DNA of 64,000 bases from Antedon mediterranea (taxonomy: Eukaryota; Animalia; Echinodermata): NCBI RefSeq assembly GCF_964355755.1, contig NC_092677.1, forward strand, positions 12,298,101 through 12,362,100. Direction: 5' to 3'. A program made the translations under genes and the position numbers. This document shows positions 1 through 64,000 of the stretch, one piece after another. The stretch's first letter is position 1; each line of letters starts with the position of its first letter. The notes under the pieces are model-generated. The model searched no databases, had not been told where the DNA came from, and was given only the letters and a program-made list of their open reading frames with translations.

Positions 1-3000
1 CCCATTAAGAATAGATGATGAATTTAAATTTGACCAACAATCCGATATGTTAATTAACCACCTCAATTCCAGATCATCTACTCTTGACCATTGCAAATAT
101 TTCGACATTGACCAATTTAATAAACTTACAGAAACACTAAATAGCACTAATAATTTATCTCTTTTTCATCTTAATGTTAGAAGTGTTTCTAATAAGTTTG
201 ATAAATTGAATGATATTTTTCATTGTATCAATCTCAAATTCTCTGTCATTGGTCTTTCCGAGACTTGGTTAAATGACCGAAAAGTATACCCATTTCTAGA
301 TGACTATACTTTCTTATGTAGCAATCGACTTGGCAATAAAGTAGTTGGTGGTGTCGGCATTTTAGTTAATAACTTAATAAGAAATGATCTAGTATTACCT
401 AATGAAATATGCGATTCCCTCTTTATAGAAATTGTTCATAAAAACAAACAAAAATCTATAATTGGCGTTATTTATAAATCACCTGAGTCAAATATTGAAA
501 ATTTCTCTAAATTAATAAATGAACTGCTTTCCAATATAAGCTCTGAAAATAAATTCTGAAATATAATGGGTGACTTTAATATTGACTTTATTAAATTTCA
601 TAATAAAGATCTAATTAATAATTATCTTAACGTTATCTTATCTAACTCCTTTTTCCCTACTATTTCCATACCAACAAGAATTACAAAACATAGCGCAACC
701 CTTATTGATCATTTTTATTCAAATCATATTAATTCTGAAATCGTTTCTGGTATTATAATTTCAGATATTTCCGATCATTTAGCAATTTTTGAAATAATTG
801 ATTATGATTTACAAACCAACACTAATACTATTGATTATTCATATTTTATTCGTGATTTAAATTCATTTAGTTCTGATCTCTTAGAAACTGATTGGTCCCA
901 TGTATATGATTGTAATACTAAATCCTCTTTTGATACATTTATTGAAATATTTTCTTCTGTTCATCAAAACCACATAGTCACCAAAGAAAAACCCATGCAG
1001 AAAAAGAAATGCAAACAGCCATGGATGTCACCCACTCTTCTTAAGTGTAGTAAGCGTAAACATAAACTTTATAAACAATTCATTAAATCTCGAAACATTC
1101 ATGATAAAAGAACATACAAAAAATATAATAACTTGTTTACTGCTCTTTGTCGAACAGCCAAAAAAAAATATTATGAAGAAAAATTTAATCAAGTTAAAAC
1201 TAACATTAAGAAGGTATGGGAAGTGATAAATTCAGTGATAAATCCTGGTAAAAAAATCCAATAAACGACCGAAAGTTTTGAAAATCGGAGATGAATACGT
1301 TTATGACACAAATTCTATTTGTAACTATTTTAATGATTATTTTTCAGAAATAGGTAAAATATCAAGTAACTCCATACCCGACAATAACATTGATCTGCTT
1401 AAATATTTACCACCTCCATCCCCAAATTCATTCTTCATAAACCCTGTAACAGAATCTGAAGTATTAAATATAATTTACAACCTTGATTCCAATAAAGGAT
1501 CAGGACATGATTATCTAACACCATCAGTTCTTAAAAAAGTAATTCCTTTTATTCTAAACCCCCTAACGCATGCTATTAATTTATCCTTCACCACAGAAAT
1601 TGTATCAAATCACCTAAAATTAGCCAAAGTTATTCCTGTTTTCAAAACTGGTGATACTAACTTACTTAAAAATTACAGACCCATTTCTATTCTTCCTGTT
1701 TCACAAAAATAATAGAAAAGCTAATGCATACTCGCCTTTACACATATCTTATTGAATATAATTTATTAAATAACCACCAATATGGATTTCGTACAAATCA
1801 TTCCACTAGTCATGCTATTCTTGAACTTATAAATTATGTTAATATTGCGTTTGAAAATAAACAATTTTTATAAAGCACTTTTCTTGATTTATCTAAGGCT
1901 TTTGATGTTGTGAACCATGATATTTTACTTTCAAAACTGTTTTGTTATGGTATTAGAGGTGTTTAATTTTCTTGGTTTCAATCTTATCTTAGCAATCGCA
2001 AATCATATGTTCAAATTGAAAATTGTAAATCATCGGTGAGCAGTATGTCGTGTGGTGTGCCACAAGGGTTAATGATTTAACTTTAGTTAGTGACACTCTG
2101 CACACTGTCTCTTTTGCCGATGATACTACTTTATTTTACTCCAATAATAATATTGATTTGTTATTTAATACATTTAATTATGAGTTGTGCAAGATTAGTG
2201 ACTGGTTCAAAACAAATAAGCTATTAATTAATACCTCAAAAACAAATTTTATTCTATTTCATAATCGCCATATTAAGCATAAATTGCAAAACAAAAATGT
2301 TGATGTTTTTCTAAATGGTGAAAGGCTAGAGAAAGACTGAGCGAAACTTTATTTCTTGGGGTATTAATTCATGAAAATTTAAATTGGACTGGACATCAAA
2401 AACGTATTTCTAATAAAATTTCTAAATACATAGGTATTATAAGCAAACTGAGATATTTTTTTCCTCAACATGTTCTACTTTCTTTATATAATTCGTTTAT
2501 TCTACCATATTTATTATACTGCAACATTATTTGGGCAGCCGATTACCCTTCAAATCTACACCAAATTCTTATATTACAAAAACGTGTCGTTCGCTTAATA
2601 ACTTTTTCGCCATTTAGAACGCCCTCTGAACCTCTATTTAAGAAGTTAAACATCGTAAAAATTAATGACCTTCACACAATTCAAGTTACTTCGTTTATGT
2701 TTCAGTATGTCAATAATTTGCTACCTATATCGATTTCAATGGTTTTTTTCTAATCGTTTATTACTCCATACATATAACATAAGGAAACCTAATTTATTAT
2801 TTGTCCCTTCCGTAAGACTGAGGAAAAGCCAATTTTTCATTACTTTTTCAGGTCCCACACAATGGAATAACCTAGATACAGCCACTATTAACGTTAAATC
2901 AATTAAACTTTTTAGAAGAAATATGAAAATGCAATGTTTATCAAAGTATCAGTCAGATGACTGATAATTATTTGCGCAATCTTTAGTTTTTTAGTATTTT

Positions 3001-3210
3001 ATATTGGTTTGTTTTCTTTTTTGTTGTTGTTTCTTTTTGTTTGTTTTTTATTTGGGGTCATTATGAGACAAATATTTTTACTTCTAATCTTGATCCCCTA
3101 TTTATGGTCTTTTGTTTATCATTAATTGATTATATTGTATGTATTTTGTTTACATCTGTATTGTTATACATTTATGTATTAATTTGACCATATTTACTAA
3201 TAAATATATA
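1..3210 (+). mobile_element. Decayed non-LTR retrotransposon (CR1/L2/Crack/Daphne group), ORF2 with APE endonuclease and reverse transcriptase, plus 3' UTR
   Basis: ORF fragments 47-559, 566-1264, 1278-1712, 2050-2340 and 2665-2964 give APE motifs (HLNVRS, GLSETWL, GGVG, MGDFNID, PTRIT, TLIDH, SDHLAI) and RT motifs ([39 protein letters not shown]). Broken by stops, frameshifts and a deletion right after GVPQG (~2069). T-rich 3' UTR with AATAAA near 3198. Confidence 0.93.
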
Positions 3211-3355
3211 TTGAAAGAACTTTTTGTTCAGATTGCCTAAAGTCTTCATTGTAGCCTAACGGTATTCTTTTTAAATTAATTTAAAAATTAGGCATTAAAA
3301 ATTAGGGGATCTGCTAGGTTCCCTCCCGGATAAATTCTTCCAATGTAAAGATTAA

Positions 3356-3699
3356 AGATGTATTGTCCCCCAAAATCATGAAAAATAAAGATTTTTTAAA
3401 TCGGACTTTGAATAGGCCATTTTGCAGTTTTAATGAAGTTGTTCACTTCCATAAGAAAAAAAACGGGGGAAAAAAATTATTTCACCTATAAAAAGACAAA
3501 ATAAACAGTTAAATTACCCAAAAACTCATTGTCTTCCAGACAATTTGACCATTTTTTGCTTTAAATTACATTTTCCTCAGGTAAATAAATTTTTTTCAGA
3601 CCCAATTTTTTGTGAGAGTGAATAACTATTATGTGACATTAAAATAACATATTCAACAAAAAATTTTAAAAAATATTTTTTTAGGGGGACAATATATCT
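3356..3699. mobile_element. Non-autonomous DNA transposon (Kolobok-like MITE, TTAA target duplication)
   Basis: TIRs AGATGTATTGTCCCCC / GGGGGACAATATATCT, flanked by TTAA at 3352-3355 and 3700-3703. Removing it restores AAAGATTAACAACATCAAAATTCAAC, the empty site seen in the downstream repeat units (e.g. 3846-3870). AG...CT termini with TTAA fit Kolobok rather than piggyBac. Confidence 0.8.
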
Positions 3700-4119
3700 T
3701 TAACAACATCAAAATTCAACATTGGGTGGGCTTCTTTTCCAAATGGACTTCTTTTCGAGATTACTTTCAAACTAAATGATGGGATCTGCTACCCGCCATA
3801 AGAAATTGCTTTTTTTATATATAGTTTGAGTAATCTTCTAATGAAAAGATTAACAACATCAAAATTCAACAGTGTGGCGTGATGACCGCAATGACTAACA
3901 ATACCATCTTCCCCACTACATCTGCACCAACTCATTTGCATAATAACGCACAGCATACCAACTGTTCAATATTTGTATAGGAGTCGCAATCAATGGGTTT
4001 GCTGGATGGCCAGGCTTGTTCAGGCTGCTATTGTTCATCATTTAATTTATTGTATCAGTTGTTTTATTTCTCATTAATTCATTTTATTTATTCATGCTCA
4101 AACACAGTAAAATGTTGTA

Positions 4120-4305
4120 CAGTCAACTCTCCCAATACCGGACTCTCTGAAAACCAGAAACTCTCCCAATACCAGACTTTTTTTGAGGACCAAAAGGTCC
4201 CAAATTTATTTTTACCATTAAAAACACATTCCGAATACCAGACTTTCCGGAAAACCAGACTTATTTGTCCGGCCCAAAGGTGTCCGGTATTGGGAGAGTT
4301 GACAG
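4120..4305. mobile_element. pogo/Tigger-like MITE (Tc1/mariner superfamily), 186 bp, TA target duplication
   Basis: 24-bp TIRs CAGTCAACTCTCCCAATACCGGAC / GTCCGGTATTGGGAGAGTTGACAG (1 mismatch), TA on both sides; empty site TGTTGTACATGG in unit 2 (~6279-6290). Confidence 0.92.
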
Positions 4306-4552
4306 TACATGGTTTGAAATCATTTTCGTTTGTTCAAAGTTAAAAATTCACACACAAATTGTGAAATTATTTATTAAAATAATGCATATGTATTTAAATG
4401 AATAAATAAAGAGAATACAATAGCCAGACTGGGCATCGGCACCTTTACACATTTCTATTTATTTGTTCCTAACTTTCTGACATAACTTAGGTGTTCTTAA
4501 AATTGAGGGCGCCAAACATAAAATTTACGATATCGGAGAGACGCGGGAAGCC

Positions 4553-4800
4553 AAAAAAAAAATGATGTTGTGCTCCCTTGCCTCTAGCACGGTAAGGCTC
4601 TCTCACAGCCTTGGGGGTACCACACATCAGATGCTTTGATGTTATTGCCTCATGATGTGTGGTGGAAAGGGGGACGTTTAAATCTGTGAACCCCAAACAC
4701 AGAAGCTCGCATAGCTTTAACTCTTTTCCACCGACCGGCATGGGGTTTGAACCCATGATAATCGTGTTCCACGACGCTCTACCAACTGAGCTATCCGGCC
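4553..4800 (-). ncRNA. tRNA-headed structured element (SINE or Pol III ncRNA), copy 1
   Basis: Minus strand GGCCGGATAGCTCAGTTGGTAGAGCGTCGTGGAACACGATTATCATGGGTTCAAACCCCATGCCGGTC: A box, B box, acceptor, D and T stems, but the anticodon loop is collapsed to 3 nt. Followed by ~170 nt of hairpins and a T10 run. Confidence 0.65.
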
Positions 4801-4954
4801 CTCTGATTTATAGCAAGGTTAAAACTAGATTAGTTTCCTCAAATTACGTCATGAATATGCAAATTTATGACGTAACGATTAGATTGACGTAATATGAAGC
4901 GCGTAGATTACACTATTGTCACCTTTCATTACTCGTGTACATTGTGTGGCATAA

Positions 4955-5039
4955 CGGGTAGTGGTCTAGTATTACTATCGTTTTGATTCTCTCAGCTCTA
5001 CTAGCTGGGGTTCGAACCTCTACGGATTTCTTTTTTTTT
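4955..5039 (+). pseudogene. Degenerate tRNA-derived element (tRNA-Glu-like), divergent from the element above; further copies at 6934-7018, 8904-8992 and 9309-9386
   Basis: GTGGTCTAGT (A-box-like) ... CTCTCAG ... GGGTTCGAACC (B box), then a T run. The cloverleaf is not intact. Confidence 0.5.
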
Positions 5040-6530
5040 AAATGTAACTATAAAATGTTTTTCTTTTATTTTGAAAAAGATATTTAGAGAATAGAGAGTC
5101 AAGTTAATTTAGGATAGGCATGGGCTGGTCCGATCCTGAAGACTTATATTTATATTTAATATGATATAGGAGGCGTGGCGGCTTCAACAACGTGTGCTTT
5201 GGAGCGTATCGATCAAAATAAGTTGAGTGAGACAGAACACCCTTGTTTAATATGTTATGTATTACTATTTATCATTTTATTAATTATTTAAAGGTGTTTA
5301 TCAAACACTTTGTACCTAACATTGATAGGCCAAGGAGTCTTATTATACTTCTTAAGTATGCGTACTCAACCAATTCAAATCTTAAAATTTCAGAAATTAT
5401 TGTAAGAAATATAACTAACTCGATCTGTACGGATTTTTGTTTTAATAATTATAAAATGTTTATCTTTTATTTTGAAAGACAGATATTTAATTTAGAGAGT
5501 CAAGTTAATTAGGATAATATTAATGTATTAACAAGATCAAAATTGACCGCCGCGAATGACTAACAATTTTATTGTCAGAGAAAAAGGGAATTATAATTCT
5601 CTTTGTTACGTGTTTAGAAAAGAATTTATATCTCATCGTAGTTTGGTATGTCGGCGTTGTTATGCAAATGAGTTTGTGCAGGTGTAGTGGGAAAGATGGT
5701 TTTAATATTCATTCGCGGTCAACACGCCACACTGTTAAATTTTGGGCTAAAACATTTACAACAGCAAAAATTGGGTGGCAAAAGCCACACAAAAATAAAA
5801 GATGTTATGGTGTGCTCTCCCTGCCTCAGCACTAAGGCCAATTGAAGCCAAATGTGCTCCTTCATTTGTTAGTACAGTACTCTTGGGTGGGCTTCTTTTC
5901 CAAATGGACTTCTTTTCGAGATTACTTTCAAACTAAATGATGGGATCTGCTACCCGCCCGAAGAAATTGCTTTTTTTATATATAGTTTGAATAATCTTCT
6001 AATGAAAAGATTAACAACATCAAAATTCAACAGTGTGGCGTGATGACCGCAATGACTAACAATACCATCTTCCCCACTACACCTGCACCAACTCATTTGC
6101 ATAATAACGCACAGCATACCAACTGTTCAATATTTGTATAGGAGTCGCAATCAATGGGTTTGCTGGATGGCCATGCTTGAATTGTTCAGGCTGCTATTGT
6201 TCATCATTTAATTTATTGTATCAGTTGTTTTATTTCTCATTAATTCATTTTATTTATTCATGCTCAAACACAGTAAAATGTTGTACATGGTTTGAAATCA
6301 TTTTCGTTTGTTCAAAGTTAAAAATTCACACACAAATTGTGAAATTATTTATTAAAATAATGCATATGTATTTAAATGAATAAATAAAGAGAATACAATA
6401 GCCAGACTGGGCATCGGCACCTTTACACATTTCTATTTATTTGTTACTAACTTTCTGACATAACTTAGGTGTTCTTAAAATTGAGGGCGCCAAACATAAA
6501 ATTTACGATATCGGAGAGACGCGGGAAGCC

Positions 6531-6779
6531 AAAAAAAAAAATGATGTTGTGCTCCCTCGCCTCTAGCACGGTAAGGCTCTCTCACAGCCTTGGGGGTACC
6601 ACACATCAGATGCTTTGATGTTATTGCCTCATGATGTGTGGTGGAAAGGGGGACGTTTAAATCTGTGAACCCCAAACACAGAAGCTCGCATAGCTTTAAC
6701 TCTTTTCCACCGACCGGCATGGGGTTTGAACCCATGATAATCGTGTTCCACGACGCTCTACCAACTGAGCTATCCGGCC
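6531..6779 (-). ncRNA. tRNA-headed structured element, copy 2
   Basis: Near-identical to 4553-4800. Confidence 0.65.
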
Positions 6780-8511
6780 CTCTGATTTATAGCAAGGTTA
6801 AAACTAGATTAGTTTCCTCAAATTACGTCATGAATATGCAAATTTATGACGTAACGATTAGATTGACGTAATATGAAGCGCGTAGATTACACTATTTTCA
6901 CCTTTCATTACTCGTGTACATTGTGTGGCATAACGGGTAGTGGTCTAGTATTACTATCGTTTTGATTCTCTCAGCTCTACTAGCTGGGGTTCGAACCTCT
7001 ACGGATTTCTTTTTTTTTAAATGTAACTATAAAATGTTTTTCTTTTATTTTGAAAAAGATATTTAGAGAATAGAGAGTCAAGTTAATTTAGGATAGGCAT
7101 GGGCTGGTCATGAAGACTTATATTTATATTTAATATGATATAGGAGGCGTGGCAGCTTCAACAACGTGTGCTTTGGAGCGTATCGATCAAAATAAATTGA
7201 GTGAGACAGAACACCCTTGTTTAATATGTTATGTATTACTATTTATCATTTTATTAATTATTTAAAGGTGTTTATCAAACACTTTGTACCTAACATTGAT
7301 AGGCCAATGAGTCTTATTATACTTCTTAAGTATGCGTACTCAACCAATCCAAATCTTAAAATTTCAGAAATTATTGTAAGAAATATAACTAACTCGATCT
7401 GTACGGATTTTTGTTTTAATAATTATAAAATGTTTATCTTTTATTTTGAAAGACAGATATTTAATTTAGAGAGTCAAGTTAATTAGGATAATATTAATGT
7501 ATTAACAAGATCAAAATTGACCGCCGCGAATGACTAACAATTTTATTGTCAGAGAAAAAGGGAATTATAATTCTCTTCGTTACGTGTTTAGAAAAGATTT
7601 TATATCTCATCGTAGTTTGGTATGTCGGCGTTGTTATGCAAATGAGTTTGTGCAGGTGTAGTGGGAAAGATGGTTTTAATATTCATTCGCGGTCAACACG
7701 CCACACTGTTAAATTTTGGGCTAAAACATTTACAACAGCAAAAATTGGGTGGCAAAAGCCACACAAAAATAAAAGATGTTATGGTGTGCTCTCCCTGCCT
7801 CAGCACTAAGGCCAATTGAAGCCAAATGTGCTCCTTCATTTTTTAGTACAGTACTCTTGGGTGGGCTTCTTTTCCAAATGGACTTCTTTTCGAGATTACT
7901 TTCACACTAAATGATTGGATCTGCTACCCGCCCGGAGAAATTGCTTTTTTTATATATAGTTTGAATAATCTTCTAATGAAAAGATTAACAACATCAAAAT
8001 TCAACAGTGTGGCGTGATGACCGCAATGACTAACAATACCATCTTCCCCACTACACCTGCACCAACTCATTTGCATAATAACGCACAGCATACCAACTGT
8101 TCAATATTTGTATAGGAGTCGCAATCAATGGGTTTGCTGGATGGCCATGCTTGTTCAGGCTGCTATTGTTCATCATTTAATTTATTGTATCCGTTGTTTT
8201 AATTTCTCATTATCAATTATTCACTTAATTCATTTCATTTATTCATGCTCAAACACAGTAAAATGTAGTACATGGTTTGAAAACATTTTCGTTTGCTCAA
8301 AGTTAAAATTTCACACAAATTATGAAATTATGTATTACAATAATGCATATGTATTTAAATAAACAGAGAGAATACACTAGCCAGGCTAGGTATCGGCATC
8401 TTTACACATTTCTATATTTATTTGTTCCTAGTTTTCTGACATAACTTAGATGTTCTTAAAATTGAGGGCGCCAAACATAAAATTTACGATATCGGAAAGA
8501 GGCGGAAAGCC

Positions 8512-8758
8512 AAAAAAAAAATGATGTTGTTCTTCCTTGCCTCTAGCACGGTAAGGCTCTCTCACAGCCTTGGGGGTACCACACATCACATGCTTTGATG
8601 TTATTGCCTCATGATGTGTGGTGGAAAGGGGGACGTTTAAGTCTGTGAACCCCAAACACAGAAGCTCGCATAGCTTTAACTCTTTTCCACCGACCGGCAT
8701 GGGGGTTGAACCCACGATATCGTGTTCCACGACGCTCTACCGACTGAGCTATCCGGTC
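8512..8758 (-). ncRNA. tRNA-headed structured element, copy 3 (diverged)
   Basis: Same element with several substitutions; acceptor stem GACCGG/CCGGTC is fully Watson-Crick here. Confidence 0.6.
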
Positions 8759-9749
8759 CTCTGATTTCTAGCAAGGTTAAAACTCGATTCGTTTTCTCAA
8801 AATTACGTCATGAATATGCAAATTTATGACGTAAGGATTCGAATGACGTAATATGAAGCGCGTATATAAGACTATACTCTTTGTTACCTACATTGTGGCA
8901 TAACGGGTAGTGCTCTAGTAACTACCGTTTGGATTCTCTCAGCGCTACTAGCTGGGGTTCGAATCTGTACGGATTTCTTTATTTTTTTTTTTAATATAAA
9001 ATGTTTTTCTTTTATTTTGAAAAAGATATTTAGAGAGTCAAGTTAATTTAGGATAGGCAGGGGTTGGTCCTGGAGACTTATGTTAATATATTTCGAAGTC
9101 CAATTTCCGGGCACATGGCAACTCTATTTTTCTAAATTATTAGCTTCACCCACAACCATGGTGGGCTGGTCCTGTAGACTTATAATTTCGTTTGATATTG
9201 TTTTTATTTCCTCAAAATTACGTCATGAATATGAAAATTTATGACATAACGATTAGATTGACGTAATATGAAGCGCGTATAAAACTATACTATTGTCACC
9301 TTTCATAACGGGTAGTTGTCTAGTAGCTATCGTTTGGATTATCTCAGCTCTACTAGCTGGGGTTCGAATCTGTACGGATTTCTTTTAAAATAAATATATA
9401 AAACGTTTTTCTTTTAATTTGAAAAAGACATTTAGAGAGTCAAGTTAATTTAGGATGGAGACTTATATTCCAATTCCGGGAACCTGGAACTCCATTTTTT
9501 TTTCTAAATTATTAGGGCTGGTCCTGTAGAATTATATTTCATTTCATATTGTTTTTATTGAACCATGTTTCATGGGGGTAGCCTATCCAGCAAAGCTGAT
9601 CATTGGCGCCCTCTACAATACAATACAATACAAACAGTAAAAATACATTATCATAAACAAATAAAAAAAACTACTTGAAATATAAGAATTGTGATAAAAT
9701 TTCCAGATTTCATAAAATTCAAAACTCAAATATTAAAATATAATTTTAT

Positions 9750-10380
9750 TTATTTTTTTTTTTTTATTCCGGTATATAAAACATTACAAAAAGCAGAACA
9801 AGTCTGAAATTATTGTAGCACATTATATAAAAAATTTACATTACAGATAAAAAATACAAAACAATTTACAATATGCAATAATGCAATACAATAATACAAA
9901 TGAGAATTCAATATATACACAAAGGCTCAACATGCTAATTTTATGTACAATTTTAAAATACAGGCAAAATTAGTTAAATTTAGGACATGGATCTCCATGG
10001 ATAAGATATTGTTTAAAATACACGTAGATTGCATGCCGAATAAAGGACAGGAGATTATTAAGTAAGGTTGGGGCTAGTCAAAGCTACGCTTGTAAGTTTC
10101 AGTCTTAGGACGAGGAACAGCAAAAAAAAAAAATTCTTGTTGCATTTGTCGTTCAAGTAGGTTGGAGCTATGTTGTTTTATGACATTAAATGCGAGGCAA
10201 CCTAGTTGGTAACGAGTCCTTTTTTTCCTACATTTAATATATCAGTATATGAAAGAACATTGGATGTATCTGTTCTTGGTGAGAGATTTCTGAGAATACG
10301 GAGAGCTAGGTTCTGAAGAACTTGTACTTTATTAACATTGGCTTTACAAGAGCCCATATAAAACATTATTTCTATTTTAT
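9750..10380 (-). mobile_element. Probable 3' fragment of a LINE (RT C-terminus and poly-A tail)
   Basis: Minus strand near 9970-10080 reads LAPTLLNNLLSFIRHA..FKQYL, like the 'P.LWN.LP..IR....FK..L' end of CR1/L2 ORF2; the T run at ~9752-9764 would be its poly-A tail. The 5' boundary is uncertain. Confidence 0.45.
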
Positions 10381-10571
10381 ATCACTGTGCTCCACCGGTG
10401 ACAAATTTGATCCACTGGACTAGACCAGTTACCGTAGTACTATTTCTATTTCTGAAGTAAATAAAGGCATAATTGGCGCTCCACACACACTACGTACAAA
10501 ACATGGAAGTGGTCATGTGAAAATGAGTACTCCTCTTCCTAGGCCTAGGTGACAAAAAAGAGAGTTTCCAT

Positions 10572-13500
10572 ATGGATATGCGATGGGAACTTTACATATT
10601 TATTACCCATTGGCTATGGATGTGCAATGGAGAAGAAATGGGGTATAGTATGTTTTAAAGTGTGGTAATTCCGCAGGCCTTGTTGTTGGGCCTAACTAAA
10701 AAGCTAGGCACCCACCACTCTGGTCCCGACCAGCTCGAATTGATTGAATTGGAATGGCTCACCACACGTCACCTCGGTCCCAAATCTTTTCTGTAGTCTA
10801 GGCCTTGGTCAAGTTCGTCCCTATTCTATAATAGTGTTATTGTTTCTAAAGATTGAACTGAAATATTTGTCACATCACTGCACCGAGAACATTGTTAGGT
10901 TATATTATAGTATAGTATTTACCGCAACTATTTGTTGTAGTACTGCACATTCTAATAAAATTGTTGGAAATTAAATAATTTGTTTTTTTTTAATAATAAT
11001 GCATTTTTTGTTTCAGCTCTCAAATAATGGTTGATGTATTATCGCCTTACAAACTTGGTGAGCACAACCCAAAAAAGTTACACCGGGAAGTGCGAGATTG
11101 TCAACCAGTAAAATATGGAAATGTCACCCACACAATCATCCCATCACATGGACAAAACAGTAGCACAATTACGCTTCCAATAACAACAACAAAACGTTTT
11201 GTCAGAGACTTTCAGACCTCAATTTATGAGAAGCGTACATCTGGAGGACATATAACCTTTATTAATAATCCTAGTCGGACTTTATCGGTATTAGAGCCGC
11301 TTGAAAATGGGGGCTGCGGCGGTAACCGTCGAGCAACGGTTTTAAAGTCTTCTGAACAAAGAAAGTGTATTGTGTCGATGAATGCCGGTTTCTTTAACAC
11401 ACACACTGGTGAATGCCTAGGTAATATTGTGAGTGGAGGCCGCAGGGTGAAAAATTCCAACGGTATACAAAATGCACATTTTGGTATAAAACAAGATGGT
11501 TCTTTAGTATTTGGGTATGAAACAAACAAATGATTGATTTTTGTATTTATTGTGGAGAATTGTAAATAATCATCCCTGGTTAGTCACCAAGCCTTAACCC
11601 CCTTCCCTGGATCTGTTCAAATGAATGTGAATGCATATACTGTAATATTAAAAAGGTATCAAATGTACAAACTATCTCTCTTATAGTATAAATATGAAAA
11701 AAGAGTATAATAATGGGTGTATTAAAAGTGCGATGTGGCAAAATATTGTGGTGATGTGCCAAAATACGCTAGTAATATGACATCATCATGTCCATATCAC
11801 ATTTTTGTTTTCACATAAAGTCTGACGGTGTAGACAGAGCTTTAAGGTAAACAGAAAACATGTTCATTGTTGTTCAGGCCTATTATTATGTTTTCCTGTA
11901 TTCAAATAAAATAAATGAATTTAATAATCTGTATAAGAACAGCCCCAAATTCTTAAATTAAAAAAATGGCCCATTTGTTACTATTCGTGTCTCAAGCTAG
12001 TTGAGAAATAACACCTTGACAATTAAATAAGTAATTGAGTCAAAGATAATAACTTTATTATGGTGCATATATATTTTTCAGATATTTATCTGAAGAGGAT
12101 GTTGAAAATACAACTAATCCCTTTATACAATTAGTCGGAGGGGTTGGATGGCTTCTCAGAAATGGTGAGGTGTATGTTGATGAGAGCATAAAAGTAGAGT
12201 GCGATGAGACAGAAGAAACGGGTAAGTTACAACTAGAAACTAATGTGCTATATTCTATTACATTCTTTTTACTAAGTATTTCCAGTGATGTAGCCACAGG
12301 AAATAAAGTGGTGCGGTTGTCAGAAGAAAAGGGAACAATCCCCTGTGCAGTTCACATGGTTGTTAAAGACCTCTGTGAAAAGTGGTCAGGTTGATACCTT
12401 ACCAACCGTACTGGTTTCACTTAGTGATTTGAATAAATAATTTAGGATGGTATTCACTTTTTAAAAAGAAAATATTTATTTAACACTTAAGTAAATCATT
12501 TCTCTTAAGTGATATTCACTTGGATGACAGATTGTGTAAATGGTGAATACAGACACAGATTCCTAATTTGAGAGAGGAAGTAAAGTGATACTCGTGATTA
12601 AAACGTTTTCTGGAAGCTGTTGAATTGTAGATACGAATTCATGTAAAAATTATGCGCATCTGATCTGTTCAATTATAAAAGTCGTAATTTCATATTTTTC
12701 ATTATAGTTCATGACATTAAAAAGAGCGCACATCCATATTTTACATATCCAAATTTCTTCAACATGTTAATATTTTAAAAAATTGCTATCTACGTGTTTT
12801 ATTTTGATGACGTCGTCATGTTAGAAAATGGATAAAAATGCGGGTCCCGTTATTTTCACCTATTCTGCACTGTATGTAGTACGTATACAGTATATAGTTT
12901 ATATACTTAGACGTGACACAAAATAGAGGGCACACTAAAGTTGTATTTTTTTCAGGTCACAATGGCATAATCGTTATTTCTGTGTGCAATGTTCTAGCGT
13001 ATGACCTGCACATGGCGTTTGCGCGGCGGATAACCTAACTCATCCATAGTGATGAGTTCAAATCTAGTTGAACTTAGTTGTGTATTTTCATTATTATAAC
13101 AGGCTCGGCAAAGGAGTTCTTTGAAGTTGTGTCGGCGAGAACAGCGATAGGAAGTGATGCAGAGGGCAGGGTTGTACTTGTAAATATTGATGGACAAACA
13201 CGCAAATTTGGGTAAGAATATCTAGTTTAATGTTAGTCATTTGCTTTTGTTTATTTGAGAGGTTTCGCAATCTTACAAATACGATAACGAAAACGGATAT
13301 GTCACACACACGTATTCGTTTTTCGTAAGCCAGTAAAAATCTGTTTCGCATGGCAACGAAATATTGAGGGCGCCGTCCAAAATATGACTGCGGTAAATTT
13401 GAGCGATACGTGTTGCTTCGTGCTTGGCTGCCTAGGCCTAGCGTAACATCAAAGCGAGTGAGGACTTTAAAAACTGCTATTTATCAAAATTGACCTGGCA

Positions 13501-16500
13501 TTTTAGTAAATTACTTTAGTAAATTACTTTCAATAATCGATAATTATATTATAATTATGAATCATTCCTGATTCAAATGCAAAATGTGCAAAATAGATCA
13601 AAAACTATACTCGTTTTGTAGTTACGAATATGACTGGTGATATTCAACACGAATACGCTTACGACTATGAAATGGGGATCAGCTCAAAAGTTTCACAAAT
13701 GCGTGACGTATCCGTTGTCGTTATCGTATTCGTAAGGTTGCGAAACCTCCCTATTAATTTAAAGAATTTATTGAAATACAATTTCAAATTGAAAAAAAAT
13801 GTTGTTAATGAAATTTACTTGGGTCAAATATTATAACTTAAGCTCTGTCATCACAATCAAACTTAATGTGACAAAAAAATGTAATGTGCCCATGTATGGA
13901 AATGATGATATCATATCACTACAATATTTAAGCATATCACTACCATATTTGGGCACATCACACTTTTTTCAAACCAGTTTGATAGTGTAGACACACATTT
14001 TTTTGTCACATAAAGTTTGATAGTGTAGACAGCTTAATAGTGCATAAATATTTTGTTCTCAGAGTAAACTTAAGGATGATGGCAGAGTTCTTGAAGGAGT
14101 TAGGTGTAGTAGATGCTATCAATCTAGATGGTGGAGGATCGGCAACGTATGTGATTAATGGAACTGTTGTAGACTACCCAACAGACACATGGTAATTGTT
14201 AATAAACCCAGAAATTGTTTGTCAGCAATTATTATTCAACAAGGCAACTTTAAAAAATTAAAAAAATTAGCAAACTAGAAGTGCAGTGAGTGCTACGAGT
14301 AGATTTATAACATAACGTAGAATGTCAAACTGAATGTCTATATTAGAATGCTTCTTATTGGATAACAAAAAGACCCTTTTTTCATTTCATTTATTTTACG
14401 TCTCACATATAACAAAAAATAACAAACACTAGAGAGAGACAGGATTCCCAAAAGCGAATTAAATCAAACTATCAAGTGGATCTCCAAAGCATAACATCAT
14501 CCAACAATAAAATACAAAACGTGAAGATTAAACAGAACCAAACATCTATACAATAATTATCCTAGTAATTACCCTACATCTACGTATCAAATCAAAGTAA
14601 ACATTTATTTCCTTCAATTGCAGAAAATATAGAAACATAATCTTTAACAACGTTGAAACGTAATTATAAGGTTTAAAAAAGGAACAAATGAAAATAAAAT
14701 GTAACAAACAAATTGTTACTGTGCAGTGGACAAACAATAATTGATTTCACCGGCAGAGAGCGAAAGCCGTACACCTGCCTAGGTTGTCTTAGGCTAATGT
14801 TTTGTAGTTAAACAATGAACTTTCTGATCTTACAAGCAATGTAAGTGAGTTGACCAATCACAAGAGACAGTTTGGATGATCCATCCGGTTGTGATTGGTA
14901 AAATTAATTGTGGTGGGTTTGCATCTTTGTGGAAAACATTGTTGCGATTCATTCTTGTATTGTTATGTAACATAAAATGATATTTAACCATTATTAAACA
15001 TTTGTATTACTACAGTACCGATCGAGAATATAATTGTGCTCGTCAGGTTTCGACGATAATATGTGCTCATGAACCAGAATGCCAACCTGAGAATTGTAGT
15101 AACCATGGAGATTGTATACTAGGAACATGTCATTGTCATGACAACTGGAAAGGAGCAAGGTGTGATGAGTTGTTTTGTGGTAGTACTAATTGTGGAGAAC
15201 ATGGCAAATGTACAAATGGTGAGTTATTTCTATGTTTTGTGAATGTTTAATCTGTGATTGTATTTGCCTCATGAATTATTCATTGCGCATAATTATGTCC
15301 AAACAGTTGTACCACATTTGCAGTAGCTTGCTGGGGTTCACAACCAAAGAACAGCTCTACATATTTAGCTCACTGGGAAATGTTCTTGTAAATTCTCTTA
15401 CATAGATATTTAGGAACACTGGCTTGTTGACGTCCCAGCCTTGGGGTCACAAGTGAGTTATTGTGCATACAACCAAAGAACAGATCTATCACATTTAGCT
15501 CACTAAAAAGTCTTTAAAATAATGTTTTTTCTTGGGACATGGTGTTTAAGCACACTAGCTTGTTAATATCCTATTATTATTATTATTTTTTAGATGGCTG
15601 TGTATGTGAAGCTGGTTGGGAACCACCATTTTGTATATTTGTTTGCGCTATGGGTCACTATGGCGTCAACTGTGAAGGAACCTGCCAGTGTCAGAATGGA
15701 GCCATTTGTAATGTCAGCTCAGGAGCATGTAGCTGCCTTCCTGGCTACCGTGGTGTTTTCTGTGATGAAGGTAAACAAACTTTAATAATTTTTTTGTCCC
15801 ACAATAATTATAATAGTCATTTATTTTATAGCCCCTTGTTAGGCTGTTAATGCACTGTACAGAATTATTATTATTATTATTAATGAAGTAAATCAGAAAA
15901 TGGCAAATTGTTATATAAAAAAAAGTCTTTAGCTGCGTTTAAACAAAAGTAACACAGATTAATATTAGTGGACTAACTGTAGTATTATGGCAGAAAATTT
16001 GCACAAGCTCAGTAAATTATAGTAAATATTCTATGAGGAGTATCTTTTTATTACTTTGCAGTGTGTCCAGTTGGATTCTATGGCCAAGATTGCCTTGAGA
16101 CCTGTTACTGTCCTGGTCAATCCTGCTTTTGCCATCATGTGACCGGTAACTGTGATGTATCTAAGAATAATACAAACAGCATCTACCTTTTACAAAGTAA
16201 GTGTTTCAAAAAATCATCAGTAAAAATTACTCTTAATTAAGCTCTGTCTACACTATCAAAAAAGTGTGATATGGCCAAATATGGTAGTGATATGACATCA
16301 ACATGTCCATATATGGGCACATCACATTTTTTTTGGTCATATTTTGAGTGTAGACAGCGCTTTAGCAGAGTTGGTTTTTTGTTATTATTTGGTTAAAGTG
16401 TGTTACTTGGTAAATCAGGAGTTAGATTTTATTAAACACTATTATTTATGGACATTATCCAAATTAGGTAACCCTGTGATAACAAATATTTCAGCGCCTT

Positions 16501-16884
16501 GAGCACTTTGTAAATATGTATGCTTTATAAATCTTATTGTCTATAGATAACATTAAAATATAAGTTATTATAATTATATTAGGTGATCCACCACTAATGG
16601 CAGAGAACCTGTTGTGATTGTACAAATTGTTGTTCTTTTTCACAGCTGCAAAATGTATGGCAGATGAAGTCACCGAAACGAAAGGTATTACACCAGTAAC
16701 AACCAATGACAAAGAAAAAGAACTATTCATTGGATTTGTCACGATGACGTGCATCGCTGCCGTCAGTATCCTGTGCAATATATTTCTCTTATGCTTCCAA
16801 TGTGCGTGTCGTTGCCGAACAAAACCATTCCGTTCTAAAAATAAACTGTATGCCAGAATAAGTGAATCGTTTGAATCAGAATAA
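10572..16884 (+). CDS. NAGPA: N-acetylglucosamine-1-phosphodiester alpha-N-acetylglucosaminidase (uncovering enzyme), 9 coding exons, ~566 aa
   Basis: Phase-consistent GT-AG exons: 10572-10642, 11017-11514, 12082-12221, 13103-13211, 14063-14191, 15016-15218, 15594-15770, 16062-16196, 16646-16884. Motifs: short hydrophobic leader, REVR|DC furin-like site, SVLEP..GGC, NAGFF, CLGNIVS, GYLSEED, QLVGGVGWLLRNG, SARTAIG, AINLDGGGS, RQVSTIICAHEP, EGF-like repeats, TM helix, cytosolic YARI motif. Exon 1 is the least certain. Confidence 0.93.
11722..11841. mobile_element. Harbinger-like MITE family A (partial copy)
   Basis: Ends GTGTAGACAGAGCT, internal ATGACATCATCATGTCCATAT; same family as the copies below. 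Confidence 0.7.
13257..13751. mobile_element. MITE with ~50-bp terminal inverted repeats in NAGPA intron 4
   Basis: GAGAGGTTTCGCAATCTTACAAATACGATAACGAAAACGGATATGTCAC ... GTGACGTATCCGTTGTCGTTATCGTATTCGTAAGGTTGCGAAACCTCCC; superfamily not determined. Confidence 0.8.
13841..14034. mobile_element. Harbinger-like MITE family A (duplicated 3' end)
   Basis: AGCTCTGTC...ATCAAAC start, CACTACCATATTTGGGCACATCAC core, TTTGATAGTGTAGACA end present twice. Confidence 0.75.
16240..16361. mobile_element. Harbinger-like MITE family A
   Basis: TIRs AGCTCTGTCTACAC / GTGTAGACAGCGCT, TTA flanks. Confidence 0.8.
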
Positions 16885-17852
16885 TCAAAAAGCGGACACA
16901 AAATTTCTGAGATGTTGATCATGAAATCAAATTAGTTTTTAAATCTCTACTAAATATTGAAAAGGATTACTCTGTATTACAATTAAAGAAATAACAATTC
17001 CTGTAGCAATACTAATGCTGTTTATTTTATGAGGCTGGTTCCGTTTCCAACTGTTGAAAAATAAATTGTGTAGAAATAATATTGATTTTCTAAACAGGTC
17101 AAATCAGTCTTAAGAATCACTATCCTAGAACATTTGCCAAGGATATTCAAACTTGCGATCTCTGACACCAGGGATATTGATGGTATAGGCCGAATCAGCA
17201 ATAGGCAAGGTATTGAAAAATACCAGTTACTCACTTTAATAAGTAATCAATTTTTTTTAGGTGGATGTACCAGCAATTTTCTTGAAAGTTATTCATTAAA
17301 TTAAAACATTTTTATGAAATTTCACCAGTACATAATATATTTCAAAAATCTAATAATGTTAAATAACCAAATTTTAATTTAAAAAAACATTTATATAGTG
17401 CCACTTCCAAAATACAAATTATTAAAGTAAAGGTGTATTGTATCCCTAATTTTTCTGAATGTTTTTTTTTTGTAATTTAATTTTAAAAGAATTTATTATT
17501 TTATAGTATTTCAGCGATAGGTGGTTTAGAGATTTTTTATTTTCATTATAATTTATTCTATATATTGAATTTAATATTTGGTTTATATGAGATATATGCA
17601 AAGAAGAATTCAACAAAAATTGTTTAATTTTTGGTTTTAAACATGATAATTATCAGTTGTCTTGCACAATAAATATACAAGAGCATATATTATAGTATGT
17701 AAGTACTGTAGTAATATACTGTGTATGCAATAATTTGTTTACTGTTGAAAAAGTAAACATTTTTTTTCTCTTGGATTTATTTAATAAGGTGAATTTCTTT
17801 GATTAAATTTATGAAAAGTACATGAGTTATGATTGATTGGTGTTTGTTTTAA

Positions 17853-17980
17853 AGCTCTCTGTCTGCACTATCAAACTAGTTTGACAAAAAAAGTGTGATG
17901 TGCACAAATATGGTAGTGATATGACATCATGTCCATATATGGGCATATCACCTTTTTTTTTCTTGTAAAGTTTGATCGTA
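17853..17980. mobile_element. Harbinger-like MITE family A (3'-truncated)
   Basis: AGCTCTCTGTCTGCACTATCAAACTAGTTTGAC... family core. Confidence 0.7.
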
Positions 17981-20125
17981 TCAAACACCCAGTGCTGCAG
18001 CCACAAGAAAATGCTGCGGTTGCCGCAAGAGGAGGCAATCCCTGTGCAGGCAGGGTTGTCAAAAGCTTCTCCCAAAAAGTGTAACCTTACCAACCGTACT
18101 GGTGGTTACGGCCCTGACACCCACACATGCATTTGCACACCCAGGATGATGCCGTGCTGGAAAAATAACGAATATTAAGACAATTTTGACTTTAATATAC
18201 TTTTAATAATTGTTATAACAGATAGATATTGTAACACACTGCCCATAATAATGAACTTTATTATAGAGAAATGAAAAATAATGTACAGGCGATCCTATTA
18301 GTGGTCAGTTGCTGTTAACTTGTACAGTAATTTTGTCACCACGTTAGCCTACATTTAAAAATGCCAAAATACATACTGTACATGAGTACCCCACCTCAAG
18401 TCATACTGGATTCAGTACACTACCATCGCCACTACAAAACTATGTACTCAATGTCAGTTTTTCATTTACACGAACATAATATTTTTATTAGGAGAATATT
18501 TTGGCAAGAGACAACAATAAATAATAATCACATAAATATAGTTTTGAAAAATATTGTAGTTTTGTAAATTTTGCCTTACTTTTACCTTGTATTTGTTTTT
18601 CAAAACTGACCCTGTTTTGTAAGACTACTTTAATAAAGTAAGTTGTACATGGATTGATGATAAAAATATAATAAAATGTTTATAGTATATTATTTAGAAA
18701 AATAGATTCTTTGGTTTGCAGAAACTTCACCCTTAACCACATTTTTACTAGTTACACTAAAAAAAACATTGATTATGATGAGTTATTTTGCAATGAATAC
18801 AATAATTAATTTTATATAACATTTAAGTAAATCCCGGTCATTTGATTGGAGGATTGTGGGTCACATGATATTCAATAAACACTTCATTGAACCCATGCAA
18901 CATCAAGAGTTCATTCTTGTTTTATGACACAGAGATGTACAGTAGCCACAAGAAAAGGGAACAATCTCTGTTCAAACCACTGGGTTATCACTGTGAAAAA
19001 TGAGTCAGGTTGAAACTGGTGACAAACCTAAGTACATTTGGGCTAAATGTTAATGCATGGGTACTTCACATTGTAATAATTTTCTTTTGCAAACATTTTA
19101 ACAATGGAGATATCACAGACAACCTAAAATATGAAAATGACACAAGAATAATTGTAATAATTCACTAGATCATGTACAAACAACCTTATTTACAAATAAT
19201 GCATAGATGTGTTAAGAAAAAAATGTTTTTTAAAGTATGTAATTACATAACATTTACATTAAACATGTATTTTAATTAAGGCTGGTGGGTACAGTACAGT
19301 AGGATGGTCACAAAAAAAGACAAATTCTATTCTATAATCATTTGCTTATTGTTAAATATAAATCTTTGTGACAAAATTAAGTTTAGTACGTGATAGCTCA
19401 CATACTGTACATATGCACATTTCTGATTGGCCATGAATTTCTAGATCTGAATTCCTCTTTTTTTACATGTGGGAATGGACAAACCAATGGTAAAGTATGT
19501 TTGTACTTGAATACCTTTTTTATGTAACAATAAATCATTCAATGTTTATTCATTGTTGCTTTTCAATCTGATTGGCAGTTCTAAATGTTGTGCTTTTTTA
19601 TAGTTAAGTACTGTACTTAAATATTAAATTAGTATCACATTGATAGTATTAATTAATAATCTGTGGCAATGCTTTTCACCAAAAAATGGAAAAAGCCTAT
19701 CAATAAATATACAGTACCTTATGGCTTTATATCTATATTTAGGCTAAAATTCTACATTTCTAATACATTTTATGACATTGTTTTTACATTAACTTAACCT
19801 TAAAAATAATTCCCAAGATACAGTTGTAACATGTGACTAGCATGTGACACTGTATCATGGGATATAAGACACTGAACAAATTGAGATACAGTTCAGTTTA
19901 CTGAGAATTTGGGTGATCAAAAAGAAATAGAATGGAAAAACAAAATGAAATCTCTACGAAAACTACACTACTTAAACTATGTACTACTTAATAATAAAGC
20001 ACCATTCAAAATATAGTAAGCATTCACATACAGAATATTGTAATCAGCATGTTTTGTTTATACCAATAGTGCCCTCAAAATGGAAAACTAAGCAAACTTT
20101 GGTCACTTTACCCATTAAGGCCTAA

Positions 20126-20550
20126 AGCTCTGTCTACACTATCAAATTTTATGTGAAAAAAAATGTGATGTGCTCATATACCTGTAGACATGATGATGTC
20201 ATATCACTACCATATTTGGGCTTATCACTATCATATTTGGGCATATCACTATCATATTTGGGCATATCACTAGTTTGATAGTGTAGACAGAGCTGAAAAC
20301 AATTTTATACCTACTCCTTGCTTTACTTTTGCATTGTAAATGTTTTGGTTTAGCTTTTTTTATAACAAAGCTATTGGACAAAAGTGTTATATATTGCGTA
20401 ACTCATGTAGTTAATATTTAACAGGCTTGTTTCTACACTATCAAACTTTATGTGACAAAAAATGTGATGTTCCCAAATATGGTAGTTAATACGGCATAAT
20501 TGTCTCTATACATGGCCACATCACATAAAGTTTGATGTGTAGACAAAGCT
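20126..20550. mobile_element. Two Harbinger-like MITE family A copies (20126-20294 with internal 19-bp repeats; 20423-20550)
   Basis: TIRs AGCTCTGTCTACACTATCAAA / TTTGATAGTGTAGACAGAGCT; the internal ATCACTAYCATATTTGGGC unit is triplicated in the first copy. Confidence 0.8.
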
Positions 20551-20686
20551 TAACACATACAACACACTGCTTGGTAATCATCTCCATAACAACAAAGCAT
20601 TGTTTACTTTTGAAAAGTTATATACCTTTTGTTAAAGATTACATATCCTTTGTACAGTATATAATATCTCACTTTCATTACAAAAT

Positions 20687-20973
20687 TTACTCTGCTTTTC
20701 CTCTTTGTTTATGGTTCTCTTCCATGACTAACTTCATATCTTCCTTTATATATTTTTTCGTTCTTTCCGACAGTTTTGCGCGTAATTCACCATCTTCTGT
20801 CAACTGGCGCATCAGAATGGAGAAGTCTGCGTCGGGATACTGATCCAGTACATCCTGAAATGATATGTGCAGTTGGTGGCGCTTGTCTGAATCAAGTTCT
20901 GTTAGCACCTCCGACACTTTTCGTGTCTTTCCGCCAACTTTCCATTTGGCATAGCCAGCACCAATCATGCTAC
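20687..20973 (-). CDS. C19orf12: Duplicated alternative last exon of the C19orf12 homolog (isoform B, ~148 aa with shared exon 23321-23480)
   Basis: Acceptor TTATTAATTACAG, phase 1 (G|GT), open for 95 codons: GSMIGAGYAKWKVGGKTRKVSEVLTELDSDKRHQL..., aligning by eye with GGTCGSLVAAYMTNGKFKSVPQILQEMSPEQKERL. No separate first exon found between 20974 and 22002. Confidence 0.65.
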
Positions 20974-22002
20974 CTGTAATTAATAAATAAAATTGGCAGA
21001 TGTTAAAAATTTGCATGTTATAAAATGGCAGATGTTGTGCAATTAGAATTCTGTGTAGAATGTTCATATTATTTTAGTGAACTTCCAAAAATAACAAATA
21101 AAGACTGACACTGCCAGATAAAGTATACAAAATGTTTAATGTATATAAACATGATTTAAAAATCTTAAACAAATTTTATATAAAATCAAAATTAAGGTTC
21201 ATAAATTAAATTTCATAATTTATAGAAGTCAAAGTATAGAAATAACAAAAACTGATACTGACTTACTAAAATGTCAATATTGCATTAAATACTGTTAATA
21301 ATCCTATTTTGACATTTATAAGTTACTGTAGTTATTTTAACTACTCCATTAATTACTTATTGAACTTAAAAATAAACTATTCAATCTCGCTAGCATTTGA
21401 AATACAGTAATTCTAATCATTGCCAATTACAATAATACTGTATACCATTAACACAATTTATTGCTGAAAAACAAATGCTGAAAATGATATCTGGAAATAA
21501 GTGTACATGTAACACTTCTATCTACTGAGTTGAGTTTGTGGAAGGGTACAGTATTACAGTAGTCTATACACTCCCATTCCCAATAAAAACATTGAGTAAA
21601 TGTATTTTATACCACTGCAGAATATTATTTGAAAACCAGTTCCTTTCCCAATTCTTACAGAAAGAAACAGAATTTATACTGTTATAGAATAAACAGTATC
21701 TTACTATACTGTAAGCTTGAGTTTACTATTATTTCTACATTATTAAAAAAAGGATTTTGAAATTCTGAATTTTAAATGGGATTCAAGTGAATCATCTCAG
21801 AATAACTATAAACTGCTCGATATATGTAATGCACAGTACAAAAAAGCATCAATGGTGGGTGTCCAAAGTAAAGTTACTAAACAAATATTGCATTCCTATG
21901 TTACTGATAGCGTCCTAAATTATTGTAGCGTCCAGGTAAGGTCTTAGGCACGAAATAGACTTATTTCTTTTCTGAGTAATTAATATATTCGGAGGAGTTC
22001 AG

Positions 22003-23480
22003 TTACTGTTGGGTGAGAATAGACATGTTCAGTTCATTTTGCAGATAGTTTGTCAAGCCCTCAACAACACGCCCTCTAACGTCAGTGTCTCCACTGATTA
22101 GCTTTTGGAGCTCAAATACATCGTTGTAATCCAGCCCTTGGAATATTATTTGATAATGATTATATAGTCTCTCTTTCTGTTCTGGACTCATCTCCTGCAA
22201 TATTTGTGGCACAGATTTAAATTTGCCATTGGTCATATAAGCGGCTACCAAACTACCACATGTTCCACCTGAAAGGAAGACCAGCATGCATCAGAAAGAG
22301 AGACATGTAAACGTAGCGACACTTACTACCCTTAGCGCAATTTTTAAAAAGACTAAATGAAGCAATTGATGTACAGTGCACTACATATTTCAAGGCCTAT
22401 TTAGTAATGTACAGGACCAGCCTAGAAACCAGCATCAGAGAAGTAATTTCATAGAACTCAATCGTAACTGTACAATATGGTCAAATGACCTCTAAAGTCA
22501 GGAAACGAAAATATACTTTTATAAGGTCACTTGTTTGACCATTGATTGACAGATCTATTGGAAAGTCTACAGTAATTGAAAGTGAATGAGGAAGAATTAT
22601 CTCATGTCCAGACACTATCAAGACCTGCGTATAATTCATTTTTTTAAAGATAAAAAATTATATTATACCAAGTTATTATTAAATAGAAAATACCATAGTA
22701 AATTCATAATCAACATCATAAAATCATGGGTCACAGGGACAGTGGTAATGGTCACTCAACTTGAGCATCCTACTGTATCCTCATAGATGTACTTTAGCAG
22801 GACCTTACAGCCTGCCTGTTGGCACCCATCCTAACGATTATTTTCTTTGTACAGGTATCTTAAATTTAAATCAAAGGCACCTACAGTATTACTGTTGCTT
22901 GGAAAAATTGTATTTGAAACTTATGAAGTACTGTAAATCATAAGATGTGAAAATGTGTGCGAGACTTGTCAGGTTTGTAAACATGAAAAATATGTCATCA
23001 AATGTTTAGTGTTACATAATCTATGCACTGTATTCTTGCAGTATGGATTTAAACATTCTTAACCCTCTACTTCGCATTCACCGCTGTTTCACAGTACAGT
23101 GTATACAGTCAATGTCTACTCGTCTGTATATCGCTGATGATTCTACACAATTCAGTACAAGTCTTAAGCTCTATCAAACTTATTTTGACAAAAAATGTGA
23201 TGTTCCATACAGTATATGGACATGATGATGTCATATCACTACCATATTTGGGCACATCACACCTTTTTCAAACTAGTATGATAGTGTAGACAGAGCTTTA
23301 ATATCAAATTGATCCCTTACCAACAGCGATTCCTAAAGGTCCACCCATCAAACCGCCAATCGTGGCACCTGTTCCTGCCATTACTCCTGCCTTCATTGTC
23401 TCTTTCACAGTCACTCTGAGGTTCTCCTCTTCTGCTAAAACAGACAGGAGTCTAATAAGTTCATCAGCTGACACAGGCAT
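22003..23480 (-). CDS. C19orf12: Protein C19orf12 homolog (glycine-zipper membrane protein), 2 coding exons, 141 aa
   Basis: Exons 23480-23321 (MPVSADELIRLLSVLAEEENLRVTVKETMKAGVMAGTGATIGGLMGGPLGIAVG) and 22268-22003 (GTCGSLVAAYMTNGKFKSVPQIL...), phase-1 intron. GGP.GIAVGG and FKSVPQIL are family hallmarks. Probable 5' UTR donor near 24210. Confidence 0.92.
23167..23297. mobile_element. Harbinger-like MITE family A
   Basis: AGCTCT...AGAGCT termini with TTA at 23164-23166 and 23298-23300. Confidence 0.8.
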
Positions 23481-24299
23481 CTTGATTCTTTATATTCCCC
23501 TTTTGTCTAAAAGAAAGAAAATTACAGATTTTTTATATTTGCAAATTATTTTTATTCTGTTGTGAATATGGTATGGTTCATCGCAAATACTGTAGCTTGA
23601 TTTCATGAGGAACTTCATTGCACAATGCATGATGGGAAGGGTTTGGGAGCAAACATCACAACGCGTATATAAATATACAAACAACAAAATCGTGTACGTG
23701 CGCGTCGTGACATTTGCTCCTGAACCCTTCCCATCAAGCGTCGGGCACGCTATTTGCTTATTGGCACATCATTAGTGCATGGTCAACTGTACCAATATAG
23801 ATGGACGGGAAAAAAATTACAATTATATGCACGTGCCACGGTTGATCATGTCATTTTCATAAAAATAATTAATAATTGATAAAAATATTTATGATATTAA
23901 ATGTGATTATGAATGTAAAATTCTCTTTTTATCTAATTAATACAGATAGTTAGCCTGGCCCTATGCATTTTACTGTATAATGGGATCAAGATGTATTTTA
24001 CATTTTAATCTTATCAATTTACGATGATTTCAGAGGCAGGCTAGCTAGGCCGAGGCCCTTATTCATGATGATCCGTCATGTCGTGGGTCTGCATCGTGCA
24101 AGAAGCAGGGGATTTATACACGAAATGCTCGATCTCCCGAGAGCACCGCCACCACCACACAGACAGCACTCACTGTGTGTCGAAAACAACAACAGCTCTA
24201 AAATACTTACAAAAAAGCTCTTTAGAATTTACGGACACCTTTATTGAAAATACAACTGTTTGATTCGAATAAGTCTTAACTTCCCATTGCATTTATAAC

Positions 24300-25110
24300 G
24301 AAACAATTGAATGAGAGACAGTAAAGCTAAGCTCCGGCTTAACACGAAACGTTGGATGCCGCGTTGTCGATCCACAAAAACCCAGGTTGACGTGGAACAT
24401 GATTATCTTCCGGGTCAAATATTTGAATAGTTTCCACTTCCGGCTTCCATTTTGCGTCATTACATTTTCCATTGTTTATGTTTTATCACCATTGTATTTT
24501 AACAGTATTCTTGTAAATTACGTCTATTGTATAAACATAATTAAAATATGTATTAGCCAGACTAAATAATAACTATATGCAATAACTTTGAAATTTGAAA
24601 TAAACGAAGTAATATTCAATTTATTGCATCATTTTCATTTTCTTTATAAATTTGTAAGTTCTGACCCATGACAACAACACGCACGAATCATGTGCCTTTG
24701 TTATGATCGTTATATTTTAACTAGTAGGTGAACTTGAAATACAATGTTGAAATAAATGACATATAAGCTCAATATATAGTTGATGAATAACAACTTATTG
24801 AACGTAAAACGTGGTCAATGAAGTATTGCAGCAAGTTTAATTCATGAAAACATTACTGTATTATAAAATATAATAAAACACCTATATTATTTGATGAATG
24901 GTACATTCCTAATTGTGACGCAATAACTTCCAAATTTGGCAATCAGCTGTTTGTTGTCAACAAACGGTATACGCTTATCGTCAGGACATAATTAACTGTC
25001 TAAGTTTTTCTTATTTTCGCTAACGCCCTCTTCAAATTGCAGTATTATTTTGCTCAAATTTGTATCTAGAAAGAAGAAACTTATATTTTGTATAATTTTT
25101 GTGTGTGTAG
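24300..25110. promoter_or_regulatory. Probable divergent promoter region between C19orf12 (-) and TP53INP (+)
   Basis: Relatively CpG-rich, ETS-type CACTTCCGG (~24435-24443); candidate non-coding first-exon donors GTAAGT at ~24210 (-) and ~25111 (+). TSS positions are not determinable from sequence. Confidence 0.4.
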
Positions 25111-26579
25111 GTAAGTCAGATTATTAATTATTAAGCAAAATAGTAAGCACAGCCATTATTGGGCGGATCTCGAATTTGCGCGGAATTTCATCGCATAGAG
25201 ACTGAGACTGAGAGGAGAGGAGGCTAGAGCCGTTCACTCTTCTGATTGTCAGTTTCAGATTTGTGAAGCCTTGGAATTAGGTTCTTGTAATTAATTGATG
25301 TTGGTGAAGTGATTAGAGCTTCCTTTTCTTCTTCTTGTTTATCATCACTTGACCTGTAATTGTCTTAGTTAGATATTTTCATTTTGACTGAAAGTTTATT
25401 TTTGACAGTTGCCAGTTGGTTCATGTAAGGAGTTGCCATGGCCAGTAGAGGTGGGTGTAGATTCAAGTCTAGGCTAGACCTAATCATAGAAGACTACTAC
25501 TAGTGCTAGTATTTATTTTACACAATAGAGTTCAAACAAGGAACTAAAGGATAATTTGTCCAGGTGCTAAATTTAAATAAAAATTGTCATCTTTTTAATT
25601 GCTACCCTGGGAAAATATTAACTGCTATTAATATTTATACCTAACATTCGATCCATCATGATTAAGTAAATATTTATTAAAGTTTACTATCTTATTAATT
25701 GTGCAATATAATGTCTGTTTATGTTTTTCATAACTTATTTGGTGATAAGATCTTTCAAAAGGGCAATCGTTACGTTTGATTTACTCATAAACTGTGTAAA
25801 ATATTTTATAATCATTGTACAATCTAACCTTCAGTTTGTATAATCTTTGTAATCTCTAACCAATTTACCTTGAACTAGAATAAAGAACAGGTAGCATATT
25901 TTGTATTTGATTCTTATGTGTTATATTGTTTCTAAAATAATATTATTTACGATTTGATTTTGTTGAACTAAACTGATTTATAAATTCTATTTATTTGGTA
26001 CAGTACAACAGTACCTAATTGTATACAGTATTCGTATTCTTATTTATATTAACCCTAAAAGTGTATTTTAGTCATTACAGACCCCAGGATATGAACAGTC
26101 ATGAATTCTGTCTGCAAAGAATAAAACAATACAAAAAACCACCAAAAACAACTATGATTTGTTATTGTACAATAAAATGCATGTAACTTCCTGATATTCA
26201 ATTACCACAACCTTGGATTAATATACTATTCATTCATTGACGGAATATTACTTCATTTTAATTGAGATCAGATTAATCAAACCTGTAGTATTGTATTCAA
26301 TGCAACCAACCTGAATGACTAGTGAATTTCCATTAAAAACACAATGATTTAAAGAACAATACAATTTGCAGTGATGATGAATAAATTTAGGTTAAATTAA
26401 ATAATGGGGAGAGGTGCGATAAGATATTATATTATTGCTTGGTACAGGTTTGAGAGAATTACCGAACCTCATCTCCAAGAAACTCGTGTTAAAATATTGA
26501 TACGGTTAGCCACCAATTTTTCTAAAAATATTTTGCCATCTAATTAGACTACTGTATGTGTTATTTTGATGTGGTCTCT

Positions 26580-26912
26580 ATGTGTCATTACCGTCCTTGC
26601 GTTACGTTAGCTTGCATGAAGAATTTATTAGCTGTGCGTAATGGCCATCAAACAAAATGTATGTAATTGTAACAGTCGCACTTTTTGTTAGTACTGTATA
26701 TCAGTTTTTGTCAAATTTATTATCTTGTACGATTGATTTCCTCCTCCTGTATTTATGTGAAGTACAATACATTGCACCAGTTTTAAAATACCCAATTTGA
26801 CCTATGAACTGTGTCGATCACTGTTACTCTACGTGTCATTACCGTGCTTGCGTTACGTTAGCTTGCATGAAGAATTTATTAGCTGTGCAAGTAATGGCCA
26901 TCAAACAAAATT
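26580..26912. repeat. ~80-bp direct repeat, 2 copies about 252 bp apart
   Basis: GTGTCATTACCGTSCTTGCGTTACGTTAGCTTGCATGAAGAATTTATTAGCTGTGC..GTAATGGCCATCAAACAAAAT at ~26582 and ~26833. Confidence 0.85.
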
Positions 26913-28166
26913 GTTATTAGAGTATTATTAATTCCATTCAAATCAATTGTGTCATGCCTGAGTAGTTTTGTATAAAATGATTGAATACCAGCATTGGATT
27001 GGTATTATTATTATTATTATATCATATCAATAGATGTATGATGAATGGATATTATGTCAATACATTGTAATGAATGTGCTGCTAGCAAAATATAAATTCC
27101 ACTAATAAATAATCACTGTATTTTTCCACATCGTGCCTTAAATTACACTGCTATTTTATCATAGTAAATATCAACATTCCAAGTAAAATTATAGAAATGG
27201 CTCCTGTAGATCCAGGATCTATATGAAAACATAAGAGAATAATGTGGAGCAGGGAATTCAAATGAAGTAGACCTGGCTAGCGGGTGTCACAAAACCTAAG
27301 ACCACGAAAGCTAAGACCCCCTAAGACCTAAGATCACGAAAGCTAAGACCCAAGACCTAAGATTACAAATATTTATTTATTGATAAACATTGTTTAATGC
27401 AAAAAAATGATCAAGAAAATTATAATTATTTATTTAAATTTTTGAATCTGAATTTTTAATTGTTAAACATTTTAATCTAAATGATGACAATACTAATTCT
27501 AATACTCATATTATCTGGATGCGTAATTGTGTTTTTTTTTTTATTGTTTGTACTTTTTTGCAGACTATCTTTTTTCTTTGCTCTTCTCTATCAATTATTT
27601 GCAAATACGCAAGTAAAGTGTTCACAGTCTGATAAGCAACTGTGCGGTGCCCTTTGTGACTGAGTCATTGTTCCATTAGGATCTCCCACTCTTTTTTTCA
27701 TTGTCTAATGCTACCCTGGGAAGAACTTTTTGTGGAAGTGTAGTATTGCATGTCAGGCTATTTATAGATTCTGTAAACTTGACAGCTGGAATATGGGCTA
27801 CCCTGGGAAAAACCTCTTTATTTTTTTTTCTGTGAATGTCTAGGTCAGGTTATATATAGAACTGACACTGAAGGTGATCCTTGTTATGGACACTTTCAGT
27901 GTATTATGAAATAAAGATATTTCATACTATTTTTAAAAATACAGTACATTTAATAAAGGCTGTTTAAAAAGGTAGATCATTTTGTTTCAGGTTCTTATTT
28001 GATTTAATTATTGTGATACAATCATTAGGTACAAGATACCACTATGTTTTCCTTTTAAATACTATTTATATTTATTTTTCTCCGATTCTAGCTATTTTGG
28101 ATAAAAAACAAGCTATTCTTTTCAATTGTTTTATTGTTCTATCATAATAAAAGACAACATATCAAG

Positions 28167-30351
28167 ATGCTTAGTGGAATTGCAAGTTTTCTTTTCGGTA
28201 CCACCGATGGTGACGAGGTGTTGAACGCCCAGCAGATGGACCTAACTGAAGCCGATGATGAATGGGTTCTTGTTGACGTTACGAGTAAGTGTATTTTAAC
28301 CACCTTTATACTGACGCATAAAGTAAGCTATAAAAAGATTTCTCCACAGAAATTGAATAAATTGGGATTTAAAAAAAATTATATAGACTCGTTTCTGTTG
28401 GCAAGAAAATACCATTCTTTCGGTATTGAAATCTGTATTATCTTGCTTAAAACGAGCCATAACAAGTCAACTGTACGAGTTTTTTTCTATATAAAATAAT
28501 AAAAGCTGTTTTCACACAATTATTGTTCTGTTCAAATAAATATATAATTATAAATTATGCTGTATTCGATTCTGGAAAGCCCAATATTTTTGCCATTCAA
28601 GTACGAAATACTATGCTGGATGAATTTTGACAATGTTTAGTTGTTAAGGCCCATTTACACTAGGGCGATAACGATCGACGATAAATAGATAAATATGCAT
28701 TTTTCATAACTAAAACAAAAGAATTTTAAAAAGTTTCCATCCTAGAACTAGAGGATTATCATCTATGCTGCCTTTGATGAAAATAATATTTCCACACGTC
28801 CAATCAAATGACGTCATGATTAGTAAGAGCAATAATATCGTTACAATACAACGATTTTATTGTTTTCATTGATCATGACGTCATTTGATTGGTTTTTCAA
28901 AAATAATATTTTTATTAAATACAGCATATATGATTATCCTATAGTTCTAGAATGAAAAATGTTCTAATTTCTTTTGTTTTATCAAACAAAAATTTATGTT
29001 TATCTACAGTATTTATTGTCGATCGTTATTGCCCTGTGTAAATGGGCCTTTAGACTATGGGTCTCATTTGAATACAATACAATAGCCTGATGAAGGTCTA
29101 TAACAATCATTATACTAGCAGATGGGAGGGCTTGTTTACTTGGTGCCTTGCCAATTTTGAAATTGTAAACATCACAGAGACATAATAACAATAACAATGT
29201 TATCCATTTTCATCTAAAAATTCAATAAACAAAATACTAATAATAAAAGAAATTAGGTCAAATAAATGATAACAATACGGATATTATTAAAAGGGGATCT
29301 ATACTGCTAACAAGGTATCTATATAATAATAGACCTACTGCTATAAGTGAATTGATATATCTACTGTACTGTACCTCTTACCACTAGATCAAGCTCTGAT
29401 GTTACATAACAATTTCATCATACATACATATACAGTCAGTGGTTCAATAAATACACTTAAAGCAAATAATAATGCTAAGCAGATAACAAATTTTACCAGT
29501 TTTCAAACATAAATGTATTTAAAATTTTAATTTGGAAACTATGCATTTAAGCTTTGTGAATTCTAAATTAATAGCTTTTCATCAGCTTACAACAGACTCA
29601 TTGATTCCAATTTTCCCTCCAAACTGTTTTGTTTTGATCTTCATTGTTTCCTTGTTTAATCACGGTGACCCATTTTCAAACAGGTGGTTTTTTATTAATT
29701 TTTTTTTCTTGTAAGTCAAGGTTTAAGTTAATTCTTAGACCAGATGCAATGTTTACACTGTTCCTTGTTTGCCTAGTAGAAAAGTTTAAAATTAACAAAA
29801 TTATCTTTTTTTCAGACGTGAGAAGAAGTCCGAGAATTAGTCGAGATTCGTCACCTTCGAAAGAAAATCAAGGTTCCAAAGGTGGAAATACGGCGGATGC
29901 GATACCAATTCCTGTTGAGGAAAGTTGGTTTATGACGCCTCCACCATGTTTTAATGCGGGCTCACCGGGACATATAGCCACTAGCCCGATGGAAAATCTG
30001 TTAATTGAACATCCTAGTATGTCGGTGTACCACAGTTCAAGTTCACGTGAGGCGCACTGTCGTGTAGGAAACTCTCGTCAACCAATCCGCAAACATAAAC
30101 TCCGAGCAAGAACTGTCCACCAACCTAAAAAGGCGGCAGCAATTGCAAACCGCCTCGGTATTGAACAGTCCCACAGTGCAGCTGTGGTTCATGCTAGAAA
30201 CATAGAGAAAAAGCAATTTAGTAAATCTCTATCACGTTCAAAAGTCGAACGAGCGAATAAAGCCTATCATCAAGAATCAAATGGGAAGCGACGTCATTAT
30301 CGGAATAACAAACCGGGAAGACATACAAACGCTGTCTACAAACAGTGTTGA
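28167..30351 (+). CDS. TP53INP: Tumor protein p53-inducible nuclear protein (TP53INP1/2, DOR family) homolog, 2 coding exons, ~217 aa
   Basis: Exons 28167-28284 (MLSGIASFLFG...EADDEWVLVD, LIR motif) and 29816-30351 (EESWFMTPPPCF, SPMENLLIEHPSMSVY, basic C-terminus); phase-1 intron. Long AT-rich probable 3' UTR, AATAAA near 33260. Confidence 0.92.
28647..29049. mobile_element. Foldback Harbinger-like MITE (403 bp, TTA target duplication)
   Basis: TIR AGGCCCATTTACAC / GTGTAAATGGGCCT, inverted symmetry extending ~170 bp inward, TTA at 28644-28646 and 29050-29052. Confidence 0.88.
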
Positions 30352-31311
30352 TGCGCCCTCAACTTGCCACTCAGTTTGTTGTGTTGCTTCTCTTTTGTTT
30401 TTCATTAGATTATTTATTCTAAAAATGTATTTTTACTAAAAATCCAGTCTAAACATTTATTAACAATATAGATATATTTGGATTGTTTATTCATATGATT
30501 TGTATAGGTTGAATTGTAAATTAATTGTTTGTGTTTATACTTCATGTAACTGTGAATAAATCTGACACACATTGTAAGTAGAATCATTCATCCATGACCA
30601 AACTATCATATATTTAATGTGTAAAATATTCAAAGAATATTATTTATATATTTTCATAATCAGCAAGAGAAATCAGAAATGTGAGAAATGCAAAAATACA
30701 GTAAATGGAAACATTTAAACGAATATGAAACAAATGTAATACTTATGACATTAAGTAAGGTTTAATCACCAATCAATATTATTTATGACAGTATAAAACT
30801 AGTTCATATCTCCAGATAATATAATTGATGCTATAATTCTGACAGTATTAAGAAAATGATAATTGGGTTTTTTTACTCGCATATACAGTACTGCTCAACG
30901 CATAGAGGTATTACTTTTAGTATTTCACTATAATAATCTGTAGGATTATTCCTACAACAACAAATATTATACCGTGATATTTCTATGTCAGGTAATTTTG
31001 TTGTTGTTTTTGATACAGTACTACTCTACCCATAGAGGCATAAAGAAGATGTTAGCATAAAATCCATGCTGATAATGATTTTGTATTGACGCTCTATCAA
31101 ACGATACAGTAATTAAAGAGCTCTAGAATATTAGGAATCGTTTAAACCCAATCATAAGTTACCTTCTATACCCAGTATAAATATAAATTTCAATCAATAG
31201 CACTTTACCTCTTTCACTTTCACAATTTTTAACCTAAAACACATAAAATAAAGACAAAATCTATACGAGTTTACCCAAAGATGATTTTGATTATTTAAGC
31301 ATTCTTACAAC

Positions 31312-31490
31312 CAGTGGCGTAACGCAGACCCCTGGTTTAAGAACCTTAAGTGGCCCTCCAACGCTTGAGGCCTCGGGCGTTTTTAGCTTTTTCTTATTTT
31401 AATGCCTGATTTTTGGCACTGCTCAGGGGACCCCATAAGCTAGGGCCCCCTGGGTTTAGCCAGTGAGCGCTCATACCTGTTACGCCACTG
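31312..31490. mobile_element. hAT-family MITE (179 bp, 8-bp target duplication)
   Basis: TIR CAGTGGCGTAAC / GTTACGCCACTG, TSD CTTACAAC at 31304-31311 and 31491-31498. Confidence 0.92.
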
Positions 31491-32769
31491 CTTACAACAT
31501 ACAGTATCTTAGTTGCCCTACCACAGTATTATTTTTAAGTATTCTAAGTAAGATTAAGAAGAAACATCAAAACAAACATATTTACTGTCTATAATCCTGT
31601 CTTTACAAAAGAACAAACACTAATCAAAAATAATGAAATTGCTTTTCTGCAATGCCCTTGCTTAGACAATAATATATTAAATTGTTTTAATTAAAGACAA
31701 TTGTTTGAAATTGGTATCCTCAGAACTTGAAAGGCAACGTATTGCATACAGTATTGTATTCATCTGTCAACTGTTGTCAGATAAAACTCTTAAAAAGTAC
31801 TATTACATTGATAGTTATCACGCTATTGATATCTAGTATCATACTTGTGTACACAAATATGTTTACCTTAGAATGGTTAGAGACCAGCATATGTTAATAC
31901 ATTAGTCATTTTATTTTATTGCGAGGTGATCTTGTTAAAGGTTTATATGTACTGAGGTTATCTGCTTTGGTTGGTGTAGTTCTGAGTTTTCTAGACTTTT
32001 GCACATAATACTGTATTCATTCGAAATAGTCTAAGAAATTTGCACTTTTTCGTTCTGTATGGGGTCACATATTTCTGTATAGAAGTATAGTTACTATAGT
32101 TACTTGCACTTTAGTAATCATAACAGTAACAACTAGATGCAATACTAGAGATACAATATTTAAATGTAAAACTGATACTGGAATCATATTAAGTACTGTA
32201 CTTTTGATTAAATATTCAAATTGCATTGCCTTGCATTCAATTATGTCCAAGGAAATGATTTCCAAAAACAAACTAGTTCAGTATATAACATAGTATCGTC
32301 TTTCTGGGTTTAAATACTAGGAAATGATCTTTGTAAGGTAGCATAAAAAACAGCCTCAATTAAATGTAGCTATCAAGAAGCAATCTTCCTTTTATTGCAA
32401 AAAAATAGATTTATTTAATATCTAAACTGTATGTAAAACCTATTATCGTAATTAACCGATACAATGCAAGCTCTCGATTTCAGATATTATGCTGGTCTTA
32501 TCATTAATTTTTATATAGACATATAAACTAATAAGGCCTCAAGCTTCTCTTCTATAAAGCAATCTTTGTCAACGCTTTATTGTTTGTTATTAGTGAGTTC
32601 TTCCTCCTTTTGCCAAGCCTCTATTGAACAATGCCAACTGTTTCCTTATTTATTACCCGCATGGCACATGCAAAAGAGGACCTGCTGGAGTTAGGATTTT
32701 GTGAAATTGAGTAGGACTAAACAGTAGTACTCAAATCAAACCAGTTTTCTATGAAATTGTACTAACTAC

Positions 32770-32905
32770 CACTGGCTATGAGGGCTCACTGGCTAAACCC
32801 AGGGGCCCCAGAGCATGATCAGTCCAATGCAACTACCGAGCATTGAAGGGCTCCTTAGGAGTGCTAAACCAGGGGCCTTTGCCCTATATATATGTTACGC
32901 TACTG
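32770..32905. mobile_element. hAT-family MITE related to 31312-31490, opposite orientation
   Basis: GCTCACTGGCTAAACCCAGGGGCCCC ... CTAAACCAGGGG ... GTTACGCTACTG. Confidence 0.75.
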
Positions 32906-34354
32906 TTAACTACAGTAGCTGTCAACAAAATGTCTATAGAAAACATGTAACACTTTGAATTATCTGCATAGTACATCCAAGCGTCACATTGAGAAATCTG
33001 TACGTTTAGTTTTCCATTTATAATGCTTGATAATATTACCACGTCGCTATTATTCTTGGTTAGTGGTTTGTGAATGAAGTTATATTTGTGCCACTCGAGT
33101 TAGCATACTCTGCTGTAACAGGTTTTCATATTTATAAATATCCTAAAATCATTGATCAGTTAACACGCTATTGTTTGTGAAATGTATAAACACATCCTGG
33201 TTTGGGCGAAGCTATTAATTGTATTATTATTATATTCATTGCTATGTTTTCCAGGGAAAAATAAACCAGTATAAACCATGTTTACGCTTGTCTTCTGTAG
33301 TAAAGGTTATTTAACATGGTCCCTTGTTTTATTTATTACTTGTTTTCCACAATTTTAACATTACTACTTCAGTCGAGCAATTCAATGTTTCACAACAAAA
33401 TTATTTATCTAGTCAATTGATTTTTTTCTTGTAGAACATGCAATTTAAAATATGATCATGCTGCAGATGTTAAGTTTATTTCTTTACAAGAAACAAATGT
33501 CATCTAAAATAATATTACCATATTACACATTTCTAAATTAATATAATATTTATTCTATTTATAATATATTATTATTGCTATCCTTAAATGCTATACTATA
33601 ATATCCTATAATAGGATTTACATAATTATTATTAATAGATTCATTATTATTAATGAATACTAATGGGTATTCATTTTTAATTAATGCATATTCATTTTTA
33701 GTTAATGAATATTATTTAATGTAATGTTCAATTCTACTTTTTCATAATAATATAGGCCTAGTATAAGTTAAAATAACTAATAATTAAATACAATTATTTC
33801 AATTAAATACAGTAGTTATTAGTAATGTAATTACATTGTTTCATAGCTAATATTTTAAATTAAGCAATTTTTTGTGTTTTTATGTAAATGAATAGTTTGA
33901 CTGTTGTTTTGATAAAGATGTGTGTGTTTTTTTTGGATTTGCGTATTCGAGTTGGATTGTAGGGGTAAGGAACATAGGCACAACGTAAGCAAGCTGGCCA
34001 TTCTTAAACCGGCCATTTGGTTGGTCAGTTGTGTTGTGATTGGTCAAATTACTTACGGTGGGCTTGCGTCCAATTGGAAGTTACGGTTACTGTATTTTAC
34101 ATATTTATGTTCGAGTTTAGAATGACTTGCGTGTGTGCATGTTGAAAATAAGGTTAAATTTATAGGCTAGAATATTTTCTGCCATGTTATTTACTATCTA
34201 ATACATGTATTTGTTTGTTTTTCAAATGATTTTTACGCAGGTCAGTATGAAATTCTACCTCTATTATCTACTGGCCTAATCTGTATCTACAATAATTATT
34301 GTTAAATAACAATGTTTGAGTGTTGTAGTTAGGATACATTAATACAGGTAGAAT

Positions 34355-34417
34355 GTTTATTTTACACTTAATCTACGTATGATCTTAGATCATACGTAGA
34401 TTAAGTGTAAAATAAAC
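34355..34417. repeat. Perfect palindrome, 31-bp arms, 1-nt spacer
   Basis: GTTTATTTTACACTTAATCTACGTATGATCT-T-AGATCATACGTAGATTAAGTGTAAAATAAAC. Confidence 0.95.
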
Positions 34418-36109
34418 TCAAATGCAATGTTTTAATTGTATTAAGAAAAAAATAATAAATCAATTTCTGTATCTACTGCACTTTTTTTTTCTCTTCACAA
34501 TTCTCGTTGCAAATTGTAGATAGGTGTTTAGGGTTTAGAAAATGTTAAACAAAATAGACAGTTGGCATATTGTCAGTTGATTGGTTGATAGAAAAAAAAT
34601 GATAAAAAATGTATAAATTAGATTCCAATAATTGTATAGATTTGATGGAGAATTGAAAGTATTTGTAAAATATGTATGATGGAATATTGAATATTAGTGG
34701 TGATGTAATGGAAAAGATAAAAAGTATTTACTATAAAGTGTTTTTATTTTTCAAATGGTTGGTGTGGTTGGTTTTTTGGTCTCATATAAAAAAAACACTA
34801 ATTAATCAACATGTAGTAAACATTCCTAAAGTAAAAATGAAAAAAGAAGTGATATTAAAATTTATTATGTAATATAATATATTTTGAAAGTGTTTAATAT
34901 TCATGTCACAGGATCATACCATCACCGCTTGGTAACTGGCGCTACCCTCATCAAATGTCAAACACTGCTTGTTGGTAATGCTGTACTAGTCTGTGTCCGT
35001 CTGTACTCGTTTTTTTTCAAATTAACATATCACATTACCATTAATACAGGTGATCTGATGAACTATTGTTTTATTATTTGCTATACAAACAAAATTCCCA
35101 TTAAAAACAAGTGGTATTGAAAATTTATCAAAAATGTGCACCTTTCTTTTGTAACTAATAATATATTTATATGTTTGTTTTGACATTCAAACGTGCACAT
35201 TTTTAATTTATAATCAAACAATTAGCTTGGCACGTAACATTAAATGTCAATGTATGATGTCTGCTTAACTGTATGGAGTGAGTGCAGAATCTGTTTGGGG
35301 TTTAGCCTATTCTCATTCCTGGTTATTTTTACATTGATGACCGAATAAATATTATTATTATTATTATTAATATTATTTTAAAAAAACCACAAAAAAAACC
35401 CAGTATAACATGCAAAAGTGTTCGTTTTTTGTGAACATATTGTTCGTATTATTAAAGGACTGTATTATAGCAACGGTCTTACCGACTGTGTATATAATAT
35501 AATAAAACCGATTATACTGTACTTGAGGAGATAAAACCACTAGTAATGATCGTTTTTAACGCAGTCCTGCCTAGGACTCAAAATAAGATATAGTTTGAAT
35601 AATTGAATAAAATTTATATTCTTTTATTGCCCCTTGTTATTAGTATAATATTAGTGGTATTAAAAGACTTGCTTTTGAATGTTGTGGAGTTTGGAAACCA
35701 AAACATTTTAGATAGCCTTCTACCTAGAGCATTCAAACACGTTTTTACCATCAAATGTATACTGTATAGCACATATATATTACACATTATATTATATTGT
35801 GTGTAGTGAATTATTACAACTATATATTAATAGTTACTTATTGAAATTTTTCTGTATTTTTTCTTGTTTAGATTATTAAAATTGCAATTTTCAAAACTAT
35901 GATCAAAATAAAACCACAGATCAGATAATGAGTTGTTTTCTTATTGTTTAATTTCTCACAATCCTGGAGAGATACAATTTCCAGGGGTGGATGAGAGGGG
36001 TTATTGCCGTGCTTGGGTCATTCCACACGCCACACCCACCTATTGTACATGTACTACTACTCAGCACGACTCCACGTTTAAAAAGCTCCAGAAAATAACA
36101 TACAGCCAC

Positions 36110-36530
36110 TAGATTCAGATTCGATTTATTAATATAAATCATTCATACATAGTACAATGATAATTGTTTTCTTGGCAGAAAAACACAAGCAAAATAATAC
36201 ACACATAATATTTACATTCGTGATAAACTTGGAACAACAACAACAACAACAACAACTGATCAAGCAATATAAAATAAAACAGACATAATGACCTATCTTT
36301 TAAACTCATTGTTGTGTAGTCTAATAGCGCTAGGTAAGAATGAACATTTATTTCTATTTGTTTAACTGGAATTGTTGTTAATCTTCCAGATCTGGGAACT
36401 ACTAACTTATTGTTGAATAGGCCCTATTGAGGATAGAGAATTCAGACTATCCTAATGTGTTTCAATCAACTGAACTAGCTTTGTAATATTGATAATGCTA
36501 TTAAGATTAGCAATGATGGTTTGACATCTG
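36110..36530 (-). mobile_element. 3' fragment of a LINE (L2/Rex-Babar-like)
   Basis: Minus strand reads PRSGRLTTIPVK../..CSFLPSAIRLHNNEFKR*, typical ORF2 C-terminus, then a (TTG)n tract and AATAAA-TCGAATCTGAATCT tail. Confidence 0.65.
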
Positions 36531-37299
36531 CAAAGGTTAAATGTTCAACTTCGCATACATTAACACAACAAGGTCCTTTGTGGCAACTGAACTTCAAATT
36601 GTCCCCTTCCTGTAAACTGATATTTCATTTACAAAGTGGAAACAGTGTTGAAGAATTGTTGACATTCTAAATACTTAAATAATTATTAATTATTTAGTTT
36701 ATTATAAATTATAGATAAAATTGTATGTCGAAACAAAAATCAATATATATACTTCATAAATATTGATATACAGTATGAATGTATTACAAGTGCAACTACA
36801 TACAGTGTAGCAGTGATGAACCCAGACATTTGACAAAAGGAGATACTGAAATATTTATATTGATTAATAAATACAATATTAAGAGCATCTAATAAATAAT
36901 ATTAAGAGTATCTAATAACTGAATAAATTGTGTGCAAAGTAACCAAAATATTTCTTCGATTTTTCTGTAGATAGTTTGCCTACTGCATATATATTATTTT
37001 GTTTGTGGATGTAAATGATAGGTGGGCATGCTGTGGATACACCTCCTCCTTTCCTCTGATGTAAAACATTCAATAAATGATTCAACTTCTGCATGCAGTC
37101 CATATTCGCATATCTCAGCTGCTGTTATATGCAGCCTTGGTCTAGAGTAGTATACAACCAACTCATTCTTTGCAGCTAATGATCTAATTAATATTGACGT
37201 GGGTCACATAAAGATTATGACATCATTGCTTGCCACTACAATCCATGACATCATTCATATTGACTGTAGTAAGGTGGGGTGCTATCAGTGTATGTGATT

Positions 37300-37517
37300 T
37301 ATTAACTGAATAAATAGTTTACAATAAAAAAGTTGTTGGTAAAATAAGTAAAAATTAAGATACAAAATTAATTGTATTAATAGAATTGTACATAAATGAA
37401 TATTATATTAACTGAATAAACACAACTTTACAATAACAAAGTTATTGGTAAAATGAGTACAAATTAAGATATAAAATCAAATGTATTACTGTACTAGAAT
37501 TGCGCATAAATGAATAT
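37300..37517. repeat. ~105-110 bp imperfect tandem duplication
   Basis: TATTAACTGAATAAA...TAGAATTGYRCATAAATGAATAT twice. Confidence 0.8.
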
Positions 37518-39181
37518 AGGTTCCTTGTTTTATTAACCTAATTCAAGGTCTAATTGACAGATAAGATTACTTAATCCAAGTTCATCTTTTAAGTATACTT
37601 AATGGTTTCGTTTCATCTTCATCGATCGATCGATGAAGCCAAGATTTCCTGACTTTTTTCAGTGTAGAACTTTAAGGAAGCAAGCATAAAAATACAAATC
37701 AAGATAAAGATAGGCCTATATATAAACAAAGCAACATACATTGTGAAATTCCTGTTCTTGTTCCAGGAATTTGAAAATGGATGTGGGTGGGGGGAGGTAT
37801 TTTAAATGAAGTGTACTATTATTTAAATTATATTCTTCAAAATGACAATAATAGTGTCTATTTTCATAATAGAATATTCATATTAAATACAGTATTCGGT
37901 CAAATTTAACTCAAATATGAAAGATGTAAAATGGCTATAAAAATAAGCCTTAATTATTTACATATATCAAGTATCATCATTTATAAATGATTTGAAGTAA
38001 TTAATTAAACTCTACAAACTGCCTGCCATTACCGCGAAAACATCATTTTTAGAAATATTCTTTCATGTTTTCCAAATTGAAAACATTAATTGCTTGTACG
38101 TACATCCACGAAATATAATTTATCCGCTGAACTGGGTAAGTATGCCGTTTCCGTGATGATGATCTAAAAATAGAGTTTAGGATTAGCGTGACCTGACGTA
38201 GGCCTAGTACTTAGATAATCTTCCTGTTTACATGGAAAATGATACACTGGCAAATGAATCTAGGTCATCCTATGTTGCATAAATTGTATATATTTATTTA
38301 TTTTCACCAATTGTACATATAGTCAAATTTCTCTACTTTGAATTCTAAATTAATTATTCATGTGATGATGATTATCATTTATAAAATGAAATTTCTAAAA
38401 CTATAAAAATTGTTGACGTAGCTACTGCCTAACACCATCTAAATTAGCAAGCGTCGCAGTTGAATACGTTATTGCACTATTACATTATAGTACGTTATAA
38501 GAGGATATTGAATGGCATAATGGAATAGTCTGTTTACTACAAAATACTCATTTAGTATACAAATTTATTAAACTTTTATCTAATATTCATAAGAACTATT
38601 CAAATGCACATTTTGGATTAAAATGAAAAGACAATAAAATCGTCTATTTCAACAAATTATATTACGATTTCTTACAATTTGATAACATTACAGTACTAGT
38701 ACAATAATATATTTTTAGTAAAATACACTTTTATGATAAATAAGTTAAACTGTACAATATATATATGGCAGTATAGACTAGTAGAAGACAAAAATGGCAT
38801 CTTTATAATATATTTCCAAATAAGCACAATTTCTTCCTAAATATGCACACATTTAGTGGGTAGTGAGTTTTACAGTCACTAAAGTGATTTGTCAAAGATC
38901 TTTCTTAAGGCCAACTCAGACAGCGTTGTATGAAAAGGCATCTCATGACAAGTCTCATGACAAGTCATCTCATCTGGATAATTGCGACGACCTAAAAACT
39001 ATGCATGACGCTATCTCAAAACTAATCACTAATTAATCACAGTCACGTTTCTTTGAGCCTCATATTACGACGCCATCTAGAATGTAGATACTAAAGTACT
39101 GCCATATCTAAAGTATCCGATACACTGCTAACTGGCCTCTCTGGCCCATGTCAGTCCATTCTAGATTGAAAAATCGCTTCC

Positions 39182-41689
39182 TCAAGATTCTGAACTTGTT
39201 AATTTCTTACTTTCTAACATGCGAGCCTTGTTCATGAATCGCTGGACGCGATTGAAATCAACTTCTTCAAACCATTTCCCTTCCATTTTAAACGAAGATC
39301 CAACTATGATGCCATTGGCACATGAATATTCATGAAGGTTGTCCTCGGTAACACCAGAGCCAATCAAAACGGGTATATCAACAACATTTTGTACAGCTGA
39401 AGATGGGATGAGAAAAACAATTAAGACAAAAGCTGGTAAATCACACCTTAAGAAATAACCTATCCATATAACTATTTGATGCTTTGTTTTATTCTTTTTT
39501 ATTTTTTCTTTTATTTACCCAAAAATAAGTTATAAACATTGTAAACAACATAAATAAAACATATATCAAGGGAAGGGTTAAAAAAAACAACTAATCTAGT
39601 TCAGCCCCTAAACATTGAAGAATAAATAGAAAAATAAATGAAAAAGGGCAACCTTTCTAAACTTAATATACATTCTATTGACATACCTTTTAGTTCTTCA
39701 ACACTAGCTGGATCTCCAGTAGCTCCACCTGTGATGACAACTCCATCACTGAGAAAGAATTCTGCAGCTTTGGCTGTATCAGTGATTTCAACATCACAAG
39801 TTAAAGCATGAGAACTGCAGATTTAAAAACACAAATGATTTGAAAGTTGAAAGATTTGAAAATCTTAATATTTAATTTAAAAAAAAACACATTTAAAAAC
39901 ACAATGGAAAAGTCAGAATACATCAAGTGATGTACTACATGTAAAATGATAAATACCTATGTTTTTTCTTTATATCAGTAAATATTTGTATATTTTCAGC
40001 TCCAATCTGTTTTCTATATCGTAAAAGTTCGCCAGCACAAGCATTCATCATCCCTTCATCAGCTATGTGAGCAAATACAAACCCCTCTGCTCGTATAAAA
40101 TCAAGACCTATAAAATAATTGTAAAAAAAATTTCTTTTTGAACAACCAAAAATTAATGCAAGCGAACTTACAGAACGTTTCGAAAAACCTATCTGGTTTC
40201 ATTCTCAACTGGCGTTTCATCGTCTAGCGTTGTTAATCCCATGACGACGATGAGTTGGTATAGCGCCATCGTCGTCATGGGATTAACAACGCTAGACGAT
40301 GAAACGCCAGTTGAGAATGAAACCAGATAGGTTTTTCGAAACGTTCTGTAAGTTCGCTTACATTAATTTTTGGTTGTTCAAAAAGAAATTTTATTTAATA
40401 CCTATTCTACAACCAGATGAAATTCTTCCAACATATAAAATAATAGTTAAACAATTTATAAGTTATAAGTATTCAAGTATAAACCCTATTTTTTCCCACG
40501 CATTGTACACTGCAGTTTATTAACAAAGGTTTTCTGATTTAATTTAAAAAAATTACTTTTATATCATACGCATCAAACACCAAGTAACTCGCCAATTACA
40601 GGATGGTTAAACTATTCTATAATTTATTGTGCTTATAAACCATGGAGTATGGTGTTGATAGGGAGGTTGGTGACAACCCTAGCACTAGGTCAGGATAGAA
40701 CCCAGGACCCTGGGATTGGAAGGCAAGCATGTTAACCACCAAGATACAGCTGCTCCACGACTTTTTTCAGAGTTTATATTTTCATATTTGAAACTTATTA
40801 GTGCATCCTCTGATTGATAAATATTTACTATACACAAATACAAATTTATAATTTTTATTTTTACCTGTTGCTAATGCTATTGCTAAAGCTTGCTTGTTTG
40901 CTCCTGATAAAACCTGTATTCCTAAAGGAATATCTGGACAATCCTTGCGGATCTGATAACATGTTGTCGTCATCGATGCCGTTATTTCATGGCTCACTTC
41001 ATTGGAATGCATGTAAGGAAGGTCATGCATATTCTCAATTAGGATGCCATCCTGAAACAAATTATTATTACCAATAATCCAATATAAATTAATTTTTATT
41101 TTTATCAAAAAAATATTGGGTAACAAAGTATATTCATACATAAAAGTACCCACAATTCCCAGTTTCTTGTAGCCTTCTGCTTCTGTACAAGCAATTTCAG
41201 TAATGTCTTCTACTTTTAAGCGATTTCGTGGAGTTCCTACAAATCACAAAACAAAGAAAAAAAACACAAATATACAATAATTAATACTCAATTTATAATT
41301 ATTTAACCGCTGCGCAGCAGTGAAGTGTTATTTAAAGTTTAGATGCGAAAGTACATTAGCGCCATAGAATGTGCACCGTCACGTCACAAAAACGTGATTA
41401 CCCTCTAGGCCCTAGAACTCAGATCCGCACTGTCTATCACAGGCGAATGAGCCTGGCCCATGCCATATGCATATAATATTAATAATAGGGCCTACCTAGA
41501 TAGGCCTACTAGGCCCTATAAATTGAAACCAATATTTATTATTTAAATTAAAACATATTTTATTTAAAAAATGTACAGTTCATTATTTTAATATTTAATA
41601 AACTAACCCGGTAGAGATTTCAAATGTATCATTCCAATTATTGCAGTATTACCCTTTTTGAAAAGTCGTGTAAATTTCTGCAGAGCCAT
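39182..41689 (-). CDS. BtpA/SgcQ-family TIM-barrel protein (C. elegans F13E9.13-like), 6 exons, ~281 aa
   Basis: Phase-consistent exons 41689-41608, 41236-41154, 41051-40865, 40107-39957, 39814-39687, 39396-39182. Motifs IIGMIHLKSLPGTP, DGILIENMHDLPY, FIRAEGFVFAHIADEG, DIKKKHSSHA, EFFLSDGVVITGGATG, LIGSGVT, GIIVGSSFK. Confidence 0.92.
40127..40392. repeat. Long near-perfect inverted repeat (126-bp arms, 14-nt loop) in intron 3 of the BtpA-family gene
   Basis: Arm 1 40127-40252, loop AGTTGGTATAGCGC, arm 2 40267-40392; one mismatch seen (AATGCAAG vs CTTACATT). Confidence 0.95.
40630..40757 (-). mobile_element. tRNA-derived SINE fragment (tRNA-Gly-like head)
   Basis: Minus strand GGAGCAGCTGTATCTTGGTGGTTAACATGCTTGCCTTCCAATCCCAGGGTCCTGGGTTCTATCCTGACC: degenerate A and B boxes, no intact cloverleaf. 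Confidence 0.55.
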
Positions 41690-41928
41690 GTTTAATTGTT
41701 TGTTTTGCTCCTTTGACATTGACTACACGTACGTGTTCTTGCGGTTCAGCACGATTATCTCTATACGTTTCAGGTTTAGTTCGTATTTTACTTTAAACTT
41801 TGATCTCGCGCGAAAAATTGATTTTCAGGAAGTAAACAAAACAGTGTTTGGAATCTTCATCTATATGAAACAAATTAGAAGAAGTAAATTTGGGTATTGT
41901 ATGTAGCTTTTTTGTAAAATTGAAGACG
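41690..41928. promoter_or_regulatory. Compact bidirectional promoter (BtpA-like / GINS3) with an E2F-type site
   Basis: Only 239 bp separate the two divergent ATGs; GCGCGAAA (reverse TTTCGCGC, E2F consensus) at 41808-41815. Confidence 0.7.
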
Positions 41929-42760
41929 ATGAATATTCAAAAGAGATACATGAAACATGGCAGTCATACTGAAAATTATTTCAACATACATGATATTTTA
42001 GCAAGTCATGAAAAAATTCCTTGTGTATATGAAGTCCCAATTTTGAGGCTTGGATTCTTGGATGCCAGCACAGATAGTCCTGATATCCCACCAAATACCA
42101 AGATGGAACTCCCTTACTGGCTAGCCTCAAGCCTTCAAACTAGAAAGAAGAAAATTGTCAGTATTGAGCTTCCGAAGCAGTATCGTGAAGGACATCGAGA
42201 CATATTACGGGCAGACGCTAATGTGGTTGACTTGCATAAAATGGGACCATATTATTATGCATTTGGAAGTAAACTGATGAATTTTGATCACGTTGAAGTT
42301 GATGATATTGGTAAAAGCCTAACACATGTATGTAGAATCTGACATTGCTGTTTAATCTACTAATGAATAAAAAAACTATTGTTAATTTGACAGCTTGCCC
42401 TGGTATAACAACAAGCCAGGTGCAACTTTTAGTTATTTAAATTTTATATTTATTACTGTACGTAATTTGTTCTATGTTACATAAATTTTACTTATCAATA
42501 ACATTTTTTCTTTTTAATTTCAGACTTTTTCAGCTCGTTTCCGAAAAATAATGGATTCATCTCTCAATTGTTACAAGGGCGACACAACAAAATTAAGAAG
42601 TAAATTAGATAACAATGAGAGAATGCTGTTCACTGCTGGACAACTAAGTTTACATGATTACCAAAAATGGGAACAACGCAGCACCGACAAGATACAAGCT
42701 TCGGAGATGGTTACTAACCATCGCAAGAGAAAGCGTGCTGTAATGGAGCAAAATAACTGA
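41929..42760 (+). CDS. GINS3: DNA replication complex GINS subunit PSF3, 2 exons, ~211 aa
   Basis: Exons 41929-42327 and 42524-42760, phase 0. YFNIHDILASHEKIPC, LGFLD, KMELPYWLA, ADANVVDLHKMGPYYYAFG, TFSARFRKIMDSSLN, C-terminal HRKRKR. Confidence 0.95.
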
Positions 42761-43399
42761 GTGATCTGATTGCACAATCATTTCAACAGTGCTTGAGATA
42801 ATACGTTGAACCTTTATTAAAACATGTTGACTGATCTTTAAGCAGCAGAAAAAAAGAACACTTTTTTTTCATTTCATTTATTTTCCATACAAAATAAAAC
42901 AAGTAGATCAAAACTTTGAGATTAAAATGAAATAGTATAACATGGAAGGATGCCTTTATAGAACAAATGTCACTTAAGCAAGGAATTTGAATGGCTATTA
43001 ATAAAAAATACAAAGTAAATGAAAGGAAAAAAGTAAAAATAATTAAAAAATAGATTTTGACATGTATATTTCTGTAAAAATCTTTATTGTCAATATTTGG
43101 CTTATAATATCACATGTTTTGGTACTTGATAAACAAGACCTACCTAACTACATATGTATAAGCATGGTAGAAATTAGAAATATTGTAAATTAGTATTATT
43201 ATTATTATTTGAGATAGAATGCCCAATTAAATAGATGTCAAAAATGTAAATTAGAATTTATTTTTCTATTTATTTTTTATTTTCTTTCTTTCAATTCTAT
43301 TTTTGTCTGTTAATATAAGTGAATTTCCATTTTTATGGACAAATAAAATTTCTTGAATCTTGAATTAGCAAAATCATTTTTGTGTTAAAACCATAAAAC

Positions 43400-43460
43400 T
43401 GTAAAAGCGCCCTCTGGTGAAGTAAGCGCCGTTTTTATAACAAGATGGCTGCTTCCTTGC
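43400..43460 (+). promoter_or_regulatory. Probable promoter/TSS of the RPUSD2 locus
   Basis: CTCF-like GCGCCCTCTGGTG (~43407-43419) and YY1-like CAAGATGGCTGC (43441-43452). Confidence 0.5.
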
Positions 43461-43605
43461 TTATGAAAACATGGTGATGAAAAGTTGATTGTATTTGTTC
43501 AATATTAATGTATTTTTTAGAATTTTATATTTATAAAACCTGTAATAAGATTCTAGATTTGATTTACTGTCTTTTCAAACGTGTATAGTAACGTTAACTA
43601 ACTGT

Positions 43606-46600
43606 ATGAGGGCATTAAGTGTAGGCCTCACCAATTTGTCTGCACTGCAAGTTAAAACATCTAAGCTCGACAAACGCCTTGCACCACTAGAAGCTATTGG
43701 CGTGATTGACAGTATTATTCGGCCTAACAGTAACACTAAACTTGTATCAAGCGGCTCTAGCATGTCGACTACTGAGGAGTGTGAAGATACATTGGAAATG
43801 AGTTCACCAGATACTAGTAAAGTAGGAAAGAAATCTAAAAAGGTTTGTTTTAATAATATTAACAATAATATTTTTTAAAAAGACCATTTATTTTTGTTTT
43901 GTTGATTTATAATAATTAATTAATATTTGTTTTGACCCCTTACAATTGATGCCAGCCTATTAATAAAAACTAATGTACATGATATAGTACTGTATTATTA
44001 GTAATAGTAGGCCCTTGTTTTTTTTTTCTTTATTTCATTCAAACATTTTTACCAAATACAGTACAAGTCTGCTCTAGAGCTAGGTGAGGGCTCTTTGTCT
44101 TCAGCTTAAAATATGAAACAAAAATACTTTTAAATAATGCTAATATAGTATTACTGTAAATTCTCGCATTAAGTCGTACGCACGAATGTATTGATTTGAT
44201 TTTTTTAATCGGTGGAATCGCTACGCAGACAAAGTTAATATGACAATTTTCGATATTTACACTTTTGTGGATTGATGTAAAAGAGAGAAGTACTGTACAG
44301 GTAGCTGCTACCCTGAATGCTCAACATCTAATCAACATACTACAGCGTCAATCTATAATGATTATGCACAGTAAGACATTATTCTGTACAGTATATTCAA
44401 ATATTTTTCATTTATACGGTACTTCAAAAAATGCGAGAATTTATGGTATGTGAGTATATTTTTCTATTAATTTTAATGTACTGTAGTATACAAACAGCAG
44501 TATCTAAATCTTAGTTTCCTATGCATGATTTGTGTAGTCACTTTTGATTGGCTGACCAATCATACTTAGACTGATACAATGAGTTACTTATAAAATGTTA
44601 AATTTCTAGCAAGGTTTTTCTTTTTCAAACTTGATTACTGTATTGTAATAATTCAGTCTAGGTGTTAATACTGTAGAAAACATGTACTTTTTTTTCTCTA
44701 TAAAAGGAAAAGAGATCAGAAGCCTACAATTGTGGTTTGTGCAACGAGATATGTGAAAATGAAGCAATCTTATGTGATACATGTCACAATTTTTACCACA
44801 GCAAGTGTGAAAATATAACGCCGAGTTTAAAATTACAGTTGAGTTATTTGATGCAAGAGTTTGTTTGCAGCAATTGTTGCCAAAAGGATAACTATGACTT
44901 TGAAGCTGCCATCTCTCGACTTTCCCAGTCTGCGGTGATCGGACAGTTAGATTCTGGGGTACAAATGGAAAAAATTCTATTGAGAGACAAACCAGAATTT
45001 AATGTACAACACACCTTGCAGAAAGGTAAATATGTAATCGATAGAGTTGCAAGAAGTATTCTAAAAAAATATGCAAAACATATAACATCTTTTCCTGTGG
45101 CTATTGAACGAGATGGAAACTGTTTGTTTAGTGCCTTATCAGTGGCTGTACATGGTAATGCCACAAAAGCTGCAGAATTACGCACGCGGACAGCTATAGA
45201 AATGGTTTCGCATCGTAAGTTTTATCAGAGTGTGCACGTTAGATCGGGAATACTACTTGTCTCTCCCGACTTAGAAGAAGCGTGTTTAGACTGTGCGCAA
45301 AACGGCTGTTACTCCTCGGCTTGGACAATCCATGCTGCGTCTTCTGTCCTAGGCCGCCCGATAAGGTCCATCTATCCACCCGTGAATGGTCTTCACGATC
45401 GATGCTATGAGATAATGGATCGTACGTTTTCCCCACGAATCTTGATAGACAGTAGCGATGTAACGATTATGTGGAGCGGTGAGAATCCTTCTGGTAGAAA
45501 GGCTTGGATTCCTAATCATTTTGTTCCGCTGCTGCGGTTAGAGAAAGATGATCCCATTGTTGAAAACACTGATCTTCAATATACTGCTGTAAGTTTCAAT
45601 GAAATTGTCCCCAGAAAAATGAAACATGATAAATTAATATCAAACAAATAGAAATAATAAATAAATAAATTTGGACTTTTAAGCGCATAATGCATAATAT
45701 AAATAAAAGTAATCCATGAAATAAATAATATAAAATAGAAATTAAAAATAGACATTTTAAACCCATAATTCCCTTTTAAAAGATACAAATAATTTTCATT
45801 AAGTTCCCTCTTATTAATAATGGAATATTCCAAGAAAAGTCTGATTATAAGTTTCCTAGACCATTAAATATTAAATATAATATAGAATTGTATTTGTTAC
45901 ATATGTGATATGTGTATTATAGAAGTCTATATTATTATTATTATTTTTTTTTTTAACTATTATTTTTATAGCCTTTAAAGTAAGCACAGTAATTGAATTT
46001 AAAAAAAATTTTTTTTTTTAAAGGTATATACAATGGTGAATAATGAAGTAGTGGTATCAACGGACAACAGTGGCATTTCATTGGAACTTGATCCTGCTAT
46101 ACTATATGGTAAGGATATTGTGAACACTAGTGTTTTCTAAATGAGTGATCATCGATTGTATTTCACTACCTAAACTATATTAGTCCATAAATTTATTCAA
46201 GAAATATGGTGTGACCACCACCACCAAGTTTTTCCCATGTTCATGAAGAGTTTGACATCAAAAGAACAAAAAAATGAGCTCCTTAGTCCTCTGGTAATAA
46301 AAATAAAGCTCTGTCATTTACTAGTTTGACAACAAAAATGTAATGTGCCCAAATATTGTAGTGATATTCCCAAATAGGGTAGTGCTATGACATCATGTCC
46401 ATATATGAGCACATCACATTTTTTTGTCACAAAAAGTTTGATAGTGTAGACAGAGCTTTAGGTTTCTCTAGAGTTGACTCTATTTTGACCAGATTTTCTG
46501 TATTGAATATATAAGTGCATTCTGTATTGAATATATAAGTGCATTCTGTATTGAAGACACCAAGCTTGATGATGTACTACTGCTGTATATTGCATAATGG

Positions 46601-49600
46601 TAAAGAATATACCTGTGCCATATCACTTATGACCTTGGGCAAGATACTTTACCCTCATATCTCGTCCTTCGGATGACACATAAAGCTGTTGATCCTGTGT
46701 GCCTAGAATAGTAACTAATGATCGATTTAGTTAACTTTGACTCAAGAAGATAACCTTTTTTTTTCTTTTTTTTTACACAGAAGAGTTACCTGTGGTAGGG
46801 ACGCCCATTGATTGTCCAAGTGACAATCCGCTGAAGAGTCCAGAACGCTTCTTGACACCAAACGAAATTTTCAAAATCATGCTCTCTGAAAAACCAACTA
46901 GTACCTCCATTCCTAACGGTATCAAACATAACGTTTACTTTCTTCTTGACAACAGCGTAAATATTTCCCGTTGGGCAAACGGTCAGCGATCGCAGTACAA
47001 AGACGATTGCAACTGGTCCACTAAAACATCTTCTAACCGTCACTACTACGTATTGGTAGATGATCATTTGAGCTATGTAGATAAAAAGGACGGCTTATTC
47101 TGTAAAGACGTTAATCATAAGCGTATACCTATTGAACCGCAACCTGAAGAAGACAGTATTATTTTGTTCAGGCGCTACTATGCTACGCACAAAGATTTGT
47201 TGTCTTTCAAAAAGAAAATTTCTGTTGTGCTTGAGTGCCCTGGTCGTTTAGACCACCTTAAATCACTTTCAGTAATAGAATATGTAGGTCCGTGGCCAAC
47301 AAACTACCAAACAAACTACCCAACAATGACAAGTTCCCCGAAAAAACGTAAGATAATAAAAAAGCCAAATGAAACATTTGATGAACAAGCAAATGCTGTT
47401 CAAATGATCCAATGAATATGGTAATTATTAGTAAGTTAATCTAAAATTAACTAGACAGTCTTTGCTCAATTTTCCAGGAAGTTGTGTTTATATATTAATG
47501 TATTATACAGATTTTAAGTTTAGTACTGTGAACAATGTGACTGCTGATCCAAATTTGAAGTTTTTATTTTGAACCTGGTATAGAAATATGTCGGTTTTTA
47601 TTTTTTTTTTTATTAGTTTTTATGAAATTAAAGCGATAACCAGTTTGTATCTAATTTTAGGGATAACCATTTTTTTTATGCAATATTTCACTTAGAAGCT
47701 CCTCACAGCCTTAGTAGCTCCTCACAGCCTTAGTCTAGAGGAGCCTCTGCAACATATAACATATGAGCTTAGCACCAGATAAACCAGTTTAATAATAGGG
47801 ATAACCAGCTTTTATGAAATTGATAAAGGAATCTTTTTCAAGTTATTATTAGTTCAACTTGTTTCAAACTATATATAATCCACATTGCCATTTATCTGGT
47901 AACTTAAAAAATACTAATTCCCTACAATTGTTTATGTTTTGTAAAAATAATGCATGTATATATTAATTTTTTTATTTTTATCAGAATCCATAATACAAAA
48001 GATCACAGAAGAAAAACAAAAATATCAATCCGCTCACAATGTATGTTGGGATTTATAGTGGGCCGCTAAAACTATTAGAATCAACTTATTTTTAACCGTT
48101 AAGATCGCAATAGGACCATAGAGTATTTATTTTTACATTAAATGTAGTTTGTGACCGTATATTAGATCTAAAAAACGTAGGGAATGGGACTTTAAAGGAA
48201 AAATTCCTATCTAAGTGAATACAATTAAGGGAAATATGATTGGTGAATACGGTGGCTGATATCTAATGTAAATGTTGCTACATTGATACAGAGACATCGT
48301 TTAAGCTTGGTTGCCACTAGGATGCAACGAAAAAAGCACCCATTAGGCTGCAACACAGGGATGTAAGCGCACGTAATTTGACCAATCGCAAGTGATGGTT
48401 ATTCAAACTGTTTCTTGTCATTGGTCAACTTGATTGCATTGCATCCTACCACAAGTACTTTCATTATTTTGTGGACTCTGTGATGTACTGTATAAAAAAA
48501 TGTCCAGTATGTGTGTAAAATAATATTTTAGTAAAATTAATACAATTCTTAAAAGTTATTTTGTAATTATTCAAGATATGTATGGTTAAATAAATAGTTC
48601 CTTTTAAGGAAAGATTCATTAAAGCTAACATGTATTTTGTATAGTTTATTTTTCACAGTATAACGGCGTAACAGCCATAAATGCTCACTGGCTAAATCCA
48701 GGGGCCTCTGAGCTTACGGGGACCTCTGAACAGACATTAAAATGTGTTGAAAAAGGCTATAAAAGGCCCAAGGCCTCCACGTTGGAAACTTGGTGTCACT
48801 AAACCAGCCTTAGGCCTCCGCATTACAGCTATGAGCACTCACTGGCTAAACCTAGGGGCCCCAGAGCTCGATCAGTCCAATGCAACTACCCAGCGTTGGA
48901 AGATGCCTTAGAAGTGCTAAACCAGGGGCCTTTACCCCATGTGATATACCACTGCTCTGCGTTATACCACTGGACGAAAGAAGTTTGAATAAAATTCTTC
49001 CAAGTAGATTATATTGTATTGCTTATTACTGTAGCATTTGTCACAATTTCTGGATTCTTGTTTCATAAAGTTGCTTTTGTCATTTTAGGCGAACAAGATT
49101 AGACCAATAAAAATTGAGAAATTTAGGAATGACTCGAGATTTGATGAAACAAGCTATTACTTTAAAGATGGTAAGGATAGATAAATTAAAATTGTTCTTC
49201 TTTACCTAATACAGTAGTAAAAAAGTAATAATAATAATTGGTCATAAATTATACGTTTTAGTAAATCATATGGCAGTGACATATCCAGGAATTGGATATA
49301 AATAGGTGGTGAGCTCAGGGCATAAACATTATAGAATTAAGTGCCAAAAGTAATCAATATGTCTCAATATTGGTCTTCATCAAATTCCACACAAACCCTG
49401 AATTATATCAATTATATTACAGGTCTACGATATGTTAAGCCATACAGTTTTGTTTTCCAATGTCATATCAAAGGAAGATGGTTTGGAAAGAAAATTATTG
49501 ATGTCTGCAAAAAAGAATTCCGGGCTGAAGCACCAGATTTCTACGTAAGAAGAGTTATTTTTTATTTCTTTTTTTTGTCTTTACATTCTGCATTGAATGT

Positions 49601-52600
49601 ATTAAATTGAGCTATGTTTTTAAGTTCAATTTCTTTAGTTCTGTAGGTTGTACAGAAATGTTGTGTACCAAGGCTTGGAATGACCCTTTACAAATGTCAA
49701 GTGATAATGTGACCGCTTTCTTTCAAAATCTAATTTTTCAAAAATCTTTTTTTTTTGTATAGGAAAAATCAATAGCTGTCGGTCTTCTAAAAATCAATGG
49801 CAAACGTGTCAAACATGGCAGGACTTTATGGAACAATGAACTTCTAACTTCACGTGTCCACCGCCATGAGCCGCCAGTGTCTGGTGAACCAATCAGAATC
49901 ATTCACAGTGATGATGATGTAGTGGTTGTTGATAAGCCAGCATCCATTCCGGTAGGTAGAAACATGGTATTAGGAGCTTACGCTTTGTGTTTCTCAGTGT
50001 TGAAATCAAAGTCTAATATAATGATACAGTACCAGTAATTTTTAAAGTTAACTTTTAAACAAGTGTATAAAAGCTCTGTCTACACTATCAAACTTTATGT
50101 GACAACAAAAATGTGATGTGCCATATATGGACATTATCACTACCATATTTAAGCATATCACTACCATATTTGGGCACATCACACTATTTTTGCTTAAGAC
50201 TGCCTTTTCCTTGTTGTATCGTAAGATTTAGTATTCTTTGTTTATCTTTAGGTTCATCCCTGTGGAAAGTATAGGCACAATACACTAGTCTTCATCCTTG
50301 GCAAGGAATATGGCTTTACAGGCCTACACAGTAAGTACACCTTGTAATAGCTAGTTTACATGCTTGCTTGGTAATCATAATGTCTCTTAAATCTTTCCTC
50401 AGTATATGACACATGCATGAACAACGAATTCTTTATGCAATTAAATGTAATTTCTTGTTTTTTAAATTGAATTTTATTTCTGTCTTTAGCTATTCACCGG
50501 CTGGATAGACTAACATCCGGTTTGCTGATTTTTGCAAGGTGAGTGATCATTGCGTTGACAAAAAGGGTACTTCATCTTGGTATCTACACCTCTATACTAT
50601 ACTAATACCTCTAAAGTAATGCGTATTGTAATAGTAGTCTTCCATTCAGTCAAGTCATTAAGTAATTGCGCTGAAATTGATCTGAAAGACCTGCCAGTTG
50701 CAAGGGTGGATCAAGTGGTTACCCGCGGTTGTGGCGGTACTGTATTTGCATTTCCTATGTTGATTCATTATTGGTTTATACATTTATTGGGATTTTAATC
50801 CTCTTTTTTACCTTTTTTAGAACAGCAGAGGTGTCAAAGAAATTGGATGCCTATGTGCGAGATAGAGAAGTAGAAAAAAAATACTTATGCAAGGTTAAAG
50901 GTCAATTTCCAAGGTAATGTATGTAATAATGCATTAGGTATTTTTAGTAAAAAGCAGCAGGCTACTTTTACTTTTGATACGTTTTAGACACCCCTATTTA
51001 GGAACACTTTATAGGGTCATGAAGGTGTCCCCTTAATATAAGTTCTACTAAAACTGTAATTGTGTTTTTCAGTGATCCTATCATTTGTGAAGAACCAATA
51101 CAAGTCGTTTCACACAAGATTGGCGTATGTCGAGTTAGTCCACAGGGGAAAACATGTAAGACGACGTTCCAAAGTCTAAGTTATGATGGCGAGACAAGCA
51201 TTGTACAATGTAAGAATTGGTAATTATTATATTTGATATATACATATTCCATTGTTCCGGACATGGAAATTATTATATTTGATATATACATATTCCATTG
51301 TTCCGGACATGGAAATTATTATATTTGATATATACATTTTCCATTGTTCCGGACATGGAAATTATTATATTTGATATATACATTTTCCATTGTTCCGGAC
51401 ATGGAAATTATTATATTTGATATATACATATTTCATTGTTCCGGACATGGAAATTATTATATTTGATATGCAATACACTCTTGTATTAAATTAAACTAAT
51501 GGTTGGAATTTGTTTACAGGTGTACCACATACAGGTAGGATGCATCAAATCCGAGTCCATCTGCAGTATTTGGGATACCCTATCACTAACGACCCTCTGT
51601 ACAACAACCCTGTATGGGGTACAGAATTTGGCAAACATGATTCAGCCACACGTATTACAGATGAAGAGGTGAGTCCTTTTATTTTATCCAACAGATTTGC
51701 ACTTACAAACCTGGAGTTGAAATTTAAATTTATGGATGTTCACTAAATTATTTGTTAACATACAGTTTAGCCTCTTTAAGGGATACCTCTAAGACCGAAA
51801 GGTGTTTCTCCCAAAGCACTACTATAATTGAATTGTATATAATCCTTTATTTTAGTTGATTCAGAGGCTCTTGGTACAACGGGATGAGGAACTGTTAGAA
51901 AGATTAGTAGAGGATAATCACCAATCTTTCCTTGATCCAGACGAAAAAGATAATGTAAAAGGTTTGCGAAAGAGGACAGATGAAACTGAAAGAGATGAAA
52001 GTAATGAAACTTTACCAAAGAAGTTTAAATCTTATGAAAGTGTTCAGGACAACAAAGAAAGTGATAATATGGAGATTATAAAGATTAAAGAGATTATTTC
52101 TGAAGAAAGAGACTATTCAACAAACTCAAATTTGTCAAATATAGAAACAACTAAAATTAAGGTTGACAATTCTGAAATAATTGATTTTAATAAAGTTCAA
52201 TGTTATCAGGAGATTAAGGGGATTGAAGGTTCAGAAGGGATTAAAAGTTCAGAAGGGATTAAAAGTTCAGAAGGGATTGATTGTAAAGCTGAATCCTCTA
52301 TAGATATCCCAGAAACATCCACATCTTCCTTTAATCTTACACAGCAGATTAAGTGTGATGAGGTTATTAAGGAAGCAGAATGTGGGGATACTAAAAGTGG
52401 GATTAACTTGATTAGCACAACATCTGAAAAGATTATCTCTGAAAGTAAAGATACTGCGTCTACAGTTGATGGATCAGATTGTGTTTCAGAGAAAGCTGAT
52501 GGATGTGATGCTTTTTTACCACCAGAGGTTGCAATGTTGAGGGATGGGGAAACGGAGGAGGATAGATTGAACCGGATTGTTATGACACTTTGTAGAGATT

Positions 52601-52876
52601 GTAAGGTGAAATACAGAGATCCTATAGATAGTGAGTTGAGAATCTATCTACATGCCCTAAGATACAAGGTAAGATCATATTATCTACTTAGCAATATTTC
52701 ACATTTTGTATGGGTCGAACCTCTTGTTACGTTTTAAAGGATAGTACTGTATCTAATAAATATTGTTATAGTGGTGTTAACATTTTTTATTATATTTGCA
52801 GGGACCAGATTTCGATTACAGTACAGAAGTTCCAAGTTGGGCACAAGAACATCTTGATAGATGTCAAAATAAATGA
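43606..52876 (+). CDS. RPUSD2: RluA-family RNA pseudouridine synthase (RPUSD2-like), 11 exons, ~674 aa
   Basis: Phase-consistent exons 43606-43842, 49089-49170, 49423-49544, 49763-49951, 50252-50330, 50490-50538, 50821-50913, 51073-51209, 51520-51668, 51856-52668, 52802-52876. Motifs [38 protein letters not shown], catalytic [35 protein letters not shown]...[18 protein letters not shown]. The start codon is uncertain (43606 or 43762). Confidence 0.92.
44154..44446. mobile_element. pogo-like MITE, TA target duplication
   Basis: TIR CTGTAAATTCTCGCATT / AATGCGAGAATTTATGG with TA on both sides. Confidence 0.65.
44707..47415 (+). CDS. Nested PHD-finger + vertnin-type OTU-like + transposase-like protein; 3 exons inside RPUSD2 intron 1, ~612 aa with the shared exon 43606-43842
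   Basis: Exons 44707-45588 (phase 0/0), 46024-46108 (0/1) and 46781-47415 join into one open frame. PHD C..C...C..C...H..C...C..C; OTU-like [40 protein letters not shown]; last exon FRRYYATHK...FKKKIS...SVIEYVG resembles N-terminal regions of invertebrate DNA transposases (from memory, unverified). Confidence 0.8.
46307..46457. mobile_element. Harbinger-like MITE family A
   Basis: AGCTCTGTC ... TTTGATAGTGTAGACAGAGCT with family core. Confidence 0.8.
46620..46710 (+). mobile_element. SINE central-domain remnant (CORE/Meta-like)
   Basis: GACCTTGGGCAAGATACTTTACCCTC followed by CGTCCTTCGGATGACACATAAAGCTG. Confidence 0.45.
48656..48972. mobile_element. Tandem dimer of the hAT MITE family
   Basis: Two head-to-tail copies of GCTCACTGGCTAAA..AGGGGCC...CTAAACCAG, ending GTTATACCACTG. 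Confidence 0.7.
50072..50190. mobile_element. Harbinger-like MITE family A (3'-truncated)
   Basis: AGCTCTGTCTACACTATCAAACTTTATGTGAC... family core. Confidence 0.78.
51222..51469. repeat. Minisatellite, 46-bp unit x ~5.4, RPUSD2 intron 8
   Basis: AATTATTATATTTGATATATACATWTTCCATTGTTCCGGACATGGA repeated. Confidence 0.95.
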
Positions 52877-53964
52877 AACTATGTTCTCGAATATAGGCCT
52901 ACATCAAATCATTAAATTCAAAATAGAAAACGTATGTTTTTGTTGGCTGATTCATTCGTATCAAAATGGCTAATATGTAAATCTTGAAGCAATCAAATCA
53001 TAGAAAATTGTGTATCCAGTATTTTGGGAGGCAGGGCATAGGATCAGTATTTGTTTCACTATAAAACAAGTAATATTACAAAAAACGCCGCTCATCTCAC
53101 GATACCTACCGTCTCCACATGCATCTCAATATTCATCATTTCTCATTTTCCCCAGACGTACTTTGTGGTGTGCGCATGCTCAGTCCTTGTTTCCAAATAC
53201 CAATTTTTTTCAGCCGTAGTAAACTATAAGCTACCGCATGGTAACTGTTTCCTAATGTTTCCGTTCTCTTGAATATAACTGCCTAAAGGAGTGGCGCAAA
53301 TATAATATAAAAATACGACATTTTCTTTTAGCTTTGGGTTGACCTTTCCCCCTGATGATGGGAGGAGGAGCACTAAGTGACACCTCTATAAGTTCCTCAA
53401 ATGTCCGTGCCTTTTCCGCATTTTTGTTTCAGATTCGCTTCGGCAACTTTCTATTTTATCTTTTATGAAGATAAATGAATATCGTAAGGATTCGGTATCA
53501 ACACGAGTATTCTAGTGCCTACTACTATTATCTCAATGGCCTGTGTAGATACAAAGATGTAAGCAGCTCACAAACAAGATTAATATGCATAATTAAAACA
53601 GGCTATTTATAGTTTATTGACTTGGCTTTATGTGTTTAGCAATCACCCGTCGTTATATCAAATTCTTTTATTTAATAAAGAAACATTGCTAATGTACCGC
53701 GTGTGATTAGCGTGTAACCTTCGGGCGACATGCGGGCTCTTCTTTTATAACATAATACCACAATGGTAACAAGTCGACAATCCAAGCTTCTTTCCTCGGA
53801 AAATACAGTATACCGGTACCTACTATTTCGGTTGTTGTGAGTAATACTGCTAAATAAAAAATGGACTTTGTTCTTTACTAGTTTCGCAATAGTAGCCTAT
53901 TGTGAAATGTTTATATTATACTATCTCCGGTTGCAGTAAGAACCATTCCAGTCGAACTTCCAAG

Positions 53965-55152
53965 ATGTCGAAAACCGTTCAAGATCAAGCCATTTCTTTT
54001 GCTAAAGATTTAGCGGCAGGGGGAATTGCTGCTGCTATATCAAAGACAGTGGTAGCACCCATTGAGAGAGTAAAGCTTCTTCTACAGGTAATTGCATTAT
54101 AATATGACCTGAAATGTCGTATATGGGTATATGAATTGACAGTTTATTTATAGAACTATTACAGTGTAGGCCTAGATATATACTACGTTAACGTTAGTAA
54201 ATTAGTGAATTATAAATTGGAAAAGCATAATGAATTCTGGGGACTACAACATGTGTTGTACTGTATACGATACAATATCCACCGCCGATTCTACATCATC
54301 AAAATCATCTTCTCTCCTTAAAAACTATTACCGTACTGTAGTATACAAAAACATATTATTTATGTTACTTGTTTTTAGCTTCAAGCGGCCTCAAAGCAAA
54401 TTGCTGCTGACCAACAATACAAAGGCATCGTCGATTGTTTTTCACGTGTTACTAAAGAGCAAGGATTTTTCTCATTATGGAGAGGTAACCTGACAAACGT
54501 CATCAGATACTTTCCAACACAAGCTCTCAATTTCGCCTTCAAAGACAAATACAAGCAGATTTTCCTTGGAGGTGTTGATAAGAACAAGCAATTCTTTAAG
54601 TTTTTCTTGGGTAACTTGGCCTCCGGTGGAGCAGCCGGTGGCACCTCTCTTGTTTTTGTATACCCATTGGACTTTGCTCGTACTCGTTTGGCAACCGACG
54701 TGGGAAAAGGGTCTGCCCGTCAATTCACCGGATTGGGAAACTGCCTTGCTTCAATTTACAGATCTGATGGATACTTGGGTCTTTACAGAGGCTTCTTTAC
54801 GTCTTTACAAGGCATCATTATCTACCGTGCAGCTTTCTTCGGGTTGTATGATACGGCTAAAGGATCTATTCCGTACAAGGTCAACATATTTTACTCGTGG
54901 GTCATCGCTCAATCTGTTGCCACGGCTTCAGGAATCATCTCGTATCCATTTGATACCGTCAGACGTCGTATGATGATGCAGTCTGGCCGCAAAGATAAAA
55001 TGTACAAGAATACATTGGATTGCTGGAAGAAGATTGCTCAACAAGAAGGCTCAACAGCTTTCTTTAAGGGTGCTTTTACTAACCTGATGCGTAGTACTGG
55101 AGGTGCGATTGTATTGGTCCTTTACGATGAAATCAAAGCTCTTATAGTTTAG
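53965..55152 (+). CDS. ANT: Mitochondrial ADP/ATP carrier (SLC25A4/5/6/31 family), 2 coding exons, 298 aa
   Basis: Exons 53965-54087 and 54379-55152, phase 0. [56 protein letters not shown] signature. Probable 5' UTR intron 53484-53936. Confidence 0.96.
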
Positions 55153-56221
55153 GGCAACACCGTAAACTCTCGGACAAGTCTTTCATGTTTGTTTGTTTAT
55201 GTTGAATTGAATATTATATATTCGTTATAATTGGCATGATATCATGCTGCGATAGTGTTTTACTTTAAAATGTATGTACACACGACATAGCGGCTTTAAC
55301 CCGGAGTGGGGGAGATGCATGATAACGAAAATACCAATGCCTTGTTGCTGAACATTTAAAGAGTTTTACTTCTGTCGGTTGCCAGAAAATGAGATCTTAC
55401 TTATTAAAAACCATTTGAATAAAAAAGAAGGGGAAGAGTGTTTTCCTCACCTTGAACTATAAATGACTATTAAATGTGTTAGCACAAAAGGAACCCGAAA
55501 TTGTGCTATAGAACTGTATGTCTATTACTATTGAATAAAGATTTACTGTTGAATAACAGCATGTGTAAATAAAAATGAATGTTTTATAAATTATATATTC
55601 ATTTCAATGCCAGTATGTCCTATTTTATAGAACCGTCAGTAAAAAATATTCTTTCCATTTAAAACATTATCATTATTTATGTTAATTTTAGTTTATTGTA
55701 ATCATTTTCTTTATTTGTAAACAAACCACGGGTTGAACCTTGTATTATCAGACCATAAGCCACTCCATTTTTATTTAATGAATATAAACAAAACACAGAT
55801 GGGCCTAATATGATAATAAATAACCATAAAGTTATTAAAGATCCAACAATAAAAGGTGCTCAAAATAAAGATAAATATGCATAATATAATAAATAAGTAA
55901 TTTGTGTATATTTAATGGCTTCTGTCAACCGGATTTTACCCAGTAGGCCTACGTCTGTGTTAGTCCAAGTTAGATTACATCAACAGTACTGGTTATTTAA
56001 GCGCCTTTGCCATTTGTCGTGAAATTTGTTTTAACATTGAACAGCAAAAGGTAACAAGTCGAAAATTCAAGCCTTGTACTTCCACAAAAAAGTCATCAAA
56101 CCTACTAATACCGCTAAACTTGTTATTCTTACTGGTTCTGCAGTAGTATTGAGAAATATAAGTGGACGTTAAAACTTGAGGTGCAGTTATATTAACTATT
56201 CGAGTAGGCCTACACCACGAG

Positions 56222-57307
56222 ATGTCGACAACAGTACAAGACCAGGCAGTTTCTTTTGCGAAAGATTCGGTGGCAGGAGGAATTGCTGCCGCTATATCAA
56301 AGACGGTGATAGCACCTATTGATAGAGTTAAGCTTCTTCTGCAGGTAATTACAGATTGGAAACTGACATTTTGAATATTTATAATTATTGATATTTAATA
56401 GTTTAGTCAGTAAACGGATTCGAACATTTTACCCGTTAGTAAAGTAACGGATCCAACATTGTGAAATAAGTTCAAATTTCCCTAAGATGGTGCGTATTGT
56501 TAATTACTCATATTGTATATTTTATTTTTAGCTTCAGGCGGCCTCAGAGCAAATTGCCACCAACCAACAATACAAAGGTATCGTCGATTGTTTTTCACGT
56601 GTTACTAAGGATCAAGGGTTTTTCTCATTATATGGAGAGGTAACCTGACAAACGTCATCAGATACTTCCCAACACAAGCTCTCAATTTCGCCTTCAAAGA
56701 CAAATACAAGCAGATTTTCATTGGAGGTGTTGATAAGAATAAGCAATTCTTTAAGTTTTTTTTGGGTAACTTGGCCTCTGGTGGAGCAGCTGGTGGTACA
56801 TCTCTAGTTTTTGTATACCCATTGGACTTTGCTCGTACTCGTTTAGCAACCGATGTCGGAAAAGAGTCTGGCCGTCAATTCACCGGATTGGGAAACTGCC
56901 TTGCTTCAATTTACAGATCCGATGGATACTTGGGTCTTTACAGAGGTTTTTCTGCGTCTTTTCAATGCATGATTATCTACCGTGCAGCTTACTTTGGATT
57001 GTATGATACGGCTAAAGGAGCTATTCCGTATAAGGGTAACATCTTTAACAAATGGATCATCGCTCAATCTACCGTCATTACTTCAGGAATCATGGCGTAC
57101 CCCTTCGACACGGTTCGACGTCGTATGATGATGCAGTCTGGTCGCAAAGATAAAATGTACAAGAATACATTGCATTGCTGGAAGAAGACTGCTCAACAAG
57201 AAGGCTCAACAGCTTTCTATAAAGGTGCATTTACCAACATTATGCGCAGTACTGGAGGTGCGATTGTATTGGTCCTTTAAGATGAAATCAAAGCTCTTAT
57301 AGTTTAA
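56222..57307 (+). pseudogene. ANT: Tandem ADP/ATP carrier duplicate, pseudogenised
   Basis: Exons 56222-56344 and 56532-57307 with the same intron position; 2-bp TA insertion at ~56631 (CTCATTATATGG vs CTCATTATGG) shifts the frame, and TAC>TAA at 57278-57280 truncates the last 9 codons. Confidence 0.88.
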
Positions 57308-58250
57308 GACCGAGTACTGTACATACAAATAATCCAATGGATAGTCTAAGTTCAGGAAATAACAGGATTATACAACCAACCTTTGTGGGGAGTGGTGCTA
57401 CCATATACTCTGAAATGTTCCATAAAGGCACCATAGGAGTTTCATACAACTTTTAAGTTTTTAAGTTTTTTTAAAAAGTCTTTGGGAGGAAAGTTCGAAA
57501 ACTTAAATCGAAGAGGCTTTTGAAAGAAATTTCGTTATTGGGTAGATAATATTGTTCATTTTATATATATATATATATACAGTAGGCCTATAGGCCTATA
57601 CGGTATAAAATACATCATCAAAATCCATGGTTTAATGTAAAAGGTCTAATTTAGACAGTCAGACAGTAGGAAATGGATAATTATGAGAGCCTGTGTAAGG
57701 TATGAGCCACACCGTCCCGAGCGAGGCCCGGCCACGTTAGAGGAAGACTAAATCATCTCACGCGCCTGGCTCACACAGCACGTGACGCACACGACAGCTT
57801 CAGTCAAAATTACATTTATAGCGATTTAGCTTGAGCCCGGGCTTGAGCCTTGATGTTGAACATCCTATTAATGCATACTTCATAATTTATTATTCATAAC
57901 TGTATTTCGTATTCTATGGAAATAATAATTGAATACAGTAGTATTAAATTTATCAGACGTTTTTATGGGTAAAATTTGAATTTTGTCTAGCGCCATCTAT
58001 ATTTCATAAAAAGTTAAAAAACTTGAATTTCGTCAAATAACTTTCTTTCATTTTTAAATAATCAACAAAATATCTAATAACGGAATTATTTAATTAACTT
58101 TGTTTTCCAAGCTAATGACTTATTTAAATTATAAATTATAATTATTATAGAGTCTAGACATCACCGCAGCATTCATTGGCATTTTATTTCATTCATCTCA
58201 CCAGATTATCTGTACTGTATGCCTATTGCCATATAATATTATTATATGTC

Positions 58251-58511
58251 CAGTATCATAGGGAAATTCTGTAATACACTGTCACATGTATCACATATAT
58301 ATTATGCAAAGTTAGGCTTATGACCTATGATACAGTTAACATGTGATACACATGATAACTTTGTATAATATATTCAATTTTTTTTATTCAATTTTTTATA
58401 AATTGAATAAAAAAAATTGAATATATTATGCAAAGTTAGGCTTATGACCTATGATACAGTTGACATGTGATACATATGGATACTGTATTACAAAATTTGC
58501 ATATGATACTG
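58251..58511. mobile_element. Foldback/MITE-like element with internal palindrome and duplication
   Basis: Outer IR CAGTATCATA..AAATTCTGTAATACA / TGTATTACAAAATTT..TATGATACTG; inner IR ATAATATATTCAATTTTTTTTATTCAATT / AATTGAATAAAAAAAATTGAATATATTAT; ~55-bp segment duplicated (~58297 and ~58421). Confidence 0.65.
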
Positions 58512-61500
58512 AGACAAAGATCAAGAATCATGTAATAATAATAGAGAGTAGATTTTAGGTATTATTTTGATGTTGTTTTTTTTATATAGCCAATAAAAAA
58601 CAGAAAAAGGTGTAGAAAATCTTGGACACAATCCAAAATAATATTATTTAATTTATTTAAACTTTGTCACCATTGTGACCTAGCTAAGTTCATTTAGTTC
58701 CAAACGAGTAATAATTGTGATTTATGTTGTACAATACATGTGGTCTGGCGCTCAAACTGCCACCTGTCCTCAATAGGTCTACAATAATTTTTTGTTATAT
58801 ACGACTGAATGAAAAACAACAAAGGACATGTGTATTGCATGTATGTGGATGTCAAAGTGTTGGATTGGGTGTTGTGAAAAATGTAGGACTGTTTACAACA
58901 TGTATGTTTCTGCTAGATTCCAATAACCAGTTCTATTTTAAAGGTTATATAACACTTTTCCTATGAAAGAAATGAGGGGAAATTTATTATGTTTAAAATT
59001 AAGGTCAACCATAAATTATTCAGTGAGCATTCCTATTTTTGAAGATACTTTCCCATGGAAATATTGAGGGGTATTGCAATTAAGAGGTCACTTTCCTATG
59101 ACTTGAACCCCTATTCTGGACACTCTAAATTTCCTGTGAATGAATGAGAGACATATTTAACATGGAGAGACCCCTATATTAAACAGGCACTTTGTTGGGT
59201 CACAAGTATTATATTACTATTTTATCAATTGAATTTGTGTTAGCCTTGTTTTAATATTTGATGACTAATCAATAATAGCACTAAGCAGAATATAGTCCGA
59301 TAAAAAGAACATATTTGACACGTTCAAATTGTTTAGTAATTGTAAATCTTACATGAATTATTAATATCAACCCCAAAATCTTAAATTGTCTTGCATGTAA
59401 TTTTATCCAAGGTAAACAATTCCCTATAAAGCAGCAAAGTTTAACCTTTCATTTCAGTATATAGGTTAAAATCTAATGCCAGTATAAAGCAAATATGTTT
59501 TGTTTGATTTAGATTTCCACTCACAAATTCACAAAAGGGTTTTGACAGGTCTTGGAATCAGTTGTGGAGGCCATATCCAATTGTGAAGAGACCAAGACAC
59601 AAGAGTGGCCCTCTAAGGTATTCAACGTTCATAGATACTATAATAGAGGGAACAGTGCCAAGTGACATACCACTGACTTCATTAAAGCTATAAACAAAAT
59701 GTCATAGTATTAAATTAAGGTAATAAAATTGATAGAATTTAATTGAAATTCCACAAGAGATTTCACATGTAAAATTATATTATTATTTAACCTTCGATTA
59801 TAAATATAATCCTCTGTTTGTCTAATGTCCGACCCTTTATCATTCAATTAATATAATCTTGGGAGAATACTAATTTTAGGGTGAAATTCTTTAAATAGAT
59901 CAAAGTCATGAGAAAATCAAAAGAACCCCCCTCTAGGGAGGGGCTGAATGCTGTAATTGTGACCCTACTACTAAATGTCACAACTAAAACCTTAATTAGG
60001 TTAGGGTTTTAACTTATGTGAAAATACTGTACACAAATGAACATTGATTATTGCATATTTTCTATATTGTTTAAACTTTGGTCCTTCTGACGTCTTGCCA
60101 TTTATTTGGGACTACGGTATTGTTGGAAATAATGCTATTTATTATACAATTTTGCCTATAAGTATCACATTTGCCTATTTAAAATAGTATATCAAAATCT
60201 TTTGACATTATAAGGCCTAGTTTTTTTTTGCAGGTTATTAAAATTTAGGCCTACGTGCGTCAAAGAACTGCTCATAAAGGTGGTCTAAAAATGAAATAAG
60301 ACTGAGGGGAGAAGTATAGTTCTTTAACCCTGATTTTCAAAGAATTAATACGACCTTTGACCTGAGTCCATCACATATCATGTGTCACCTGTTGACGTTG
60401 GTATTTCATAAATGATTGTTTTTATTATTTGAATTTATGTTGTTATTTACATCTTGGAATAATAGTAAATGCCAATACCACCATGATCAACATTTTTTTT
60501 TTAATGTATATAGTGTATTGTGTAGGCGAGTTTCTTGTTTGGAAATTTGCCCAAAATAAAAATGAAAGCACTCAAGCACTCAGAAACTGAGTGAAGTACT
60601 TGAAAAAATATTGCTATAGAGGCTGGTGCGCATGTTGATATTTCGGCCCATGCTAAAAGAAGACAAATTTTCCTTTTTTGTTAATTTATATTATATTCAG
60701 TAGTTATCAATGAATCGATTTTCTTTTACCGAATTTCAATAGGCATGTTCTGTATGCATATACGTATTTACACTAAATTCAGATTGATAATTTGAAAATT
60801 AGGCGCTCAGATCGTGCTAAAAATAAACAAACATACCGAAGCAAGTACTATACTTGCCAAAATTCTATTTTGTCAAGTACAATAATTACAGAAATGAGAT
60901 AGGAACAAATTCATGGATCAAAATGTATAGGTTCCTATAAAAAAAAAAGGCCGGTACTTAACCTATGTCATAAGGACCTTAAGGGCATCTGAGTTTAAGG
61001 TTGTGAGAATACATTCCTTACCCCCAATTTTAATCATTTTATTTATAGTACATTTAATAAGCTTAAATAGGCCAATGGTATACCCAAGAGACAAAAACTG
61101 CATATGGGATTTAAGGTTCAAGAAATCAGGATAATATTAATAGGAAACAGAGTAGAGAAAAATATTTAATGACAATTAAATAAAGAATTAATACCTACAT
61201 CTATCACATTGTATGAAAATTAGGGAAAAGAAAATACATTTTGTACGCGTTTGTTTTTTAAGGATTTTGTATTTCCACCATCCTTCTATTATTAGTAAAA
61301 TCTGTGTGATTTTTATTTGTTTTTCTGTACATTCCATTTGTTCATGGATGCATCAACAGCATGGATGAGTGCCACTAACATTAAAGTGTTATTTATTGGT
61401 GACATTGAATAAATGTATATATCTGTAAATAATTGAAATGAAAGAATATTTTATCATGCAATAACATTGCTTTTTGCATAAAAAGTATTATGCATAAATT

Positions 61501-63644
61501 TGCAATAAACGTATTATACATTAGTTATTTGTCCAAACCGGATGTTATTGCTCGTAAAACGATTGCTCTTTTTTTAATTCAGTAGTAGTACATATCTGCT
61601 AATCCCTTTAGACTGTATTGCATAACATAGATAACCTGTTTTACAGGTGTGTAGAACCATAAAATGTAAAACCCCCCATGTGTGTAAACAGGTGAGGATA
61701 TAGTGGTGTTTAAGGTTGTTGACTTGCTGACTAGAGGGGAGCAAGGTGACTTTGACAAATTCTGGGTGGAAAAGTATATTTACCCGTATTGATAATATGT
61801 TATGGACCATTTTATTCTTCCTGCTAAATACAGTAAAACCCTTGGGGATGATCTTTGAGAACAAGGGTGTGTGTCCTTTAATAGAGATCCCCTGGATAAG
61901 GGTTGGCCCTAGTATTAAACATATATACAGATATAATATATGTTATTCTTTTGTTGTTGTACCCCTATGTTGTTACAAAAATACAGGTGATTCAGAATTG
62001 TGAGTATTTCAGGCCGTACCAGAGCCCTGAATTACCAAAATTGTAAGCCGTTGAAAACAAGAAAAATTTCCTCTGCTAACTGGATTAACTTGTATGTGAT
62101 TAAGGCTATAACTAAATGATCAGATATGAAAAAGAAATTTATCCGAACATATGACAAGGGATTGTTTTAGCTCGGTAGGCAGTGTAGTGGTATTAGTAAC
62201 CATCACAATCAAACTACACACTAGCTATGCTAGACATGTCATAGCCCATTGTTTTGTCCCATGGAGTTTCAGGAAAATTCATTCAACGAAGTCTTTTATA
62301 TATATATTATATGATTGTATAAAAGTAGTCAATCATGAAAATATCCCATAAATTGAATCACATTATTATCCTAGATTATGTATAACAAATCTGCATATGC
62401 AGGACGAGGACAAAGTCTCGTTCTTTAGGATGAACTAAACATTTTGGTTTAGTACGGTAGTTTAATCCAACAAGGTTGAAATATTACTGCTGTGACGTCA
62501 CCTTTTAAAGCATGGAATTGGGAAGTTTTTTGGTTACTTGTGTCAGCAAATTATAAACAAAATATTTGGGCACAATATGCATACCCTCATAAAATATTGT
62601 TTTATTTTAACAAAATTAACCCTTTTTTCTCGTTAGCATGTAGGATTTGAAATAATATTGTCTCTAGAGAGTTCAATGACCCCATTAAGGTCAAAATAAA
62701 TTTAGTTATAAAATCAACATTGGCCAGTAAATTTGATGGCACAGTGGAGGTCTCTTGCCCAACGTACCACTTGTCTTATTTGCATGGATACAACATATAT
62801 CAAAACCATGGTTACTATGGAAATCATAGTTACTATGGAAATAAGTATAAAATTAAAACAAATCTGCATTATTTGATTCTACTCGTGTACTTTTTGTGGA
62901 TAAAGTGTTTTTGTTCGTAAAGTATAATTTAATAAAAGTTTTTTAAATTAGAATTTAATCTACTTTTTGCATGTTTATGGTAGCTTAAGGATTAATTTAA
63001 GAGAAATTATTTTTTATTAGTGACCAACCTAATTTTTTTATCAATCTGATCTCACCAGAGGCTTTGTTTCGAATTGCCATAAATAAAAAGGTTTTAAAAA
63101 ATATTTAATTAAAATAAAATGTGATGAGAAAGGTTGCACAATGCCATGATGATCTTACCATGATAATTGAGTCCTCCATTTATATAAAAGTCGCAAAATC
63201 AATGTGAAATTCTACCCCAAGTGACATTTTCAAAGACGTTTTGTCTTTAGTTTAACGAAATTTCAATAGTTTGAGTTTAATAAGATATTTTGAACTTGTT
63301 ACTTTGGTTGGTGTTTTGGTTAAAATCACATGTCCTGCGTGTATACAGTAATCCAAATATTTAGGTCTTTTGTTTTTTCACCATAGGATTGATGAGAGGT
63401 TAAAACTATCTGTGTGTCCCTACAACTGTAAATACTATAATAGACAATTATACAACAATGCCACAATAGGTCAAAAGTCCCATGGTATCTCAGATTGGAA
63501 GCCTTCGGTTTGGCACTTGTAATAGCCAGTAAAATTTAACATTTATTTTAATAAACAATAATATTTGTTGTGCATCGGTTAGGTTTAAATCCAACTCATT
63601 GTTTGTGGTAAAAAAAGGCACCTAAAGCCAGTTCTGCCTACTAA

Positions 63645-63770
63645 AGCTCTGTCCACACTATCAAACTTTTATGTGACAAACAAAATGTCATGTACCCGTA
63701 TATGGACACAATGACGACATATCACTACCATATTTGGGCAAATCACACTTTTTTTGTCGAACTAGTTTGC
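63645..63770. mobile_element. Harbinger-like MITE family A (3'-truncated)
   Basis: AGCTCTGTCCACACTATCAAAC... CACTACCATATTTGGGC core. Confidence 0.78.
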
Positions 63771-63829
63771 AGTTTGAAATGGAAAACAAAATTGCCGTTT
63801 TTTTATTCATTGTATATATACAGTAGGTA

Positions 63830-63910
63830 TCCAATTTAGAGGAGGTCCAATTTAGAGGAGGTCCAATTTAGAGGAGGTCCAATTTAGAGGAGGTCCAATT
63901 TAGAGTGGTC
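63830..63910. repeat. Minisatellite, 16-bp unit x ~5
   Basis: TCCAATTTAGAGGAGG repeated. Confidence 0.95.
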
Positions 63911-64000
63911 ACAAAATGTAGCCCATATGATAAAAGTACACAATTTATTTTTTGTGTAGAAATGAACCCACTTGTAAAAATCCTGACTACACCTGTATTG

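Follow-up and report, generated by a model that had tools for sequence, protein, structure and literature searches.

The presumed pseudouridine synthase gene RPUSD2 of the feather star Antedon mediterranea (NC_092677.1) carries a second protein-coding frame in its first intron, and both frames begin with the same exon (Table 1). Positions are counted within the window, the 64,000-nt stretch of DNA analysed here. Joining exon 1 to the three nested exons gives 1,839 nt (612 aa plus stop) with GT/AG intron ends and no internal stop, and joining it in phase 0 to 49089 gives an intact RPUSD2 of 674 aa, with 11 exons and GT-AG introns throughout. The host gene name comes from a first-pass annotation of this DNA, and we adopt it as an assumption. 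The RPUSD2 product contains an HRLD motif, which we take to be the catalytic motif of RluA-family pseudouridine synthases, and one of its exons alone matched PseudoU_synth_2 in Pfam (E 0.0098). No Pfam domain was found in the shared exon 1 by profile search. Inspection of splice ends and frames bore out all exon coordinates of the first-pass annotation and its statement that the nested frame has no ATG ahead of the PHD finger: from the preceding stop up to the PHD, no in-frame ATG was present, and the ATG at 44682 lies in the wrong frame.

Table 1. Features of the RPUSD2 locus and its nested cassette, in window coordinates.
Feature	Position	Strand	Remarks
Shared exon 1, 5' leader	43438..43605	+	Transcribed from 43438 or earlier (contig 43438-43843 of run X1); five upstream ATGs
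Shared exon 1, coding	43606..43842	+	79 aa, basic end, phase-0 donor; Met1, Met53, Met65
Nested exon 2	44707..45588	+	294 aa; PHD finger and vertnin-type OTU domain
PHD finger	44731-44877	+	Inside nested exon 2
OTU catalytic codons	Cys218 45121-45123; His350 45517-45519	+	Nested exon 2
Nested exon 3	46024..46108	+	85 nt, linker; X1 contig piece 46028-46108, loose end leading to 46781
High-copy repeat with inverted arms (MITE-like)	46320..46462	.	In last intron of nested gene
Nested terminal exon	46781..47415	+	Predicted WRKY-GCM1/CG-1-like domain, degenerate tail; stop 47413-47415
Predicted WRKY-GCM1/CG-1-like domain	about 46849-47289	+	aa 425-571 of fusion protein
12-bp tandem duplication, in frame	47298..47326	+	Clear transposase homology stops here; family HGN motif absent
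PKKRK basic cluster	47341-47355	+	aa 589-593, in degenerate tail of terminal exon
Fusion isoform 3' UTR	47416..48034 at least	+	X1 contig; no DDE remnant
RPUSD2 exons 2-6	49089-49170, 49423-49544, 49763-49951, 50252-50330, 50490-50538	+	
RPUSD2 exons 7-11	50821-50913, 51073-51209, 51520-51668, 51856-52668, 52802-52876	+	

Transcript evidence came from X1, one run of one study, whose RNA type is an automatic guess and whose contigs skip GT-AG introns. The exon-1 contig stops at 43843. A 1,589-nt contig passes from exon-1 letters over an 864-nt GT..AG jump to 44707 and on to the next two exons, and a 2,039-nt contig begins with the same 30 exon-1 letters and continues from 49090 through RPUSD2 exons. 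Depth was 15.8 and 23.3 in the contigs with the two junctions, compared with about 4 (3.8-4.2) in intronic contigs. The exon-1 side of each joint comprises only 24-30 letters, below the 31-letter bridging rule; a branch in the 31-mer graph would yield exactly such short ends. Positions 47374-47386 had no cover among the X1 contigs listed. Thus, the junctions 43842>44707 and 43842>49089, proposed together with the view that one first exon serves two proteins, are both present in this run, and the parental RPUSD2 transcript coexists with the fusion transcript. The poly(A) site expected after an ATTAAA at 47627 did not hold up, with an X1 contig running unbroken over 47387-48034 at a depth of 20 (intronic contigs, 3.8-4.2), and of the proposed splice/poly(A) switch the two isoforms stand, while its regulation is unsupported. 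In the DNA runs X2 and X4, contigs starting at 43339/43358 and reaching 45693 cross both exon boundaries unbroken, which argues against a processed DNA copy. An identical 612-aa model is already held by NCBI as the uncharacterized 'isoform X2' of A. mediterranea (XP_071958450.1).

The PHD finger has all eight Cys4-His-Cys3 ligands (C88, C91, C102, C105, H110, C113, C133, and C136), as had been recognized before, and scored 24.5 bits against PF00628 (cut-off 24), with a structural match to the Pygo PHD at Z 9.0. Histone reading by this finger, suggested earlier as chromatin reading, stays putative: Phe108 replaces a Trp found in 11/11 homologs, at a site that we take to be the aromatic-cage position for methyl-H3K4. 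The OTU domain scored 26.9 bits against PF02338 (cut-off 23.3) and keeps the previously noted Cys and His motifs, D215-G-N-C218 (DGNC) and N349-H350-F-V-P-L (NHF). Its predicted model (pLDDT 91) matched VCPIP1, TRABID, and OTUD3 at Z 13.7, 13.2, and 13.2, with rmsd 3.8, 4.5, and 3.3 over 185, 181, and 136 residues, respectively. The assignment to the vertnin type is upheld by an Atlas comparison, models being used on both sides, in which the OTU aligned with the PF29258 part of a chordate Vertnin cluster at TM 0.84 over 176 residues. The domain is predicted to be a deubiquitinase-like isopeptidase.

The last exon, for which the first-pass annotation named no domain, is a predicted WRKY-GCM1/CG-1-like DNA-binding domain (DBD). 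Its model (pLDDT 86) matched SSR4 at Z 8.0 (rmsd 3.6 over 109 residues), GCM-DNA at Z 6.8 (rmsd 3.9 over 97 residues), WOPR at Z 6.1, and NAC and WRKY33 at Z 5.7 each, where Z below 8 can mean a common arrangement; we regard WOPR and SSR4 as kin of the WRKY-GCM1 fold. The top Atlas matches were CG-1 clusters (0.85-0.89), which we treat as a lead only. With Foldseek, nothing matched this exon at E<=0.001, and Pfam had no hit for it, CG-1 included; the homolog P0045 does exceed the Pfam CG-1 cut-off (27.4 vs 23.5). GCM, NAM, and WRKY are described as having a common fold (PMC1702500). Of the 33 columns conserved in the family, the domain retains 24 (0.73; median 0.88), and 2/57 homologs have conservation as low, the missing tail being counted. 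It lacks the Gly of DDCG (present in 59/65). Cys478 is kept, and the HGN motif of the family, with its His, is absent; the domains of several DDE-less homologs likewise stop short of HGN.

On sequence comparison, the nested frame corresponds to the N-terminal ~60% of a transposase of the animal Mutator (MULE) type, in agreement with the transposon origin proposed earlier. Its domains are colinear with the OTU+MULE+Transposase_mut proteins P0002 (Pinctada imbricata, 964 aa) and P0006, both of which exceed the Pfam cut-offs for MULE or Transposase_mut. The domain order PHD-OTU-(PF27108)-MULE DDE is the same in these proteins, in P0031/P0032, and in L003, an intact single-ORF element (PHD-OTU-DBD-DDE), and identity across the first ~575 aa is 30-40%. 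These animal MULEs possess features that are missing from the Antedon cassette, namely, their own Met, an uninterrupted ORF, HGN, and the DDE domain, and at least one of them, locus L004, has long TIRs (inverted ends of 151 nt, 98%). The donor is a Mutator/MULE transposase and not vertnin; the earlier vertnin label is thus right for the OTU type but not for the donor.

The earlier remark that TIRs and a DDE domain are not visible agrees with our searches of the window. tblastn with nine homologs found no DDE remnant, only the PHD-OTU and DBD parts being significant; no TIR or TSD emerged from the inverted-repeat comparison, whose best match across the two arms had E 0.18 and 12-22 nt, and the L004 TIR gave nothing better than E 0.05. 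Nor was a near-identical copy of the cassette found in the long, unbranched, baseline-depth DNA contigs: depth over the nested exons was 49-58, compared with about 50 in neighbouring contigs (92% likeness). In 16/19 loci with both motifs, OTU and DBD share one ORF and lie 216-567 nt apart, compared with about 1,380 nt and two introns at the Antedon locus, one intron carrying the high-copy repeat. Copies of this repeat also occur elsewhere in the window, e.g., at 50070-50192. A complete PHD pattern was present in 3/80 loci, each of which starts at an ATG of its own, 4-15 codons upstream.

We favour, with moderate confidence, the explanation that a MULE PHD-OTU-WRKY/GCM1 fragment in RPUSD2 intron 1 serves as an alternative terminal cassette, which is likely under selection and encodes a predicted nuclear OTU isopeptidase tethered to DNA or chromatin. 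A MULE would have inserted in sense orientation and then lost its ends, its 3' half, and its start codon, the acceptor now occupying the position of the homologs' initiator Met, and two introns would have been gained within the variable OTU-to-DBD linker. RPUSD2 would provide the promoter and the start codon together with a basic leader. On DNA or chromatin, where the fusion protein would be placed by its WRKY-GCM1-like domain and its PHD, Cys218 and His350 of the OTU might cut ubiquitin or a ubiquitin-like tag. Each transcript would encode either the fusion protein or a tRNA pseudouridine synthase, to the exclusion of the other.

The most serious competitor, which we nevertheless consider unlikely, is a tolerated young relic, i.e., a recent truncated MULE exonised by chance, transcribed from a housekeeping promoter and open only for want of elapsed time. 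No ortholog was found among the candidates searched, the best identity besides self being 43% (29 hits among 1,311 candidates) and 48% (29 among 526), and exon 1 matched only itself (1 hit among 72 candidates). CpG o/e was 0.92-0.99 in the nested exons compared with 0.27-0.62 in the RPUSD2 exons; therefore, the insertion may be young. Drift of the DBD and loss of HGN also fit a relic. In neutral simulations of the 1,602-nt frame, which rest on an assumed age, it stayed open in 24% of runs at 2% divergence without indels, in 2.6% at 5% substitution, and in 0/2,000 with indels. Against a young relic stand the lack of TIR, TSD, DDE remnant, and near-identical DNA-contig copy, the preservation of all PHD ligands and of the OTU catalytic motifs, and the two nested introns, which are CpG-poor (o/e 0.21-0.26) and missing from related elements, one of them containing a later repeat. 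Furthermore, the cassette occurs in two separate samples with differing alleles.

Within-species variation shows a borderline deficit in the cassette. Two variants in 1,602 coding nt were listed against 27 in 3,988 non-coding nt (p 0.004), counts that include linked sites and leave six indel rows aside, and exon 44707-45588 had none among those listed. A stricter filter, which dropped repeats, poly-T, low-depth, and adjacent sites, left 2 versus 16 (p 0.066, a value that a young relic could also accommodate; p 0.037 for exon 44707-45588 alone). Two X4 contigs over the nested exons contain 7 and 4 gap letters, not all of which can be placed. Taken together, domestication of the cassette by the host is likely, and the earlier argument for it from the open frame, the lack of a DDE domain and TIRs, and the introns stands; no ortholog that would show domestication across species was found among the candidates searched.

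It is improbable that the cassette is instead a domesticated transposon-control factor, a DDE-less protein that attaches to the ends of MULE/MITE elements, its own or related ones, to block or silence these elements, the OTU working at those sites and not at host genes. Exactly the putative end-binding part of the transposase is kept and the catalytic part is gone, and short inverted-repeat elements abound in the window, but a near-identical parental family is absent from the DNA runs, and no part of the protein has drifted more than the DBD. Selection at the RNA level, with the cassette as a premature-termination device tuning RPUSD2 dose and the protein incidental, would suit exclusive isoforms found together in one RNA run, but we hold it to be very unlikely, as an attenuator has no need of a 534-codon frame, three in-frame exons, and intact catalytic motifs. 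We give equally little credence to a leader that directs the fusion protein into mitochondria, or into both compartments, with the OTU working there without the DNA-binding part: human RPUSD2 is reported to modify mitochondrial tRNAs, with two isoforms having predicted N-terminal targeting signals (PMC13022450, PMC12716993), and exon 1 has an uncharged/basic stretch ahead of Met53, but the first windows have a hydrophobic moment of only 0.17-0.27 and a net charge of +2 to +3, the start context is weaker at Met1 than at Met53, and there are basic clusters both at the junction and at aa 589-593.

Host-transposase fusion by alternative splicing, of the CSB-PGBD3/KRABINER type, is a known kind of event. 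As described for KRABINER- and SETMAR-type fusions, the acceptor lies just ahead of the transposase-derived ORF and the upstream exons belong to the host, and, like most young fusions of this kind, the Antedon locus keeps the parental transcript (bioRxiv 10.1101/2020.05.07.082677). The fusions compared from that work are vertebrate, the worked example being a mariner transposase fused to a host KRAB effector, and 'Mutator' and 'MULE' are absent from its main text, whereas the Antedon fusion involves an echinoderm MULE. Here, the host gives a promoter and a 79-aa leader without a Pfam domain, and the putative effector, the OTU, is transposon-derived. The earlier analogy with CSB-PGBD3 stands: in both cases a DNA transposon within a host intron serves as the alternative 3' terminal unit, and the gene yields both mRNAs (PMC2268245). 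PGBD3 is described in that report as a complete, single-exon piggyBac ORF that has a Met of its own as well as TIRs and a TSD and has been conserved for 43 My; in contrast, the Antedon cassette is a DDE-less fragment in three exons, without ends or Met. In mod(mdg4)-type loci, a constant N-terminus is likewise combined with exchangeable terminal exons carrying a MULE-derived WRKY-GCM1-fold domain, and the MULE-derived WRKY-GCM1 transcription factors, like the Antedon cassette, arose from DDE-less fragments (PMC1702500). There the constant part is POZ/BTB and the alternatives are like-for-like DNA-binding modules (PMC1702500), whereas at the Antedon locus the other product is an unrelated enzyme, and a PHD and a putative protease come with the cassette as well. 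The Antedon fusion differs in that every folded domain (putative reader, putative protease, and predicted DNA-binding domain) appears to be supplied by the transposon, the host lending only promoter and leader.

Vertnin (VRTN) and the Antedon protein have the OTU subtype in common, and vertnin is described as nuclear with a transposase-like HTH (PMC3024977). Vertnin clusters combine Vertnin_mid with HTH, whereas the Antedon protein combines a PHD with the WRKY-GCM1-like domain; Pfam gave PHD and OTU only for the latter, and the Vertnin_mid model may be missing from the Pfam copy used. Human vertnin is reported to be a catalytically inactive OTU homolog (PMC10318531), whereas the Antedon protein retains Cys218 and His350; if active, it would offer a tractable, enzymatically intact model of this subtype. 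The locus could also reveal how a housekeeping gene tolerates the diversion of some of its output to a new gene. The fusion may be restricted to a single lineage, and its protein sequence was already deposited, uncharacterized. The same transposon domain is fused to an SQSTM1-like (PB1) N-terminus in the sea cucumber Holothuria leucospilota and occurs in a BTB isoform of the crayfish Cherax quadricarinatus (lola-like BTB locus). It is tempting, though decidedly tentative, to speculate that a marine-invertebrate PHD/vertnin-type OTU/CG-1-like Mutator family recurrently donates terminal exons (RPUSD2, Holothuria, and Cherax) and that the Antedon protein is a catalytically live vertnin counterpart, traded against tRNA pseudouridylation at 31/32. 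A sequence-specific DNA-binding deubiquitinase would then have been acquired whole from a transposon. One MULE family now links the vertnin OTU subtype with a CG-1/CAMTA-like domain.

The four exons that the first-pass annotation had joined into one uninterrupted frame do have canonical GT/AG ends and give 612 codons free of internal stops, and the nested part lacks, as claimed, an in-frame ATG ahead of its PHD finger (sequence scan). A protein search recovered the identical 612 amino acids as XP_071958450.1, an Antedon mediterranea 'uncharacterized protein isoform X2' (an NCBI label, separate from our run names); the fusion model is already present in NCBI, carrying no functional label, and the companion isoform X1 of this record, itself not among the proteins recovered, is presumably RPUSD2. 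Joined in phase 0 to 49089, exon 1 opens an intact 11-exon gene for a 674-aa pseudouridine synthase of the RluA family, with a weak PseudoU_synth_2 match in one exon; it has an HRLD motif, which we take to be catalytic, and we take the gene to be RPUSD2. According to PMC12716993 and PMC13022450, human RPUSD2 forms pseudouridine 31/32 in tRNAs, and therefore the leader alone is common to both products. The start context of Met1 is weak and that of Met53 stronger, and in runs X1 and X3 one allele has 3 nt inserted in frame after 43651.

Features of the fusion locus and its neighbourhood
Feature	Positions	Remarks
Presumed LINE-type retroelement	560-2753	broken endonuclease/reverse-transcriptase frames
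Exons, presumably NAGPA	11000-15850	
Exons, presumably TP53INP/DOR-type protein	28092-30351	
Exons, presumably BtpA-family protein	39182-41243	minus strand
GINS3/PSF3 gene	41932-42760	same strand, directly upstream; PSF3_N, E 3e-16
Motif, presumably CTCF-like	about 43406-43419	within 43405-43455, near 5' end of RNA contig
Motif, presumably YY1-like	about 43441-43452	within 43405-43455, near 5' end of RNA contig
Leader region	43438-43800	five upstream ATGs, two of them in frame; each reaches a stop ahead of 43606
Exon 1	43606-43842	common to fusion and RPUSD2
Fusion exon 2	44707-45588	PHD and OTU
Fusion exon 3	46024-46108	
Short repeat with inverted arms	46320-46462	inside a cassette intron; further copy at 50070-50192
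Fusion exon 4 (last)	46781-47415	
RPUSD2 exon 10	51856-52668	813 nt; long acidic low-complexity insert; 18-bp tandem repeat (52219-52278)
Tandem gene 1, presumably ADP/ATP translocase-like	53896-55152	
Tandem gene 2, presumably ADP/ATP translocase-like	about 56300-57280	

The fusion isoform is real and expressed. Four of the five runs listed for one organism, none annotated as RNA (a blank with no bearing on expression or on relatives), were analysed: X2 to X4 are from one sample and cover introns continuously, and X1, from a different sample and study, yielded contigs that skip introns and carry their own alleles. Junctions were taken from run X1 alone, on a shorter repeat-free stretch. One X1 contig of 1,589 nt opens with the end of exon 1, leaves out 864 nt (GT..AG), continues from 44707 to 45591, resumes at 46028-46108 and then enters 46781; another, of 2,039 nt, also opens with the end of exon 1 and continues at 49090 into later RPUSD2 exons. 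Their depths (15.8 and 23.3; exon-1 contig 43438-43843, 17.2) are unsuited to ranking the two isoforms. Both predicted junctions, 43842>44707 and 43842>49089, are hence present, with 24-30 letters on the exon-1 side; this is under the 31-letter bridging rule and would be expected of a graph branch. The 45588>46024 joint was read from contig pieces, its own row having been dropped at a skipped repeat, and listed X1 contigs leave 47374-47386 uncovered. Contigs of the DNA sample run unbroken over both exon boundaries, and therefore processed DNA copies do not account for the joined forms there. Independent initiation within intron 1 is unsupported, although it may occur as a minor form: the nested contig opens with exon-1 letters, and two intronic X1 contigs (44163-44416 and 44433-44614) reach a depth of about 4. 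At the 3' end, the proposed poly(A) site was not supported, as an X1 contig spanning 47387-48034 continues past the ATTAAA at 47627. Within 47355-47386, in the last coding exon, an AATAAA lies just before an X1 contig end at 47373; the contig may end there through minor internal cleavage or for want of coverage. For a PHD-OTU-only form, reading through the 45588 donor and ending at 45651, X1 gave no cover at 45615-45994, where absent cover is no proof.

All function assigned here to the fusion is predicted. PHD and OTU exceed their Pfam cut-offs, and the model of this region (pLDDT 91) matches VCPIP1, TRABID, OTUD3 and A20 at Z 13.7-12.6 and the Pygo PHD at Z 9.0, with a TM of 0.84 between the OTU and chordate vertnin (Atlas, a structure-comparison resource). 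The OTU-like Cys (DGNC) and His (NHF) motifs are both kept, in D215-G-N-C218 and N349-H350-F-V-P-L, whereas human vertnin is reported (PMC10318531) to lack a catalytic site. In the last exon no Pfam domain was found, and its model (pLDDT 86) had no Foldseek match at E<=0.001; the top rows in VIA, a second structure resource, were SSR4 (Z 8.0), DNA-bound GCM (6.8), WOPR (6.1), and NAC and WRKY33 (5.7), the top Atlas matches were CG-1 clusters at lead level, and one homolog of this exon exceeds the Pfam CG-1 cut-off. The modelled fold agrees with the known derivation of WRKY-GCM1 domains from MULE transposases (PMC1702500). Basic clusters occur at the exon junction and at aa 589-593, and nuclear import seems plausible. 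The DNA-binding domain (DBD) has drifted (24/33 conserved columns kept, the Gly of DDCG deleted, HGN absent; a retention of 0.48 for alignment A3 was set aside as an artefact, since it counts columns beyond the query exon), and the PHD has Phe where 11/11 homologs have Trp; DNA and histone binding therefore appear less secure than the OTU role. Provided that selection acts on the protein, a nuclear isopeptidase role is probable.

The cassette's nearest relatives are 30-48% identical, and full-length ones also carry MULE and Transposase_mut. Their alignment is colinear up to EYVGPWP (aa 568-574). At this point the cassette lacks the HGN motif of the family and has 12 bp duplicated in frame, and a weakly similar tail then extends to aa 612. 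Of 80 related loci from metagenomes, L003 encodes PHD, OTU, DBD and DDE in one unbroken ORF (345-3401, ~1,018 aa), and L004, one of seven loci examined, has 151-nt, 98% inverted ends (1-151, 4696-4846) around a frameshifted PHD-OTU-DBD. The suggested transposon origin and vertnin-like OTU stand, with a donor of MULE type, and orthology to vertnin is rejected on domain architecture. In 10/11 homologous proteins and 3/3 loci the frame starts at a Met of its own, in the proteins 4-34 residues ahead of the first Cys of the PHD, and the cassette acceptor AAG lies nine codons before this Cys; the 44707 acceptor therefore probably formed where the start codon was lost, or close by. In 16/19 loci with both motifs, a single ORF encodes OTU and DBD with 216-567 nt between them (the other three are broken, 218-342 nt apart), and the two cassette introns are therefore likely later gains. 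One of these introns contains a high-copy inverted repeat, with copies at about eight places besides the two tabulated and depth >10,000x baseline in the DNA runs. In a quick-search tree of DBDs (75/167 rows), the Antedon domain lies beside a Holothuria domain with an unstarred support of 85, from which no donor is inferred. The OTU subtype also occurs alongside PF14214/PF20209, presumably Helitron-type, in Rotaria (P0009, P0011, P0012), and is therefore carried by more than one transposon class. In the literature searched (supplements, Repbase and subscription papers lying outside it), we found no description of PHD-OTU-CG-1-like MULEs, of a PHD-OTU-DBD element like L003/L004 or of the RPUSD2-cassette locus. 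'OTU' is absent from the main text of PMC6446971 and PMC12062965; supplements, Repbase reports or the Phantom paper may describe the element family.

The closest DBD relatives (40-45% identical) include proteins P0206 and P0051 and may represent parallel captures, all known from database protein models. In Holothuria leucospilota (P0206/P0047/P0207; KAJ8047875.1 and 444-aa Logan members), a PB1/weak-ZZ N-terminus, named Sequestosome-1, is joined to a CG-1-like transposase domain 45% identical to that of Antedon, likely, from these sequences, an independent capture. The first 316 aa (BTB) of Cherax quadricarinatus P0051 are common to the lola-like isoform P0214, after which P0051 ends in a CG-1-like and P0214 in an HTH-like domain; several C-termini occur at this locus (P0051/P0210/P0212 versus P0213/P0214). 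Proteins of Macrobrachium (P0043, P0046/P0204) and Mytilus (P0045 cluster) have three or four tandem CG-1-like copies; scans of P0043 and P0045 showed no MULE family. These are candidate domesticated DNA-binding proteins.

Is the Antedon cassette domesticated or a young relic? For domestication speak the lack of element ends and DDE, also claimed initially (no flanking TIR pair found; no DDE remnant in the 64-kb window), the absence of near-identical copies (DNA depth 49-58 over nested exons, about 50 beside), the gained introns and the presence in two samples. The nested frame stayed open in 2.6% of neutral simulations at 5% divergence and in 0/2,000 with indels. The nested coding sequence (1,602 nt) has 2 variants, the host coding sequence (850 nt) 3 and the non-coding sequence (3,988 nt) 27 (p 0.004), with 6 of 32 substitution rows dropped for high-copy repeats, 7 of 12 shown indel rows used (one in an excluded repeat), six indel rows hidden, some X4-contig gap letters unplaced and sites linked. 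Under a stricter count of substitutions only, 2 nested variants (F432F, G556A) stand against 16 in 3,846 nt (p 0.066; fusion exon 2 alone, p 0.037). Against domestication, 24% of neutral simulations kept the frame open at 2% divergence when indels were left out, and CpG shows no depletion in nested exons (o/e 0.92-0.99, versus 0.21-0.26 in nested introns and 3' UTR and 0.27-0.62 in RPUSD2 exons). Three word-based protein searches found no ortholog; the 50%-clustered search (best 150 of 560 matches) would fold close orthologs into the query, so that absence is not demonstrable. On balance, selection probably acts on the fusion protein, and the fusion is likely domesticated.

The mechanism is that of host-transposase fusion by alternative splicing, as in bioRxiv 10.1101/2020.05.07.082677 and PMC2268245, the latter matching the CSB-PGBD3 precedent invoked initially, and that of the mod(mdg4)-type terminal exons (PMC1702500). 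In contrast to these systems, the Antedon cassette is MULE-derived, DDE-less, split into three exons and found in an echinoderm, and its putative effector comes from the transposon.

Farther downstream in the window, the second of two tandem genes begins with a shifted reading frame and ends prematurely, and may therefore be a pseudogene.
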